Shown piece by piece: positions 1 to 42,883 of a stretch of DNA of 42,883 nucleotides. The position numbers and the translations under genes were made by a program. Source of the DNA: Nanoarchaeales archaeon. GTDB taxonomy: Archaea > Nanobdellota > Nanobdellia > Woesearchaeales > UBA583. The stretch lies in assembly GCA_013215525.1 (NCBI GenBank), contig JABSQY010000009.1, positions 1-42,883 on the forward strand. Direction: 5' to 3'. The notes beneath the pieces are model-generated. The model saw nothing but the letters and a program-made list of their open reading frames with translations, made no database searches and had not been told where the DNA came from. How positions within the stretch are numbered: position 1 is the first letter of the stretch; each line of letters opens with the position of its first letter.

Positions 1-2832
1 AGTCCAAATGAGAGTGCTAATGTATCGTTTAATAGTTTCTTTAATTTCACAGCTAATATTTCTTGTATTGGTGGAGAATGTGGAGATGTAATAATTATAT
101 TAGACCCAGAGGAAGTTGAAATTAATGAATCAGTAAACACAACTATAAACACAACATTAAACACAACATTAAACACAACATTAAACACAACTATAAACAC
201 AACAATAAACTCAACTATAAACACAACATTAAACACAACAATAAACACAACAATAAACACAACAATAAACACTACAATAAACACTACAATAAACACTACA
301 ATAAACTCAACTATAAACACAACATTAAACACAATATTAAACACTACAATAAACTCAACTATAAACACAACATTAAACACAATATTAAACACTACAATAA
401 ACACTACAATAAACACTACAATAAATACAATATTAAACACAACAGTAAATGAATATAATTTCACATTTGTTGATCCGTTAGTTGAATACGAAGGTGGAAA
501 TTTCAGTGCAGGAGAAAGTTCTTTTCTTCGAACTTGGGACTCATATGATTATGGACTTCCAAATACTTTGTCAAATGGAAGTAGAGGTATACTTGCTAGT
601 GAGATTGTAAATTTTACAGCTATATACACAAACACAAATATAGGAACTTCAATTAATACAACATCAGGAGGAGTTTGTAAAATCAAATTCAGTGATGGAG
701 AGTATAATATAACTTATGTTTCAGACAAATACGTTTATAATAGATCATTTTCAAATCCAGGGTTAAAAGAATACAGTATTACATGTACACATCCAACTTT
801 ATCAAATTTAACAACTATGAGTTCAATTGTAATTAGTAATAATTCAGATTCAACAAAAGGAGCTGTGTCAAATCAAACAGGAGCAACACCATTTTACACA
901 ACTAGTACAAATCCAATAACACTTACAAATCTAAGAGGAGGAGATACTCAAACTTTATTATGGAAAGTTAATAGTACAGGAATTATTGGTAAATCATATA
1001 CATTCTTTGTTGAAGGAAATGGAACTTATGTTGATTATAATAAATCAAAAGAAATTAATTTAACAATTACTTCCTATGATGTAACTAACCCTACAATAAT
1101 TTCAACAATTATAACACCAGGAATAATTGGAATTAATGAGTCAGTTAATTTATATATGACTGGTTCAGATAATGTTGGAATTAAAAGTTGTACTGCAATA
1201 ATTACTCGTCCGGGTACTAGTAATACATCATTTATTAATAATTTATGTAATACATCGTATACATTTAATAAGACAAATCTTACTGGAAATTATTTAATCA
1301 ATTTTAGTATATCTGACTTTGCTGGAAATACAAAAAATATAACTAAATATTTTGTAGTTAGAAAATTAATTAATTATAGTTTAAATATTTCAGTTGATGT
1401 ATCTTTTGGAATTAAAGTTCCAGCGAATCGAAATATTAATATTACAATAATTTATCCAAAAACTAATGGGGTGATTGTTTATAATAATTCAGTTAATGGT
1501 TCAATTTCAATTCAAATACCTGATGATTTATTTCACTTAAAATTTGATTTATTTAATAATAAGTTAAATATTTTATTAAAAAATATAAATCTATCTGATG
1601 AATCAAAAAAGAATATTGACTTTAACGAAGTAAATGAAAGTAAATATCCTACTCATTTAGTTACATATGGAATTGAAACATCACTTAACTTTACAAATGC
1701 ATCTGTTAAAATTTATTATAAAGGATTAAAATATAATCATGTAAATAATTTAGAATTATATAAATGTGATGATTGGAATTTCACAACTAGTGTTTGTGGT
1801 GTAAGTGGATTTAATAATACTGGTGCCAGTGCAAATTCAGTTGGAGAATATTTTGAATTAAGTACTAATTCATTTTCAGGGTTTGCAATTATTGAATCTG
1901 AGCCTTCCTGTGAAGACAATAATTCATGTGGTGGAGGTGGTTCAGGTGTAAGTTCAGGTGGAAGTTCTGGCAGTAGAGAATATGAACTATTACAATTAGA
2001 TAGCTGTGATTTTGGATATGATTTAAATGATGATAAAACAGAATGCATATATAATGAATCATACTTTGATAATCTTTACAAAACTCCTCATGTTAACATT
2101 ACTAAAGAACTTGATGATAAATCCGATTTTATTGAAACATTTGACCCAGTTGTCTCTAATGATTCTATTGAAATTCAAGATGATTTATTTGATATTAAAT
2201 TTGAATTAGATTCTGTAGTTATTGAAAATTCACATGATTTAATAAGTATTATTACCTTTGAGAAGTTTGGTTTAACTCCAACGTTAGTCAACTTTGAGAT
2301 TAATATTTATGATTCTCAAAATAATGTAGTATTCACAAATAAATATTCCAGATTCGTTGAAACTGACGAATTATTTTCAGAAACTTATAAAGATTTAAAT
2401 ATTTTAAAATCCGATAATTATATAATAGAATTAACTACTGAATATGGTAATGGTAAAATAGATAAATTCACTCAACACTTTACAATAGTGGAGGAAGAAT
2501 TAAATTTATTACCACATAATCTTTTGATTGGTATTTTATTATTATTAATCTTTGTAGGAATTTATCTAGTTATAAAATATAAATTAAATAAAACTTATAT
2601 AATTAAATTTAATAGAAACTATAAATTTTCAAATAAAAATAAATCAAAAAATCCAAAACAATATCTTGCTGAAAGATTTATCACAAGTTCCACTCATAAC
2701 AATGATTTAATTAAACGATGTAAGGAATTAGAAAAAAATAAATCATTAAAAAAAAGTTTTGAAGATAAATTAAAAACTAATAAACACAAAATTATGAACA
2801 GTTTAAATAATTTTTATAATAAAAAAAAGTAA
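1..2832 (+). CDS. Large cell-surface (glyco)protein, 5'-partial, with C-terminal TM anchor and Lys-rich tail
   Basis: Frame 1 is open from base 1, with no stop before the TTG at 568 used by the ORF track, so the gene enters from upstream. The protein is Asn/Thr/Ser-rich with very many N-X-S/T sequons. One hydrophobic helix (LLIGILLLLIFVGIYLVI) lies near the C-terminus and is followed by a K/N-rich tail. Stop is TAA at 2830. Confidence 0.7.
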   Translation, partial: SPNESANVSFNSFFNFTANISCIGGECGDVIIILDPEEVEINESVNTTINTTLNTTLNTTLNTTINTTINSTINTTLNTTINTTINTTINTTINTTINTTINSTINTTLNTILNTTINSTINTTLNTILNTTINTTINTTINTILNTTVNEYNFTFVDPLVEYEGGNFSAGESSFLRTWDSYDYGLPNTLSNGSRGILASEIVNFTAIYTNTNIGTSINTTSGGVCKIKFSDGEYNITYVSDKYVYNRSFSNPGLKEYSITCTHPTLSNLTTMSSIVISNNSDSTKGAVSNQTGATPFYTTSTNPITLTNLRGGDTQTLLWKVNSTGIIGKSYTFFVEGNGTYVDYNKSKEINLTITSYDVTNPTIISTIITPGIIGINESVNLYMTGSDNVGIKSCTAIITRPGTSNTSFINNLCNTSYTFNKTNLTGNYLINFSISDFAGNTKNITKYFVVRKLINYSLNISVDVSFGIKVPANRNINITIIYPKTNGVIVYNNSVNGSISIQIPDDLFHLKFDLFNNKLNILLKNINLSDESKKNIDFNEVNESKYPTHLVTYGIETSLNFTNASVKIYYKGLKYNHVNNLELYKCDDWNFTTSVCGVSGFNNTGASANSVGEYFELSTNSFSGFAIIESEPSCEDNNSCGGGGSGVSSGGSSGSREYELLQLDSCDFGYDLNDDKTECIYNESYFDNLYKTPHVNITKELDDKSDFIETFDPVVSNDSIEIQDDLFDIKFELDSVVIENSHDLISIITFEKFGLTPTLVNFEINIYDSQNNVVFTNKYSRFVETDELFSETYKDLNILKSDNYIIELTTEYGNGKIDKFTQHFTIVEEELNLLPHNLLIGILLLLIFVGIYLVIKYKLNKTYIIKFNRNYKFSNKNKSKNPKQYLAERFITSSTHNNDLIKRCKELEKNKSLKKSFEDKLKTNKHKIMNSLNNFYNKKK
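133..444 (+). repeat. In-frame tandem repeat, 26 units of 12 nt encoding [V/I/L]-N-[T/S]-[T/I]
   Basis: Read directly: units such as ATAAACACAACA and TTAAACACAACA run from 133 to 444. 23 of the 26 units contain an N-X-T sequon. Bases 301..348 are repeated perfectly at 349..396, a 48-nt higher-order duplication. Confidence 0.95.
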
Positions 2833-2896
2833 TTTTTATTCAAAATTTATTTTTTTAAAAACAAACATTTAAAACCTAAAATAATAAAAAATAAGT

Positions 2897-3493
2897 ATGA
2901 ACTACAACCACATCAAGCCAGGTACACTTGAAATATATTGCGGCCCTATGAAATCAGGAAAAACAAGAGAAATTCTTCACAAAATAGATAAAATTAAATA
3001 TTTAGAAAATTGTAACTTTTTATTTATTAAACCAAATATAGATACACGTGAAAGCTTTATTAAATCAAGATTTTCAGAAATGAAAGAACAATGTGAAACT
3101 GTGGATGAAAATAATCCAAATCAAATATTAAGTTTAATTAAATCTAATTTAGATTTATTAATAATTGATGAAATTCAATTCTTTTCAGAAGAGATAGTTA
3201 AAGTAATTGAAAAAATTTTAAAAACAGGAATCCATGTAGTAGTTGCAGGACTTGACACTGATTTTGCAGGAAAAGGATTCGGACAAGTACCACAACTAAT
3301 GACACTTGCAACACACGTTCATAAATTATCTGGAATTTGCGAATATTCTGGTTGCTCAAACTCTTCAATTCGTTCTCAAAGATTAATAGATGGTAAACCT
3401 GCTGGAAAAAATGACAAACAAGTATCAATTGAAGGACAAAACAATACTTATGAATCAAGATGTCTAGTTCATCATGAAGTTGAAGAAGAATAA
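2897..3493 (+). CDS. tdk: Thymidine kinase
   Basis: P-loop GPMKSGKT, IIDEIQFF (Walker B-like), VAGLDTDF, and a C-terminal Cys cluster (C..C...ESRC) typical of type II TK. TATA-like TTTAAAA at 2868..2874 lies 23 nt before the ATG. Confidence 0.9.
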   Translation: MNYNHIKPGTLEIYCGPMKSGKTREILHKIDKIKYLENCNFLFIKPNIDTRESFIKSRFSEMKEQCETVDENNPNQILSLIKSNLDLLIIDEIQFFSEEIVKVIEKILKTGIHVVVAGLDTDFAGKGFGQVPQLMTLATHVHKLSGICEYSGCSNSSIRSQRLIDGKPAGKNDKQVSIEGQNNTYESRCLVHHEVEEE

Positions 3494-3622
3494 TTCTTCA
3501 AACATATTTTTTAATATAATAACTAATTTTCAAACTTTAGAAGATAAAATAGTTATACTATGTAAAATTTAATTTTTAGAATATATATATATAATTGATT
3601 TAATAATAAAAAAGAAATAAAA

Positions 3623-3820
3623 TTATTTCTTTAAGTTCGCTTTCATTCCACCTTTTTGGTAGAATCCAGTCCACTTTAATTTTCTTGCATCTCTTTTCAG
3701 AACAAGCATGTTTTTCTCACACTTTAATGCACAAAAATTTAAAACTTGTCCGTTATCTCTAACGAAAATTTTTCCAAATCCCTTTTGAACTTCAGCATCA
3801 CAAAATGTACATTTAACCAT
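3623..3820 (-). CDS. rpl24e: Ribosomal protein L24e (eL24)
   Basis: MVKCTFCDAEVQKGFGKIFVRDNGQVLNFC..KC is the L24e zinc-ribbon signature. I place the start at the ATG at 3820 (MVKC), 2 nt after the rps28e stop and preceded by GGAGG about 11 nt upstream. The ORF-track start at 3850 would overlap rps28e. Confidence 0.9.
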   Translation of the reverse strand: MVKCTFCDAEVQKGFGKIFVRDNGQVLNFCALKCEKNMLVLKRDARKLKWTGFYQKGGMKANLKK

Positions 3821-3822
3821 TT

Positions 3823-4071
3823 TTACTTCTTTCCTCCAGTTTTCTTCCAAATCTTTCTAGCTTCGTATTCAGTCTCAGTCATCATTAATACATCATTAAC
3901 TTTAACTGGTCCTCTAACATTTCTAGTGATAATCTTTCCTTCATCACGTCCTGCCATAACCTTTACTCTAACTTGAGTAACACCACCCTTAGCGGATGCG
4001 TTACCGACAATAGTTTCAACAGTACCAGGGATACTTTCTACTACTACAGTCTTTTCTTTCTTTTTAGCCAT
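3823..4071 (-). CDS. rps28e: Ribosomal protein S28e (eS28)
   Basis: GGVTQVRVKVMAGRDEGKIITRNVRGPVKVNDVLMMTETEYEARK matches the conserved S28e core. It sits between L7Ae and L24e, as in the conserved archaeal operon. Confidence 0.9.
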   Translation of the reverse strand: MAKKKEKTVVVESIPGTVETIVGNASAKGGVTQVRVKVMAGRDEGKIITRNVRGPVKVNDVLMMTETEYEARKIWKKTGGKK

Positions 4072-4086
4072 TTTAAGTACCTAAAA

Positions 4087-4506
4087 TTATTCAGACTTCT
4101 CTTCAGTCTTTTCTTCAGTCTTAACTTCTTCAGCAACTTCTTCAGCTACTTCTTCAGTCTTAACTTCTTCAGTCTTTTCTTCAGCCATAGAAGCTACAAG
4201 AGCTTCTAAATCTTTTTTAGCAGCACCAGCATCAGTTACAGCGATTGCAGTTGTAGTTTTTAAACCAACAGCAGCACCTAACTCAGCTTTAGAACCAGCA
4301 GCAGCGTAAACTGCTTTCATCTCAGAAGATAATCCTTCTAAGTGAGCAATAATTTCAGCAGGTGAAACATCATTAGCAGCAACTACTAATTTAGCTTGTC
4401 CTCTTTCAATTGCTTTTGTAACTTCATTAACACCGATCTTAATTGATCCAGATTCTTTTGCTTTTGCAATGATTGCAAAAACTTGTTTTTCATCGATTTC
4501 TACCAT
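4087..4506 (-). CDS. rpl7ae: Ribosomal protein L7Ae (kink-turn binding) with an unusual acidic C-terminal extension
   Basis: GVNEVTKAIERGQAKLVVAANDVSPAEIIAHL matches the L7Ae/L30e RNA-binding core. The likely start is ATG 4506 (MVEIDEK); the ORF-track start at 4530 is a TTG. The last ~31 aa are an EEK/EEV repeat tail. Confidence 0.85.
   Translation of the reverse strand: MVEIDEKQVFAIIAKAKESGSIKIGVNEVTKAIERGQAKLVVAANDVSPAEIIAHLEGLSSEMKAVYAAAGSKAELGAAVGLKTTTAIAVTDAGAAKKDLEALVASMAEEKTEEVKTEEVAEEVAEEVKTEEKTEEKSE
4090..4184 (-). repeat. Low-complexity coding repeat (AEEKTEEVKTEEVAEEVAEEVKTEEKTEEKSE)
   Basis: The plus strand shows reiterated TTCTTCAGT/TTCTTCAGC units. In the protein this is an almost mirror-symmetric acidic tail on L7Ae. 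Confidence 0.85.
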
Positions 4507-4682
4507 TTTTAATTGTATCATAAACCTCAAAACTAAAATATTACGTTAGTAATATCCTGAAAATATTAATATTGGATTTACTCCAATTAATTATATTTTC
4601 TATATATATTTGTGAAATATTCAAATTAATTCAAATATATCTCAAAAATACCGTTTTGATTACATATATTAGTCGTTAACCC

Positions 4683-4741
4683 TTTATAAATCTCTTCAAA
4701 ATACAATGTTTTACTATCGCATAAATATAAACCTTTAAATA
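4683..4741 (+). promoter_or_regulatory. Two TATA-box candidates upstream of csp (TTTATAAA 4683..4690 and TTTAAATA 4734..4741)
   Basis: Both are preceded by the CC/ACC context (CCTTTATAAA, AACCTTTAAAT) seen at other promoters in the window. They lie 124 and 73 nt before ATG 4814, so this gene, unlike most here, would have a real 5' leader. Confidence 0.45.
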
Positions 4742-4753
4742 CTAGAGCGGATT

Positions 4754-4809
4754 AAATTTACTTAGTGGAAGCGAAGAGTAACATTAGTAAAATTTCTTCC
4801 AGTAAATTT
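4754..4809 (+). promoter_or_regulatory. Imperfect hairpin in the csp leader, ending 4 nt before the ATG
   Basis: AAATTTAC (4754..4761) pairs with GTAAATTT (4802..4809). TGGAAG (4766..4771) pairs with CTTCCA (4796..4801). There is a 4-nt bulge and a 24-nt loop. Confidence 0.4.
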
Positions 4810-4813
4810 TAAA

Positions 4814-5083
4814 ATGGAAGGAAAAGTAAAGTTTTTTAACACAGAGAAAGGATTTGGTTTCATTGCTGATACTGAAGGTAAAGAGTATTTTGTACACATT
4901 TCAGGGATTGAAAACAATCAAGAATTAGAACAAAACCAAAGAGTTTCTTTCGAAATTGAACAAGGGGACAGAGGTCCTAAAGCTGTAGACGTAAAAGTTT
5001 TAGCTGATGAAGAAGAATCATCTGAAGATTCAGAAGAATCCTCAGAAGATGAAGCTACTGAAGAAGTAGCTGACGAAGAATAA
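4814..5083 (+). CDS. Cold-shock domain protein (CspA family) with acidic Ser/Glu tail
   Basis: GKVKFFNTEKGFGFI (RNP1) and EYFVHISGI (RNP2-like), with QRVSFEIEQGDRGPKAVDV, make a complete CSD. It is followed by EEESSEDSEESSEDEATEEVADEE. Confidence 0.85.
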   Translation: MEGKVKFFNTEKGFGFIADTEGKEYFVHISGIENNQELEQNQRVSFEIEQGDRGPKAVDVKVLADEEESSEDSEESSEDEATEEVADEE

Positions 5084-5248
5084 ATTTATTTATTCTTTTT
5101 TTATTAAACAAAAATTAATTATTCTACAAAAATTCAAATAAAAACTTATAATTATACTATTTTCTACAAATTAGATACTAAATAAAAAGAAAATCAAAAA
5201 AACTAATAGTAAACAGTTCTACACATTAATTCTACAAACTAGACAATT

Positions 5249-5755
5249 CTACATCTTAGTCCAAGAAGACTCGAAATATGTAACATCATTCTCAATGTCA
5301 ATCACAGCATTTAACAACTTTTTCTTAGTAGAATGAGCAACTCTATTAAAACTTGCAAAATCGGACACAGCTAGTTTATCTTTATGTGAAACTACAACTA
5401 CAAGCCACTCTGAGTGTCCGTCACCAACAGCTACACCTTTCTCATATATTCTAAAATCAACGCCATAACGTAATCCAGACTGTACATTATAACCTTTTTT
5501 AACCAAATCAGAATAAACTAAAAATACATTAATATCAACTTTTAACTTTTTAATAATCTCATTAAACTCTACTTTTTTATTTTTAGAATTTATAACTTCA
5601 ATCTTATTTTTATTAATTAAAAATAAAACTTCATAAACATTTAAAGAAAACAAATTATCTAATTTTTCACCAAACCCTTTTGAATTCAAACTTTGCCAAG
5701 AATTTTCTTCTAAAACAAAATTGTTTTTAATTAATTGAACTTTAAACTTATTCAT
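5249..5755 (-). CDS. endA: tRNA-splicing (intron) endonuclease, short homotetramer-type subunit
   Basis: GLRYGVDFRIYEKG, GHSEWLVVVV and NRVAHSTKKKL match the EndA catalytic Y/H/K region. The start overlaps the upstream gene's stop by 8 nt (ATGAATAA). Confidence 0.8.
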   Translation of the reverse strand: MNKFKVQLIKNNFVLEENSWQSLNSKGFGEKLDNLFSLNVYEVLFLINKNKIEVINSKNKKVEFNEIIKKLKVDINVFLVYSDLVKKGYNVQSGLRYGVDFRIYEKGVAVGDGHSEWLVVVVSHKDKLAVSDFASFNRVAHSTKKKLLNAVIDIENDVTYFESSWTKM

Positions 5756-6308
5756 TTGTTATAATATAAAATATTTTACCAAGTAATTGGTTTTCATTAA
5801 TTTTTACAATATCATCACTGGATGAAATATGAATTAAATCATTATTAAAAATTAAGTATTTTCCAGTTTTTAAAATTCCATTAACTCTAAATGCAACAAA
5901 ATCTCCTTTAACTAATTGTGAAACTGTTTTCTCTAAATAATAAACTCCATCTTCTTCTCCAACATTTCCTTTAAATGTAAGTGAAATTACAGAATTATCC
6001 TTTTTTGAATTAAAATAACTAACTTGTGAAATTTCAACATCTAACTCATTAAAACTAGAATACCTCTCAGTAACTCTTGCACGTGAGAGAGTAGAATTTG
6101 AATTATCTGCAATATTGAACGTTGCAGCTTTTTGAACTTGTTCAATATCTTCTAAAAGAGATTGTGTAGATTGAACATGAGCTCCAATTGGTGTCACATC
6201 GGACAACACAACACGGCTCATAAGTACAATTAAACTCAAAAATAATGTCAAAAATAAAATAAATCCAATTGACAAGAAATAATTAAGCATTTTCTCTTTT
6301 TTATTCAT
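5748..6308 (-). CDS. Hypothetical N-terminally membrane-anchored protein
   Basis: A single N-terminal TM segment (YFLSIGFILFLTLFLSLIVLM) with no recognisable catalytic motif. It is translationally coupled to endA. A TATA-like TTTATATATA lies about 21 nt upstream of the ATG. Confidence 0.6.
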   Translation of the reverse strand: MNKKEKMLNYFLSIGFILFLTLFLSLIVLMSRVVLSDVTPIGAHVQSTQSLLEDIEQVQKAATFNIADNSNSTLSRARVTERYSSFNELDVEISQVSYFNSKKDNSVISLTFKGNVGEEDGVYYLEKTVSQLVKGDFVAFRVNGILKTGKYLIFNNDLIHISSSDDIVKINENQLLGKIFYIITNE

Positions 6309-6686
6309 ATAGTATAATTTCTTTTATAATATATATAAAACTTTGCTTAAACTTTTGTAGGAAGTTTAAACAACGGCTTAGAAATCTTCGATTTCTTGAG
6401 TTATCTTTTATTACATATAATAACATAATTAATAATTATCAAATTTGATACTTTAAGGTATCCAAAGAATAGAATTATAATGAATTTAATCTAATTTTAT
6501 TCCATTTCATTACATAAAATAAAATTAAACTCTTTATAATATACATATTCCATAAAATTTTCTCAAATTTTACTAGCCAATATACAATTTTTACTTAAAC
6601 TTTCTTCATATCGCTTTCGCTCAATTCGAAAATTTAAGCAAAAATAAACTTTATTTATGCCAAAAACAACCAAAAAAATCAAAACC

Positions 6687-6694
6687 TTTATAAA
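6687..6694 (+). promoter_or_regulatory. TATA box (AACCTTTATAAA context) for the surface-protein gene
   Basis: Same AACCTTTATAAA motif as at 18661 and 21569. It lies 37 nt before ATG 6731, giving a short leader. Confidence 0.55.
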
Positions 6695-6730
6695 TTATTA
6701 ATTAGAGAGTAGTAATATAATATAAATAAA

Positions 6731-8695
6731 ATGGTTCAAACAAAATTCAATAAAATCACTACATTACTCGTAGCAGTATTATTATCATTAACTTTCGTTA
6801 GTGCGGCAGCAAGTTTTACCTTAACACCTACTACAGTTGAGGACACACTTGAGACTGGAGACACAAAAAGTGTTGAATATACAATTACAAACACTGGAGA
6901 TCAAGTATTAAATCTTACTATCTCAAAAACTAATCCAACTTTAAACTCAGATTCCGTTGCAACAACACTATCTACAACCTCTATTGTTGAATTAGGAACT
7001 ACAAACTCTACAACATTTACAGTTGACTACAAACCATTATCAATTGACTTTGGTGTATATGAAGGATTAATTAAAGTATCAAACACTCAAGATGATACAT
7101 TATATATAGAATCTACAACTTCATTAAACGTTACACCTGTGACTGGAGCTTTATTAAAAATTAGTTTAGAAAACAATCTAGTTTCAATGGATGGAGAAAT
7201 TAACAGAGATGAATCCAAATCATTTAAAATTGAAAATATTGGAACAATTGATTTAAATAATCTAGATTTCAAATTTCACGATTTAGAAGGACAAGATTAT
7301 GGTGATGAAATTGAAGATAATGATATCGACTTAGAGAATGATAAAAAGTTTGACTTAAACGTTGGTAAATCAAAAAGAGTTGAAATTGAAATTGATGTTC
7401 CTAAAGGAATTGAAGTAGACTTATATCAAGGATATGTAACAGTTACAACTGAAGAAGGATATGAATTTGAGTTTGATTTAGAAATTGAAATTGATGGTGG
7501 GGATGTTGAAGTTGAATTTGCAAATGATTTATACACAAAAAATGGAATCATTAAATTAGTTGGAGAACCAGGAGACTCATTAGATGATTACGAAATTAGA
7601 ATTGAAAATACTGGTGATGTAAACGTTAAAGATTTAAGAATTGAATTAAAAGGGGATTTAGAAGAAATTTATAGTGACTATAGTTTAGATTCATCAGTTG
7701 TTGATTTTTCAATTACAAATGGATTAGATATTGATGAAAGTGATTATGAAGATATTGACATTATGATTGATTTACCAAACAATGCAAGAACTGGGGTATA
7801 TTCAGGAGAAATTAGATTATTATCTTCATCTGGACAAGTATATGATAAATTAAGATTAGAAGTTAAGGTAATTGGAGATGTATATATTGAGAAATTTGAA
7901 TTTGATGAATCAGTAAACCAAGATGAAAACTTTGATTTAAAAGTTACAATTACAAACCAAGGTTCAAAGACTGAAAAGAATGTAAAAATTACAGGAACAA
8001 TTATTGGAGTAGATTTAGGAAACACTGATATTATTGAATCAACAAACACATTCCTATTAACATCTGGACAAACAAGAACGGACACATTAAGATTTGACAT
8101 TCCAGAATCAGCAAGAGATGGTACACATATTTTAGAATTAACATTAACTTATGCAGATGGTTCAATTACAGAATTATTAGAAATTGATGTAGTAAGACCT
8201 GATAATAAAATTATTATGGTAAGTTCAGGAATTGGACAAAACGTAATTAAATGTGATGAATCATTATATGTATTCTCAAAAGCAAAAAATACTGGTAAAT
8301 ACGACCAAAGAGCAACATTCACTGCTGAAGTATTAGGAACTGGAATTAAGAACGAAATTAAAGGTATTAACATTGATGTTGATGAAACTTTCCAACAAAA
8401 CTTTAATTTAAATTTAAACGATTTAGAATCAGGAACTTATGAAGTTGTAACAAAAGTATCATATAATGGATTCTTTGTTAAAAATACTAATACTGTAGTT
8501 GTAAAAGATTGTAGTGGTTTTTCAACTGGTTTAAATGTTAAAACAATTGAAGATGATAAAGTTGAAGATAACACTGACAACACAGCAGATACAACTGAAT
8601 TATTCGGTTACGAATTAGAACAAACTCAAATTTATTTAATTGTAGGAATTTCCTTAATTATGGTTTTAATCATTATTAGTTTATTCTTTATCTAA
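6731..8695 (+). CDS. S-layer-like / cell-surface protein: signal peptide, repeated beta-sandwich-like modules, C-terminal TM anchor
   Basis: Signal peptide LLVAVLLSLTFVSAAAS. The pattern L..G.s..v.ytItNtG...l.nl recurs several times (for example SVEYTITNTGDQVLNLTI, KIENIGTIDLNNLDF, RIENTGDVNVKDLRI, VTITNQGSKTEKNVKI), as in CARDB/NEW3-type surface domains. The protein is highly acidic and ends in a TM helix (IYLIVGISLIMVLIIISLFFI). It follows the longest intergenic region in the window. Confidence 0.65.
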   Translation: MVQTKFNKITTLLVAVLLSLTFVSAAASFTLTPTTVEDTLETGDTKSVEYTITNTGDQVLNLTISKTNPTLNSDSVATTLSTTSIVELGTTNSTTFTVDYKPLSIDFGVYEGLIKVSNTQDDTLYIESTTSLNVTPVTGALLKISLENNLVSMDGEINRDESKSFKIENIGTIDLNNLDFKFHDLEGQDYGDEIEDNDIDLENDKKFDLNVGKSKRVEIEIDVPKGIEVDLYQGYVTVTTEEGYEFEFDLEIEIDGGDVEVEFANDLYTKNGIIKLVGEPGDSLDDYEIRIENTGDVNVKDLRIELKGDLEEIYSDYSLDSSVVDFSITNGLDIDESDYEDIDIMIDLPNNARTGVYSGEIRLLSSSGQVYDKLRLEVKVIGDVYIEKFEFDESVNQDENFDLKVTITNQGSKTEKNVKITGTIIGVDLGNTDIIESTNTFLLTSGQTRTDTLRFDIPESARDGTHILELTLTYADGSITELLEIDVVRPDNKIIMVSSGIGQNVIKCDESLYVFSKAKNTGKYDQRATFTAEVLGTGIKNEIKGINIDVDETFQQNFNLNLNDLESGTYEVVTKVSYNGFFVKNTNTVVVKDCSGFSTGLNVKTIEDDKVEDNTDNTADTTELFGYELEQTQIYLIVGISLIMVLIIISLFFI

Positions 8696-8737
8696 TTAAT
8701 AATTTTTTATTTTTAAATATAATTTTAACAAATAAAA

Positions 8738-9376
8738 ATGACAAATATACAAAATAATTTAATAATTACACCAAATAATGAATATGAGGATATCTTGAGA
8801 AGAGCTAATTCTCATCGGTTTGATGAAATAAATAAACGTTTTTCTCGCTCGCAAAAATATACACCTTTATCTATGGGTGAGCAATTATCTATGTTTGAAA
8901 CATATCTAAATGATGTTGGTCAATATAATATTGATGGAGATACTATCAAAGATAAATTGTCGGGAGTTGAAAACATTTTATTTAGAACTTCTGATATGGC
9001 TGGATGTGATAATAGTGGTATATGTTTATTAGATAGATTAGATATAGATGAGTCTGGATTCGATTATTACATAGGAATTACAGATGAATCTAAAATAGAC
9101 ATTCTTCAAAATACTGATGATTTTTTAGAATCTACAATTGGAAAAATATTATTACCCTCTAATAATTTAGATTTTATCGATGAGGTTAGTATTTATTTTA
9201 ATAATACTTTGATACCTTCACATCGCTCATATTCTGATGGGAAACCGATATATGTTATGTATAGTTGTGATGAAAATAAAAAAACAAGATTAAGTATAAT
9301 TTCATTACCTGAGTATCAAATTAGTATAAGGCATGAGAATAAGCGTGAAGTATTATATTTTACTAGTCCTAAATAA
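8738..9376 (+). CDS. Hypothetical protein
   Basis: Clean 212-codon ORF with a TATA-like TTTTAAAT about 20 nt upstream. No TM segment and no motif that I recognise. Confidence 0.55.
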   Translation: MTNIQNNLIITPNNEYEDILRRANSHRFDEINKRFSRSQKYTPLSMGEQLSMFETYLNDVGQYNIDGDTIKDKLSGVENILFRTSDMAGCDNSGICLLDRLDIDESGFDYYIGITDESKIDILQNTDDFLESTIGKILLPSNNLDFIDEVSIYFNNTLIPSHRSYSDGKPIYVMYSCDENKKTRLSIISLPEYQISIRHENKREVLYFTSPK

Positions 9377-9465
9377 GTTATCAATTTATATATTTTTAAT
9401 AATTTTTTTTCATACAAATATGTATTATTTATACTATTTCTAACTACTTATAATACAAACACCAA

Positions 9466-9473
9466 TTTATAAA
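9466..9473 (+). promoter_or_regulatory. TATA box TTTATAAA for the pgk-fusion gene
   Basis: It ends only 7 nt before the ORF-track ATG (9480) but exactly 22 nt before the next in-frame ATG (9495), which is the spacing seen at most genes here. Confidence 0.55.
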
Positions 9474-9494
9474 GAATATATGACACATATTTCT

Positions 9495-11645
9495 ATGTTT
9501 AAACATTTTACATTAGACAATTTTAATCTACGTGGAAAAATAGTAGGAATAAGATTAGATATAAATTCACCAATTATTAACGGTAAAATAGTATATAATG
9601 AGAGAATCGCAAGAGCTTGTAAAACTCTTCGAGAATTAGTTAAGGCAGGCGCAAAGGTTGTAATTCTAGCTCACCAAGGACGAGCGGGCAAGCCAGATTG
9701 TTTAAGTCTAAAAAATCATCAAGTTTTAATTCAAGGTGAATTAAAGAAAAAAATCAACTTTTCAAAAGATTTATATCATGATAATTTTTCAAAAAGAATA
9801 CCTAAATTAAAAAATGGAGAAGTTTTATTACTTGAAAATTTAAGATTTTTTGATGATGAAACTAATTTAGAAAAAGAAGATAATAAACTAGACAAATTAT
9901 CTGAAATTTTTGATTACTATATATTTGATGCATTTTCAGTTGCACACAGAAAACACAAGTCCGTTGTAGGGATTAAAGGAGTTCCTATTATCTCTGGAAG
10001 AACAATGGAACGTGAGTTACTTCATTTAGATAAACTAGATCATACAAAAAAACCACATACATACATTTTCGGTGGTGCAAAACCTGATGATTTAGTAATT
10101 TTAATTGAAAAATCATTAAAAAATAAATCTGTTGATAAAATTTTATTAACTGGTGTGATTGGAGAGATGGCGCTTATCTGTAAAGGATATAATCTAGGAT
10201 GTAAAATTGATATGTTAAAAACATATAACTATATTGAAAACATTGACAAATTTAAAGAAATATTTTTAAAATATGAAAATAAATTTGAAATTCCAAAAGA
10301 TGTTGCTATTTTTGATGGGAAAACAAGAATTGAAATTCCAGTTGATAAGTTAGATGAAGAAGAAAATAAAAAATTAGTTGAAAAATATTTAATTCAAGAC
10401 ATTGGAACATTAACAATTGATAGTTATGAAAAATCAATTAAACGAGCTGGTTCAATTTATTATAAAGGACCACAAGGAAATTTTGAAGAACCTCATTTTG
10501 AAAAAGGTACAAAACAAATTCTAAAAGCGTTATCACACGCAAAAGGTTTCACATTCATGGGTGGAGGACACTCTGTAACTGCTGCTAACATGTTTAACTT
10601 TTTAAAAAAAATTAATTATGTGTCGCTTGCTGGTGGAGCGTTAGTTCAACATTTATCTGGAATTAATCTTCCAGCATTTCAAACATTAAAAGATTCCTTT
10701 AAAGAGTTCGAGAAGGCGCATTACGATTTCATTGTATTAGGTTCAAACACTGTAGATATCAAAGTAGATATTCCTGAGAAATTATCACAAATTGAAATCG
10801 GTGAAAAAATTAAAGTAAATGAAAACTTTAAACTATCAAATGGTGGTGGTGGAATTAATGTATCAATCGCATTAACTAAACTAAATGCAAATGTTGGATA
10901 CTTAGGAAAAATATCAACAGAATTTCGTGATCTTTTAGATAAAACATTATCAAAAAATAAAATCGGACTAATTGAATCAAAAGAAACTAAACGTGGAGTT
11001 GCAAAATCAATTTTACTTCAAACTAAAGATAAAGATAGAGTAATCTTTACATATCGTGGACAAAACGATTATTTAGAATTAGAAGACTTTGATTATAAAA
11101 AATTAAACTCAAATAACTTTTATTTAACTGCATTAAATGGAAAATCTATGGTGACACAAATTAAATTAATTAAACTAATGAAAAAGAAAAATAAAAATTC
11201 TATGTTTTGTTATAATCCATCAGCATATTTAATTAAAGATGAAGGAAGACATTTAGATAAATTAATTAAACTAATTGATGTATTAGTATTCAATTTTGAT
11301 GAAGCAAAAGAATTAACTGGAGATAGAGATATGTCAAGTTGCCTGCGAAGTGTATACGCTTTAGGTCCAAAACTTATAGTAATTACTGATGGTGCAAATG
11401 GAAGTTATGCGTACGATGGAGAAAAAGAAGTATATCAAAGACCAAAACCTCCAAAAAGAATTGTTGATACAACTGGAGCAGGTGACTGTTTTGCTGCAAC
11501 ATTTTTCTACTTTATAACAAAAAAATATGGTGTTAAAGCATCACTGCAATATGCAAGCTGGAATGCATCTGCTTTGATTACAAAAAATGGTACAAGTAAT
11601 GGACTTTTAACATTTAGTGAATTAGCTAAAACTAAACGAGCGTAA
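9495..11645 (+). CDS. pgk: Fusion protein: phosphoglycerate kinase (N-terminal ~410 aa) + PfkB/ribokinase-family sugar kinase (C-terminal ~305 aa)
   Basis: PGK part: IRLDINSP, VVILAHQGRAGKPD, LLLENLRFF, FDAFSVAHRKH, IFGGAKPDD, MGGGHS, SLAGGAL. PfkB part, from about 10720: VLGSNTVD, NGGGGINVSIALTKLNANV (PfkB signature 1), DTTGAGDCFAATF (signature 2). It is one uninterrupted frame. The start was moved to 9495 on promoter spacing. Confidence 0.85.
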   Translation: MFKHFTLDNFNLRGKIVGIRLDINSPIINGKIVYNERIARACKTLRELVKAGAKVVILAHQGRAGKPDCLSLKNHQVLIQGELKKKINFSKDLYHDNFSKRIPKLKNGEVLLLENLRFFDDETNLEKEDNKLDKLSEIFDYYIFDAFSVAHRKHKSVVGIKGVPIISGRTMERELLHLDKLDHTKKPHTYIFGGAKPDDLVILIEKSLKNKSVDKILLTGVIGEMALICKGYNLGCKIDMLKTYNYIENIDKFKEIFLKYENKFEIPKDVAIFDGKTRIEIPVDKLDEEENKKLVEKYLIQDIGTLTIDSYEKSIKRAGSIYYKGPQGNFEEPHFEKGTKQILKALSHAKGFTFMGGGHSVTAANMFNFLKKINYVSLAGGALVQHLSGINLPAFQTLKDSFKEFEKAHYDFIVLGSNTVDIKVDIPEKLSQIEIGEKIKVNENFKLSNGGGGINVSIALTKLNANVGYLGKISTEFRDLLDKTLSKNKIGLIESKETKRGVAKSILLQTKDKDRVIFTYRGQNDYLELEDFDYKKLNSNNFYLTALNGKSMVTQIKLIKLMKKKNKNSMFCYNPSAYLIKDEGRHLDKLIKLIDVLVFNFDEAKELTGDRDMSSCLRSVYALGPKLIVITDGANGSYAYDGEKEVYQRPKPPKRIVDTTGAGDCFAATFFYFITKKYGVKASLQYASWNASALITKNGTSNGLLTFSELAKTKRA

Positions 11646-11689
11646 TTTGGTTTATTTTTTTTATTTTAATAATAAAATTTAAACTTTTA

Positions 11690-12844
11690 ATGACAAATAA
11701 TACAAATTTTATACTTAACTATTTTAAAGATAAAGATAGTAAAAGTAATATTGTAAATTTAACTAAAATATTTTCACTTGTATTTTTAATTTTATTATTT
11801 ATATTTATTTTATTTTTTGTTAATTCAGACATTAAAAATTCTAAAACTATTTCTAAAGAATTACATATTTTAAATTGGGATGATTATACTGGAACTCCTG
11901 AACTAATTGAAAAATTTGAAAGTTTATATGGTGTTAAAGTAAATATTTATACCTATCTATCTGACTATGAAGTTTTTGATAGGGATTTGTCAGAATATGA
12001 TTTAATTCTTGTAAGAGAATCTTTAATATCTGAACTTAGAAATCAAAAATTACTTTCAAAATTAAATTTTAAAAATTTAGATAATATGGAATCATTATCA
12101 ACAGATTGTAAATTATCAAACTCTAATTATAATTATTTTATTCCAATGATTTGGGGTACGACAGGAGTTTTAATTAATAAAGAATTAATTCCAAATCATC
12201 AAACAAGTTGGGATGTTTTATGGGATAAAAAATATAAAAATAAAACAGTTATGATGAATAATGTTGAAGAAGTACTAATTGCAAATTCTATGAATACATT
12301 ATCAAAAGCAGCCCCTAACTCTGCATATGAGATAGATATGGTAAAAAAATTTATAATTTTTCAAAATAGAAATTTATATGGATATTATGAATCTTCGAGA
12401 GATTTAGAAATACTTTTTAGAAATGGAGATATATGGGCAGCTCAAGCATATAGTGACGCTTTATCATATTTTGAAACATCTAAAAATTTAACTTATTATA
12501 TTCCAATAGAAGGTGCAAATAAATGGATTGATGGTTTTGTAATTCCAAAATCATCTCCTAATAAATATACTGCGCAATTATTTTCAAATTTTTTACTTGA
12601 AGAAAATAATAATGCAGAAATTGCACTTTATTTTCAAATGCCAACTTGTAATGAAAAATCTAAAGTACATTTAGGTGAAGAATTTTTATCAAATGAAGCA
12701 ATTTATCCAAATAAATATGTGAAATCTAGATTAATTTTTGCAAATGATTTTCAATTAAATTCAAAATTAAATAACTTTAAAGAAGAGATATCTCAAATAA
12801 TGGAAAATAATCATTGGGAACTTATAGAGGAAAATGAAGAATAA
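11690..12844 (+). CDS. PotD/PotF-like polyamine-type ABC substrate-binding protein, N-terminally anchored
   Basis: LHILNWDDYTGTPELIEKFESLYGVKVNIYTY, YFIPMIWGTTGVLINKELIP and SWDVLWDKKYKNKTVMMNN follow the PotD family pattern. There is an N-terminal TM helix. No permease or ATPase gene is adjacent. Confidence 0.65.
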   Translation: MTNNTNFILNYFKDKDSKSNIVNLTKIFSLVFLILLFIFILFFVNSDIKNSKTISKELHILNWDDYTGTPELIEKFESLYGVKVNIYTYLSDYEVFDRDLSEYDLILVRESLISELRNQKLLSKLNFKNLDNMESLSTDCKLSNSNYNYFIPMIWGTTGVLINKELIPNHQTSWDVLWDKKYKNKTVMMNNVEEVLIANSMNTLSKAAPNSAYEIDMVKKFIIFQNRNLYGYYESSRDLEILFRNGDIWAAQAYSDALSYFETSKNLTYYIPIEGANKWIDGFVIPKSSPNKYTAQLFSNFLLEENNNAEIALYFQMPTCNEKSKVHLGEEFLSNEAIYPNKYVKSRLIFANDFQLNSKLNNFKEEISQIMENNHWELIEENEE

Positions 12845-12963
12845 ATTAACTAAAAAACTTTTTTTAATTTATTTTTTTAATTGTATCTTTTAATAAAAGT
12901 AAATCTTTAAAAAGGGAATCTGAGTATTATAATTATTGTAACACAAATGTGAATACAAATTTT

Positions 12964-13046
12964 GCCAAGGTCGCATAATCCGGTATTGCGCGGGACTGCT
13001 AATCTCGTTCCTTTTGGAGCTGCGGGTTCAAATCCCGTCTTTGGCG
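12964..13046 (+). tRNA. tRNA-Ser (anticodon GCT), class II with long variable arm, no encoded CCA
   Basis: Folded by hand. Acceptor GCCAAGG pairs with CTTTGGC (one G-T pair), followed by discriminator G. D arm is GCAT/TTGC. The anticodon stem CGGGA/TCTCG carries loop CTGCTAA. The variable arm is 14 nt (TTCC-TTTT-GGAG). T arm is GCGGG-TTCAAAT-CCCGT. Total length is 83 nt. Confidence 0.85.
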
Positions 13047-13268
13047 CTTTTATTTTTCTAAATTATAAATCTTTGATTTATAATTTTACTATCTTCGCCA
13101 AAGTCGTGATTTGATTTCAAATTTTCAAAGAAAATTTTTCAAACCTTTGGTACCAAGAATCTTTGATTGTTGAGTATCCCGTCTTTGGCGCTTTTATTTT
13201 TCTAAATTATAAATCTTTGATTTATAATTTTACTATCTTCGCCAAAGTCGTGATTTGATTTCAAATTT
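13032..13268 (+). repeat. Perfect 93-bp direct repeat (13032..13124 and 13176..13268, offset 144 bp) whose first 15 nt are the 3' end of tRNA-Ser
   Basis: Compared base by base, the two copies are identical. Each copy starts ATCCCGTCTTTGGCG (T-loop/acceptor 3' strand plus discriminator). Each also contains GCCAAAGTCG, a one-mismatch copy of the tRNA 5' end GCCAAGGTCG. Confidence 0.95.
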
Positions 13269-13393
13269 ATATAACTTCTAAAATCATAAAAATTTATTTT
13301 AAAATTTATTTTATCTTCATTTCAGTCAATTTAAGACATTAATCTATTCAAACTATAATAATATTTATAAAGGGATTCTAACTTATTATAGTT

Positions 13394-13558
13394 ATGGTAG
13401 ATACAAAATTTGACGAATATGGAAATAAAATCATCAACGAAGCTGGTGCAAATAGTTTTCCATGTCCAGGTTGTGGAGGAGCAGAAATTTCTCGATCACG
13501 ACAAGCAAGAGCTCAATCAAAAGAATACACATGTAATTGTGGATTTATAGGTCCTTAA
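13394..13558 (+). CDS. Small zinc-ribbon protein (54 aa), archaeal Zn-ribbon RNA-binding family-like; absent from the ORF track (<60 aa)
   Basis: MVDTKFDEYGNKIINEAGANSFPCPGCGGAEISRSRQARAQSKEYTCNCGFIGP has CPxCG ... CxCGF.GP-end, as in small archaeal Zn-ribbon proteins. TATA TTTATAAA at 13364..13371 lies 23 nt before the ATG. The stop is 9 nt before the next gene. Confidence 0.65.
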   Translation: MVDTKFDEYGNKIINEAGANSFPCPGCGGAEISRSRQARAQSKEYTCNCGFIGP

Positions 13559-13567
13559 ATACTTAAG

Positions 13568-14200
13568 ATGGTTGATATGAAAATACATAATTTTTATATG
13601 TATTTTACAGTTTTTTTATTCTCTCTAGTTATATTATTGTCTGGAACATTATATTATTTTGAAAATAATCTTAATAAAATTATTATTGAAAATATTGTAA
13701 TTTTAGATACAAATTATGGTGAGATAAAAATTGAATTATTTATTGATAAAAGTCCTATCACAGCAGGTAATTTTAAAATACTTGTTGAAGAAGGTTTTTA
13801 TGATAGAATTAAATTTCATCGAGTAATAGATGGATTTATGATTCAAGGTGGAGATCCAAACTCAATTAACAATATTAATATTGATTCTTGGGGTACTGGA
13901 GATGCAGGTTATGTAATTGAAGACGAATTCATTGAAGGATTATCTAATAAAAAGTGGACACTGTCTATGGCAAACTCTGGACCAAACACTGGTTCAAGTC
14001 AGTTTTTTATTAATCTTCAAGATAATACATTTTTAGATTGGGACAAAGAACCTTCATCTTCAAAACATCCAGTATTTGGAATTGTAATTTCAGGAATGGA
14101 TATTGTTGATTTAATATCAAAAGTTCCAACTGAGGGAAGACCAACAGATAGACCACTTGAACCAGTAATTATTAATACTGCAAGTATGTCATTTGAATAA
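13568..14200 (+). CDS. Cyclophilin-type peptidyl-prolyl isomerase, N-terminal TM anchor
   Basis: SPITAGNFKILVEEGFYD, KFHRVIDGFMIQGGDP, LSMANSGPNTGSSQFFIN, HPVFG. The N-terminal helix is FTVFLFSLVILLSGTLYYF. Confidence 0.9.
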   Translation: MVDMKIHNFYMYFTVFLFSLVILLSGTLYYFENNLNKIIIENIVILDTNYGEIKIELFIDKSPITAGNFKILVEEGFYDRIKFHRVIDGFMIQGGDPNSINNINIDSWGTGDAGYVIEDEFIEGLSNKKWTLSMANSGPNTGSSQFFINLQDNTFLDWDKEPSSSKHPVFGIVISGMDIVDLISKVPTEGRPTDRPLEPVIINTASMSFE

Positions 14201-14292
14201 AATTAAATACAACTTATATATTTGATTAATCAAATATATTTTTTCTAAAATTAAATACAATAATATTTAAACAAAATTATACTATTTTTATT

Positions 14293-14832
14293 ATGGCAAA
14301 TGATATCGCAGTATTTAAAACAAATATGGGAACTTTCAAAGTTAAACTATACTTAGAAAAAAGTCCAATTACAGCAGGTAATTTTAAACAATTAGTTGAA
14401 TCTGGTTTCTATAATGAGACAAAATTTCACAGAGTAATTACAGATTTTATGATTCAAGGTGGAGATCCTTTATCTAAAAATGATAACTTAAAGAAAAAAT
14501 GGGGGACTGGGGGAGCAGAAAGAATTAAAGATGAATTCATTAGAGGTTTATCAAATGTTCGTGGAAGTTTATCAATGGCAAACTCAGGACCAAATTCAGG
14601 TTCATCACAGTTTTTCATCAACACAGTAAACAATGACTTTTTAGATTGGGACAAAGGAGATCAAAGATCAAAACATCCAGTATTTGGAGAAATTATTGCA
14701 GGTATGGATGTAATTGATAATATCTCAATTGTAAAAGTTGGAAGAAATGATATTCCAGAAAAAAACATTACAATCTCATCAGCTTTTATGGAATCTGCAA
14801 AAAATCCTCCAAAAGAAAAAAAAGCAGCTTAA
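14293..14832 (+). CDS. Cyclophilin-type peptidyl-prolyl isomerase, no signal sequence (cytoplasmic)
   Basis: Same cyclophilin motifs (FHRVITDFMIQGGDP, SMANSGPNSGSSQFFIN, HPVFG). TATA TATTTAAA at 14264..14271 lies 22 nt before the ATG. Confidence 0.9.
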   Translation: MANDIAVFKTNMGTFKVKLYLEKSPITAGNFKQLVESGFYNETKFHRVITDFMIQGGDPLSKNDNLKKKWGTGGAERIKDEFIRGLSNVRGSLSMANSGPNSGSSQFFINTVNNDFLDWDKGDQRSKHPVFGEIIAGMDVIDNISIVKVGRNDIPEKNITISSAFMESAKNPPKEKKAA

Positions 14833-14949
14833 TTAAAGTTATATAATTATATAACTTTTTATTTTTAATTACAAACTTAAATCAATTACTTATTTATTTA
14901 TCTTAAAAACACAATATTTATCCTATCAATTTATTATTTGGATTTTTAT

Positions 14950-15636
14950 TTATTTAATAATAACTTCACTCAACTCTCCATTACTTTCTAAATGTGTACT
15001 AAATGAAATAACTGGAACTAATTCTACATCTTCAAATCCTTCAATAGATAAACTAGGTTTAGAAGTATATCCAGCTCCTTTATTAGTAATTTCTACACTT
15101 ACTACAACTCCATCAATAATTACAGCATACAACTCAGCCTCAACATGCCTCCACTTTTTATTAACCTCAGTTCTATATCTATAATAATTTGAAACTTCAT
15201 CAAGTTTATCATTACTAATCCCTAATGGTTCTAAAACATTCATTAGTGCAATTTTATTTTTCTCTTCTTCTTCTTTAGTTGGACTTCTTCCAGCTCCAGC
15301 AGGAGTTACAAAACTAAATGCATATTGAAATTGTTCTTGCGAAATACCTAATCCTTCAGAAATTAATTTTGTAGGTCTTCCTTTATCTTCCAAGTCAAGT
15401 TCATATCCTCCGTTTATATCAATTAAAATAGTTATGCTATTTTCAATTTCAACATTACTCTTTTTTTCAGTTACTATTTTTTCCTCTTCTTTTTTTTCAG
15501 TTATTATCTTATCAGTTTGTATATTTTCAACTCTTATTTCTTCTTCTTTTTCTTCTTGTAAAATCTTATTTGTATCATCAACACTACAACCTACAAACAA
15601 AACTAACATTATTAAAATTAAATATTTAAATTTCAT
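14950..15636 (-). CDS. Hypothetical lipoprotein (lipobox LFVGC|S)
   Basis: MKFKYLILIMLVLFVGCSVDD has a basic n-region, a hydrophobic core and a lipobox Cys. An E/K-rich linker follows, then a globular C-terminal part. Confidence 0.65.
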   Translation of the reverse strand: MKFKYLILIMLVLFVGCSVDDTNKILQEEKEEEIRVENIQTDKIITEKKEEEKIVTEKKSNVEIENSITILIDINGGYELDLEDKGRPTKLISEGLGISQEQFQYAFSFVTPAGAGRSPTKEEEEKNKIALMNVLEPLGISNDKLDEVSNYYRYRTEVNKKWRHVEAELYAVIIDGVVVSVEITNKGAGYTSKPSLSIEGFEDVELVPVISFSTHLESNGELSEVIIK

Positions 15637-15804
15637 ATAAAAATTTGTATATTATTTATATTTATAATTTTATAATCACTATAATAAGTGATATTAGATT
15701 AAGATAATTTAATTATATTTAACACTTTAATTTAAAATTTAAACTATAGTTTACTTCTTAGAATTACAACACATTTTTTTAATAGATAATTTATTCTTAT
15801 AACT

Positions 15805-16419
15805 ATGAAGAAATTTTCATTAATTTTACTAACTATGTTCGCATTAGTATTTGCGGGATGTAGTAACTCAGGACAAAGCGCAGACACATCATCTGAGACT
15901 GATGTAGCAACTGGTAATCCAATTGCTGTATTCGATACAACAAAAGGAACTTTTAAAATTGAATTATTTGTTGAAGAATCTCCAATTACAGCTGGGAATT
16001 TCAGAGACCTTGTCGCAAGTGGATTTTATGATAATACAAAATTCCATAGAGTAATTAAAAATTTTATGATTCAAGGTGGGGACCCAAATACTAAAGATGA
16101 TAATTTAAAATCTCGTTGGGGAACTGGTGGAAGTGGAACAACAATTGAAGATGAATTTATTGAAGGTTTATCAAATGTTCGTGGAAGTTTATCTATGGCA
16201 AACTCAGGACCAAACTCAGGAAGTAGTCAATTTTTTATTAATGTAAAAGATAACTTAGGATTAGATTGGAATAATAATATGCAACCTAATTCAAAACATC
16301 CAGTATTTGGAAAAATTGTTGAAGGTATGGATATAATTGATGCAATCGTATCAGTTCCAACTGCTGCACGTGATGTACCTGTTGATGCAATCATTATTAC
16401 ATCAGCAACAATTGAATAA
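15805..16419 (+). CDS. Cyclophilin-type peptidyl-prolyl isomerase, lipoprotein form (lipobox VFAGC|S)
   Basis: MKKFSLILLTMFALVFAGCSNSG is followed by a complete cyclophilin domain. Bases 16148..16220 are about 93 percent identical to 14528..14600. Confidence 0.9.
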   Translation: MKKFSLILLTMFALVFAGCSNSGQSADTSSETDVATGNPIAVFDTTKGTFKIELFVEESPITAGNFRDLVASGFYDNTKFHRVIKNFMIQGGDPNTKDDNLKSRWGTGGSGTTIEDEFIEGLSNVRGSLSMANSGPNSGSSQFFINVKDNLGLDWNNNMQPNSKHPVFGKIVEGMDIIDAIVSVPTAARDVPVDAIIITSATIE

Positions 16420-16488
16420 ATTTTATTGAAATTTATTTATTTTATTTTTAACTTTTAATATATATTTTTATTTTAATATACTTTAATT

Positions 16489-17307
16489 TTATTCTATACT
16501 ATTTTCTTTAATTAATGTTCTTTGTATAACTCTTCTAGAATTATAATTATCAACTGCTTTGTGAAGTACACATCTATTATCAAAAAAAATAACATCTCCA
16601 ACCTCCCATTTATGTGTGTAGATAAATTCAGAATTATTAAGATTATCTTTTAACTTATTTAAAAGTTTATTTTTATTTTTTATTTTTTCACCTATAATTG
16701 AATCAGTAAAACCAATATCTACATTTAATATTTTTTGATTTGTTTTAGGATGTACTTTAATTATTGGTACAATATTTTCAAATTCAATTTTTTTCATTTT
16801 ATTAAGAAACTTATCACTTGCATATTTTTGAGCAAGTTTATGTGAAAGTTTTTTTTTAACTTTAACATTCTCTAATAATTGTTTATCTTCAAAACTTAAC
16901 TTTTCATACATATTTATCATATTAATAAATTGAGTTTCTCCTCCAGTTTCCGGTATTTCTAAAGCATGTAATACTAATCCCATTGCACCAATTTTATGAG
17001 CGCCATACTCAAAATGCCAACCGCCACCATAACACTTCACATCACAAGCTTCCCTTATAATATATGAAACTTCTTTAAACTTTTTATCTATTGGTAAAGT
17101 ATCACTAATCTCTAACTCTCCCCAAAATTTAGAAAATTTTATTTGGTTTTGTGGACTTAATTTTTGTTTTTTAAAACATAAAAAATGATACTTTAATAAT
17201 AACTCATCTATTTTTTTAAAATCTAATAAAGTTAATTTAGATAAATTAATATCTGAAATTTCAACACCTAAATATTTACTTAGTTTTTTAATTTTCACAT
17301 CTAACAC
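16489..17307 (-). CDS. TauD/TfdA-family Fe(II)/2-oxoglutarate dioxygenase
   Basis: GGGWHFEYG (H-x-D/E facial-triad position), PETGGETQFINMINMYEKLS, and WEVGDVIFFDNRCVLHKA ... RRVIQRTLI follow the TauD pattern. Confidence 0.65.
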   Translation of the reverse strand: MLDVKIKKLSKYLGVEISDINLSKLTLLDFKKIDELLLKYHFLCFKKQKLSPQNQIKFSKFWGELEISDTLPIDKKFKEVSYIIREACDVKCYGGGWHFEYGAHKIGAMGLVLHALEIPETGGETQFINMINMYEKLSFEDKQLLENVKVKKKLSHKLAQKYASDKFLNKMKKIEFENIVPIIKVHPKTNQKILNVDIGFTDSIIGEKIKNKNKLLNKLKDNLNNSEFIYTHKWEVGDVIFFDNRCVLHKAVDNYNSRRVIQRTLIKENSIE

Positions 17308-17782
17308 CTTTTGGAACTTTGATTAAACATTCAATATTTCCATAAAATGATTTATTATTAAATTCATATTTCCAAACTTGTCTAACTAATCCTTTTTCAT
17401 TATGTTCCCAAATAGTACAATTGGCATCTAATTGAATTGGTGAATCATCAAGTATAATTATTTTATCATTATTTTGAGTAAATTTTTTTTGTAACATTTC
17501 TCCAAATTCAGATTTTGATTTATCAAAGTATAAACATGGAAATGGAATTAAAGAATTACATAATGCTAAATATGATGTAATTAATGTTAGATGTGGAGCA
17601 GCTGGATTTTGAACAATAAATTTAGTAGAAATACTTTTATCTTTAAAATTTGGTTGATACTTAAGTATCTTAACTTCTTCTTCTTTAAATCCTTTAGTTA
17701 AATATGGTGATTGTAAACTATCATCTAATGTATTCTGTTCTGTCATAAGTTCTGTCATAATAATATAACTCCAAGAATACAT
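17288..17782 (-). CDS. Hypothetical protein, overlaps the TauD-like gene start by 20 nt
   Basis: Clean ORF that overlaps the start of the co-directional downstream gene. The start is uncertain (ATG 17782 or 17758). No motif recognised. Confidence 0.5.
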   Translation of the reverse strand: MYSWSYIIMTELMTEQNTLDDSLQSPYLTKGFKEEEVKILKYQPNFKDKSISTKFIVQNPAAPHLTLITSYLALCNSLIPFPCLYFDKSKSEFGEMLQKKFTQNNDKIIILDDSPIQLDANCTIWEHNEKGLVRQVWKYEFNNKSFYGNIECLIKVPKGVRCEN

Positions 17783-17821
17783 ATAAATAGATGTAATAAT
17801 AAATTTACACCAACAAAAAAG

Positions 17822-17829
17822 TATTTAAA
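17822..17829 (+). promoter_or_regulatory. TATA box TATTTAAA for the TrmB-like gene
   Basis: Ends 22 nt before ATG 17851. Confidence 0.55.
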
Positions 17830-17850
17830 CAAGTAAAAACTAGTTATATT

Positions 17851-18609
17851 ATGACTGATATTATAAATTATGATTTGATTAATGAAATTTTAACAAAAAT
17901 TGATTTTGATAAAAAAGAGATATCAATTTATCTATCATCTTTAGAATTAGGAGAAGCGCCTGCCTCAACAATTGCAAAAAAAGCAAATATACAACGAGAA
18001 TTAACTTATGTTGTATTAAAAAGGCTTGAGCAAAAAGGTGTTGCATCACATACAACTAAAGATTATAAAAAATATTATTGTGTTGTAAATCCAGAAGAAT
18101 TAGTTAAACAATTAGAGGAGAAAATATATTTGTTAAAAAAAGTAATTCCAGATTTAAACGAAATAAAACAAAAAGTTTCAGTTAAAAAACCATCAAGTAA
18201 ATCTTTTCAGGGAGTTGAAGGAATAAAATCAATATTAAATCTAATCTTAAACTATTATGAAAAAAATCCAAATGAAAAAGAGATATTAGGATTTGGACCA
18301 TCAGGATATTTTGAGGAATTATTAAAATACTCATTACCTCATTTTATTAATAGAAGAAAAGAATTAAAAGTAAACTTTAAAGCTGTATATGATGAATCAA
18401 AAAAAGCAATTGAAAAAAAAAAGTTACCCTATTCAGAAATAAGATTTTCCAACCAAGTTGATTCGCCAAGTTTTACACTTATATTTCCAAATCATGTTGT
18501 AACAATTATGTTTAATGAAGAACCATTAGCACTTTTAGTTGAATCAAAAGAAATTTATCAAAGTTATCTTAAACATTTTGATGTGTTATGGAAAAATTCT
18601 AAAAAATAA
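17851..18609 (+). CDS. TrmB-family (winged-helix) transcriptional regulator
   Basis: N-terminal EISIYLSSLELGEAPASTIAKKANIQRELTYVVLKRLEQKGV is typical of the TrmB wHTH. Length and C-terminal domain are consistent with TrmB-like regulators. Confidence 0.7.
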   Translation: MTDIINYDLINEILTKIDFDKKEISIYLSSLELGEAPASTIAKKANIQRELTYVVLKRLEQKGVASHTTKDYKKYYCVVNPEELVKQLEEKIYLLKKVIPDLNEIKQKVSVKKPSSKSFQGVEGIKSILNLILNYYEKNPNEKEILGFGPSGYFEELLKYSLPHFINRRKELKVNFKAVYDESKKAIEKKKLPYSEIRFSNQVDSPSFTLIFPNHVVTIMFNEEPLALLVESKEIYQSYLKHFDVLWKNSKK

Positions 18610-18664
18610 GAATTATCAAAATAACAAATTTTTTTAAAATTCATAAAACTATTAATTCTTAACC

Positions 18665-18672
18665 TTTATAAA
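18665..18672 (+). promoter_or_regulatory. TATA box (AACCTTTATAAA) for taw1
   Basis: Ends 22 nt before ATG 18694. Confidence 0.6.
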
Positions 18673-18693
18673 CTAATTTTAATTAATTATATT

Positions 18694-19758
18694 ATGAAAA
18701 GTCAATTAGACGATAAATCCAAAGAAACTTTAACAAAACAAGGTTATTCTGTAATAGGTGACCATTCTGTTGTTAAAGTATGTGGATGGACTAAAAATAC
18801 TCTTAAAGGAAAAGGAGGATGTTATAAATTAAAATTCTATGGTATTAAATCACACAAATGTATGCAGATGTCAACTTCTGTATCTTGTGCTAATAGATGT
18901 AGTTTTTGTTGGAGAGATTACAAATCACCAGTATCCAAAGATTGGGATTGGGGAGTGGACGACCCTACCTTTATTTTAGATGAATCTTTAAAGGCTCACC
19001 ACAAACAGCTTGTAGGATTCAAAGGTCGTGATGCAACACCAAAAAAACTATACGAACAATCAACAGATGTGGCGCACGTTGCACTTTCCTTAACTGGGGA
19101 ACCAATCGCATATCCAAGAATGAATGAGATGGTCGAAGACTTTCATAGTAGAAACATTTCAACATTCATTGTAACAAACGCGCAATTCCCAGATTGTATT
19201 AGAACATTATATCCAATCACTCAATTATATGCTAGTATGGATGGACCAAATCCAAAAACTTTAAAGGAATTAGATGTTCCATTATTTAAAAATTACTGGG
19301 AAAGATTTATTCAAAGTTTAGATTATCTAGCAATGAGAAATGATAGAACAGCAATAAGGATTACATGTGTAAAAGGAATTAATATGATAGACCCACAAGG
19401 ATACGCTAAATTAATTCAAAGAGCAGATGCAGACTTAGTAGAAGTTAAATCATATATGTTCGTAGGAGCAAGTCAAGATAGACTAAAATTTGAAAATATG
19501 CCAAAATGTGAAGAAATAAAAGTATTTACACATCAAATCTTAGAATATTTACCAGAATATGAATATATCTCACATCACGACTCAAGTAGAGTATCTCTAT
19601 TTGCTAAAAAGACTTTTGAAAAACAAACTTGGATAGACTATCCAAAGTTTATGTTGGATTTTCCAAAACAATTAGAAGATTTTAAAAAGATTGATTTTAA
19701 ATCTGTGGAATTTAAACATAGGGACGACCCAGTGGAAGATAGAAGTTATTTAGTTTAA
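18694..19758 (+). CDS. taw1: tRNA 4-demethylwyosine synthase (Taw1/TYW1), radical SAM
   Basis: HSVVKVCGWTKNTLKGKGGCYKLKFYGIKSHKCMQMSTSVSCANRCSFCWR closely follows the TYW1 N-terminal Cys cluster and the CxxxCxxC radical-SAM motif. Confidence 0.85.
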   Translation: MKSQLDDKSKETLTKQGYSVIGDHSVVKVCGWTKNTLKGKGGCYKLKFYGIKSHKCMQMSTSVSCANRCSFCWRDYKSPVSKDWDWGVDDPTFILDESLKAHHKQLVGFKGRDATPKKLYEQSTDVAHVALSLTGEPIAYPRMNEMVEDFHSRNISTFIVTNAQFPDCIRTLYPITQLYASMDGPNPKTLKELDVPLFKNYWERFIQSLDYLAMRNDRTAIRITCVKGINMIDPQGYAKLIQRADADLVEVKSYMFVGASQDRLKFENMPKCEEIKVFTHQILEYLPEYEYISHHDSSRVSLFAKKTFEKQTWIDYPKFMLDFPKQLEDFKKIDFKSVEFKHRDDPVEDRSYLV

Positions 19759-20020
19759 CTTTATCTATTTCATTTTTCTATTATTTGTTAATAAATAAGC
19801 AATTTTTTCATTTAATAAATTAATATATTTGTTTAATTCATTAATGTTGTATGATTATTTTCACCTTCATATTTATCCAAATAGCCGCTATTGTGGATAA
19901 TAATATGCCTTGATGTCATCATTTTATTAAAAAATAATTTTTCTTTTTTATTTTCAATATATATTGATATATTTTTTGATAGTTATAATTTATAAATGAC
20001 AAAATTATAATATATTTATA

Positions 20021-20899
20021 ATGAATGAGTTAGAAATTAAATTATTTAAACCGATGGATGAATCAAAAAGAATTCTACTAGATTCAATGGGTTTAGAAAA
20101 TATTTATTATTATACTCTTTACGTACAACCAATTGTGAGTTTACAATATGATTCTCTAATTAAAAAATTTGAGTTTTTATTCAGGGCTTTTGACAAGTTT
20201 GATAAAGTAATTTCTCCACTTGAAATATTTTCAGAAAAAAGAACTCATGAAGATTTAAAAAAATTAGATTTACTTGTATTTGAAAATGCAATGAGTTTAT
20301 TATCTATCAACAAGGATTCCTTATGTGATGCTTATATGGCATCTATTAATGTTTCAGAAGCATCTATTGAGGATTCAAGTGAATATCTTGATAATATTGA
20401 ACAAATTAGAATTGATTATGGTATAGAACCAAAAAATATTTGTTTAGAATTAACTGAAAAAGCATATGATGGGATTGGCGAGTTTACAAATAAATCTTTA
20501 CTTTTAAAGTATTTTTTAGCTGTTGATGATTTTGGGTCTAAACATAGTGCAACTGGATTAGTGTTACATGGTTTATTAAATTCAATTCCAGAAGGTATGG
20601 CTGATCATATAATTGTAAAATTAGATATGTTTTATGTAAAAAATTTAGATAATTCTACAGTAATTTATAGTGATATTATTCGTGGAGTTTATCATACATT
20701 TCTTGGTTTTAAAAAATATAAGGGATTAAAATTAGTTGCAGAGGGTGCTAGAGATTTAGAGTCAACAATGGGACTTAAATCTAATCGTGTTGATTTCGTC
20801 CAATCATTTTTCACAGGGGAACCGATGGAATTTAATGAAAATTATAAACAACCGATTTATTCAAAAAAAGTACCACAATTATCTTTTGATTTTGAATAA
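20021..20899 (+). CDS. Stand-alone EAL-domain protein (putative cyclic-di-GMP phosphodiesterase-like)
   Basis: The ordered EAL motifs are present: YVQPIVSL...FEFLFR (EAL position reads EFL), SINVS, LELTE, VDDFGSKHS, VKLD, VAEGARD, VQSFF.GEP. TATA TTTATAAA at 19989..19996 lies 25 nt before the ATG. Confidence 0.7.
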   Translation: MNELEIKLFKPMDESKRILLDSMGLENIYYYTLYVQPIVSLQYDSLIKKFEFLFRAFDKFDKVISPLEIFSEKRTHEDLKKLDLLVFENAMSLLSINKDSLCDAYMASINVSEASIEDSSEYLDNIEQIRIDYGIEPKNICLELTEKAYDGIGEFTNKSLLLKYFLAVDDFGSKHSATGLVLHGLLNSIPEGMADHIIVKLDMFYVKNLDNSTVIYSDIIRGVYHTFLGFKKYKGLKLVAEGARDLESTMGLKSNRVDFVQSFFTGEPMEFNENYKQPIYSKKVPQLSFDFE

Positions 20900-20992
20900 T
20901 AATTTACACACCTTTGATATTTTAATTCCTTTATTTGTTTCTTCATTTAAAATTTCATGTTTTGATGCTAAATACAAATTTGTATCTTTATC

Positions 20993-21411
20993 TTACAAAT
21001 TTAAATAAATTAGATAGTCTAATTCAGGAATAAATTTAGCATTAAATATTTCAAAATATCTTCTAGTTAAAACTCCTTCTTGTCCAGGTCTATCAGTTAC
21101 TGCATAACTAATCTGGGTGTCAATTTTTGTAATTACTACATTTTTTCTAACTAATCTAGAAAAAATTTTTTCTTCTTTAACAAATTCTTCTTCTAATTCT
21201 CTGAACGGGTCAATATCTCTATCAATTTTTTTTAAGAACCACTCTCTAAAAGAATCGATATTATCAAAATTTGTGGTAAATCTTAAATCATCTCCATTTT
21301 CATATTTTAAAACAATTGTGTCTAAAAACTTTTTCGCATTTGAATTAAATTCTAAACCTCCTCCAAATGGCGTATATACAATATTACCTTTTTCTTTTCT
21401 TATTTAAACAT
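20993..21411 (-). pseudogene. 136-codon ORF lacking any ATG/GTG/TTG; probable start-proximal frameshift of an unknown-function gene
   Basis: The minus-strand frame is open from 21403 to TAA at 20993 (IRKEKGNIVYTPFGGGLEF ... FIPELDYLIYLNL), so it is missed by the ORF track. An ATG at 21411 is preceded by TAAATATA 24 nt upstream. It reads ATG TTT AAA TAA, one base out of frame. The plus-strand ORFs here (21117..21407 and others) are shadows. Confidence 0.5.
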
Positions 21412-21572
21412 AATAAATATTTATCATCTAACATTATATTTACAAGTCCAGCACAACTTATCCTAATACTATTCATTAATATTTCATATTATCATTATTT
21501 ATATATTTTTGTATTTATTGAGATTTATACTAGTTTATCACATTTTAAACTTTTTTTAAATAACTCCTAACC

Positions 21573-21580
21573 TTTATAAA
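21573..21580 (+). promoter_or_regulatory. TATA box (AACCTTTATAAA) for aRF1
   Basis: Ends 22 nt before ATG 21602. Confidence 0.6.
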
Positions 21581-21601
21581 CAAATAAAAATTAATTTTAC
21601 T

Positions 21602-22702
21602 ATGGTAAGTCTAACAGAGAAAATTAAATTAAAAAAATTTATTAATAATCTTAAAGCAACAAGGGGGAGACACACTGAACTAATTTCAGTATATTTACCT
21701 CCTGGATCAGATTTAACTAAAATGATTCAAACACTTCAAGACGAACAAGGAACAGCAACTAATATTAAAGATAAAAATACTGGTAAATCTGTACAACAAG
21801 CACTTGAAAGAATGATTAGAACAATGAGAGTAATTGATACAACTCCTACAAACGGATTAGCTATTTTCTCTGGAAATGTGTCACAAAAGGACAATGTTCA
21901 AGATTTCCAAGTATTTTGGATTGAACCACCTGAACCAGTTCCTTTAAAGTTATATAGATGTGAACAAAGGTTTGTAACATCTCATCTTGAAACAATGAAT
22001 GCAAATGAATCAACATACGCTTTAATTGCAATCGATAAAGGAGAAGCAACAGTAGGATTACTAGTAGGATCATCTTTAAAAGTAGTTAAAAATATGAATT
22101 CAACAGTTCCTGGTAAATTTAAAGCGGGAGGACAATCTGCACAAAGATTTGCAAGAATCCGTGAAGGTGCAGCAATTGAGTTCTATAAACGTGTAGCTGA
22201 TGTATGTATTCAAGAATTTACTTTTATGAAAGAACTAAAAGGAATCATCATTGGTGGACCTGGAACTACTAAAGTAAACTTTGCTGATGGAAATTATCTA
22301 AATCAACAAATGAAAGATAAAATTTTAGGAATTAAAGATATTACATACACAAACGCATTTGGATTAAAAGAATTATTAGATGTGTCCGCAGATTTACTTG
22401 CTGATACTGAAGTGATGATGGAAAGAAAAGCGTTACAAAAATTCTTCGATACTTTAGGAAAGAATACAAACATGGTAGTTTATGGTATGAAAAACACAAT
22501 CGCTGCATTAAAAATTGGAGCAATTGAAGATTTGATTGTAATTGATGGTTGTTGTACTGATGCAGAATTAGACACATTATGTGCATTGCAAGAAGAAACA
22601 AGAGCGCACCTAAAATTACTAACTGACAAAACTCCAGAAGGAGTTCAAATGAAAGGACTTACTGGAATTGGTGGAATTTTACGTTATCCAATCGAAAACT
22701 AG
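21602..22702 (+). CDS. prf1: Archaeal peptide chain release factor aRF1
   Basis: GGQ motif (KFKAGGQSAQRFARIRE), YxCxxxF motif (LYRCEQRFV), and a NIKS-region reading TATNIKDK. C-terminal ILRYP. Stop is TAG. Confidence 0.9.
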   Translation: MVSLTEKIKLKKFINNLKATRGRHTELISVYLPPGSDLTKMIQTLQDEQGTATNIKDKNTGKSVQQALERMIRTMRVIDTTPTNGLAIFSGNVSQKDNVQDFQVFWIEPPEPVPLKLYRCEQRFVTSHLETMNANESTYALIAIDKGEATVGLLVGSSLKVVKNMNSTVPGKFKAGGQSAQRFARIREGAAIEFYKRVADVCIQEFTFMKELKGIIIGGPGTTKVNFADGNYLNQQMKDKILGIKDITYTNAFGLKELLDVSADLLADTEVMMERKALQKFFDTLGKNTNMVVYGMKNTIAALKIGAIEDLIVIDGCCTDAELDTLCALQEETRAHLKLLTDKTPEGVQMKGLTGIGGILRYPIEN

Positions 22703-22755
22703 TTTTCGAAGGGATTTAATTATAAATTATTATTAATAATTTTCAATTCATTCTT

Positions 22756-23853
22756 TTAATTTTTATTTTCTTCAATATATCTTTTTGTATATCTTATACA
22801 TTCTTCGTCTTCATAACCAGTTATAAGTTTTAAATATCTAACATAAACTGAACTGATATATTCAACATTACTTATTCCTGTAATTTCTAATATTCTTCCA
22901 TAAATAAAATAATTTTCAGCATCAGTAGGATTAAACTCAATTATTTTTTTAATATTTGGTATAGCTTTTTCATAATTATCTAGGACCTTTATCACAAAAA
23001 AATTATAATTATTATAAAAATCATATCCATTAGGATTTAATTTAATTGATTCTTTAAAATTTTGCTCTGCCTTCTCATTTTCTCTAAATATTTTAAATAA
23101 AATAATTCCGTAATTGTTATAAAATATTGAAAAAATCATATTTTCATCACAATTTTTTAAATAATAACTTTTTTCAAGAATTACTGGAATTATATTGAAT
23201 TTTTCCCGATACTCTTCATTTGAGTAAATTAATTTATCAAATCTCCTCTGTCCATACATAGTTTCAAAATTCAAATTCAATTTTTTATTTATATATCTTA
23301 CAAATACGTGACATGGGAGTAGAACTAATGTAAATTGATTTAATCCAAATCCTAACATTTGAAAAATAGATAAAAAGTACATTGAATAATCTCTACAAAC
23401 TCCTACCTTTAAAAATTCCATATTATTGGATAATTTATCTAAATATGTGACGTTTTTATCTTTATAATCTTCTACTAAAATTTCATTATTTTTATTGATT
23501 ATAGGATTTTTGATCATATTTAAGTTAGAAAATTCCTTTAATGTATCACCATCGTTAATTTTAACATATTTATTTAATTGTTTTAATATTTCTTTTAAAA
23601 TTTTAAAAATAATGTCTTTCTCATTCTCAATAGTAATTTGATTTAGTAATTTTAAGTCGTCAATTCGATTTTTAATAATCAAACAAATATGTTTAGTATC
23701 GGCTGCTGACATATTCCACTCTTTTTGTGTCACTTTACAATTTGTTGAATAATTATACATATTAACAAGTTCTAATTCTTTTTCTAAAAATTCAAAAAAA
23801 TAAGTTTGTTCAAATTCTAAAGGAATTAATTTTAAATCAAGTTCTGTACTCAT
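22756..23853 (-). CDS. Transglutaminase-like fold + TPR protein (SirB1/COG2912-like)
   Basis: GVCRDYSMYFLSIFQMLGFG ... LPCHVFVRY ... ET resembles the Cys/His core of the transglutaminase-like superfamily. The C-terminal third has TPR-like repeats (AEQNFKESIKLNPNGYDFY, YEKAIPNIKKIIEFNPTDAENY). Confidence 0.5.
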   Translation of the reverse strand: MSTELDLKLIPLEFEQTYFFEFLEKELELVNMYNYSTNCKVTQKEWNMSAADTKHICLIIKNRIDDLKLLNQITIENEKDIIFKILKEILKQLNKYVKINDGDTLKEFSNLNMIKNPIINKNNEILVEDYKDKNVTYLDKLSNNMEFLKVGVCRDYSMYFLSIFQMLGFGLNQFTLVLLPCHVFVRYINKKLNLNFETMYGQRRFDKLIYSNEEYREKFNIIPVILEKSYYLKNCDENMIFSIFYNNYGIILFKIFRENEKAEQNFKESIKLNPNGYDFYNNYNFFVIKVLDNYEKAIPNIKKIIEFNPTDAENYFIYGRILEITGISNVEYISSVYVRYLKLITGYEDEECIRYTKRYIEENKN

Positions 23854-24110
23854 AATATTTATATTAAATTAATACTTATAAAATTATTGTGTATAACTAA
23901 AAATATAATTATTTAGTTAAAGAAAAATCAGATAAACAAGCGAAGCCAAATTTATATTATTTCAAACTTCTTTTTCAGTTTTTTTCAAGAATGAATGATT
24001 TTCGTATGTCGATTATAGTATATATATCTCGATATACTAAAATTGTTTATTATTGGTAAAATCTGGAAAATCGTGAAAGCAAGATAAAAAATAATAAAAT
24101 AATATATAAT

Positions 24111-24701
24111 CTAAAGAACTAAAAATAATACAACTTGAAACAATCCAACAACAAACCCAATAACTGCTCCAAGATATTCAATATGTGTAAACTCTTTTTT
24201 TGCAACCTTTAAAATGATTTTCTCAACATTTCTAGTATCATAACTTAAAATCTTCTTCTCAACAATTTGTTTAATATCAAAGTTCTCCTCCATATGTCCA
24301 ACAAGTTCATCACCAATCTTTAAAATAATATCATCTGCTTCTTTTTCTAAAACATTTTTAATAATTGGTTCTGCAATCATCTTCATCATAACTGGAACAT
24401 TATCTAAAATCTTTGTAGAAATAATTGGAATTACTCTTTTCTTTATTTTTTCAATATTTTCAGGTTCACTAAATGCTGCACCAATATCTTTGTGAGAAAT
24501 AAAATATTCATCAACAACTTCAGCAATTTTTCTTGCTAAAATATTTTTTCTTTTTGGAATCACTCCAACAAACTTAAAACCTAAAACATTAATAAGTTTA
24601 TAAGGTCTAAACAGTGAACGAATTGCAACCCAATTTGTAAACCATCCAAGACCAGCAGACACAACTGGAATCATACTTAAAATAATAATTTCTTTACTCA
24701 T
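24111..24701 (-). CDS. DUF445-family membrane protein
   Basis: GWFTNWVAIRSLFRPYK...GVIPKRKNILARKIAEVV fits the DUF445 signature, and there is a C-terminal TM helix. I place the start at ATG 24701 (MSKEII), 23 nt after a minus-strand TTTAATAA. The ORF-track start at 24764 is a TTG inside the neighbouring promoter. Confidence 0.6.
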   Translation of the reverse strand: MSKEIIILSMIPVVSAGLGWFTNWVAIRSLFRPYKLINVLGFKFVGVIPKRKNILARKIAEVVDEYFISHKDIGAAFSEPENIEKIKKRVIPIISTKILDNVPVMMKMIAEPIIKNVLEKEADDIILKIGDELVGHMEENFDIKQIVEKKILSYDTRNVEKIILKVAKKEFTHIEYLGAVIGFVVGLFQVVLFLVL

Positions 24702-24767
24702 AAATATTAAATAATCTTTGAGATTATTAAACTTTGTGTTCTTTACCTTTTTTAAGTAAAACAAATC

Positions 24768-24775
24768 TTTAAATA
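24768..24775 (+). promoter_or_regulatory. TATA box TTTAAATA for the secreted-protein cluster
   Basis: Ends 22 nt before ATG 24797. Confidence 0.55.
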
Positions 24776-24796
24776 CGTTTTTTTTAAGTTTTCATT

Positions 24797-25651
24797 ATGA
24801 TTAAAAAAATTTCTCAATTATTGTTTGTATCTTTATTATTAGTAGCAAGTGGATATTCAGAATCAAACGGTGTTTGGCATGATGCTAAAGACGTGCGAGC
24901 TGGAGTTTTCGGGTCAGATGAAGTTACATCTGGATTTATATTTGAAAATCAATTAACAATTAATTCTTTTTCAAATTTAGTAAATTCTCAATTAAACTTT
25001 AAATCTTTAAACGTAAACTATTGGAGTATTGGAAAAACTGCAACTTCAAATGATTTTATAATAAATAAAGAAGGTTCAACAAACACTTTCACAATTCTAT
25101 CAAACGAAAACATAGGAATTGGAACAAATGCGCCAACAGAAAAACTACATGTAATTGGAAACACAATTTTATTAGAAACAAATACTGATTCAAGTTCATT
25201 TTTAAAACTAAATTCAGGAGCAACAACGTCACAATCATCAGGAATTGAATTACTTGATAGAGGAATTTCAATGTGGACTATTGGAAAAGATTCTTCTAAT
25301 ACATTTAGAATCGATGATAGTTTAGGAAATAATAAATTTTCAATTAATAATTTAGGTAATACTGGATTTGGAATTTTAAACCCTACTGAAAAATTAGACG
25401 TACTAGGAAATATTAAATCTACTGGAACGATTTCATCAGTAACATTAAACACAAACACAATCACATCAGCTAATCCTTTTATTACAATTTCAAAACCAAT
25501 TAATACAAATACAATCTCAAACACTGGAAACATTAATACTGATTCAGTATCAACTACTTCAATTACAACAAATGCAATCACAACAAATGAGATTACAACT
25601 AATATAATTAAATCAAATATTGGACAAAATGTAATTATTCAATTAGGATAA
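24797..25651 (+). CDS. Secreted fibre-like repeat protein
   Basis: Signal peptide LLFVSLLLVASG. The motif NIGIGTNAPTEKLHVIGN recurs as NTGFGILNPTEKLDVLGN; I recall this motif type from phage tail-fibre-like and surface fibre proteins. The C-terminus is T/N/I-rich repeats (TNAITTNEITTNII). Confidence 0.55.
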   Translation: MIKKISQLLFVSLLLVASGYSESNGVWHDAKDVRAGVFGSDEVTSGFIFENQLTINSFSNLVNSQLNFKSLNVNYWSIGKTATSNDFIINKEGSTNTFTILSNENIGIGTNAPTEKLHVIGNTILLETNTDSSSFLKLNSGATTSQSSGIELLDRGISMWTIGKDSSNTFRIDDSLGNNKFSINNLGNTGFGILNPTEKLDVLGNIKSTGTISSVTLNTNTITSANPFITISKPINTNTISNTGNINTDSVSTTSITTNAITTNEITTNIIKSNIGQNVIIQLG

Positions 25652-25712
25652 TTAATTATTTTAATAATCATTAAATAAATAAATCATTAAATAAATCAAT
25701 AAATAAATCAAA

Positions 25713-26237
25713 ATGGAAAATTCAAAAACAGAAAATAATAATTTTGTAGTACTAGGAATAATTTTATTAGTGTTAGTTATATTTTTATTTGTATCTCAAA
25801 CTTCAATATTTAAATTTTCACAAGATGAGACGAACTTATATTCAAGTTCAAAAATTGAAAAAGTTACAGAAAAAATAATTATAAATCCTTGTGAAGGATT
25901 AAGTGGTGAATCTTTAAACTTTTGTGAATTAAAAAATCAAAAATGTGAAACTGATACTTGTTACTTTCAAAAAGCTCAAATTAACAAAGATGAATCAATT
26001 TGTTTTGAAATCAAAGATGAAAATTTACGTGTTGGATGTTCAGTTGTACAAACTGAAACAAAAGTTTTTGTAAATTCAGTTAAAAATAATGACATAACTA
26101 TCTGTAATTCTTTAACAAATAATAGAGTAGATGATTGTCGTGATAATTATTATTTATCACAAAAGTATAACTATGGAAATACTAGTTTATGTAATAGTAT
26201 TAAAAATCAAGAATTATTAACAAGGTGTTTAGAATAA
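25713..26237 (+). CDS. Cys-rich membrane-anchored protein
   Basis: N-terminal TM helix (FVVLGIILLVLVIFLFV) followed by a Cys-rich ectodomain with reiterated C-x-x-I/L-x-(D/N)-x-x-x-x-x-C spacing. The stop is 1 nt before the next ATG. Confidence 0.6.
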   Translation: MENSKTENNNFVVLGIILLVLVIFLFVSQTSIFKFSQDETNLYSSSKIEKVTEKIIINPCEGLSGESLNFCELKNQKCETDTCYFQKAQINKDESICFEIKDENLRVGCSVVQTETKVFVNSVKNNDITICNSLTNNRVDDCRDNYYLSQKYNYGNTSLCNSIKNQELLTRCLE

Positions 26238-26238
26238 A

Positions 26239-28293
26239 ATGATTCAATCTAATTTACTCTCAAAATTCGCAAATTTATTAATTCTAATATTCACTTTATC
26301 TTTAGTATCTCAAATTTCATACGGAGCAGAAATTTGTGGTGTTGAAATAAGTGAACCTTGGTTTCAAGTATTAGATAATTCAGGAAATCCAGTACTTACA
26401 ATTGATAATGAGGGTGATATGTTTATCTTGGGACAAGACCACACACTCAACAACAAAGCAACACAATCAACATTTGAAATAGAATCAATATTTTTTAATT
26501 CTGTAACAAGTAACTATAATTCAATTTCTGATAACTTAGGTTCAATTCCCTCTATCCAAGGATTAGAAATTAAAAATACACTTGGAACAACAACTGCATT
26601 ACTTGGAAAAGATAATACAATCTATTCAAAAGGAAGTGTTGTAGCGCAAGGAGCACAGGCTGCATGTTTACCTGATGGAAATTATTGTCAAAACACAGAC
26701 ATTAGAGAATATAGAAATTATTTTTGTGACGTAACTGGATTAAATACTGGTTCTTGTACATATACATCATCTTCACAATTTAGTTGTTCATCTCAAAATT
26801 ATGACTTTTGTTCTGGGCCAGATAATAAAGATGTATATGAAAAACAATTTACTTGTAGTGGTTCAGGTTGTAGTTCATCAGACGAGTGGCTTAAAACTTG
26901 TCCAAGTAGTTCTACAAGTCTTGGAACTTGGGGATGTTTTGATATAACTACAAAATCAAGAGCAAATATATATTATTCTCCATCATGTTCACTTGGTTCA
27001 TGTGGACTTAGTGATGCAACTGTAACTGAGACTCAAAGCTGCCCAGGTGGACAAGTGTGTGGAGGTGGAAGTTGTAGTCCTGGAGCATCTTGTAGTTTTG
27101 GAATTGCTCATTTAGGAACTGATAGATTATACAAAGATAGTAGTGTACCTTATGGAAGTAGTTGTTCATCTCAAATTAGAAGTTGTTTTGATGGAACTTT
27201 ATCCGGTTCAAATTCATACACTGACACATCTTGTTCTGTACAAGCATGTATTGATTCCTCCTGGGGACCTTCACAATCATCAGTTTGTTCTGGAGAAAGT
27301 TTTACACAAACAAGTAACTGTGGAACTACAAGAACTGTGTCTGGTACAAGTACTAGAGGTGTATGTGCACCATCTCCATCCGCAGATAATTGTGCATATG
27401 GTGTAGGCCATGGAAATTCACAAATATTTTATATATCTACAAGTGTACCATTTAACAGTGTGTGTTACGCACAGATGCGTACATGTGATGATGGGGACTT
27501 ATCGGGAAGTTATACTGCAACATCTTGTAGTGTACAATCTTGTAATTCAAATAGTTGGAGTCCATCCCAAGTAAACACTTGTTCAACTGACACTTTTACA
27601 CAAACAAATGAATGTGGTGATACAAGAACTATATCTGGTACAAAATCTTGCGTTCCAGTAATTAATGGAGTTTGTGGTGGGGCGAGTTGTTCTTGTGGTT
27701 CAGGTAGTTCATCAAGTTGTAAAAGTGAATTTGATAATACTTTTCCAAGAGGATATAATTGGATGTGGAGTTGTTCTGGTTCTGATGGTGGAAGTTCTAT
27801 GTCTTGTAATACTTGGACTGCTTGTTTTACTGGTGATGAATTAGTTAAAACTTTATCTGGTGAAATTGAAATTTCAAAAATTAAAGTTGGTGATATAATA
27901 ATATCTTATGATGAAAAAACTAATACTTTTGTTGAAAATGAAGTTGATCAATTATTAGTTCATGATGGTAATACTAGACCTGTCAATAATTTTGAAAAAG
28001 ATCCAATTTTAGAATTGGTTATTGAAACAAATGGAATTGAAAAAATAACAAAAGTTACAGCAAATCACTTATATCTAGATTTAGAAAATAAAAAATATAA
28101 ACAAATTCGAAAATTTAATATTGGAGATAAATTAACTTCAATAAATGGAGTTGGAATAATTAAATCAATGAATAAATTAGATTTAATTGCTATTGTATAT
28201 AATTTACATATGAAAAATAAACCAAATAATTATTTAGTAAATGGTATTGTTGTCCATAATGAAAAACAATGTCCTGGTGGGGAAATCTGTTAA
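26239..28293 (+). CDS. Secreted, very Cys-rich protein with two ~100-aa tandem repeats and a C-terminal Hint/intein-like domain
   Basis: Signal peptide (LLILIFTLSLVSQISYGA), a Cys/Ser/Gly/Thr-rich body, and a Hint domain at residues 529-674 (see the separate feature). Confidence 0.8.
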   Translation: MIQSNLLSKFANLLILIFTLSLVSQISYGAEICGVEISEPWFQVLDNSGNPVLTIDNEGDMFILGQDHTLNNKATQSTFEIESIFFNSVTSNYNSISDNLGSIPSIQGLEIKNTLGTTTALLGKDNTIYSKGSVVAQGAQAACLPDGNYCQNTDIREYRNYFCDVTGLNTGSCTYTSSSQFSCSSQNYDFCSGPDNKDVYEKQFTCSGSGCSSSDEWLKTCPSSSTSLGTWGCFDITTKSRANIYYSPSCSLGSCGLSDATVTETQSCPGGQVCGGGSCSPGASCSFGIAHLGTDRLYKDSSVPYGSSCSSQIRSCFDGTLSGSNSYTDTSCSVQACIDSSWGPSQSSVCSGESFTQTSNCGTTRTVSGTSTRGVCAPSPSADNCAYGVGHGNSQIFYISTSVPFNSVCYAQMRTCDDGDLSGSYTATSCSVQSCNSNSWSPSQVNTCSTDTFTQTNECGDTRTISGTKSCVPVINGVCGGASCSCGSGSSSSCKSEFDNTFPRGYNWMWSCSGSDGGSSMSCNTWTACFTGDELVKTLSGEIEISKIKVGDIIISYDEKTNTFVENEVDQLLVHDGNTRPVNNFEKDPILELVIETNGIEKITKVTANHLYLDLENKKYKQIRKFNIGDKLTSINGVGIIKSMNKLDLIAIVYNLHMKNKPNNYLVNGIVVHNEKQCPGGEIC
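27091..27660 (+). repeat. Tandem coding duplication, period 300 nt (about 100 aa), Cys-rich module
   Basis: CSFGIAHLGTDRLYKDSSVPYGSSCSSQIRSCFDGTLSGSNSYTDTSCSVQACIDSSWGPSQSSVCSGESFTQTSNCGTTRTVSGT aligns with CAYGVGHGNSQIFYISTSVPFNSVCYAQMRTCDDGDLSGSYTATSCSVQSCNSNSWSPSQVNTCSTDTFTQTNECGDTRTISGT. Confidence 0.85.
27823..28260 (+). other. Hint (Hedgehog/intein) domain, 146 aa, followed by only 10 aa
   Basis: Block A is Cys1 in A|CFTGDELVKT. Block B T-x-x-H is VTANH. Block F is IVYNLHMKNKPNNYLV. Block G is NGIVVHN, and the +1 residue is Glu. The remaining tail is EKQCPGGEIC. Confidence 0.8.
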
Positions 28294-28409
28294 TATTTTA
28301 TTAGTGTATTTATCTTAAATATTTTATAACTTTTATGTATTAATATTAGATATATTAATATCCTATATACTATTTTTATTTTCAATAAAAATATAATTAA
28401 AATTTAGAA

Positions 28410-30362
28410 TTAAAAATTAAAAAGTTTCTTTTTGATTTTCAAACTACGTACAAAAGAAAACTCACGTAATTTCTTTTCAATAACTTCAACATGATTTCCT
28501 TCTTCTAATGTTAAAGTCATACTTGTATCTCCATTTCTTAATACTTTAGAATTAATAGAATTAATTGATACATTTCTACTTGCAAATAAATTTAAAATAT
28601 CCATAAGTAATCCAATTTTATCAGTTAAAACTAATTCAAAAACAATTTCTTTTGTTTTCATCTCTTTCCACTTTAATCCGATTTTTTCATTAATTGTAAA
28701 CTTTGCATTATCACATTCAACACTATGGACAACAATTTCTTTATCTTTACCTTTTCCTCCAATAACTCCTACAATTTCTTCATTATATTTAAACTCGCAA
28801 CACCCAGCTTTTCTGGACTTTTTAAAATCTGATAAACTTTTAATTTTTAATTTTAAAGTTGAAAATAATTCATCATCGACAGTAATATTTGCCGGTCCAG
28901 ATTTTTTTAAATGTAATGTATTACGAATTTTAATTCTAGCTTTATTTGTAACAACAAACTTTAACCATTTTTCAGAAGGTTTTCCATTCTGATTTGTAAT
29001 AATTTCTACAATATCTCCTGATTTTAAAGATTTATCTAATGTACACATTGCACCATTAACCTTTCCTTTAAGTGCACGTTCTCCAATCTCTGTGTGAACG
29101 CTGTATGCAAAATCTAATACTGTTGCATTTTCTGGTAAAACGATTACATCATTTTTAGGAGTAAATAGAAACATTTCATCTTCAAAAAAATCAAAACGTA
29201 ATAACTTCATAAACTCATCATTATCTTTATGTTCTTTCTCCCAAAGCATAACTTCTCGCAGCCATGCAATCTTTTTCTCAAACTTTTTATCTTCTTTTAA
29301 TGATTTATATCTCCAGTGTGCAGCAACTCCAAATTCAGCCAGTTTGTGCATATCTTCAGTTCTAATTTGAATCTCAACTGGACAATTAATTGCTTTTGAG
29401 AAAATTGTAGTGTGAATTGACTGATAACCATTTAATTTAGGATTTGCAATATAATCTTTTAATCTATCTGGAAATGCTTGGAACTTTTCATGGATATGTC
29501 CAAGTAAAGTATAACAATCAGAAATACTTCCTACAGTAATTCTAATAGCATATAAATCATAAATATCTTCAAAAGTTTTAGCATTATCTTTAATCTTTTT
29601 ATAGATTGAATAAAAATTTTTAGGACGACCTAATACAGTTTTATATGAAAATTTATTAATGTCTAAAACTTTTTTAATTTCATCAACTGCTTTATTTAAA
29701 ACTTCTTCACGATCAGACCTTGTCATATGAACTTTTTCCTTAACAAATTGGTACATATCTGGATTAATGTATTTAAATGATAAATCTTCAAGTTCCCATT
29801 TAATTGAATAAAGTCCAATTTTTTGAGCAATTGGTGCATAAATTAACATAGTTTCTTTTGCAATTCTTTCTTTTTTATCAGGTCTCATAACTCCAAGTGT
29901 ACGCATATTATGTAATCTATCACATAACTTAATAACTAAAATTCTAATATCTTTAGCACTTGCAAGTAAAACTTTACGTAACGCTTCAATTTTTTGATCA
30001 GATTTATTTTTAGCAAACCCATCAATTTTTGTAAGTCCATCAACAATTAATCCAACTTCTTCACCAAATTTTTCTTTAATTTCTCCTGAAGTAATTTCTG
30101 TATCTTCAACAACATCATGTAATAAAGCAGCTAAAATTGAAATAGTATCAAGTCCTAAACTGTGTACCATTGTTGCAACAGCTAGTGGGTGTGAAATGTA
30201 TGGTTCTCCTGTGGCTCTATTTTGTAGCCTGTGCGCCTTTTTAGCATATTCATAAGTAATTCTAATTGTTTTTTTATCAAACTCAGGTTTTATAATTCCA
30301 TAAAATTTTTCAAAATCTAAATCTATATCTTTGATGGTTTTTATTTTATTTTCTTCAGTCAT
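28410..30362 (-). CDS. rel: Long RelA/SpoT homologue: bifunctional (p)ppGpp synthetase/hydrolase (HD - synthetase - TGS - ACT)
   Basis: HD hydrolase motifs: HRLQNRATGEPYISHPLAVA and LLHDVVEDT. Synthetase motifs: RPKNFYSIYKKI, DLYAIRI, DRLKDYIA (RxKD type), GYQSIHT and EIQIRTEDMHKLAEFGVAAHWRYK. TGS region: FTPKNDVIVLPENATVLDFAYSVH. The C-terminus is ACT-like. Confidence 0.9.
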   Translation of the reverse strand: MTEENKIKTIKDIDLDFEKFYGIIKPEFDKKTIRITYEYAKKAHRLQNRATGEPYISHPLAVATMVHSLGLDTISILAALLHDVVEDTEITSGEIKEKFGEEVGLIVDGLTKIDGFAKNKSDQKIEALRKVLLASAKDIRILVIKLCDRLHNMRTLGVMRPDKKERIAKETMLIYAPIAQKIGLYSIKWELEDLSFKYINPDMYQFVKEKVHMTRSDREEVLNKAVDEIKKVLDINKFSYKTVLGRPKNFYSIYKKIKDNAKTFEDIYDLYAIRITVGSISDCYTLLGHIHEKFQAFPDRLKDYIANPKLNGYQSIHTTIFSKAINCPVEIQIRTEDMHKLAEFGVAAHWRYKSLKEDKKFEKKIAWLREVMLWEKEHKDNDEFMKLLRFDFFEDEMFLFTPKNDVIVLPENATVLDFAYSVHTEIGERALKGKVNGAMCTLDKSLKSGDIVEIITNQNGKPSEKWLKFVVTNKARIKIRNTLHLKKSGPANITVDDELFSTLKLKIKSLSDFKKSRKAGCCEFKYNEEIVGVIGGKGKDKEIVVHSVECDNAKFTINEKIGLKWKEMKTKEIVFELVLTDKIGLLMDILNLFASRNVSINSINSKVLRNGDTSMTLTLEEGNHVEVIEKKLREFSFVRSLKIKKKLFNF

Positions 30363-30390
30363 TTTATTTAATTTAATTTTTGTATTTTAG

Positions 30391-31551
30391 TTAATAAATC
30401 ATCTCGCAACTATCATCACTTAATCCTTGAGATAACTCTTGGATTTTTTCTATAATAATATATAGGTTTTTGGAGTTATTAAACTTATTGTTCATAATAT
30501 ACTCTTTTCCATTAACAATTTCATCTCTTAATTCTTCATATTTCTCTACTTGATAAACTCCATTCCCAACATTACTCCACACATCATTAGAACAAACTTG
30601 AGTAAATTCTGATACTGAAATTAAATATTCAACTTTATTTTCATAAAATTCAAAAATAGATTGTGTTGATTCAATTACTAAATTTTGTCCACATTCAAAT
30701 GTAGTAGGATTAGAAAAAACAGCCATTGTCGGCATTGATAAAGGTTTAGAATCAAATACTTGTTCTCTATAATCTATAAAATCATATTCAAATTTTTCAT
30801 CATATCTATCTGTATAAATTAATTTCCCAGACATAAACTCATCACTATCTCCAATAAACTGCAAGTGATATGAATCAACATTTAACTCATCAAGCATTAA
30901 ACCTAAAGTTGAACTATCATAATCTGACACAAACATAATACTTTGAATATCTTTCTCTCTGATTAAATCATTATAACTTGAAGAACTTACACTTGAAAAA
31001 TCTAATTGAGATAAACTTAAACTATTTCTATATGCTGAATCTGAAAACTTTTTACTTAATAATTTAGTAATTTCAGAATTAGAATCAAAAACAATTAAAT
31101 TCTTTTTTGAGATTATTGCCATCATATTAGTAACTTTAAAAGGAGTTCTAAAGTTTTCAACAGCAAGATATGTAAATGACACATCTCCTTCCTCAATCAC
31201 TGTCATAAATGTAGGAATATTTTTTAAAAAATCAACATTGTCATCAATTTTTTCATTAATAGAAAGTAAAGGTAATCCATTATTACAAATAATTTCAACA
31301 CGACTATCTTTAAAAAATGTATCCAAAGGTTGAATGTAATTTTCTTCATATCCAGTAGATTTTCCAGCTTTTAATAAAACATTAGATAAAGCAGATTTTA
31401 CTTCAATATAATATTTAGTTTCTTCATTCTCACTGTACGTTCCAATAATATTATATGCGATATAAAGAAAAAAAGTTCCAATAATAATCATAAAAAGCCA
31501 CGACAAAGAAATTTGTATATTTGCTCTTTTATCAAATTTTTCATTAAACAT
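30391..31551 (-). CDS. Hypothetical N-terminally anchored protein, immediately upstream of rel (28-nt spacer)
   Basis: N-terminus DKRANIQISLSWLFMIIIGTFFLYIAY is a single TM segment, possibly a class III-like signal. The remaining ~350 aa carry no recognised motif. Confidence 0.6.
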   Translation of the reverse strand: MFNEKFDKRANIQISLSWLFMIIIGTFFLYIAYNIIGTYSENEETKYYIEVKSALSNVLLKAGKSTGYEENYIQPLDTFFKDSRVEIICNNGLPLLSINEKIDDNVDFLKNIPTFMTVIEEGDVSFTYLAVENFRTPFKVTNMMAIISKKNLIVFDSNSEITKLLSKKFSDSAYRNSLSLSQLDFSSVSSSSYNDLIREKDIQSIMFVSDYDSSTLGLMLDELNVDSYHLQFIGDSDEFMSGKLIYTDRYDEKFEYDFIDYREQVFDSKPLSMPTMAVFSNPTTFECGQNLVIESTQSIFEFYENKVEYLISVSEFTQVCSNDVWSNVGNGVYQVEKYEELRDEIVNGKEYIMNNKFNNSKNLYIIIEKIQELSQGLSDDSCEMIY

Positions 31552-31572
31552 AAAATAATAGTAAAATTATAG

Positions 31573-31580
31573 TTTATATA
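31573..31580 (-). promoter_or_regulatory. TATA box (TATATAAA on the minus strand) for the 386-aa gene + rel operon
   Basis: Lies 22 nt upstream of the minus-strand ATG at 31551. Confidence 0.55.
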
Positions 31581-31666
31581 CTCATATTGTCATTTAAATG
31601 TAATACTACTATTACTCTATTTTTAAAATAAAATTTATTTTAATTTTTAAAAATATATCTCTATTC

Positions 31667-31900
31667 TTATTTAGAATGAGGGTCAATATTTGATTCTTTA
31701 TATTCAATTCCTTTCATAATAAATCCTAAAAAATTTTCAGCTTCAACAACATCCATACTAAACGCTGCAGCAAATTCAACAGCTTCAACTTTTTTTCCAG
31801 AAGTTAGAAACTTTGATATCTTTTCTGCTTTGTCTGGTTCAGACAATTTGTACTTAATAACTATTTTATCAAAATTTTCTTTTAATTCTTTTAATTCCAT
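31667..31900 (-). CDS. Small hypothetical protein (77 aa)
   Basis: The start is placed at ATG 31900 (MELKEL), 21 nt from the palindromic TATA. The ORF-track start at 31915 would be only 6 nt from it. Confidence 0.5.
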   Translation of the reverse strand: MELKELKENFDKIVIKYKLSEPDKAEKISKFLTSGKKVEAVEFAAAFSMDVVEAENFLGFIMKGIEYKESNIDPHSK

Positions 31901-31920
31901 ACATAAAATTAACATATATA

Positions 31921-31930
31921 TTTATATAAA
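31921..31930. promoter_or_regulatory. Palindromic TATA element TTTATATAAA shared by two divergent genes
   Basis: It is its own reverse complement. It lies 21 nt from the minus-strand ATG at 31900 and 20 nt from the plus-strand ATG at 31950. Confidence 0.5.
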
Positions 31931-31949
31931 GTTTATCATAAAGTAAATT

Positions 31950-32432
31950 ATGAAAAACCAAACAAATGAAATAATATCAAATAACTTATTTATTAAAAAT
32001 ACTTTTATTTTTTCATTTATTTTATTATTAATTGATATAATTACAAAATATATTTTCACAAACAAATTTTTTTTTGAAAATTCATTAATATATATACAAT
32101 ACTCTGAAAACCGTGGTTCTGCATTCTCAATGTTCTCAAACTTTGATTATTATAATTATCTAATTGTAATCTTATCATTATTTGTATTATATTATTTATA
32201 TAAAAATATAACTGAATTTAATATAAATAAAATTACTAGATTCTCTTATTATTTATTAATAGCAGGAATTATTGGAAACTTATTTGATAGAATAATTTTT
32301 GGATATGTTAAAGATTTTATAGGTTTAAAATATTTATTTATATTTAACATTGCTGATGCGTATTTAACTTTTGCTGTGTTGATGTTTATTTATGTAGAAT
32401 TGAGAAATTCTTCATTTCTCTCTGATAAATAA
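31950..32432 (+). CDS. lspA: Lipoprotein signal peptidase (signal peptidase II)
   Basis: Four TM segments. Motifs NRGSAFSMF, AGIIGNLFDRIIFGYVKDFI and FNIADAYLTFAV include both catalytic Asp positions (GN..DR and FN.AD). Confidence 0.8.
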   Translation: MKNQTNEIISNNLFIKNTFIFSFILLLIDIITKYIFTNKFFFENSLIYIQYSENRGSAFSMFSNFDYYNYLIVILSLFVLYYLYKNITEFNINKITRFSYYLLIAGIIGNLFDRIIFGYVKDFIGLKYLFIFNIADAYLTFAVLMFIYVELRNSSFLSDK

Positions 32433-32470
32433 TTACAAACTTTTAAAAAGATAAAATTTGATTTTTTGGT

Positions 32471-35221
32471 ATGAATGATCAAATAGAAGTTATAGGAAAA
32501 ACATCCTCAGTACTAGACTATAACTTGAATGAACAATATTTAAATGTACGTAAAATTATTATTACATCAGATGAAATAATATCTTCTTTTGAAGATGTTG
32601 GCGCGAATGATGTATTTGAAAAACTTTCAAATTCAACAGCTGAAAGTTATTCATCAAATCTTCGTTCAGCAATTGATAGTGGGATTTTAGATTCTACAAT
32701 AACTTCAGAATTATACAAAGAAATTACTGGACTACTTCCAAAAATTTGTGATACAATGATGGACATCCAACTTCAAGGATATAATTTTATGAATTCAGTA
32801 TCAAATTCTAAATTTAATTTAACTCTACGTTGTGAATCTTTTACAATCACAAAGTACTATGAAGAAAGAGGAGGATTTCTTTCTGCAATTAGAAGTTTAA
32901 TTTTAGATTATTTAGAATTTTTTGGAAACGTTAATAGATTAAAAAGATTAAAAGATTTTCAAATAGAAATTTATGAATCTGAGGATATATACAAACACAT
33001 TTTTTTAAAAAAAGATGGTTCAAAATTAATTTTAGCATCAAATTTCGGATTTTCAAAATCAACTCCAATTGATTTTGTAACTGGTTGCGAATTTTATTTT
33101 TCAACAGGGGAAGGATTTAATTTTTTTAGAAACTCTCAAACAAGTGCAATCCTAAGAGAACACAATCATCTAGTTGAAAGTCCAATTCAAACAAGAGATA
33201 AAATTCTTTCAGATAGTGAATTAATTAGTATTAATGATAAAACTAAACATATTTCTGATGCAGTAATTGAATTAGAACTTACAAAAAAAGGAAAATTAAA
33301 AATATTAAATGTGTCCGTTCTTGAAAACACAATAACAAATGGAACTGATAATGGATTTTTCATAAATAAATCAACTAAAAATTATAATAGAATTTCTTTA
33401 ATCACAATCAGAGATGATTTAACTGAGGAAATGCCAAATCCAAAATATTTATTATTAAGAAATCCAAATGAAATTAAAAATTTTCTAAAAGACCCATTAT
33501 GTTTAAAACATATTGATGGACTTGTTTTTACAGAAAACTTTTATTTACCTATTTTGGATTCCTTTGGAGAATCAAATGATATTGATATTATTTATCATAA
33601 AACTGAATTAAACAAATCATTAGATATAGAATTAAATAGAACAGAAGTATTAATTGGAACTAAAACAAATAGAGTTAATTTAAATCCATTTAATAATATT
33701 ATTGACGAAAAAAATAAAAAGAGAGATTTAAATTTAGAAAGATTAAATCAAGCAGACTTATCAACACCACAACACGTAATAGAGCAAACAAGAATGGAAC
33801 ACCAATCAGTAAATCAAATAACAGAAAGCTTAATTTCAAGTCCAAATTCATCAATGAATTCAAGCGCAAGTCCATATGGAACATCAATGCCAAGAAGTGA
33901 ACCTGGTAAAAAATTATCAGCAATTGACATGTTAATGCATGCGGCAGAAAGTAAATTATCAGCGCCACAACCAGGACAAGTAGCAGCTCCAGTTGCAGCA
34001 GCTGCCGTAGCATCGCAAGCTCCAGTATATGCGCCAGTCCCTGTACCTTTACCAAGAAGTGAACCTGGTAAAAAATTATCAGCAATTGATATGTTAATGC
34101 ACGCGGCAGAAAACAAGCCTGTAGCACCACCTCAACCAGTAGCACCTCCTCAACCTGTAACTCCACCAGTCGAGCAATTTCAACCAGAACCAGTAGTACA
34201 AACATACTCTGAACCTGTTCAAACATACAATGCGCCAGAACCTACACAATCAACTCAAACTGCTCAAGAAGAAACTGGGATGGTTGACCATTTTGCAATG
34301 TACGAAGAATCAGCAGAACAAACAACAACACAGCAACCTGAATATGTAAGTACTGAACAAAACGTACACAATGAAGTATTAAATCGTGAAATGGTTGAAG
34401 ATGTTGCTGATGAAATGATTGTTGATACCTTTCAAGCATCTAAACCTTCCTTTCAAGAGAATTCATATAATCAAGAACAACAAGTTGAACAACATATTGG
34501 GCAACCAATTAATCAAAATTATAATAATCAAATTCCACAAGAATTAGAAGAAGATTTATCTGAAATTGAACATGAAATGGAAGAAGTTGACACATTTGAA
34601 GAAGAAGAATTAACTCAACTACATCAAATTGAACAAACTAATAATCAATACTCTCAAACAAGCGAGACAGTACAAACGCAAACACAAACTCAAGCGCTAC
34701 CACAAGTTGACATTGAAAGATATAATGATATAATCTCAACTAAATTAATTACATTACCAAACATTGAATCTTCTGCATACTTTGTAGACTCAAGTAATGT
34801 TGCAGATATTACAACACAAGCAGAATTATTTTATCTAACTCCAACAGATGAAGATTTAGAGAATGATGGATTAAGTTATATTATTCCGATGGGAGTATCT
34901 GAAACTTATTCAGACAAACACAACTACATTGTAAATTCAGCAAATGATTACTTTTTATTAGAAAAAGAACAAAAATTAAATTTATTTATTAATTTATCAT
35001 ACATTGATGAATCAATTAAAGAAAACTTTTTAGAAAAATGTTTAGGACATTGTAACTCTGCATATATTGTATGTTTAAAACAAGACTTAGCATTAATTGA
35101 AAAATATATAAATAAAATAACTGGTATCTTTGTAAAAGATTTAATTGACAAAGATGATTTATATCAAACTGAAACTACAGTTTTAAGTTATGAGAAGAAG
35201 TATCTTATGAAAACATTTTAA
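32471..35221 (+). CDS. Large hypothetical cytoplasmic protein with a central disordered A/P/Q/E-rich region carrying a duplicated 20-aa motif
   Basis: No TM segment or signal peptide. TATA TTTAAAAA at 32442..32449 lies 22 nt before the ATG. The N-terminal ~300 aa only weakly resemble a PEP-utilising/ATP-grasp-type fold (very tentative). The central part is low-complexity. Confidence 0.7.
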   Translation: MNDQIEVIGKTSSVLDYNLNEQYLNVRKIIITSDEIISSFEDVGANDVFEKLSNSTAESYSSNLRSAIDSGILDSTITSELYKEITGLLPKICDTMMDIQLQGYNFMNSVSNSKFNLTLRCESFTITKYYEERGGFLSAIRSLILDYLEFFGNVNRLKRLKDFQIEIYESEDIYKHIFLKKDGSKLILASNFGFSKSTPIDFVTGCEFYFSTGEGFNFFRNSQTSAILREHNHLVESPIQTRDKILSDSELISINDKTKHISDAVIELELTKKGKLKILNVSVLENTITNGTDNGFFINKSTKNYNRISLITIRDDLTEEMPNPKYLLLRNPNEIKNFLKDPLCLKHIDGLVFTENFYLPILDSFGESNDIDIIYHKTELNKSLDIELNRTEVLIGTKTNRVNLNPFNNIIDEKNKKRDLNLERLNQADLSTPQHVIEQTRMEHQSVNQITESLISSPNSSMNSSASPYGTSMPRSEPGKKLSAIDMLMHAAESKLSAPQPGQVAAPVAAAAVASQAPVYAPVPVPLPRSEPGKKLSAIDMLMHAAENKPVAPPQPVAPPQPVTPPVEQFQPEPVVQTYSEPVQTYNAPEPTQSTQTAQEETGMVDHFAMYEESAEQTTTQQPEYVSTEQNVHNEVLNREMVEDVADEMIVDTFQASKPSFQENSYNQEQQVEQHIGQPINQNYNNQIPQELEEDLSEIEHEMEEVDTFEEEELTQLHQIEQTNNQYSQTSETVQTQTQTQALPQVDIERYNDIISTKLITLPNIESSAYFVDSSNVADITTQAELFYLTPTDEDLENDGLSYIIPMGVSETYSDKHNYIVNSANDYFLLEKEQKLNLFINLSYIDESIKENFLEKCLGHCNSAYIVCLKQDLALIEKYINKITGIFVKDLIDKDDLYQTETTVLSYEKKYLMKTF
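33890..34112 (+). repeat. 61-nt near-perfect direct repeat (33890..33950 and 34052..34112, 2 mismatches) inside the CDS
   Basis: Both copies encode PRSEPGKKLSAIDMLMHAAE and lie 54 codons apart. They are followed by VAPPQPVAPPQPVTPP. Confidence 0.9.
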
Positions 35222-35288
35222 TTTTTCATAAAATATTTTTTTTTAATTTAATTTTTAATAAAAATAATAATTAATTAAAATTAATTAA

Positions 35289-36053
35289 TTATTTAGAATT
35301 AATAATCTCATAGAAGAATTTATCTCCTAAACTTCCCATTAAACTTTGTTCTGTAGTTCTAAAAATAATACATCCATTATCTTTATTATATTCTACAACA
35401 TTTGATTCTGAATCTGAATTAAAGAAAATATATTTAACTTCTTTTGTTGAATCATCACAACTCAAATCATCAGACGACACGATATCTTCAAGTGCATTTA
35501 ACTTAATCCCATAAATATAATTAATAGTTGGAAATAATCTCCCTGACACTTTAACAACTGCTCCATTACTAGAATCTGGTGATGAGAAAATAAACTTAAA
35601 CTTTTTAGTATCTAAAAATTCTTCTCTTGAAATTTGAACTTCATAATCCATTTTTTTAATATCTGCGATTGAATTATATAATCTAATTGTATGCTCAGCT
35701 CCATTTTCTTCAAATTTATACTTATACAGATTAACCTTTAAACTTTTATCTTTAACAAGTACAGCTTCATTTTCAGATGACTCTTCAACTTTAACTTCTT
35801 CTTTTTTTACCTCAACTGGAGCTTCAACTTTTTTCTCAACTACTTTTTCTACAACTTTAACTTCTTCAACTTTTACAGGTTCAGATTTAATTGGTTCTAC
35901 ATTTAACTTTTCAGTTTCATCATTAATATTGCTAGTAACAATATTTCCATTAATATTTGTATCTTTCTCGGATTCAGACTCATCCTCAGATTGACTACAA
36001 CCTGCTGCAAAAATAACACTTAATAAAATTAATAAGATTTTGTATTTCTTCAT
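35289..36053 (-). CDS. Hypothetical lipoprotein (lipobox FAAGC|S)
   Basis: MKKYKILLILLSVIFAAGCSQSEDE, then an E/K/V-rich linker, then a globular C-terminal domain. Confidence 0.65.
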   Translation of the reverse strand: MKKYKILLILLSVIFAAGCSQSEDESESEKDTNINGNIVTSNINDETEKLNVEPIKSEPVKVEEVKVVEKVVEKKVEAPVEVKKEEVKVEESSENEAVLVKDKSLKVNLYKYKFEENGAEHTIRLYNSIADIKKMDYEVQISREEFLDTKKFKFIFSSPDSSNGAVVKVSGRLFPTINYIYGIKLNALEDIVSSDDLSCDDSTKEVKYIFFNSDSESNVVEYNKDNGCIIFRTTEQSLMGSLGDKFFYEIINSK

Positions 36054-36132
36054 TGTAGAATTAATTGTATTATTCTGTATATAAATAAGAGGTTGAATTA
36101 TTGTATAAATACATTTAATAAATTAATTTTAT

Positions 36133-36723
36133 TTAATTATTAATAATCTCTTTTAGATTTAAAATCAACTCATCAAGATTCTTTTGATTATACTCTAAAC
36201 AAAAATCACCTTCACTTTTAGATAAACTCTCGTATCTTTCTTTTCTAAATTCTTCATAATGATAAACCCATTTATCATTTGAATTACTCAAATCTCTTTT
36301 CATTAATCTTTTTAATAATTCAATTTCAGAGATTTTAGTTTCAATAATAATAGTTTTATATTTTTTATTATCTTTAACTAATTGAGTAAATTTTTTTCTA
36401 GCTGATTTTTTAATCCCTGAACCATCAATTAAAATATTTTGATTTGAATTAATTAATTCTTTAATTAAATCAATTCTTAATTGTGTAACAAGAATATTGA
36501 CTTTAGAAATTTTTTCATTTGGATATGAATAATTACTATCTTTAAAATAATTAATTTTATCTTTTAAAAATTCTCTAATTTCATCTCCATTAACTCTACT
36601 TAATTCAAAATATTTTAACATCTCTTTTGAAATTGTAGATTTACCAGAACTATTATGTCCAAATAATAAAATTAGATAATTATATTTTTGGTTTTTAACT
36701 TTATATTTTTTATCTTTATCCAT
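36133..36723 (-). CDS. P-loop kinase-like NTPase (AAA_33/zeta-toxin-like fold)
   Basis: Walker A LLFGHNSSGKST and Walker B-like NILIDGSG. At about 196 aa, it is the size of small-molecule or polynucleotide kinases. Its ATG is 1 nt after the upstream gene's stop. Confidence 0.55.
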   Translation of the reverse strand: MDKDKKYKVKNQKYNYLILLFGHNSSGKSTISKEMLKYFELSRVNGDEIREFLKDKINYFKDSNYSYPNEKISKVNILVTQLRIDLIKELINSNQNILIDGSGIKKSARKKFTQLVKDNKKYKTIIIETKISEIELLKRLMKRDLSNSNDKWVYHYEEFRKERYESLSKSEGDFCLEYNQKNLDELILNLKEIINN

Positions 36724-36724
36724 T

Positions 36725-38917
36725 TTATTGATTTGTAAATCTAGGATATACTGAATGGATTTTAACTGAATTCATCTGTTGACTTGATTTTTGTAAATTC
36801 TCAAATGTTGTAGGTAATGTATACTCTACAAAACTAATTTCTAAATTATTTGAATTTAATAATTCAATTGTTGAAATACTAAACTCTCCAAGTTCATATC
36901 CTCCTTTTAACCATGCTGAAAGATTTGTTTGTGGAATAATTTCACAATCTTCTCCTCCAAATAATCCAGTTTCAAAGCAAACTTCGTCTTCTGGAATTAC
37001 AATTTTATTTTTATACATTACAAGTCCAGATATTTTATATCTTCCAGGAATTAAATTAATTGTTTGATTGTCTTGATTATAATAATCAACATTTACAACA
37101 TTTATAATATTTTCATCATCTAAATTTTCAAAAATCATAAATCCTTCATCAAACTCTTTTAAAAAACGAAGTGCTCCAAAATCTACACTATTTGGTGTTC
37201 GAAACCCAATAGTTAATTTAATTTCTTTACCTGAACTCATCTCCCTTTCTCCTAAATCAATAGGTTCATCAATTTTTGGATTTAAATTATTAATAATAAT
37301 TTTTTGATGTCCAAACTTTGAAATCTCTAAAGTTCCAGGATTACAATTAAGAGGTAATCTAAATCTTAACTTAGTTGTTGTATCACGTAAATCTTCGCTA
37401 ACAGAACTATCTCCACCAAGACTTGTTTGAGCAATAAAACATTCACTAATCTCTTTACAAGTAAACATCACAGTAGCATCTTCAACACCGCTTTGTGGCG
37501 AGTTTGCATCACGTAATCCATACTTTATTGAATCAATCAAATCAATTGATACAACTTGTGATACAAATTGTGATGGGTCGCAAATTAAACTCTTTTTAGG
37601 TTTTGGTAATTCTTCATCAAAACTTGAAGTTGTAAGAACGTAATTATTTTTAAGAGGTTTGTTATGTTTAATGTTTATCTCGATTGGTAAATTAAAAACA
37701 AAATTATCATTCTCTTCATCTGATTTAATTTCAAAAATAATTGGTGCAGCAATCTCATAACTTGCTTTGTATTTTGTATAATAAATTGGTAAAAACCCTG
37801 CAAACATTTCAGGATTTGGTAATAAAATTGTATCTCCTATTGCTTGTTTAATTCTAAAAAAGATTGGATAAAAAGGTTCAAACGTTGGTGTAACTTTTAA
37901 ATCTTTAAACTGTTTAAATAATTTTGAATTAGTTTCATCTAAATCTGTATTCTCTGAAATATAATCGTTAGTGTATAAACTATTTGTAGCTTGTACAAAT
38001 TCACTGTTTCTTAACTCTTCTGGGATTACTCTTTCAACTACATTTGTATTTAAAAATTGTACTCTTGAAACTTCTGAACTTAAAATTTCTTTTAAAGTTT
38101 TTTCAACATCGTCCATATACCAAACATCGAAATCATATTTAAAATTTGTTTGAGATTGTGGTGGAAGTAAACTACGAGAATTTGAATCTTGATATGGTCT
38201 TAAAATATTCATAACTCTTGTATCCATAAAAGAAGAATTAATTTCAGCTTTGATAATTTCTTTAGCTAAATGATAAGGTACATATAACTTATTATCTACT
38301 TTAATTCTAAAATCAGAAATATAATTAACTTCATCTGTTACAACATTTTCAATCTCTAAATTTAATCTTAAATCAACAATAATTTCTCTATCTAAAAAAA
38401 TAACTCGTGTTTCAATTTCATCTACATCATAATTAACATTATATATGTCTTTAAAATTATTAAATCCATCAAAACAATTTATCTCCATATTTTCATCTAA
38501 ATATCTTTTAACTTGGGACTTTAAAGAATAGTCAGAATCTGAGTCGTACTCAGGAATATATGTTTTAAAAATTTCATCTGAATCATCATAATAATACCAA
38601 TATGGCATTTTATTTTTTTCTAAAAAATCAAAACCTTCAGCATATTTATTTAATTCTTTATGATTGTCACGACTTACATACGACATAGGTTTTGGATATA
38701 ACCATCCTGCCTGAGCACCTAACATCGACACAGCTGATTTAGTTTCAAGAATTAAACAACTCTCAACAAACTCTTTTACATTATTTGTATTTTTTTCATC
38801 AGAAAAAATAGGTATGTCTGTAAAACTAGTTGATACTAAAAAAACAAATCCTACAACTAATATAACTCCAATAACAACAAAAATCCCAATTTGACCTTTT
38901 ACTCTATTAATATTCAT
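36725..38917 (-). CDS. Large (730 aa) extracellular protein with type IV pilin-like (class III) signal peptide
   Basis: The N-terminus MNINRVKGQIGIFVVIGVILVVGFVFLV has the K-G-Q cleavage motif and hydrophobic stretch of archaeal prepilin-like proteins. A minus-strand TATA (TTTATAAG, plus-strand coordinates 38939..38946) lies 22 nt before the ATG. Confidence 0.7.
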   Translation of the reverse strand: MNINRVKGQIGIFVVIGVILVVGFVFLVSTSFTDIPIFSDEKNTNNVKEFVESCLILETKSAVSMLGAQAGWLYPKPMSYVSRDNHKELNKYAEGFDFLEKNKMPYWYYYDDSDEIFKTYIPEYDSDSDYSLKSQVKRYLDENMEINCFDGFNNFKDIYNVNYDVDEIETRVIFLDREIIVDLRLNLEIENVVTDEVNYISDFRIKVDNKLYVPYHLAKEIIKAEINSSFMDTRVMNILRPYQDSNSRSLLPPQSQTNFKYDFDVWYMDDVEKTLKEILSSEVSRVQFLNTNVVERVIPEELRNSEFVQATNSLYTNDYISENTDLDETNSKLFKQFKDLKVTPTFEPFYPIFFRIKQAIGDTILLPNPEMFAGFLPIYYTKYKASYEIAAPIIFEIKSDEENDNFVFNLPIEINIKHNKPLKNNYVLTTSSFDEELPKPKKSLICDPSQFVSQVVSIDLIDSIKYGLRDANSPQSGVEDATVMFTCKEISECFIAQTSLGGDSSVSEDLRDTTTKLRFRLPLNCNPGTLEISKFGHQKIIINNLNPKIDEPIDLGEREMSSGKEIKLTIGFRTPNSVDFGALRFLKEFDEGFMIFENLDDENIINVVNVDYYNQDNQTINLIPGRYKISGLVMYKNKIVIPEDEVCFETGLFGGEDCEIIPQTNLSAWLKGGYELGEFSISTIELLNSNNLEISFVEYTLPTTFENLQKSSQQMNSVKIHSVYPRFTNQ

Positions 38918-39173
38918 AATTTATATCTTCAAAAAATACTTATAAAGATTTGTAATTTAATAAAACTATGAATTTTTATAATTTAATTTATTCATGATTT
39001 TTCAAATATTTCATTAACATTTTCATTTAATTTAAAATCTCTATATAATATATATAGAATTTTTTTTAATGTATTAAATTTATATAATTCTAACACTATT
39101 CTCTTAAACTTATTCGAAGTAGTAACAAAGCTTATTAAACGATTAATTTGCGATTTGAGTTAGATATTCAAAA

Positions 39174-39767
39174 ATGGAGGAAGAAAAAGAAAAAAAAGCG
39201 GCTCAAGGTATTGGTACTTTGATAATTTTTATTGCAATGATTTTAGTTGCTGCAGTAGCTGCTGGGGTTTTAATTCAAACCGCAGCATCACTACAATCTA
39301 AATCTTTAGATGTAGGAAAACAAACACAAGAAAAGATTACAACTGATTTAGAGGTAATTCAAGTATACGGTGCAAACGCAACGGATGGAACTCTAGATGG
39401 TGGGAATGACACTTTAACTGTAGTTATTAGACTAGGAACAGGAAGTACACCAATTAAATTAAGTGAAACTTCAATTAAATTAGATTCTATGTCATCTATT
39501 GATTCATCAAATTATATATATTTTGATGGTGCATATTCTGAATCAAAATATAATTATACTTATGTAATTCAAGGTCCAAATGCTGTTGATGGTTATGTGA
39601 CACCTGGTGACACTATATCTGTCAGATTTATACTTAAAACTGGTATTCGTATCCATGAATCTCAAAGTTTAACAATTAGAGTAATTCCTAAAAACGGTGC
39701 GATTAAACCTGTTGATATGACAATGCCATCGGCATCAATCTATCCAGTTGTACATTTGTACCCTTAA
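39174..39767 (+). CDS. Archaellin (FlaB/ArlB)-type protein
   Basis: KKAAQGIGTLIIFIAMILVAAVAAGVLIQTAASLQSKS is the conserved archaellin N-terminus, comprising a class III signal and a hydrophobic helix. Confidence 0.85.
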   Translation: MEEEKEKKAAQGIGTLIIFIAMILVAAVAAGVLIQTAASLQSKSLDVGKQTQEKITTDLEVIQVYGANATDGTLDGGNDTLTVVIRLGTGSTPIKLSETSIKLDSMSSIDSSNYIYFDGAYSESKYNYTYVIQGPNAVDGYVTPGDTISVRFILKTGIRIHESQSLTIRVIPKNGAIKPVDMTMPSASIYPVVHLYP

Positions 39768-39773
39768 ACAAAT

Positions 39774-39810
39774 AATTTAATTTTATAATTAAATTATTCT
39801 ACTTTTTTTA
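39774..39810 (+). terminator. Hairpin plus T-run after the archaellin gene
   Basis: AATTTAATT (39774..39782) pairs with AATTAAATT (39787..39795) around loop TTAT, and a run of seven T at 39803..39809 follows. The stem is entirely A/T, so it is weak. Confidence 0.4.
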
Positions 39811-39927
39811 TATATTTATTTTCACAATTAATTAATAGACTTAATAATTTATATTCGACTTAACCCCTTTCTATACCTTAATATTCTACTTTAATAATTA
39901 ATCAAATTTCTTTAAAAATCAGTAATA

Positions 39928-39935
39928 TTTATAAA
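39928..39935 (+). promoter_or_regulatory. TATA box TTTATAAA for rpl44e
   Basis: Ends 22 nt before ATG 39957. Confidence 0.55.
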
Positions 39936-39956
39936 CCCTTTAAAATTATTAATACT

Positions 39957-40283
39957 ATGAAGGTTCCAAAGGAAATGAAAAGATTTTGCCCAAAGTGTAA
40001 AGTACACACAACGCAAAAAGTAAAGAATGAAAAGAACAGAGGAAAAAATAAGACTAATCCTATGACACAATTCTCAAAGATGAGACTTAAGTTAAGAGGT
40101 TTATTACAATCCACTGGAAGAGGAAACTCTGGTAAAATGAGTAGAGGAGCTTTAAACTCTTGGAAGCGTTTTAACAAAAAGCACTCAAAAAAGACAGATT
40201 TAAGATATACTTGTACAGTTTGTAACAAAACTAATGTTTCATCATCATCAGGATGTAGAACAAAAAAGATTACAGTTGAATAA
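39957..40283 (+). CDS. rpl44e: Ribosomal protein L44e (eL42)
   Basis: The zinc-ribbon pairs RFCPKCKVHT and YTCTVCNK, with a basic interior, match L44e. The longer antisense ORF 39929..40354 is a shadow. Confidence 0.8.
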   Translation: MKVPKEMKRFCPKCKVHTTQKVKNEKNRGKNKTNPMTQFSKMRLKLRGLLQSTGRGNSGKMSRGALNSWKRFNKKHSKKTDLRYTCTVCNKTNVSSSSGCRTKKITVE

Positions 40284-40380
40284 AGTCTTTTCAATGTTTT
40301 TCGAGATTTTTTTAAAAATCTCAAACTTTTTATAATTCTAAACACAAAAATCATATAAACTAATAATTTTATTATTTATT

Positions 40381-41127
40381 ATGGAATTATATATAACTTT
40401 ATTTTTAACTTTTTTAATTGGAGTTCTTGCAAGTTTTATTGGCGCAATTGTTGGAGGTGGAGGTTTATTATCTATTCCTTTCTTAATGTTTATAGGACTA
40501 CCACCACAAACTGCAATCGCTACAAATAAATTCGGCTCAGTTGGATTAAGTATTGGTTCTCTTATTAAATTTAAAAAAGAAAATAAAATTGTTTGGAGTT
40601 ATGTTTTATTTTTTTCAATACTTTCTATTCTTGGTGGGGTAATTGGTGCAAATATTTTATTAAAAATTAATGAAACTTATCTTTCAAATATTATTGGAAT
40701 TGTATTGTTAGTGTTATTACCTTTTGTATTTTTAAAAAAAGATTTAGGAATTAAAAATAAAACTTCATCAAATGCAAAAAAAGTAATTGGCTCATTTGTA
40801 TATTTTTTATTAATGATATTTGGTGGTTTTTTTGGTGGGGGGACTGGGATATTAATAATTTCAACATTAATGTACTTTTTTGGATTTAAAATTATTGAGG
40901 CAAATGCAACAGACATGGTACCTTGGTTTTTACTTTCAATAATTTCTTTAATTATATTTATGATTTATGGTATTGTTAATTATTATGTAGGATTTATATT
41001 ATTTTTTGGAATGCTTTTAGGTGGTTATATTGGCGCGCACACAGCGATTAAGAAAGGAGATAAATTTGTAAAAAATTTATTTATTGTATTAATTATAATT
41101 TCAAGTATTAAGATTTTATTCTTATAA
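40381..41127 (+). CDS. TauE/SafE (TSUP, DUF81) family anion exporter
   Basis: Polytopic membrane protein with GAIVGGGGLLSIPFLMFIGLPPQTAIATNKF and a second GGFFGGGTG repeat, typical of the TSUP family. Confidence 0.75.
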   Translation: MELYITLFLTFLIGVLASFIGAIVGGGGLLSIPFLMFIGLPPQTAIATNKFGSVGLSIGSLIKFKKENKIVWSYVLFFSILSILGGVIGANILLKINETYLSNIIGIVLLVLLPFVFLKKDLGIKNKTSSNAKKVIGSFVYFLLMIFGGFFGGGTGILIISTLMYFFGFKIIEANATDMVPWFLLSIISLIIFMIYGIVNYYVGFILFFGMLLGGYIGAHTAIKKGDKFVKNLFIVLIIISSIKILFL

Positions 41128-41208
41128 ATTATCTATTTGATATTTTAATTTATTTCTTTAATTTGAAACCTTTATAAAGTATTAACAACTTATTTTTATT
41201 AGATAAAA

Positions 41209-42883
41209 ATGGCAAGACTTGCAGTAATTAAAAAAGAGAAATGTAAACCAGATTTGTGTGGTTGGCTTTGTATGAAACAATGTCCAATGAATATGACAGA
41301 TTCTGATTGTATTTACGAAGATGTTGACAAGAAAGCTGGGATTGATGAAATTTTGTGTACTGGTTGTGGAATTTGTCCAAAAATTTGTCCGTTCGATGCA
41401 ATTACTATTATTAATTTACCAGAATTAAAAAATGATACACCAATTCATCAATATGGAATTAATGGGTTTAGAATTTTTGATTTACCTTTAATTCAAGATA
41501 AAGCAATCACAGGAATTATTGGAAAAAATGGAATTGGTAAATCTTCAGTAATTAATGTATTATCAAATTCAGTTAAAGCAAACTTTGCAAAATTTGGTGG
41601 AGATAAACTTAAAGATGAAGATTATTTTAAACATTTAAATAATTTATTTAAAGGTGGAGCTTTACAGAATTATTTCACAAAATTAGAGAAAGGAGAAATT
41701 AAAGTTGCATACAAACCGCAACAAATTGTTAATATCCCTCGAGTGTTCAGTGGACCTGTTAAAGATTTATTATTAAAAGTAAATTCTGATATGAACCAAA
41801 TTGAAGAGATTGTAAAAAAATTAAACATTTTTAAAATTTTAGATAGAGATATTAAAGTTTTATCTGGTGGAGAATTACAAAGAGTTGCAATTTCAGCGTG
41901 CCTACTTAAAGAGGGAGCAAATTTTTACGTTCTTGACGAAGTCACAAATTACTTAGATATTTTTGAAAGATTAAATTCAGCAAGAGTAATTAAAGAAACA
42001 GCAGAAGGTAAGACAGCATTACTTATTGAACACGATTTAGTTGTATTAGATTATATGACTGATTTTATTAATATCATGTATGGACAACCTGGTGCATATG
42101 GAATGTTAACTGGAGTTAAAACATCTAAGAATGGAATTAATATTTATTTAGATGGATACTCTAAAGATGAGAATGTTAGATTTCGTAATAGTTCAATTTC
42201 ATTTGATAAAGAATCTGTAACAGATAGTCAAAAAATAAAAGTTGTAGCGAAATGGTCTGATAAAGAAGTAAAGGTTGGAGATTTCCATCTTGATATTCAA
42301 TCAGGAGATGTAATGGAAGGAGAGATTATGGGAATTATTGGAAAGAATGCGCTTGGTAAGACAACGTTTCTAAATGACATATTACAAGAGGGATTTGGAC
42401 CTGAAGTAGTAATTGCATCAAAACCTCAAATGATTCCAACAGGAGATGAAACAGTAATGGAAAAATTAATGGCGCATAAGAATTACACTGATAACTTTTA
42501 TCAATTATACGTATTAGACCCATTAAATGTAAAACCATTATTAGAGAAACGAACTGATGAATTATCGGGTGGAGAATTACAAAGATACGCAATCGCAAAC
42601 ACATTGTTAGAGGAAGCGCACGTGTACTTACTTGATGAACCAACTGCATTTTTAGATATTGAAGAAAAATTAAAAATTGCAAAAATGTTAAAGAACTTTA
42701 TGTCTTTAAGAAACAAATCAGCATTCATTATCGATCACGATTTAGTATTTATGGATTACCTTTCAGACCGTTTATTAGTATTTGATGGAGAACCAGGAAT
42801 TAAAGGATTATCTCACTCTCCGTTAGCAATGCGTGATGGAAAGAATTTATTCCTAAAAGGTCTAAACATTACATTTAGAAGAG
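41209..42883 (+). CDS. ABCE1 / RNase L inhibitor-type ribosome recycling ATPase, 3'-partial (not in the ORF track because no stop lies in the window)
   Basis: MARLAVIKKEKCKPDLCGWLCMKQCP and CTGCGICPKICPFDAI are two 4Fe-4S clusters. Two ABC cassettes follow (GIIGKNGIGKSS, LSGGELQRVAI; GIIGKNALGKTT, LSGGELQRYAI). TATA at 41171..41178. Frame 1 is open to the window end. Confidence 0.9.
   Translation, partial: MARLAVIKKEKCKPDLCGWLCMKQCPMNMTDSDCIYEDVDKKAGIDEILCTGCGICPKICPFDAITIINLPELKNDTPIHQYGINGFRIFDLPLIQDKAITGIIGKNGIGKSSVINVLSNSVKANFAKFGGDKLKDEDYFKHLNNLFKGGALQNYFTKLEKGEIKVAYKPQQIVNIPRVFSGPVKDLLLKVNSDMNQIEEIVKKLNIFKILDRDIKVLSGGELQRVAISACLLKEGANFYVLDEVTNYLDIFERLNSARVIKETAEGKTALLIEHDLVVLDYMTDFINIMYGQPGAYGMLTGVKTSKNGINIYLDGYSKDENVRFRNSSISFDKESVTDSQKIKVVAKWSDKEVKVGDFHLDIQSGDVMEGEIMGIIGKNALGKTTFLNDILQEGFGPEVVIASKPQMIPTGDETVMEKLMAHKNYTDNFYQLYVLDPLNVKPLLEKRTDELSGGELQRYAIANTLLEEAHVYLLDEPTAFLDIEEKLKIAKMLKNFMSLRNKSAFIIDHDLVFMDYLSDRLLVFDGEPGIKGLSHSPLAMRDGKNLFLKGLNITFRR

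What the first reader, a model, noticed from the sequence alone, without database searches (positions are those of the whole stretch)
9495..11645. Single-polypeptide fusion of phosphoglycerate kinase with a PfkB-family sugar kinase
One uninterrupted frame joins a full archaeal-type PGK to a complete PfkB kinase that has both signature motifs, with the junction near 10720. I am not aware of this architecture being described. PfkB enzymes include ribokinase, nucleoside kinases and the ribose-1-phosphate kinase of the archaeal pentose-bisphosphate (nucleoside degradation) route, whose RuBisCO step yields 3-phosphoglycerate, the PGK substrate. A fusion could therefore couple entry and exit phosphorylations of a nucleoside-to-glycolysis salvage route in a reduced genome (inference). 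The PGK part also reads GGGHS where PGKs usually have GGGD(S/T), and SLAGGAL where they have STGGGA. The PGK half might therefore be catalytically modified.
Basis: partly seen in the sequence, partly recalled or inferred. Interest (0 to 1): 0.6.

Follow-up and report, generated by a model that had tools for sequence, protein, structure and literature searches.

The report
Fused phosphoglycerate kinase–PfkB sugar kinase
A small-genome (DPANN, Woesearchaeota-type) archaeon makes one protein that joins the glycolytic enzyme phosphoglycerate kinase to a second, PfkB-family kinase, and gene-order and active-site evidence suggest this second half is the phosphofructokinase these archaea are reported to lack.

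Summary
One open frame (9495/9480..11645, +) encodes a complete archaeal-type PGK (residues 12-394), then a predicted helix, then a complete PfkB kinase (415-716).

The fusion is not an assembly artefact. About 95 fused homologues (41-86% identity) exist, and 19 of 20 genomes of the window's family carry it. It was not found in 149 genomes of 135 other families of the order, nor elsewhere in a 401-genome phylum sample. It is the genome's only PGK, and its catalytic residues are intact.

RuBisCO was found in 0 of 20 family genomes and no R15P isomerase was found in the own genome. GGGHS is the normal archaeal PGK motif, and SLAGGAL is common in unfused DPANN PGKs.

In other families and a second order, unfused orthologues sit in a gap-pgk-pfkB-(D-lactate-DH-like)-fba-tpi operon. 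In 18 genomes pfkB lies directly upstream of the class I aldolase. The kinase shares the E. coli Pfk-2 active-site solution: motif-I Lys replaced by Gly, plus a lid Lys aligned to Lys27.

My best reading is a bifunctional PGK plus ATP-dependent 6-phosphofructokinase candidate. No paper describing it was found. This scan noted the same fusion before on another genome (e1-775850).

The parts
9495..11645 (+). CDS of the fused PGK-PfkB protein (716 aa from Met6; an upstream in-frame ATG at 9480 would give 721 aa)
   Evidence: ORF list and translation. Homologues are 716 aa and Met6 is nearly invariant.
9513..10661 (+). Phosphoglycerate kinase domain, archaeal type (residues 12-394)
   Evidence: Pfam PF00162 scores 302 bits. 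The best solved relative is P. horikoshii PGK 2CUN (E 3e-66; Foldseek TM 0.91 by target). Residues R25, D27, N29, R42, H65, R68, R122, H156, R157, K201, E336 and GGGH are present.
10560..10574 (+). GGGHS motif of the PGK half (residues 361-365)
   Evidence: It is identical to the motif in P. horikoshii PGK. H364 is kept in 92 of 94 fused homologues. This is the archaeal norm, not a modification.
10623..10643 (+). SLAGGAL motif of the PGK half (residues 382-388)
   Evidence: It is conserved in the fused family (L 84/94, A 86/94). It is also present in many unfused DPANN PGKs.
10662..10721 (+). Junction: the C-terminal PGK helix running into the first strand of the PfkB domain (residues 395-414)
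   Evidence: The AlphaFold2 model has helix 398-413 followed by strand 417-420, with pLDDT about 90. In an unfused relative, PGK ends ...LPGLEVLK, then TAA, then ATG of pfkB in the same frame.
10722..11627 (+). PfkB-family kinase domain (residues 415-716)
   Evidence: Pfam PF00294 scores 135 bits. NCBIfam alignments span 415-716, and no equivalog cut-off is reached.
10806..10808 (+). Codon of Lys443, a lid lysine aligned to Lys27 of E. coli Pfk-2
   Evidence: It is invariant in 94 of 94 fused homologues and in all order-level orthologues examined. hhalign pairs it with Pfk-2 Lys27. The role of Lys27 is described in PMC6429617.
10842..10862 (+). Motif I, GGGGINV (residues 455-461), with Gly in place of the usual motif-I Lys
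   Evidence: GGGG is invariant. E. coli Pfk-2 has GGGGINVA, RbsK has GGKGANQA and FruK has AGKGINVA.
11292..11303 (+). NXXE motif (N605-E608) of the PfkB half
   Evidence: It is invariant in 94 of 94 homologues.
11472..11486 (+). TGAGD motif (residues 665-669) with the catalytic base Asp669
   Evidence: It is invariant in 94 of 94 homologues. It aligns to the GAGD motif and Asp256 of Pfk-2.

Best explanation
The gene encodes a genuine bifunctional enzyme. The N-terminal half is an active archaeal-type phosphoglycerate kinase, the organism's only one. A short helix joins it rigidly to a PfkB-family kinase.

The fusion arose in the ancestor of one family of this DPANN order. Its source was neighbouring pgk and pfkB genes of a conserved glycolytic operon (gap-pgk-pfkB-fba-tpi), probably through loss of the pgk stop codon.

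The PfkB half is most likely the lineage's ATP-dependent 6-phosphofructokinase. It would make the fructose-1,6-bisphosphate that the class I aldolase cleaves. It appears to use the E. coli Pfk-2 catalytic solution, in which a lysine from the lid, probably of the partner subunit, replaces the missing motif-I lysine.

Shown:
- the architecture
- its conservation and phylogenetic range
- intact catalytic residues in both halves
- the operon context of the orthologues
- the lack of other PFK families in the family's genomes

Inferred:
- the substrate (fructose-6-phosphate)
- dimeric action in trans
- any kinetic benefit of joining an ATP-forming kinase to an ATP-using one
For: 1. Architecture and reality. 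Pfam finds PGK and PfkB in one open frame. About 95 fused clusters exist. The fusion is present in 19 of 20 family genomes.

2. The PGK half looks functional. It is the only PF00162 hit in the genome. All key residues are intact. GAPDH is present in 20 of 20 family genomes.

3. Origin. Unfused orthologues are reciprocal best hits and form the sister clade with SH-aLRT 96-99. They lie directly after pgk in several operons:
- G017: GAPDH > PGK > PfkB > class I aldolase > D-2-hydroxyacid dehydrogenase > TIM
- G424: GAPDH > PGK > PfkB > aldolase > TIM
- G179 and G337, in another order: similar operons
In G424, pgk's TAA is followed at once, in frame, by pfkB's ATG.

4. Link between kinase and aldolase. 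In 18 genomes of 17 families, pfkB lies less than 1 kb upstream of the DhnA-type class I aldolase on the same strand. It lies within 5 kb in 6 more (coordinates). Of 44 genomes with this aldolase, 43 have the kinase. None of the 18 genomes without the kinase has the aldolase.

5. No other PFK was found. PfkA-type PFK is in 0 of 20 and ADP-PFK in 0 of 20 family genomes. An aldolase is present: DhnA-type in 16 of 20, plus class II in 2 of the remaining 4. The own genome has the aldolase, TIM, GAPDH and transketolase, but no FBPase of classes I, II, IV or V.

6. Active site. Motif I is GGGG(I/V)NV, as in Pfk-2 and unlike RbsK or FruK. Invariant Lys443 aligns with Pfk-2 Lys27 and Arg520 with Arg105. 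In the fused family, K/R445 aligns with Arg29, and K509 lies next to the Arg90 position. PMC6429617 describes exactly this Lys-to-Gly swap, compensated by Lys27, as what accommodates fructose-6-phosphate.

7. Literature reports pfk as missing from all or most Woesearchaeota genomes (PMC5994134, PMC8421398).
Against: - No curated kinase model reaches its cut-off. The best overall similarity is to ribokinases (TIGR02152 at 99 bits; hhalign probability 99.2% to E. coli RbsK against 96.9% to Pfk-2).
- In the tree, E. coli Pfk-2 is not a close relative. The shared active-site features would therefore be convergent, or the alignment in the lid could be off by a residue.
- The Arg29 and Arg90 equivalents are basic only in the fused family, not in the unfused orthologues.
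- The kinase is not complementary to PfkA. Of the 29 order genomes with a PfkA-type PFK, 26 also have it, and in G065 the two genes are adjacent.
- No PGI was found in the own genome. Fructose-6-phosphate would have to come from the pentose-phosphate route or from a fructokinase-like paralogue.
- The aldolase scores below the class I FBA cut-off (about 200 bits against 430) and about as well to ADH synthase models.
- No enzyme activity has been measured.
Confidence: 0.55

Rival explanations
1. The PfkB half phosphorylates another ketose or ketose phosphate whose product the neighbouring class I aldolase cleaves. Candidates are 1-phosphofructokinase (F1P to FBP), tagatose-6-phosphate kinase, or a ketohexokinase making fructose-1-phosphate. 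It is fused to an ordinary PGK.
For: The kinase-aldolase gene pairing only says that the kinase product is probably the aldolase substrate. DeoC/LacD/DhnA-type aldolases include tagatose-bisphosphate aldolases. Ketohexokinase is among the solved relatives (9P6Q). The 6-phosphate-binding Arg29 and Arg90 equivalents are not conserved in the unfused orthologues.
Against: The operon also holds TIM, GAPDH and PGK, the straight path from FBP. E. coli FruK keeps the motif-I lysine (AGKGINVA), whereas this family has the Pfk-2 form. The 1-PFK and tagatose-kinase models score only 18-63 bits and match mainly the C-terminal part. No source of F1P or tagatose-6-P was looked for.
Confidence: 0.15
2. The PfkB half is a ribokinase or nucleoside kinase for pentose or nucleoside salvage. 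It would feed the non-oxidative pentose-phosphate route and hence lower glycolysis. The fusion to PGK would be a by-product of gene neighbourhood.
For: Ribokinase is the best NCBIfam model (99 bits). Ribokinases, YdjH, adenosine kinases and the MJ0406 nucleoside kinase are the best solved relatives. DPANN archaea depend on salvage. Transketolase, thymidine kinase and an AMP-phosphorylase-like gene are present. The literature assumes a pentose-phosphate bypass of the missing PFK.
Against: The ribokinase model is far below its cut-off (99 against 300). The ribose-contacting residues of ribokinase are not kept: Lys43 becomes Gly, Asn14 becomes Thr/Val, and Glu143 becomes Gly or a variable residue. 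The own genome has a separate paralogue (C119) that fits the ribokinase, R1P-kinase and nucleoside-kinase models better, at 120, 110 and 100 bits. A ribokinase has no obvious reason to sit directly upstream of the aldolase in 17 families.
Confidence: 0.17
3. One reading: the PfkB half is a ribose-1-phosphate kinase. The fusion would couple entry and exit of a RuBisCO-dependent pentose-bisphosphate nucleoside-degradation route that ends in 3-phosphoglycerate.
For: R1P kinases are PfkB enzymes. An AMP-phosphorylase-like gene exists in the genome (494 bits, just under the 535 cut-off).
Against: RuBisCO was found in 0 of 20 family genomes, including two single-contig genomes. No IF-2B/R15P-isomerase family gene was found in the own genome. 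The R1P-kinase models score 58 bits against 330 and 50 against 500. Operon partners of the orthologues are aldolase, TIM and GAPDH, not nucleoside-pathway genes.
Confidence: 0.03
4. The fusion is an artefact: two adjacent genes were joined by a sequencing or assembly error.
For: Unfused adjacent pgk-pfkB pairs exist in relatives. One relative shows an overlapping split pair that could be a frameshift.
Against: The same continuous frame, with a conserved linker, occurs in about 95 clusters from many independent samples and in 19 of 20 family genomes. The linker region is conserved and is modelled as a confident helix.
Confidence: 0.01

Closest known systems
Bifunctional phosphoglycerate kinase/triosephosphate isomerase of Thermotoga (NCBIfam NF010569)
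   Same: It is a glycolytic fusion with PGK at the N-terminus and a second glycolytic enzyme encoded downstream in the same frame. It also derives from neighbouring operon genes (the latter from general knowledge).
   Different: Only the PGK part of that model matches (profile positions 5-394 of 645; 226 bits against a cut-off of 883). Here the partner is a PfkB kinase, not TIM.
E. coli phosphofructokinase-2 (PfkB; structures 3N1C, 3CQD)
   Same: It has the same fold family. Motif I is GGGGINV, with Gly instead of the family's usual Lys. A lid lysine (Lys27 in Pfk-2, Lys443 here) sits at the same spacing. Arg105 matches Arg520, and the GAGD catalytic Asp is shared.
   Different: Identity is only about 19%. 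It is not a close relative in the tree. The Pfk-2/1-PFK models score far below their cut-offs. Pfk-2 is not fused to PGK.
Ribokinase (E. coli RbsK, 1RKD; TIGR02152)
   Same: It is the best-scoring curated model and shows full-length alignment (hhalign probability 99.2%). The NXXE and GAGD motifs and the sugar-binding Asp (Asp16 in RbsK, Asp426 here) are shared.
   Different: The score is 99 bits against a cut-off of 300. Motif-I Lys43, Asn14 and Glu143 are not conserved, and PGET is replaced by G(D/E)K.
Archaeal PFK-B type kinases: Aeropyrum pernix ATP-PFK and M. jannaschii MJ0406 nucleoside kinase (2C49)
   Same: These are ribokinase-like archaeal PfkB enzymes, one of which is a true 6-phosphofructokinase (from my own knowledge of the literature, not tested here). 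MJ0406 is among the solved relatives (104 bits with the family profile).
   Different: The relationship to the A. pernix enzyme could not be tested because no sequence was to hand. Those enzymes are stand-alone proteins.
Pyrococcus horikoshii phosphoglycerate kinase (2CUN)
   Same: It is the closest solved PGK (E 3e-66; 32% identity; TM 0.91). It shares the archaeal GGGHS motif and lacks the bacterial/eukaryotic second lysine after GGAK.
   Different: It is a stand-alone protein of 410 aa and has STGGGAM where this protein has SLAGGAL.

Membership tests
Phosphoglycerate kinase (PF00162) | Full-length match to the PGK profile above the gathering score | tested here: met
   The score is 302 bits against 27, covering profile positions 1-378 of 379.
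Phosphoglycerate kinase (PF00162) | 3-PG-binding basic patch and nucleotide/phosphoryl-transfer residues (RxDxN, R, HxGR, ENLR, AHR, GGAK, GPxGxFE, GGG(H/D)) | tested here: met
   All are present in the window's protein and in about 85 of 94 fused homologues.
PfkB carbohydrate kinase family (PF00294) | Profile match plus the GG motif, the NXXE motif and the TGAGD motif with the catalytic Asp | tested here: met
   The score is 135 bits against 25.8. GGGG455-458, N605xxE608 and T665GAGD669 are invariant in 94 of 94 homologues.
Ribokinase (TIGR02152 / NF008353) | Score above the curated equivalog cut-off | tested here: not met
   Scores are 99 bits against 299.65 and 60 bits against 341.
Ribokinase (TIGR02152 / NF008353) | Ribose-contacting residues Asn14, Lys43 (GGKG) and Glu143 | tested here: not met
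   They align to Thr/Val424, Gly457 and Gly554 (variable).
Pfk-2-type 6-phosphofructokinase / hexose-phosphate kinase (TIGR03168, TIGR03828, NF007632) | Score above the curated cut-offs | tested here: not met
   Scores are 63 against 216, 61 against 292 and 19 against 353, and only the C-terminal part matches.
Pfk-2-type 6-phosphofructokinase / hexose-phosphate kinase (TIGR03168, TIGR03828, NF007632) | Motif-I Lys replaced by Gly, with a compensating lid lysine (Lys27) | tested here: met
   GGGG(I/V)NV is present, and invariant Lys443 aligns to Lys27. The feature is defined in PMC6429617.
Pfk-2-type 6-phosphofructokinase / hexose-phosphate kinase (TIGR03168, TIGR03828, NF007632) | 6-phosphate-binding Arg90 and Arg29, and 1-phosphate-binding Arg105 | tested here: inconclusive
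   Arg520 aligns to Arg105 and is nearly invariant. K/R445 (aligned to Arg29) and K509 (adjacent to Arg90) are basic only in the fused family, not in unfused orthologues.
Pfk-2-type 6-phosphofructokinase / hexose-phosphate kinase (TIGR03168, TIGR03828, NF007632) | [quoted passage not shown] | not testable with these tools
   This needs an enzyme assay.
Ribose-1-phosphate kinase of the pentose-bisphosphate pathway (NF053626, NF041134) | Score above the curated cut-offs | tested here: not met
   Scores are 58 bits against 330 and 50 bits against 500. Paralogue C119 scores higher, at 110 and 86 bits.
Ribose-1-phosphate kinase of the pentose-bisphosphate pathway (NF053626, NF041134) | Pathway partners in the genome: form III RuBisCO, R15P isomerase, AMP phosphorylase | tested here: not met
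   RuBisCO was found in 0 of 20 family genomes. No IF-2B family gene was found in the own genome. Only an AMP-phosphorylase-like gene is present (494 bits against 535). The own genome is 88.6% complete.
Bifunctional PGK/TIM (NF010569) | Match over both halves of the 645-position profile, above the cut-off | tested here: not met
   Only positions 5-394 match, at 226 bits against 883.

The most novel reading that the evidence does not exclude
The PfkB half and its unfused orthologues are the 'missing' ATP-dependent phosphofructokinase of Woesearchaeota-type DPANN archaea. About 125 of 151 sampled genomes of the order carry an orthologue. If so, most of these organisms run a complete Embden-Meyerhof trunk from fructose-6-phosphate, encoded by a gap-pgk-pfkB-fba-tpi operon. 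In one family the ATP-forming PGK and the ATP-consuming PFK would have become one polypeptide, which may recycle adenine nucleotide locally between the payoff and investment steps of glycolysis.
Probability: 0.45. Interest if true: 0.72.

Novelty: new variant of a known kind. Interest (0 to 1): 0.6.

Why it matters
Metabolic reconstructions of Woesearchaeota and related DPANN archaea state that phosphofructokinase is missing and glycolysis is discontinuous (PMC5994134, PMC8421398). That gap is used to argue for dependence on partner organisms.

A conserved PfkB kinase sits in the glycolytic operon, directly upstream of the aldolase, and is fused to PGK in one family. This gives a concrete candidate for the missing step that can be cloned and assayed.

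The fusion is hidden in databases under the name 'phosphoglycerate kinase', so automated pathway calls overlook its second activity. Joining an ATP-producing and an ATP-consuming glycolytic kinase is, as far as I could find, an undescribed architecture. Duplicates that keep a catalytically dead PGK domain suggest that this domain also has a structural role.

Tried and rejected
- Complex prediction on the PGK half against the PfkB half gave no verdict. It is not used as evidence either way.
- The search for related loci in genome contigs with the fused alignment was swamped by generic PfkB patterns and returned only distant, unrelated kinases. I used the genome search instead.
- Neighbourhood clustering around 20 fused genes found no conserved neighbours within the family. 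The window's own neighbours are a surface protein, a 212-aa ORF and a PotD-like binding protein, and they say nothing about function.
- The bacterial promoter/terminator scan was uninformative in this AT-rich archaeal DNA: 40 sites against 34.5 expected, and no terminators.
- The roughly 320-aa insert of the 1014-aa variant (P0070) matched no Pfam family, is not a second PfkB domain, and had no Atlas look-alike.
- The careful maximum-likelihood tree did not finish in two runs. The quick tree with SH-aLRT support is what I cite.
- I considered a strict complementarity argument, that the kinase replaces PfkA, and dropped it. Of the 29 genomes with PfkA, 26 also have the kinase.
Full report
**1. 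Observation**

The + strand carries one open frame from ATG 9480 (or Met6 at 9495) to the stop at 11643-11645.
- Pfam places a full PGK domain at residues 12-394 (302 bits) and a PfkB domain at 441-709 (135 bits).
- NCBIfam alignments extend the PfkB domain to 415-716.
- The DNA at 10600-10840 has no stop or frame break.
- The 716-aa homologues start at Met6, which is nearly invariant.
- The window has about 26% G+C. The genome (1.75 Mb, 172 contigs, 88.6% complete) is a DPANN archaeon. Named homologues come from 'Nanoarchaeota' and 'Woesearchaeota' MAGs.

**2. The fusion is real, and confined to one lineage**

A search of 5.8 billion proteins found about 95 clusters of 700-790 aa with both domains, at 41-86% identity. 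They come from many independent metagenomes, and all that carry a name are called 'phosphoglycerate kinase'.

Distribution in whole genomes:
- The fusion is present in 19 of 20 species genomes of the window's family. The exception is a 0.5-Mb genome that is 71% complete.
- It was not found in 149 genomes drawn from 135 other families of the same order.
- In a 401-genome sample of the phylum it was found only in the window's family, in 5 of 5 genomes.
- Three strong hits in another order turned out to be separate, abutting genes.

The tallies include the unpublished genomes G132 and G112. No specific example in this report rests on them.

No solved structure covers both halves. All top Foldseek hits are PGKs that align to about 410-437 columns. 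The AlphaFold2 model (pLDDT 90, pTM 0.76) shows the last PGK helix (398-413) running straight into the first PfkB strand (417-420). The link is therefore short and ordered, not a floppy tether.

**3. The PGK half is an ordinary, active-looking archaeal PGK**

- It is the only PF00162 hit in the genome.
- Its closest solved relative is Pyrococcus horikoshii PGK (2CUN, E 3e-66), which itself reads GGGHS.
- GGGH(S/T) and SLAGGAL-like motifs are common in unfused DPANN PGKs.
- R25, D27, N29, R42, H65, R68, R122, H156, R157, K201, E336 and GGGH are present here and in about 85 of 94 fused homologues.

A minority of fused homologues have lost the 3-PG-binding Arg/His residues while every PfkB motif stays intact. 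These are P0016, P0062, P0063, P0067, P0074, P0076, P0078, P0081 and P0092.
- They fall in three separate clades.
- In the three genomes where this could be checked, a second intact PGK is present: G154, G161 and G151.

So after duplication the kinase half is what selection keeps, and the dead PGK domain is retained.

**4. The PfkB half belongs to no characterised subfamily**

No NCBIfam equivalog reaches its cut-off:

| Model | Score (bits) | Cut-off (bits) |
|---|---|---|
| Ribokinase | 99 | 300 |
| IolC | 91 | 300 |
| R1P kinase (NF053626) | 58 | 330 |
| R1P kinase (NF041134) | 50 | 500 |
| Nucleoside kinase | 54 | 450 |

The general PfkB machinery is invariant in 94 of 94 homologues: GS-N423-x-x-D426, GGGG455-458, N460, N605xxE608 and T665GAGD669.

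The genome has five other PfkB genes:
- a fructokinase-like one (C109)
- a ribokinase/R1P-kinase/nucleoside-kinase-like one (C119)
- two HldE genes
- a stand-alone copy 46% identical to the fused half (C103)

In the tree, the stand-alone copies (C103, P0122, P0125) nest inside the fused clade. They are therefore secondary losses of the PGK part.

**5. Where the fusion came from, and what the kinase does**

A profile of the kinase finds an orthologue scoring at least 250 bits in about 125 of 151 genomes of the order. Paralogues score 207 bits or less. The orthologues are reciprocal best hits of the fused half. They form its sister clade.

Their gene context is glycolytic:

| Genome | Gene order |
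|---|---|
| G017 | GAPDH > PGK > PfkB (8-nt overlap) > 110 aa > DhnA-type class I aldolase > 183 aa > D-2-hydroxyacid dehydrogenase > TIM |
| G145 | Same order |
| G424 (another order) | GAPDH > PGK > PfkB > aldolase > TIM |
| G179 (another order) | GAPDH > PGK > PfkB > dehydrogenase > aldolase |
| G337 (another order) | GAPDH > PGK > PfkB > dehydrogenase |

In G424, pgk ends ...LPGLEVLK-TAA and pfkB's ATG follows at once in the same frame. Loss of one stop codon would reproduce the fusion.

I compared the coordinates.
- pfkB lies less than 1 kb upstream of the aldolase, on the same strand, in 18 genomes of 17 families.
- It lies within 5 kb in 6 more.
- Of 44 genomes with this aldolase, 43 have the kinase.
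- None of the 18 genomes without the kinase has the aldolase.
- Ten of those 18 also lack PGK.

**6. Pathway state of the window's family**

| Enzyme | Family genomes with a match |
|---|---|
| RuBisCO | 0 of 20 |
| PfkA-type PFK | 0 of 20 |
| ADP-PFK | 0 of 20 |
| GAPDH | 20 of 20 |
| DhnA-type aldolase | 16 of 20 |
| Class II aldolase | 2 of the 4 without a DhnA-type aldolase |

- The own genome has the aldolase (C104), TIM (C132), GAPDH (C129) and transketolase.
- It shows no FBPase of classes I, II, IV or V, no PGI and no R15P isomerase.
- It has an AMP-phosphorylase-like gene just under the cut-off.

An aldolase with neither FBPase nor a known PFK needs a kinase to supply fructose-1,6-bisphosphate.

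**7. Active-site comparison**

hhalign of the family profile against E. coli Pfk-2 (probability 96.9%) gives these pairs:
- Lys443 with Lys27
- GGGG(I/V)NV with GGGGINVA
- Arg520 with Arg105
- Asp669 with Asp256

In the fused family, K/R445 matches Arg29 and K509 lies next to the Arg90 position. These two are not basic in the unfused orthologues.

E. coli RbsK reads PGET...GGKGANQA and FruK reads AGKGINVA.

PMC6429617 explains these features:
- In Pfk-2 the family's motif-I lysine is replaced by glycine to make room for OH2 of fructose-6-phosphate.
- Lys27 of the partner subunit takes its place.
- Arg90 and Arg29 hold the 6-phosphate.
- Arg105 holds the 1-phosphate.

The ribokinase residues Asn14, Lys43 and Glu143 are not conserved here.

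Against this, overall similarity is higher to ribokinase (hhalign probability 99.2%). Pfk-2 is not a close relative in the tree. The resemblance is therefore one of active-site design, not of family membership.

**8. Caveat on 'missing PFK'**

The literature says pfk is absent from all (PMC5994134) or most (PMC8421398) Woesearchaeota genomes. In my order sample, PfkA-type PFK occurs in 29 of 151 genomes.
- Of those 29, 26 also have the PfkB orthologue, and in G065 the two genes are adjacent.
- The kinase is therefore not simply a replacement for PfkA.
- E. coli also has both types, but this weakens a pure gap-filling argument.

**9. Verdict**

The RuBisCO/R1P-kinase interpretation and the 'modified PGK' idea are not supported.

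The best-supported reading (about 0.55) is a bifunctional PGK plus PfkB-type 6-phosphofructokinase, born from an operon gene pair. The rivals are another ketose(-phosphate) kinase (0.15) and a ribokinase or nucleoside kinase (0.17).

Any functional gain from the fusion, such as local ADP/ATP recycling or fixed stoichiometry, is inference only.

I found no paper describing the fusion. My operon, distribution and active-site tests were made independently of it.

Noticed in passing
P0016, P0062, P0063, P0067, P0074, P0076, P0078, P0081, P0092 (homologues; e.g. G154:C12, G161:C3, G151:C1:456147-458288): Some fused paralogues have lost the PGK substrate-binding Arg/His residues but keep every PfkB motif. 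They form three independent clades. In the three genomes that could be checked, they co-occur with a second intact PGK. They look like pseudo-PGK domains kept as a scaffold.
   Followed up: partly
G166:C24:1097-4129 (protein P0070, 1014 aa): This variant of the fusion has a roughly 320-residue insert between the PGK and PfkB domains. The insert matches no Pfam family, is not a PfkB domain and has no Atlas look-alike.
   Followed up: partly
G000:C103:919-1845 (locus L145), outside the window: The same genome has a stand-alone PfkB gene 46% identical to the fused half. It nests inside the fused clade in the tree, so it is a secondary 'de-fused' copy.
   Followed up: partly
G000:C161:4356-5861, outside the window: An AMP-phosphorylase-like gene (TIGR03327, 494 bits, cut-off 535) is present, although neither RuBisCO nor an R15P-isomerase family gene was found. 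The fate of its product is unexplained.
   Followed up: no
window 13568-14200, 14293-14832, 15805-16419: Three cyclophilin-type peptidyl-prolyl isomerase genes lie within 3 kb. Two have an N-terminal extension of about 40 residues.
   Followed up: no
window 11690-12844: A PotD-like solute-binding protein is encoded directly downstream of the fusion, with no permease or ATPase gene beside it.
   Followed up: no
window 2897-3493 and 5249-5755: The window encodes a thymidine kinase and a tRNA-splicing endonuclease. The thymidine kinase fits a nucleoside-salvaging lifestyle.
   Followed up: no
G065:C100:10376-12347: In one genome of the order, a PfkA-type phosphofructokinase gene lies directly upstream of the PfkB orthologue. 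The two kinases are therefore not mutually exclusive.
   Followed up: no
order-level PGKs (L173, L176, L177, L178): PGKs of the order come in two flavours. One is archaeal-type (GGGH, SLAGGAL) and the other bacterial-type (GGGD, STGGGAS), which suggests replacement by transfer in some families.
   Followed up: no

Follow-up and report, generated by a model that had tools for sequence, protein, structure and literature searches.

The window analyzed here is a 42,883-nucleotide contig (JABSQY010000009.1) from a Nanoarchaeales archaeon. The genome is archaeal, and the window encodes aRF1 and TYW1, both above NCBIfam cut-offs, along with a tRNA-splicing endonuclease, L7Ae, and archaellin. Within it lies a gene for a 684-amino-acid, Cys-rich, predicted secreted protein (P0001; Table 1). 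The upstream gene, in the same orientation, has its stop codon 1 nucleotide ahead of the P0001 start codon; a Pfam search with its 174-residue product returned no match. The next gene after P0001 is a convergent RelA/SpoT gene.

Table 1. Features of the P0001 locus (slashes mark junctions)
Feature	Coordinates	Strand	Basis
Upstream gene, 174-residue protein with TM segment and Cys-rich region	25713..26237	+	ORF list; also upstream in L001
Host gene, 684-residue predicted secreted Cys-rich protein (P0001)	26239..28293	+	ORF list
Predicted Sec signal peptide, residues 1-29, ..SQISYG/AE	26239..26325	+	Sequence reading; homologues with same N-terminal layout
Conserved beta-rich N-terminal cargo domain, residues 30-138	26326..26652	+	AlphaFold model; shared with other proteins
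Cys-rich repeat stalk, residues 139-469	26653..27645	+	Repeat matches; DNA comparison with L001
Start of variable cassette, Cys-rich pre-Hint linker, residues 470-528, ..FPRGYNWMWSCSGSDGGSSMSCNTWTA	27646..27822	+	L001 breakpoint; linker co-conserved with Hint
Predicted Hint/BIL-type domain, residues 529-674	27823..28260	+	Profiles, AlphaFold2 model, Foldseek, phmmer
Cys529, putative position-1 nucleophile, block A A/CFTGDELV	27823..27825	+	Conserved among relatives
His575 of VHDG motif	27961..27963	+	Invariant column in alignment A4
Block B, T607-A-N-H610 (TxxH)	28057..28068	+	Invariant in alignments A3, A4, A5
Blocks F and G, IVYNLHMKNKPNNYLVNGIVVHN, ending His673-Asn674	28192..28260	+	Alignments; NCBIfam intein_Cterm match
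C-terminal tail EKQCPGGEIC and TAA stop	28261..28293	+	HN/EK junction shared with Hint-A relatives

The N terminus of P0001, MIQSNLLSKFANLLILIFTLSLVSQISYG/AE, reads as a typical Sec signal, with a modeled helix over residues 4-23, and the protein is presumably exported by Sec. AlphaFold modeled the cargo domain that follows with a mean pLDDT of ~84 over residues 31-130 (means of 10-residue blocks, 66-92). This model had no PDB match at E ≤ 1e-3, and Pfam and NCBIfam searches with the domain returned nothing either, so that the adhesin role suggested in the first-pass annotation is unsupported. The domain is common to P0001, P0004, P0009, P0016, P0021, P0027, P0031, P0041, and P0101, while repeats of the Cys-rich stalk match ~90 proteins. 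Any Hint domain is carried by only 3 of the 95 full-length relatives of the host protein.

The first-pass annotation placed a Hint domain, with all of its diagnostic blocks, at 27823-28260. Reading of the ORF confirmed both points, the domain corresponding to residues 529-674 of 684: codon 529 (TGT, Cys) begins at 27823, and codons 673-674 (CAT AAT, His-Asn) finish at 28260. The translation contains the strings A/CFTGDELVKT, VTANH (T607 and H610), IVYNLHMKNKPNNYLV, and NGIVVHN, and the Hint blocks are all there (Cys529, T607-x-x-H610, VYNL, and H673-N674). The domain is 146 amino acids long and lacks a homing endonuclease insert. As had also been annotated, the +1 residue is Glu (Glu675, with Lys676 at +2) and the protein ends 10 residues after Asn674, with EKQCPGGEIC followed by TAA. 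Cys529 must stay reduced inside an otherwise disulfide-rich-looking protein.

When the Hint domain alone was used as input, the best Pfam match returned by hmmscan was Hint (PF01079; E = 1e-5, 25.7 bits against a gathering threshold of 29.7). Lower scores were obtained for PT-HINT (PF07591; E = 1.4e-3, 19.4 bits against 27.7), whose profile was covered whole (positions 1-136 of 137), Hint_2 (PF13403; E = 2.7e-3, 18.5 bits against 28.4), and Intein_splicing (PF14890; E = 0.033, 14.4 bits against 35.8). Nearly all Pfam matches were to Hint-clan families, with weak PDZ matches besides, but every Pfam score fell under its gathering threshold. The NCBIfam model intein_Cterm, matching residues 653-674, passed marginally (15.8 bits; cut-off, 15.6). 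An AlphaFold2 model of the domain was of moderate confidence only (pLDDT 67, pTM 0.63). Foldseek comparison of this model with the PDB gave 55 matches with E ≤ 1e-3; among the matches listed, which were the best 50 of the 55, all were BIL, intein, or Hedgehog Hint domains. The top match was Tetrahymena BUBL BIL2 (E = 8e-9), followed by the Clostridium thermocellum BIL 2lwy (E = 6e-8, TM 0.83) and then by mini-inteins and Hedgehog 1at0. On the strength of profile matches and predicted structure, we regard residues 529-674 as confirmed to be a genuine Hint-fold domain.

Comparison of the window with contig L001, from a near-identical strain, revealed ~99.5% DNA identity that is lost abruptly at 27646. 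From this position on, L001 encodes a different Hint domain (Hint B, in protein P0002), which has Ser at position 1 and ends HN-K-stop. A syntenic relative (L016, protein P0099), whose RelA/SpoT neighbor is 84% identical, carries both Hint A and Hint B with a Cys-rich segment between them; the Hint A of this archaeal orthologue shares 60% amino acid and 76% nucleotide identity with the window's. The pre-Hint linker is kept together with the Hint domain in L002-L009 and P0099. Judged from these sequences, the domain is an accessory module that can be exchanged, with alleles at the same locus carrying Hint A, Hint B, or both. Because L001 ends 79 nucleotides past its stop codon, in an AT-rich stretch that matches nothing, the 3′ breakpoint of the cassette swap could not be located. 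A word-based search with the P0002 cassette returned nothing; its relatives were found instead among the phmmer representative hits. Across the window, searches with a family HMM and tblastn (six-frame ORFs) found no orphan cassette or second Hint.

These alleles also bear on the earlier description of the protein as cargo, Hint domain, and short tail. That layout is true of just one allele, the window's: the closest Hint relatives have C-exteins of 24 to ~340 amino acids, and the syntenic orthologue has its second Hint farther downstream. In the Hint-A subgroup, the HN/EK junction is kept and the sequence goes on as EKAE(A/S)C..C.. into the Cys-rich C-extein. By this comparison, the EKQCPGGEIC tail is probably the start of a truncated C-extein; the Hint domain could have become terminal when a longer allele was recently truncated, and the tail may then be functionless. 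The host archaeon is AT-rich, and the GC3 of the Hint sequence, at 4%, is as extreme as the host's, which argues that the domain is a long-term resident. Although its nearest named relatives, 57-59% identical, are in Gracilibacteria, recent horizontal transfer from that group was rejected given the host-like GC3 and the archaeal syntenic orthologue with the same Hint.

The catalytic residues of the Hint domain appear to be under selection. Among the 153 Hint copies that were aligned, 137 have Cys at position 1, a residue kept in every Hint-A relative. T92 and H95 of block B are invariant in alignments A3, A4, and A5, while Y139, N140, H158, and N159 show little or no variation in A4 and A5. 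The His of the VHDG motif (His575, column H60) is invariant in A4 and missing from the Hint-B type. Almost all relatives keep Cys1 and the terminal His-Asn, and Cys1, TxxH, and HN are kept in P0099, in Gracilibacteria homologues at 55-59% identity, and across 139-182 representative copies. In canonical inteins, position 4 of block F is usually Asp, and this position and the block-F His assist catalysis in many of them. The window's Hint has Asn at position 4 (VYNL), and the block-F His is Asn in its subgroup (PNNY, compared with PHNY in many relatives). Since these two catalysis-assisting positions differ, rates and outcomes could depart from those of characterized BILs.

Searched exhaustively with phmmer, a set of 1.84 billion cluster representatives yielded 726 relatives of the Hint domain at E ≤ 1e-3, of which 127 reached E ≤ 1e-10. 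Named relatives come from Gracilibacteria, Peribacteria, Moraniibacteriota, and Woesearchaeota. As read from these sequences, the clade is large, common to ultra-small bacteria and archaea, and concentrated in CPR and DPANN lineages, where its architecture is common and no rarity. Its members often form tandem arrays or make up the extreme C terminus of an exported protein. Viral contigs contained only distant Hints, with 23-49% identity over the best local segment and 23-31% over the whole domain. With thresholds applied, the present Pfam models do not pick this clade up.

Merely 1-10 residues follow the last Hint in 58 of 139 relatives. In none of the 139 proteins is the Hint Asn the last residue; one or more residues always come after it, and thus the C-terminal reaction probably matters. 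The +1 residue is never Cys in 177 Hint copies and is Ser in 9 and Thr in 6. Lys is present at +1 or +2 in 117 of 182 copies, which are not phylogenetically independent, compared with ~14.5% expected; by a count made by eye, Lys occurs in 47 of the 49 short tails that differ in sequence. Recoding of TGA was ruled out as a source of artefactually short tails, as the window and ten further loci (L001, L007-L014, and L016) stop at TAA or TAG on the DNA. Tails at those ten loci are 1-9 amino acids long in eight and 24 amino acids long in two, both from Gracilibacteria. We also rejected P0096-P0098 as small stand-alone Hint proteins: all of their in-frame stops, terminal ones included, are TGA, and when read with code 25 they fall inside long ORFs. 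The nearest database homologues are thus mis-called code 25 gene fragments, which at face value would lead to the wrong architecture.

The domain has much in common with type-A bacterial intein-like (BIL) domains, reportedly described by Amitai et al. in 2003 and Dassa et al. in 2004. Shared features are a Hint fold of ~140-150 amino acids without an endonuclease, Cys1, the block-B TxxH, the C-terminal His-Asn, a non-nucleophilic +1 residue, and location in variable regions of secreted (here predicted) non-housekeeping proteins. The type-A BIL 2lwy is in the second-best structural match group; its sequence similarity is marginal, however (phmmer E = 0.11), and it is the sole proxy for the BIL-A cluster. 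Type-A BILs were originally bacterial by definition, while the window's host is an archaeon, though with nearest Hint relatives in Gracilibacteria. The window's Hint is further set apart by the 10 residues after it and by its clade signatures (the VHDG His, YNL, and Lys at +1/+2). With no +1 nucleophile, no endonuclease, and best structural matches to BILs, the earlier assignment to a BIL/Hog-type Hint instead of a canonical intein was upheld.

Other Hint systems resemble the domain in part. BIL2 of the Tetrahymena thermophila BUBL1 locus (6tmm, 6y75), the top match by structure and by PDB sequence, uses its thioester to form an ATP-free isopeptide bond to Lys (PMC8616854). BUBL BIL2 differs in being eukaryotic and cytoplasmic with ubiquitin-like flanks, and is ~20% identical; the window lacks a ubiquitin-like cargo. 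Hedgehog/Hog proteins (PF01079) likewise place a Hint after their cargo, close to the C terminus, with an N-S acyl shift at Cys, and 1at0 matches the window's Hint structurally (E = 1.4e-4). However, Hedgehog lacks the terminal His-Asn that the window's clade keeps and has a post-Hint sterol-recognition region. As no such region is recognizable here, the analogy made in the first-pass annotation is limited to the first chemical step. Canonical mini-inteins such as Ssp DnaB and Npu DnaB share the fold and blocks A, B, F, and G, but the window's Hint lacks a +1 Cys, Ser, or Thr and lies outside any conserved housekeeping protein. Pretoxin-HINT (PF07591) is part of polymorphic toxin systems (Zhang et al. 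2012, PMC3482391). As in these systems, the Hint is found in Sec-exported, recombining, C-terminally polymorphic proteins, and the cassette swap seen here is similar to the exchange of toxin cassettes; unlike them, the window has no toxin domain after the Hint and no immunity-like gene downstream, and its score is below the cut-off.

We consider it fairly probable, from sequence and modeling, that residues 529-674 are a type-A BIL-like Hint autoprocessing domain in a recombining C-terminal cassette of a Sec-exported, Cys-rich surface or secreted protein. The mechanism we propose is carried over by analogy from the established chemistry of the Hint family. After export and folding, Cys529 would attack the carbonyl of Ala528 (N-S acyl shift), assisted by Thr607 and His610 of block B, to form a thioester. 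Asn674, with help from His673, would cyclize to a succinimide, clipping off the 10-residue tail. The thioester would be resolved mainly by water and, because the +1 residue is Glu, without a branched intermediate. The net product would be a mature cargo of ~500 amino acids without the Hint domain, and a minor fraction of cargo may be ligated to the freed amine of the tail. Type-A BILs end in His-Asn and lack a +1 nucleophile, yet they can splice with low yield, Asn cyclization freeing the amine of the C-fragment to attack the thioester (PMC4031507). Cleavage products dominate in type-A BILs, which can nonetheless splice when the +1 nucleophile is missing (PMC4031507, PMC7664689). The statement that splicing was excluded, although correct in that the +1 nucleophile is absent, was therefore too strong.

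How the thioester is resolved separates this autoprocessing model from two others. In a ligase-type reaction like those of Hedgehog and BUBL, which we judge unlikely, an external nucleophile (a lipid head-group amine, an envelope component, a Lys of another protein, or a host-surface molecule) would resolve the Cys529 thioester and tether the cargo covalently. P0001 has no other anchor recognizable in its sequence once the signal peptide is cleaved, and the clade's concentration in CPR and DPANN lineages also fits. So do two precedents: BUBL BIL2 joins its N-extein to Lys of other proteins without ATP (PMC8616854), and Hedgehog adds a lipid through the same first step (PMC7664689). However, just 10 amino acids lie past the Hint, leaving no adduct-recognition region, and there is no evident partner gene. 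Many relatives consist of little beyond a TM anchor, a Gly-rich linker, and the Hint, with no obvious cargo to tether, and a Hedgehog-type reaction does not need a strictly kept HN and tail. The conserved C-terminal end would instead be used if, after or with Asn cyclization, the α-amine of Glu675 or the ε-amine of Lys676 attacked the thioester, so that the Hint is excised and the cargo joined to the short tail, making the domain a self-removing export or folding module. We rate this BIL-A-like or Lys-mediated splicing as quite unlikely. It agrees with amine attack in type-A BILs (PMC4031507), with the Lys isopeptide made by BUBL BIL2 (PMC8616854), with the Lys enrichment at +1/+2 and in short tails, and with the absence of proteins ending at Asn. 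Yet characterized BILs mostly cleave, it is not obvious what would be gained by joining so short a stretch as one to ten residues, and the Lys excess could be catalytic or electrostatic or could stem from sequence relatedness.

The domain might also do nothing. The long C-exteins past the same HN/EK junction in the L016 allele and P0101, the resemblance of the window tail to their first residues, and the Asn in place of the block-F His would fit a decaying, inactive or functionless remnant of a truncated stalk-HintA-Cys-rich-HintB protein or of a pretoxin-HINT with its effector. We find this improbable, as the ORF is intact, the primary catalytic residues are all kept, GC3 is fully host-like, terminal Hints with 1-10-residue tails are common and TAA/TAG ends recur at the ten further loci, and the C-exteins of relatives have no detected toxin domain. 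A pretoxin-HINT that lost its toxin was rejected, with no toxin family in the relatives' C-exteins, no orphan cassette, and no immunity-like neighbor. Although intein N- and C-terminal models match the domain weakly, and the family pattern detects a true RecA intein (L015) at 26% identity, a canonical mobile intein that splices two exteins is barely credible and was rejected: the +1 residue is Glu, homing endonuclease is absent, the C-extein is 10 residues, the host is a non-conserved secreted protein, and Cys is never found at +1 in the clade.

Autoprocessing domains of the BIL and Hint types are familiar from bacteria and eukaryotes. The window's Hint is a fresh example of known protein chemistry and no new kind, from a clade undescribed in the literature searched. 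That search found no description of BIL/Hint autoprocessing on archaeal surface proteins or in CPR/DPANN. It does not contradict the first-pass annotation, according to which such a domain had not been described for archaeal surface proteins, but the architecture itself is common in public CPR/DPANN sequences. If active, compact Cys1/HN-type domains with non-nucleophilic flanks would be a resource for protein engineering.

If active, the domain would also bring a further post-translational step, maturation or ligation, into the surface biology of organisms whose life is spent attached to other cells. The invariant Cys1 and His-Asn, the presence of at least one residue after Asn, a Lys almost always at +1/+2, and the frequent terminal or tandem placement in exported proteins raise the conceivable, if unlikely, idea that the CPR/DPANN Hint clade is an ATP-independent cell-surface protein ligation system, in which a thioester-borne polypeptide is passed to an amine, which could be that of the tail Lys or of some lipid, envelope polymer, or host-cell protein. 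Were this so, episymbionts would gain a sortase-like or Hedgehog-like means of tethering or cross-linking their surface proteins.

The Hint domain lies in the last quarter of a 684-residue ORF. The boundaries and motifs quoted in the first-pass annotation (A↓CFTGDELVKT, VTANH, IVYNLHMKNKPNNYLV, and NGIVVHN; arrows here and below mark domain or signal-peptide boundaries) were all found in the sequence as written, and after the Hint Asn come EKQCPGGEIC and the stop codon TAA. The host protein has a very high Cys content and begins with MIQSNLLSKFANLLILIFTLSLVSQISYG↓AE, which reads as a Sec-type signal peptide and is a helix in the predicted model; from this signal peptide, the protein is predicted to be exported. 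The cargo N-domain, common to at least eight metagenomic proteins, gave a mostly confident beta-rich prediction (pLDDT ~84 over residues 31-130), and its model had no structural match in the PDB at E ≤ 1e-3. That this domain is an adhesin, and that the cargo is tethered, is speculation.

Coordinates of features in the window
Feature	Position	Strand	Description
Large ORF	568-2832	+
Large ORF	6731-8695	+
Kinase fusion	9480-11645	+	721 aa; phosphoglycerate-kinase-like N-half (residues 11-406), PfkB/ribokinase-type sugar kinase C-half (415-716)
Cyclophilin-type peptidyl-prolyl isomerase	13568-14200	+
Cyclophilin-type peptidyl-prolyl isomerase	14293-14832	+
Cyclophilin-type peptidyl-prolyl isomerase	15805-16419	+
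EAL-domain protein	20021-20899	+	Bacterial type
Upstream secreted protein	24797-25651	+	284 aa; co-oriented; no Pfam hits
Upstream Cys-rich protein	25713-26237	+	174 aa; TM segment and Cys-rich region; no Pfam hits; stop abuts host gene
Host gene	26239-28293	+	684 aa
Cargo N-domain	26326-26652	+	Residues 30-138
Mismatch cluster	27336-27381		Eight mismatches in 46 nt
Hint	27823-28260	+	From Cys529 (TGT) through His673-Asn674 (CAT AAT)
His575	27961-27963	+	In VHDG
Glu675-Lys676	28261-28266	+	+1 and +2 residues after the Hint Asn
RelA/SpoT	28410-30362	-	Bacterial type, long form; HD, synthetase, TGS, and ACT domains
Lipoprotein signal peptidase II	31950-32432	+	Bacterial type
Large ORF	32471-35221	+
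Large ORF	36725-38917	-

The window is archaeal. It encodes aRF1 (381 bits) and TYW1 (336 bits), both above NCBIfam cut-offs, together with a tRNA-splicing endonuclease, L7Ae, and archaellin. The GC content is 26%. With Hint relatives present in Woesearchaeota MAGs and one archaeal contig of 29% GC, a DPANN affiliation is plausible. The three bacterial-type genes were presumably acquired. The four large ORFs (654-916 aa), for which family matches were absent or marginal, are possibly further surface proteins. The three cyclophilin paralogues lie within 3 kb, and in two of them the N-terminal residues ahead of position 43-44 lie outside the cyclophilin match.

Searched alone, the domain matched mainly Hint-clan Pfam families (Hint, 1e-5; PT-HINT, 1.4e-3, spanning profile positions 1-136 of 137; Hint_2, 2.7e-3; Intein_splicing, 0.033). 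None of these matches reached the gathering score of its family; NCBIfam intein_Cterm narrowly passed its cut-off (15.8 vs 15.6 bits). A PDB sequence search returned marginal matches alone, to the two solved bacterial intein-like domains (BILs), Tetrahymena BUBL BIL2 and Clostridium thermocellum 2lwy. An AlphaFold2 model built from a five-sequence alignment was of moderate confidence (pLDDT 67, pTM 0.63). Comparison of this model with the PDB using Foldseek gave 55 matches at E ≤ 1e-3; the 50 listed were all Hint domains, led by BUBL BIL2 (8e-9) and 2lwy (6e-8, TM 0.83), with mini-inteins and then Hedgehog 1at0 (1.4e-4) behind. Exhaustive phmmer searching of 1.84 billion cluster representatives yielded 726 relatives with E ≤ 1e-3, of which 127 reach E ≤ 1e-10. 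In the window Hint, the residues of blocks A, B, F, and G are intact, and orthologues and hundreds of relatives keep them. We conclude that the Hint fold is real and, within the Hint superfamily, nearest to BILs.

The domain has all the sequence-level features of a type-A BIL (a C-terminal His-Asn, a non-nucleophilic +1 residue, a small domain that carries no endonuclease, and residence in a variable, secreted protein), although BILs were originally defined in bacterial hosts and this host is archaeal. Unlike pretoxin-HINT proteins, it lacks a toxin and immunity context (PMC3482391). The post-Hint adduct-recognition region of Hedgehog is also missing from the window protein. Canonical inteins usually carry an Asp and a His in block F; the window Hint has Asn where most have the Asp, and in its subgroup the His is replaced by Asn. 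Judging from sequence and predicted structure, we classify the feature as a putative BIL-type Hint autoprocessing domain. The earlier proposal, that an exported protein of an archaeon carries a non-canonical Hint of BIL or Hog type, is borne out by the fold, the motifs, the non-nucleophilic +1 residue, and the archaeal markers.

A word-based search recovered only three close Hint homologues (P0096-P0098, from loci L002-L006; 55-56% identity), which public protein sets store as 139-151-aa proteins, one named 'intein/homing endonuclease'. All in-frame stops at these loci, terminal ones included, are TGA, and translation with code 25 (TGA = Gly) agrees with the aligned Gly columns. Under this code they are not small stand-alone Hint proteins but fragments of long Cys-rich ORFs with the Hint internal, and their source is Gracilibacteria-like bacteria. 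A Cys-rich part and a conserved linker (..YPRGCYYDW.C.G.NGG...C.KT.G↓CF..) precede the Hint; HN↓EKAE(A/S)C..C.GASC and ~120-130 more Cys-rich residues follow, up to a TAA. Scanning GTDB genomes placed the closest relatives in Gracilibacteria (57-59% identity, 24-aa tail) and others in Peribacteria, Moraniibacteriota, two Woesearchaeota, and one unclassified bacterium; one true RecA intein (26% identity) was also retrieved. The clade is large, uncharacterised, and common to CPR bacteria and DPANN-like archaea.

The locus itself varies. The contig of a near-identical strain (L001) is ~99.5% identical to the window over 25520-27645 and diverges abruptly at 27646, 59 codons upstream of Cys529; its protein ends in a Ser1-type domain, Hint B (RT↓SFIAGTKI, VTSAH, and a terminal LVHN-K-TAA-TAA). 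On the contig of a syntenic relative (L016; convergent RelA/SpoT 84% and next gene 59% identical), the orthologue carries both Hint B and the window type, Hint A. Hint A and its linker are 60% identical there to window residues 471-676 and continue as HN↓EKASIDTSLCGG...; a Cys-rich segment of ~200 residues leads to Hint B, which ends YLVHN-K-stop. A full-length homologue, P0101, combines the same N-domain and Hint A with a 102-aa Cys-rich C-extein. At the nucleotide level, the window and L016 share 76% identity in Hint A, and L001 and L016 share 73% in Hint B; GC3 of the window Hint is 4%. Both Hints are therefore old residents of this lineage, and the window and L001 differ through allelic loss or module exchange rather than through recent import. 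Among 95 full-length host-protein relatives, just 3 have a Hint of any kind, so the domain is an accessory module; its place is in a C-terminal cassette that can be exchanged. Within the window, neither another Hint nor an orphan cassette was found. The cargo-Hint-short tail layout holds for the window protein, but is one of several alleles and does not define the Hint subgroup.

The mismatch cluster between the window and L001 interrupts an otherwise nearly identical 2.1-kb stretch, within a repeated module (..TRT(V/I)SGT..GVCAPS..), and could reflect gene conversion among internal repeats. Both upstream genes are kept beside the host gene in L001; the repeated GIGT..PTEKL.V.GN motifs of the 284-aa protein resemble tail-fibre-like proteins. 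His575, an extra His outside the classical intein blocks, is invariant in a 26-sequence alignment of the clade and missing in the Hint-B type.

We surveyed architecture in the top 139 representative proteins of the clade. The stretch after the last Hint measures 1-3 residues in 24 proteins, 4-10 in 34, and 11-30 in 33, and is longer in the other 48; no protein terminates at the Hint Asn. Position 1 is Cys in 137/153 alignable copies; the +1 residue is never Cys and is Lys in 68 of 177. Lys occupies +1 or +2 in 117/182 copies, against 14.5% expected from domain Lys content, the copies being related rather than independent samples, and occurs in 47 of 49 distinct short tails (counted by eye). 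Ten further loci read as DNA all end in TAA or TAG, so these gene ends are not recoding artefacts. Tandem Hints occur: a Candidatus Woesearchaeota MAG protein (L011, 2488-4437) has a TM segment and three at its C-terminus, with junctions HN↓KDGSC↓CF.. and HN↓KDESGC↓CF.. and the end HN↓DGGDSGGGK. The constant presence of at least one residue after Asn and the strong preference for an adjacent Lys suggest that the C-terminal reaction matters in the clade.

By the chemistry of type-A BILs and other Hints (PMC4031507; PMC7664689), Cys529 would form a thioester with Ala528, and cyclisation of Asn674 would clip off the tail. Because the +1 Glu is non-nucleophilic, no branched intermediate would form. 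A canonical intein is effectively excluded. Hydrolytic cleavage would dominate, with low-yield ligation through the freed amine possible, as in type-A BILs; the first-pass statement that splicing is excluded was therefore too strong. By this analogy, the Hint is probably a self-removing, mainly cleaving domain.

The tail residues and Lys preference keep two ligation readings in play. Transfer of the cargo to an external nucleophile has a precedent in BUBL BIL2, a domain that forms isopeptide bonds to Lys independently of ATP, but we consider it unlikely here; amine-mediated joining of cargo to tail is slightly less likely still. A little less probable again is a decaying remnant, which we retain because the window tail resembles the opening residues of the relatives' longer C-extein.

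In the literature covered, which is incomplete, we found no description of such domains, whether Hint or BIL, from members of the DPANN or CPR. The chemistry is already known; what is new is the range of hosts, the large number of terminal copies, the rule of a Lys in the tail, and a locus with three alleles.
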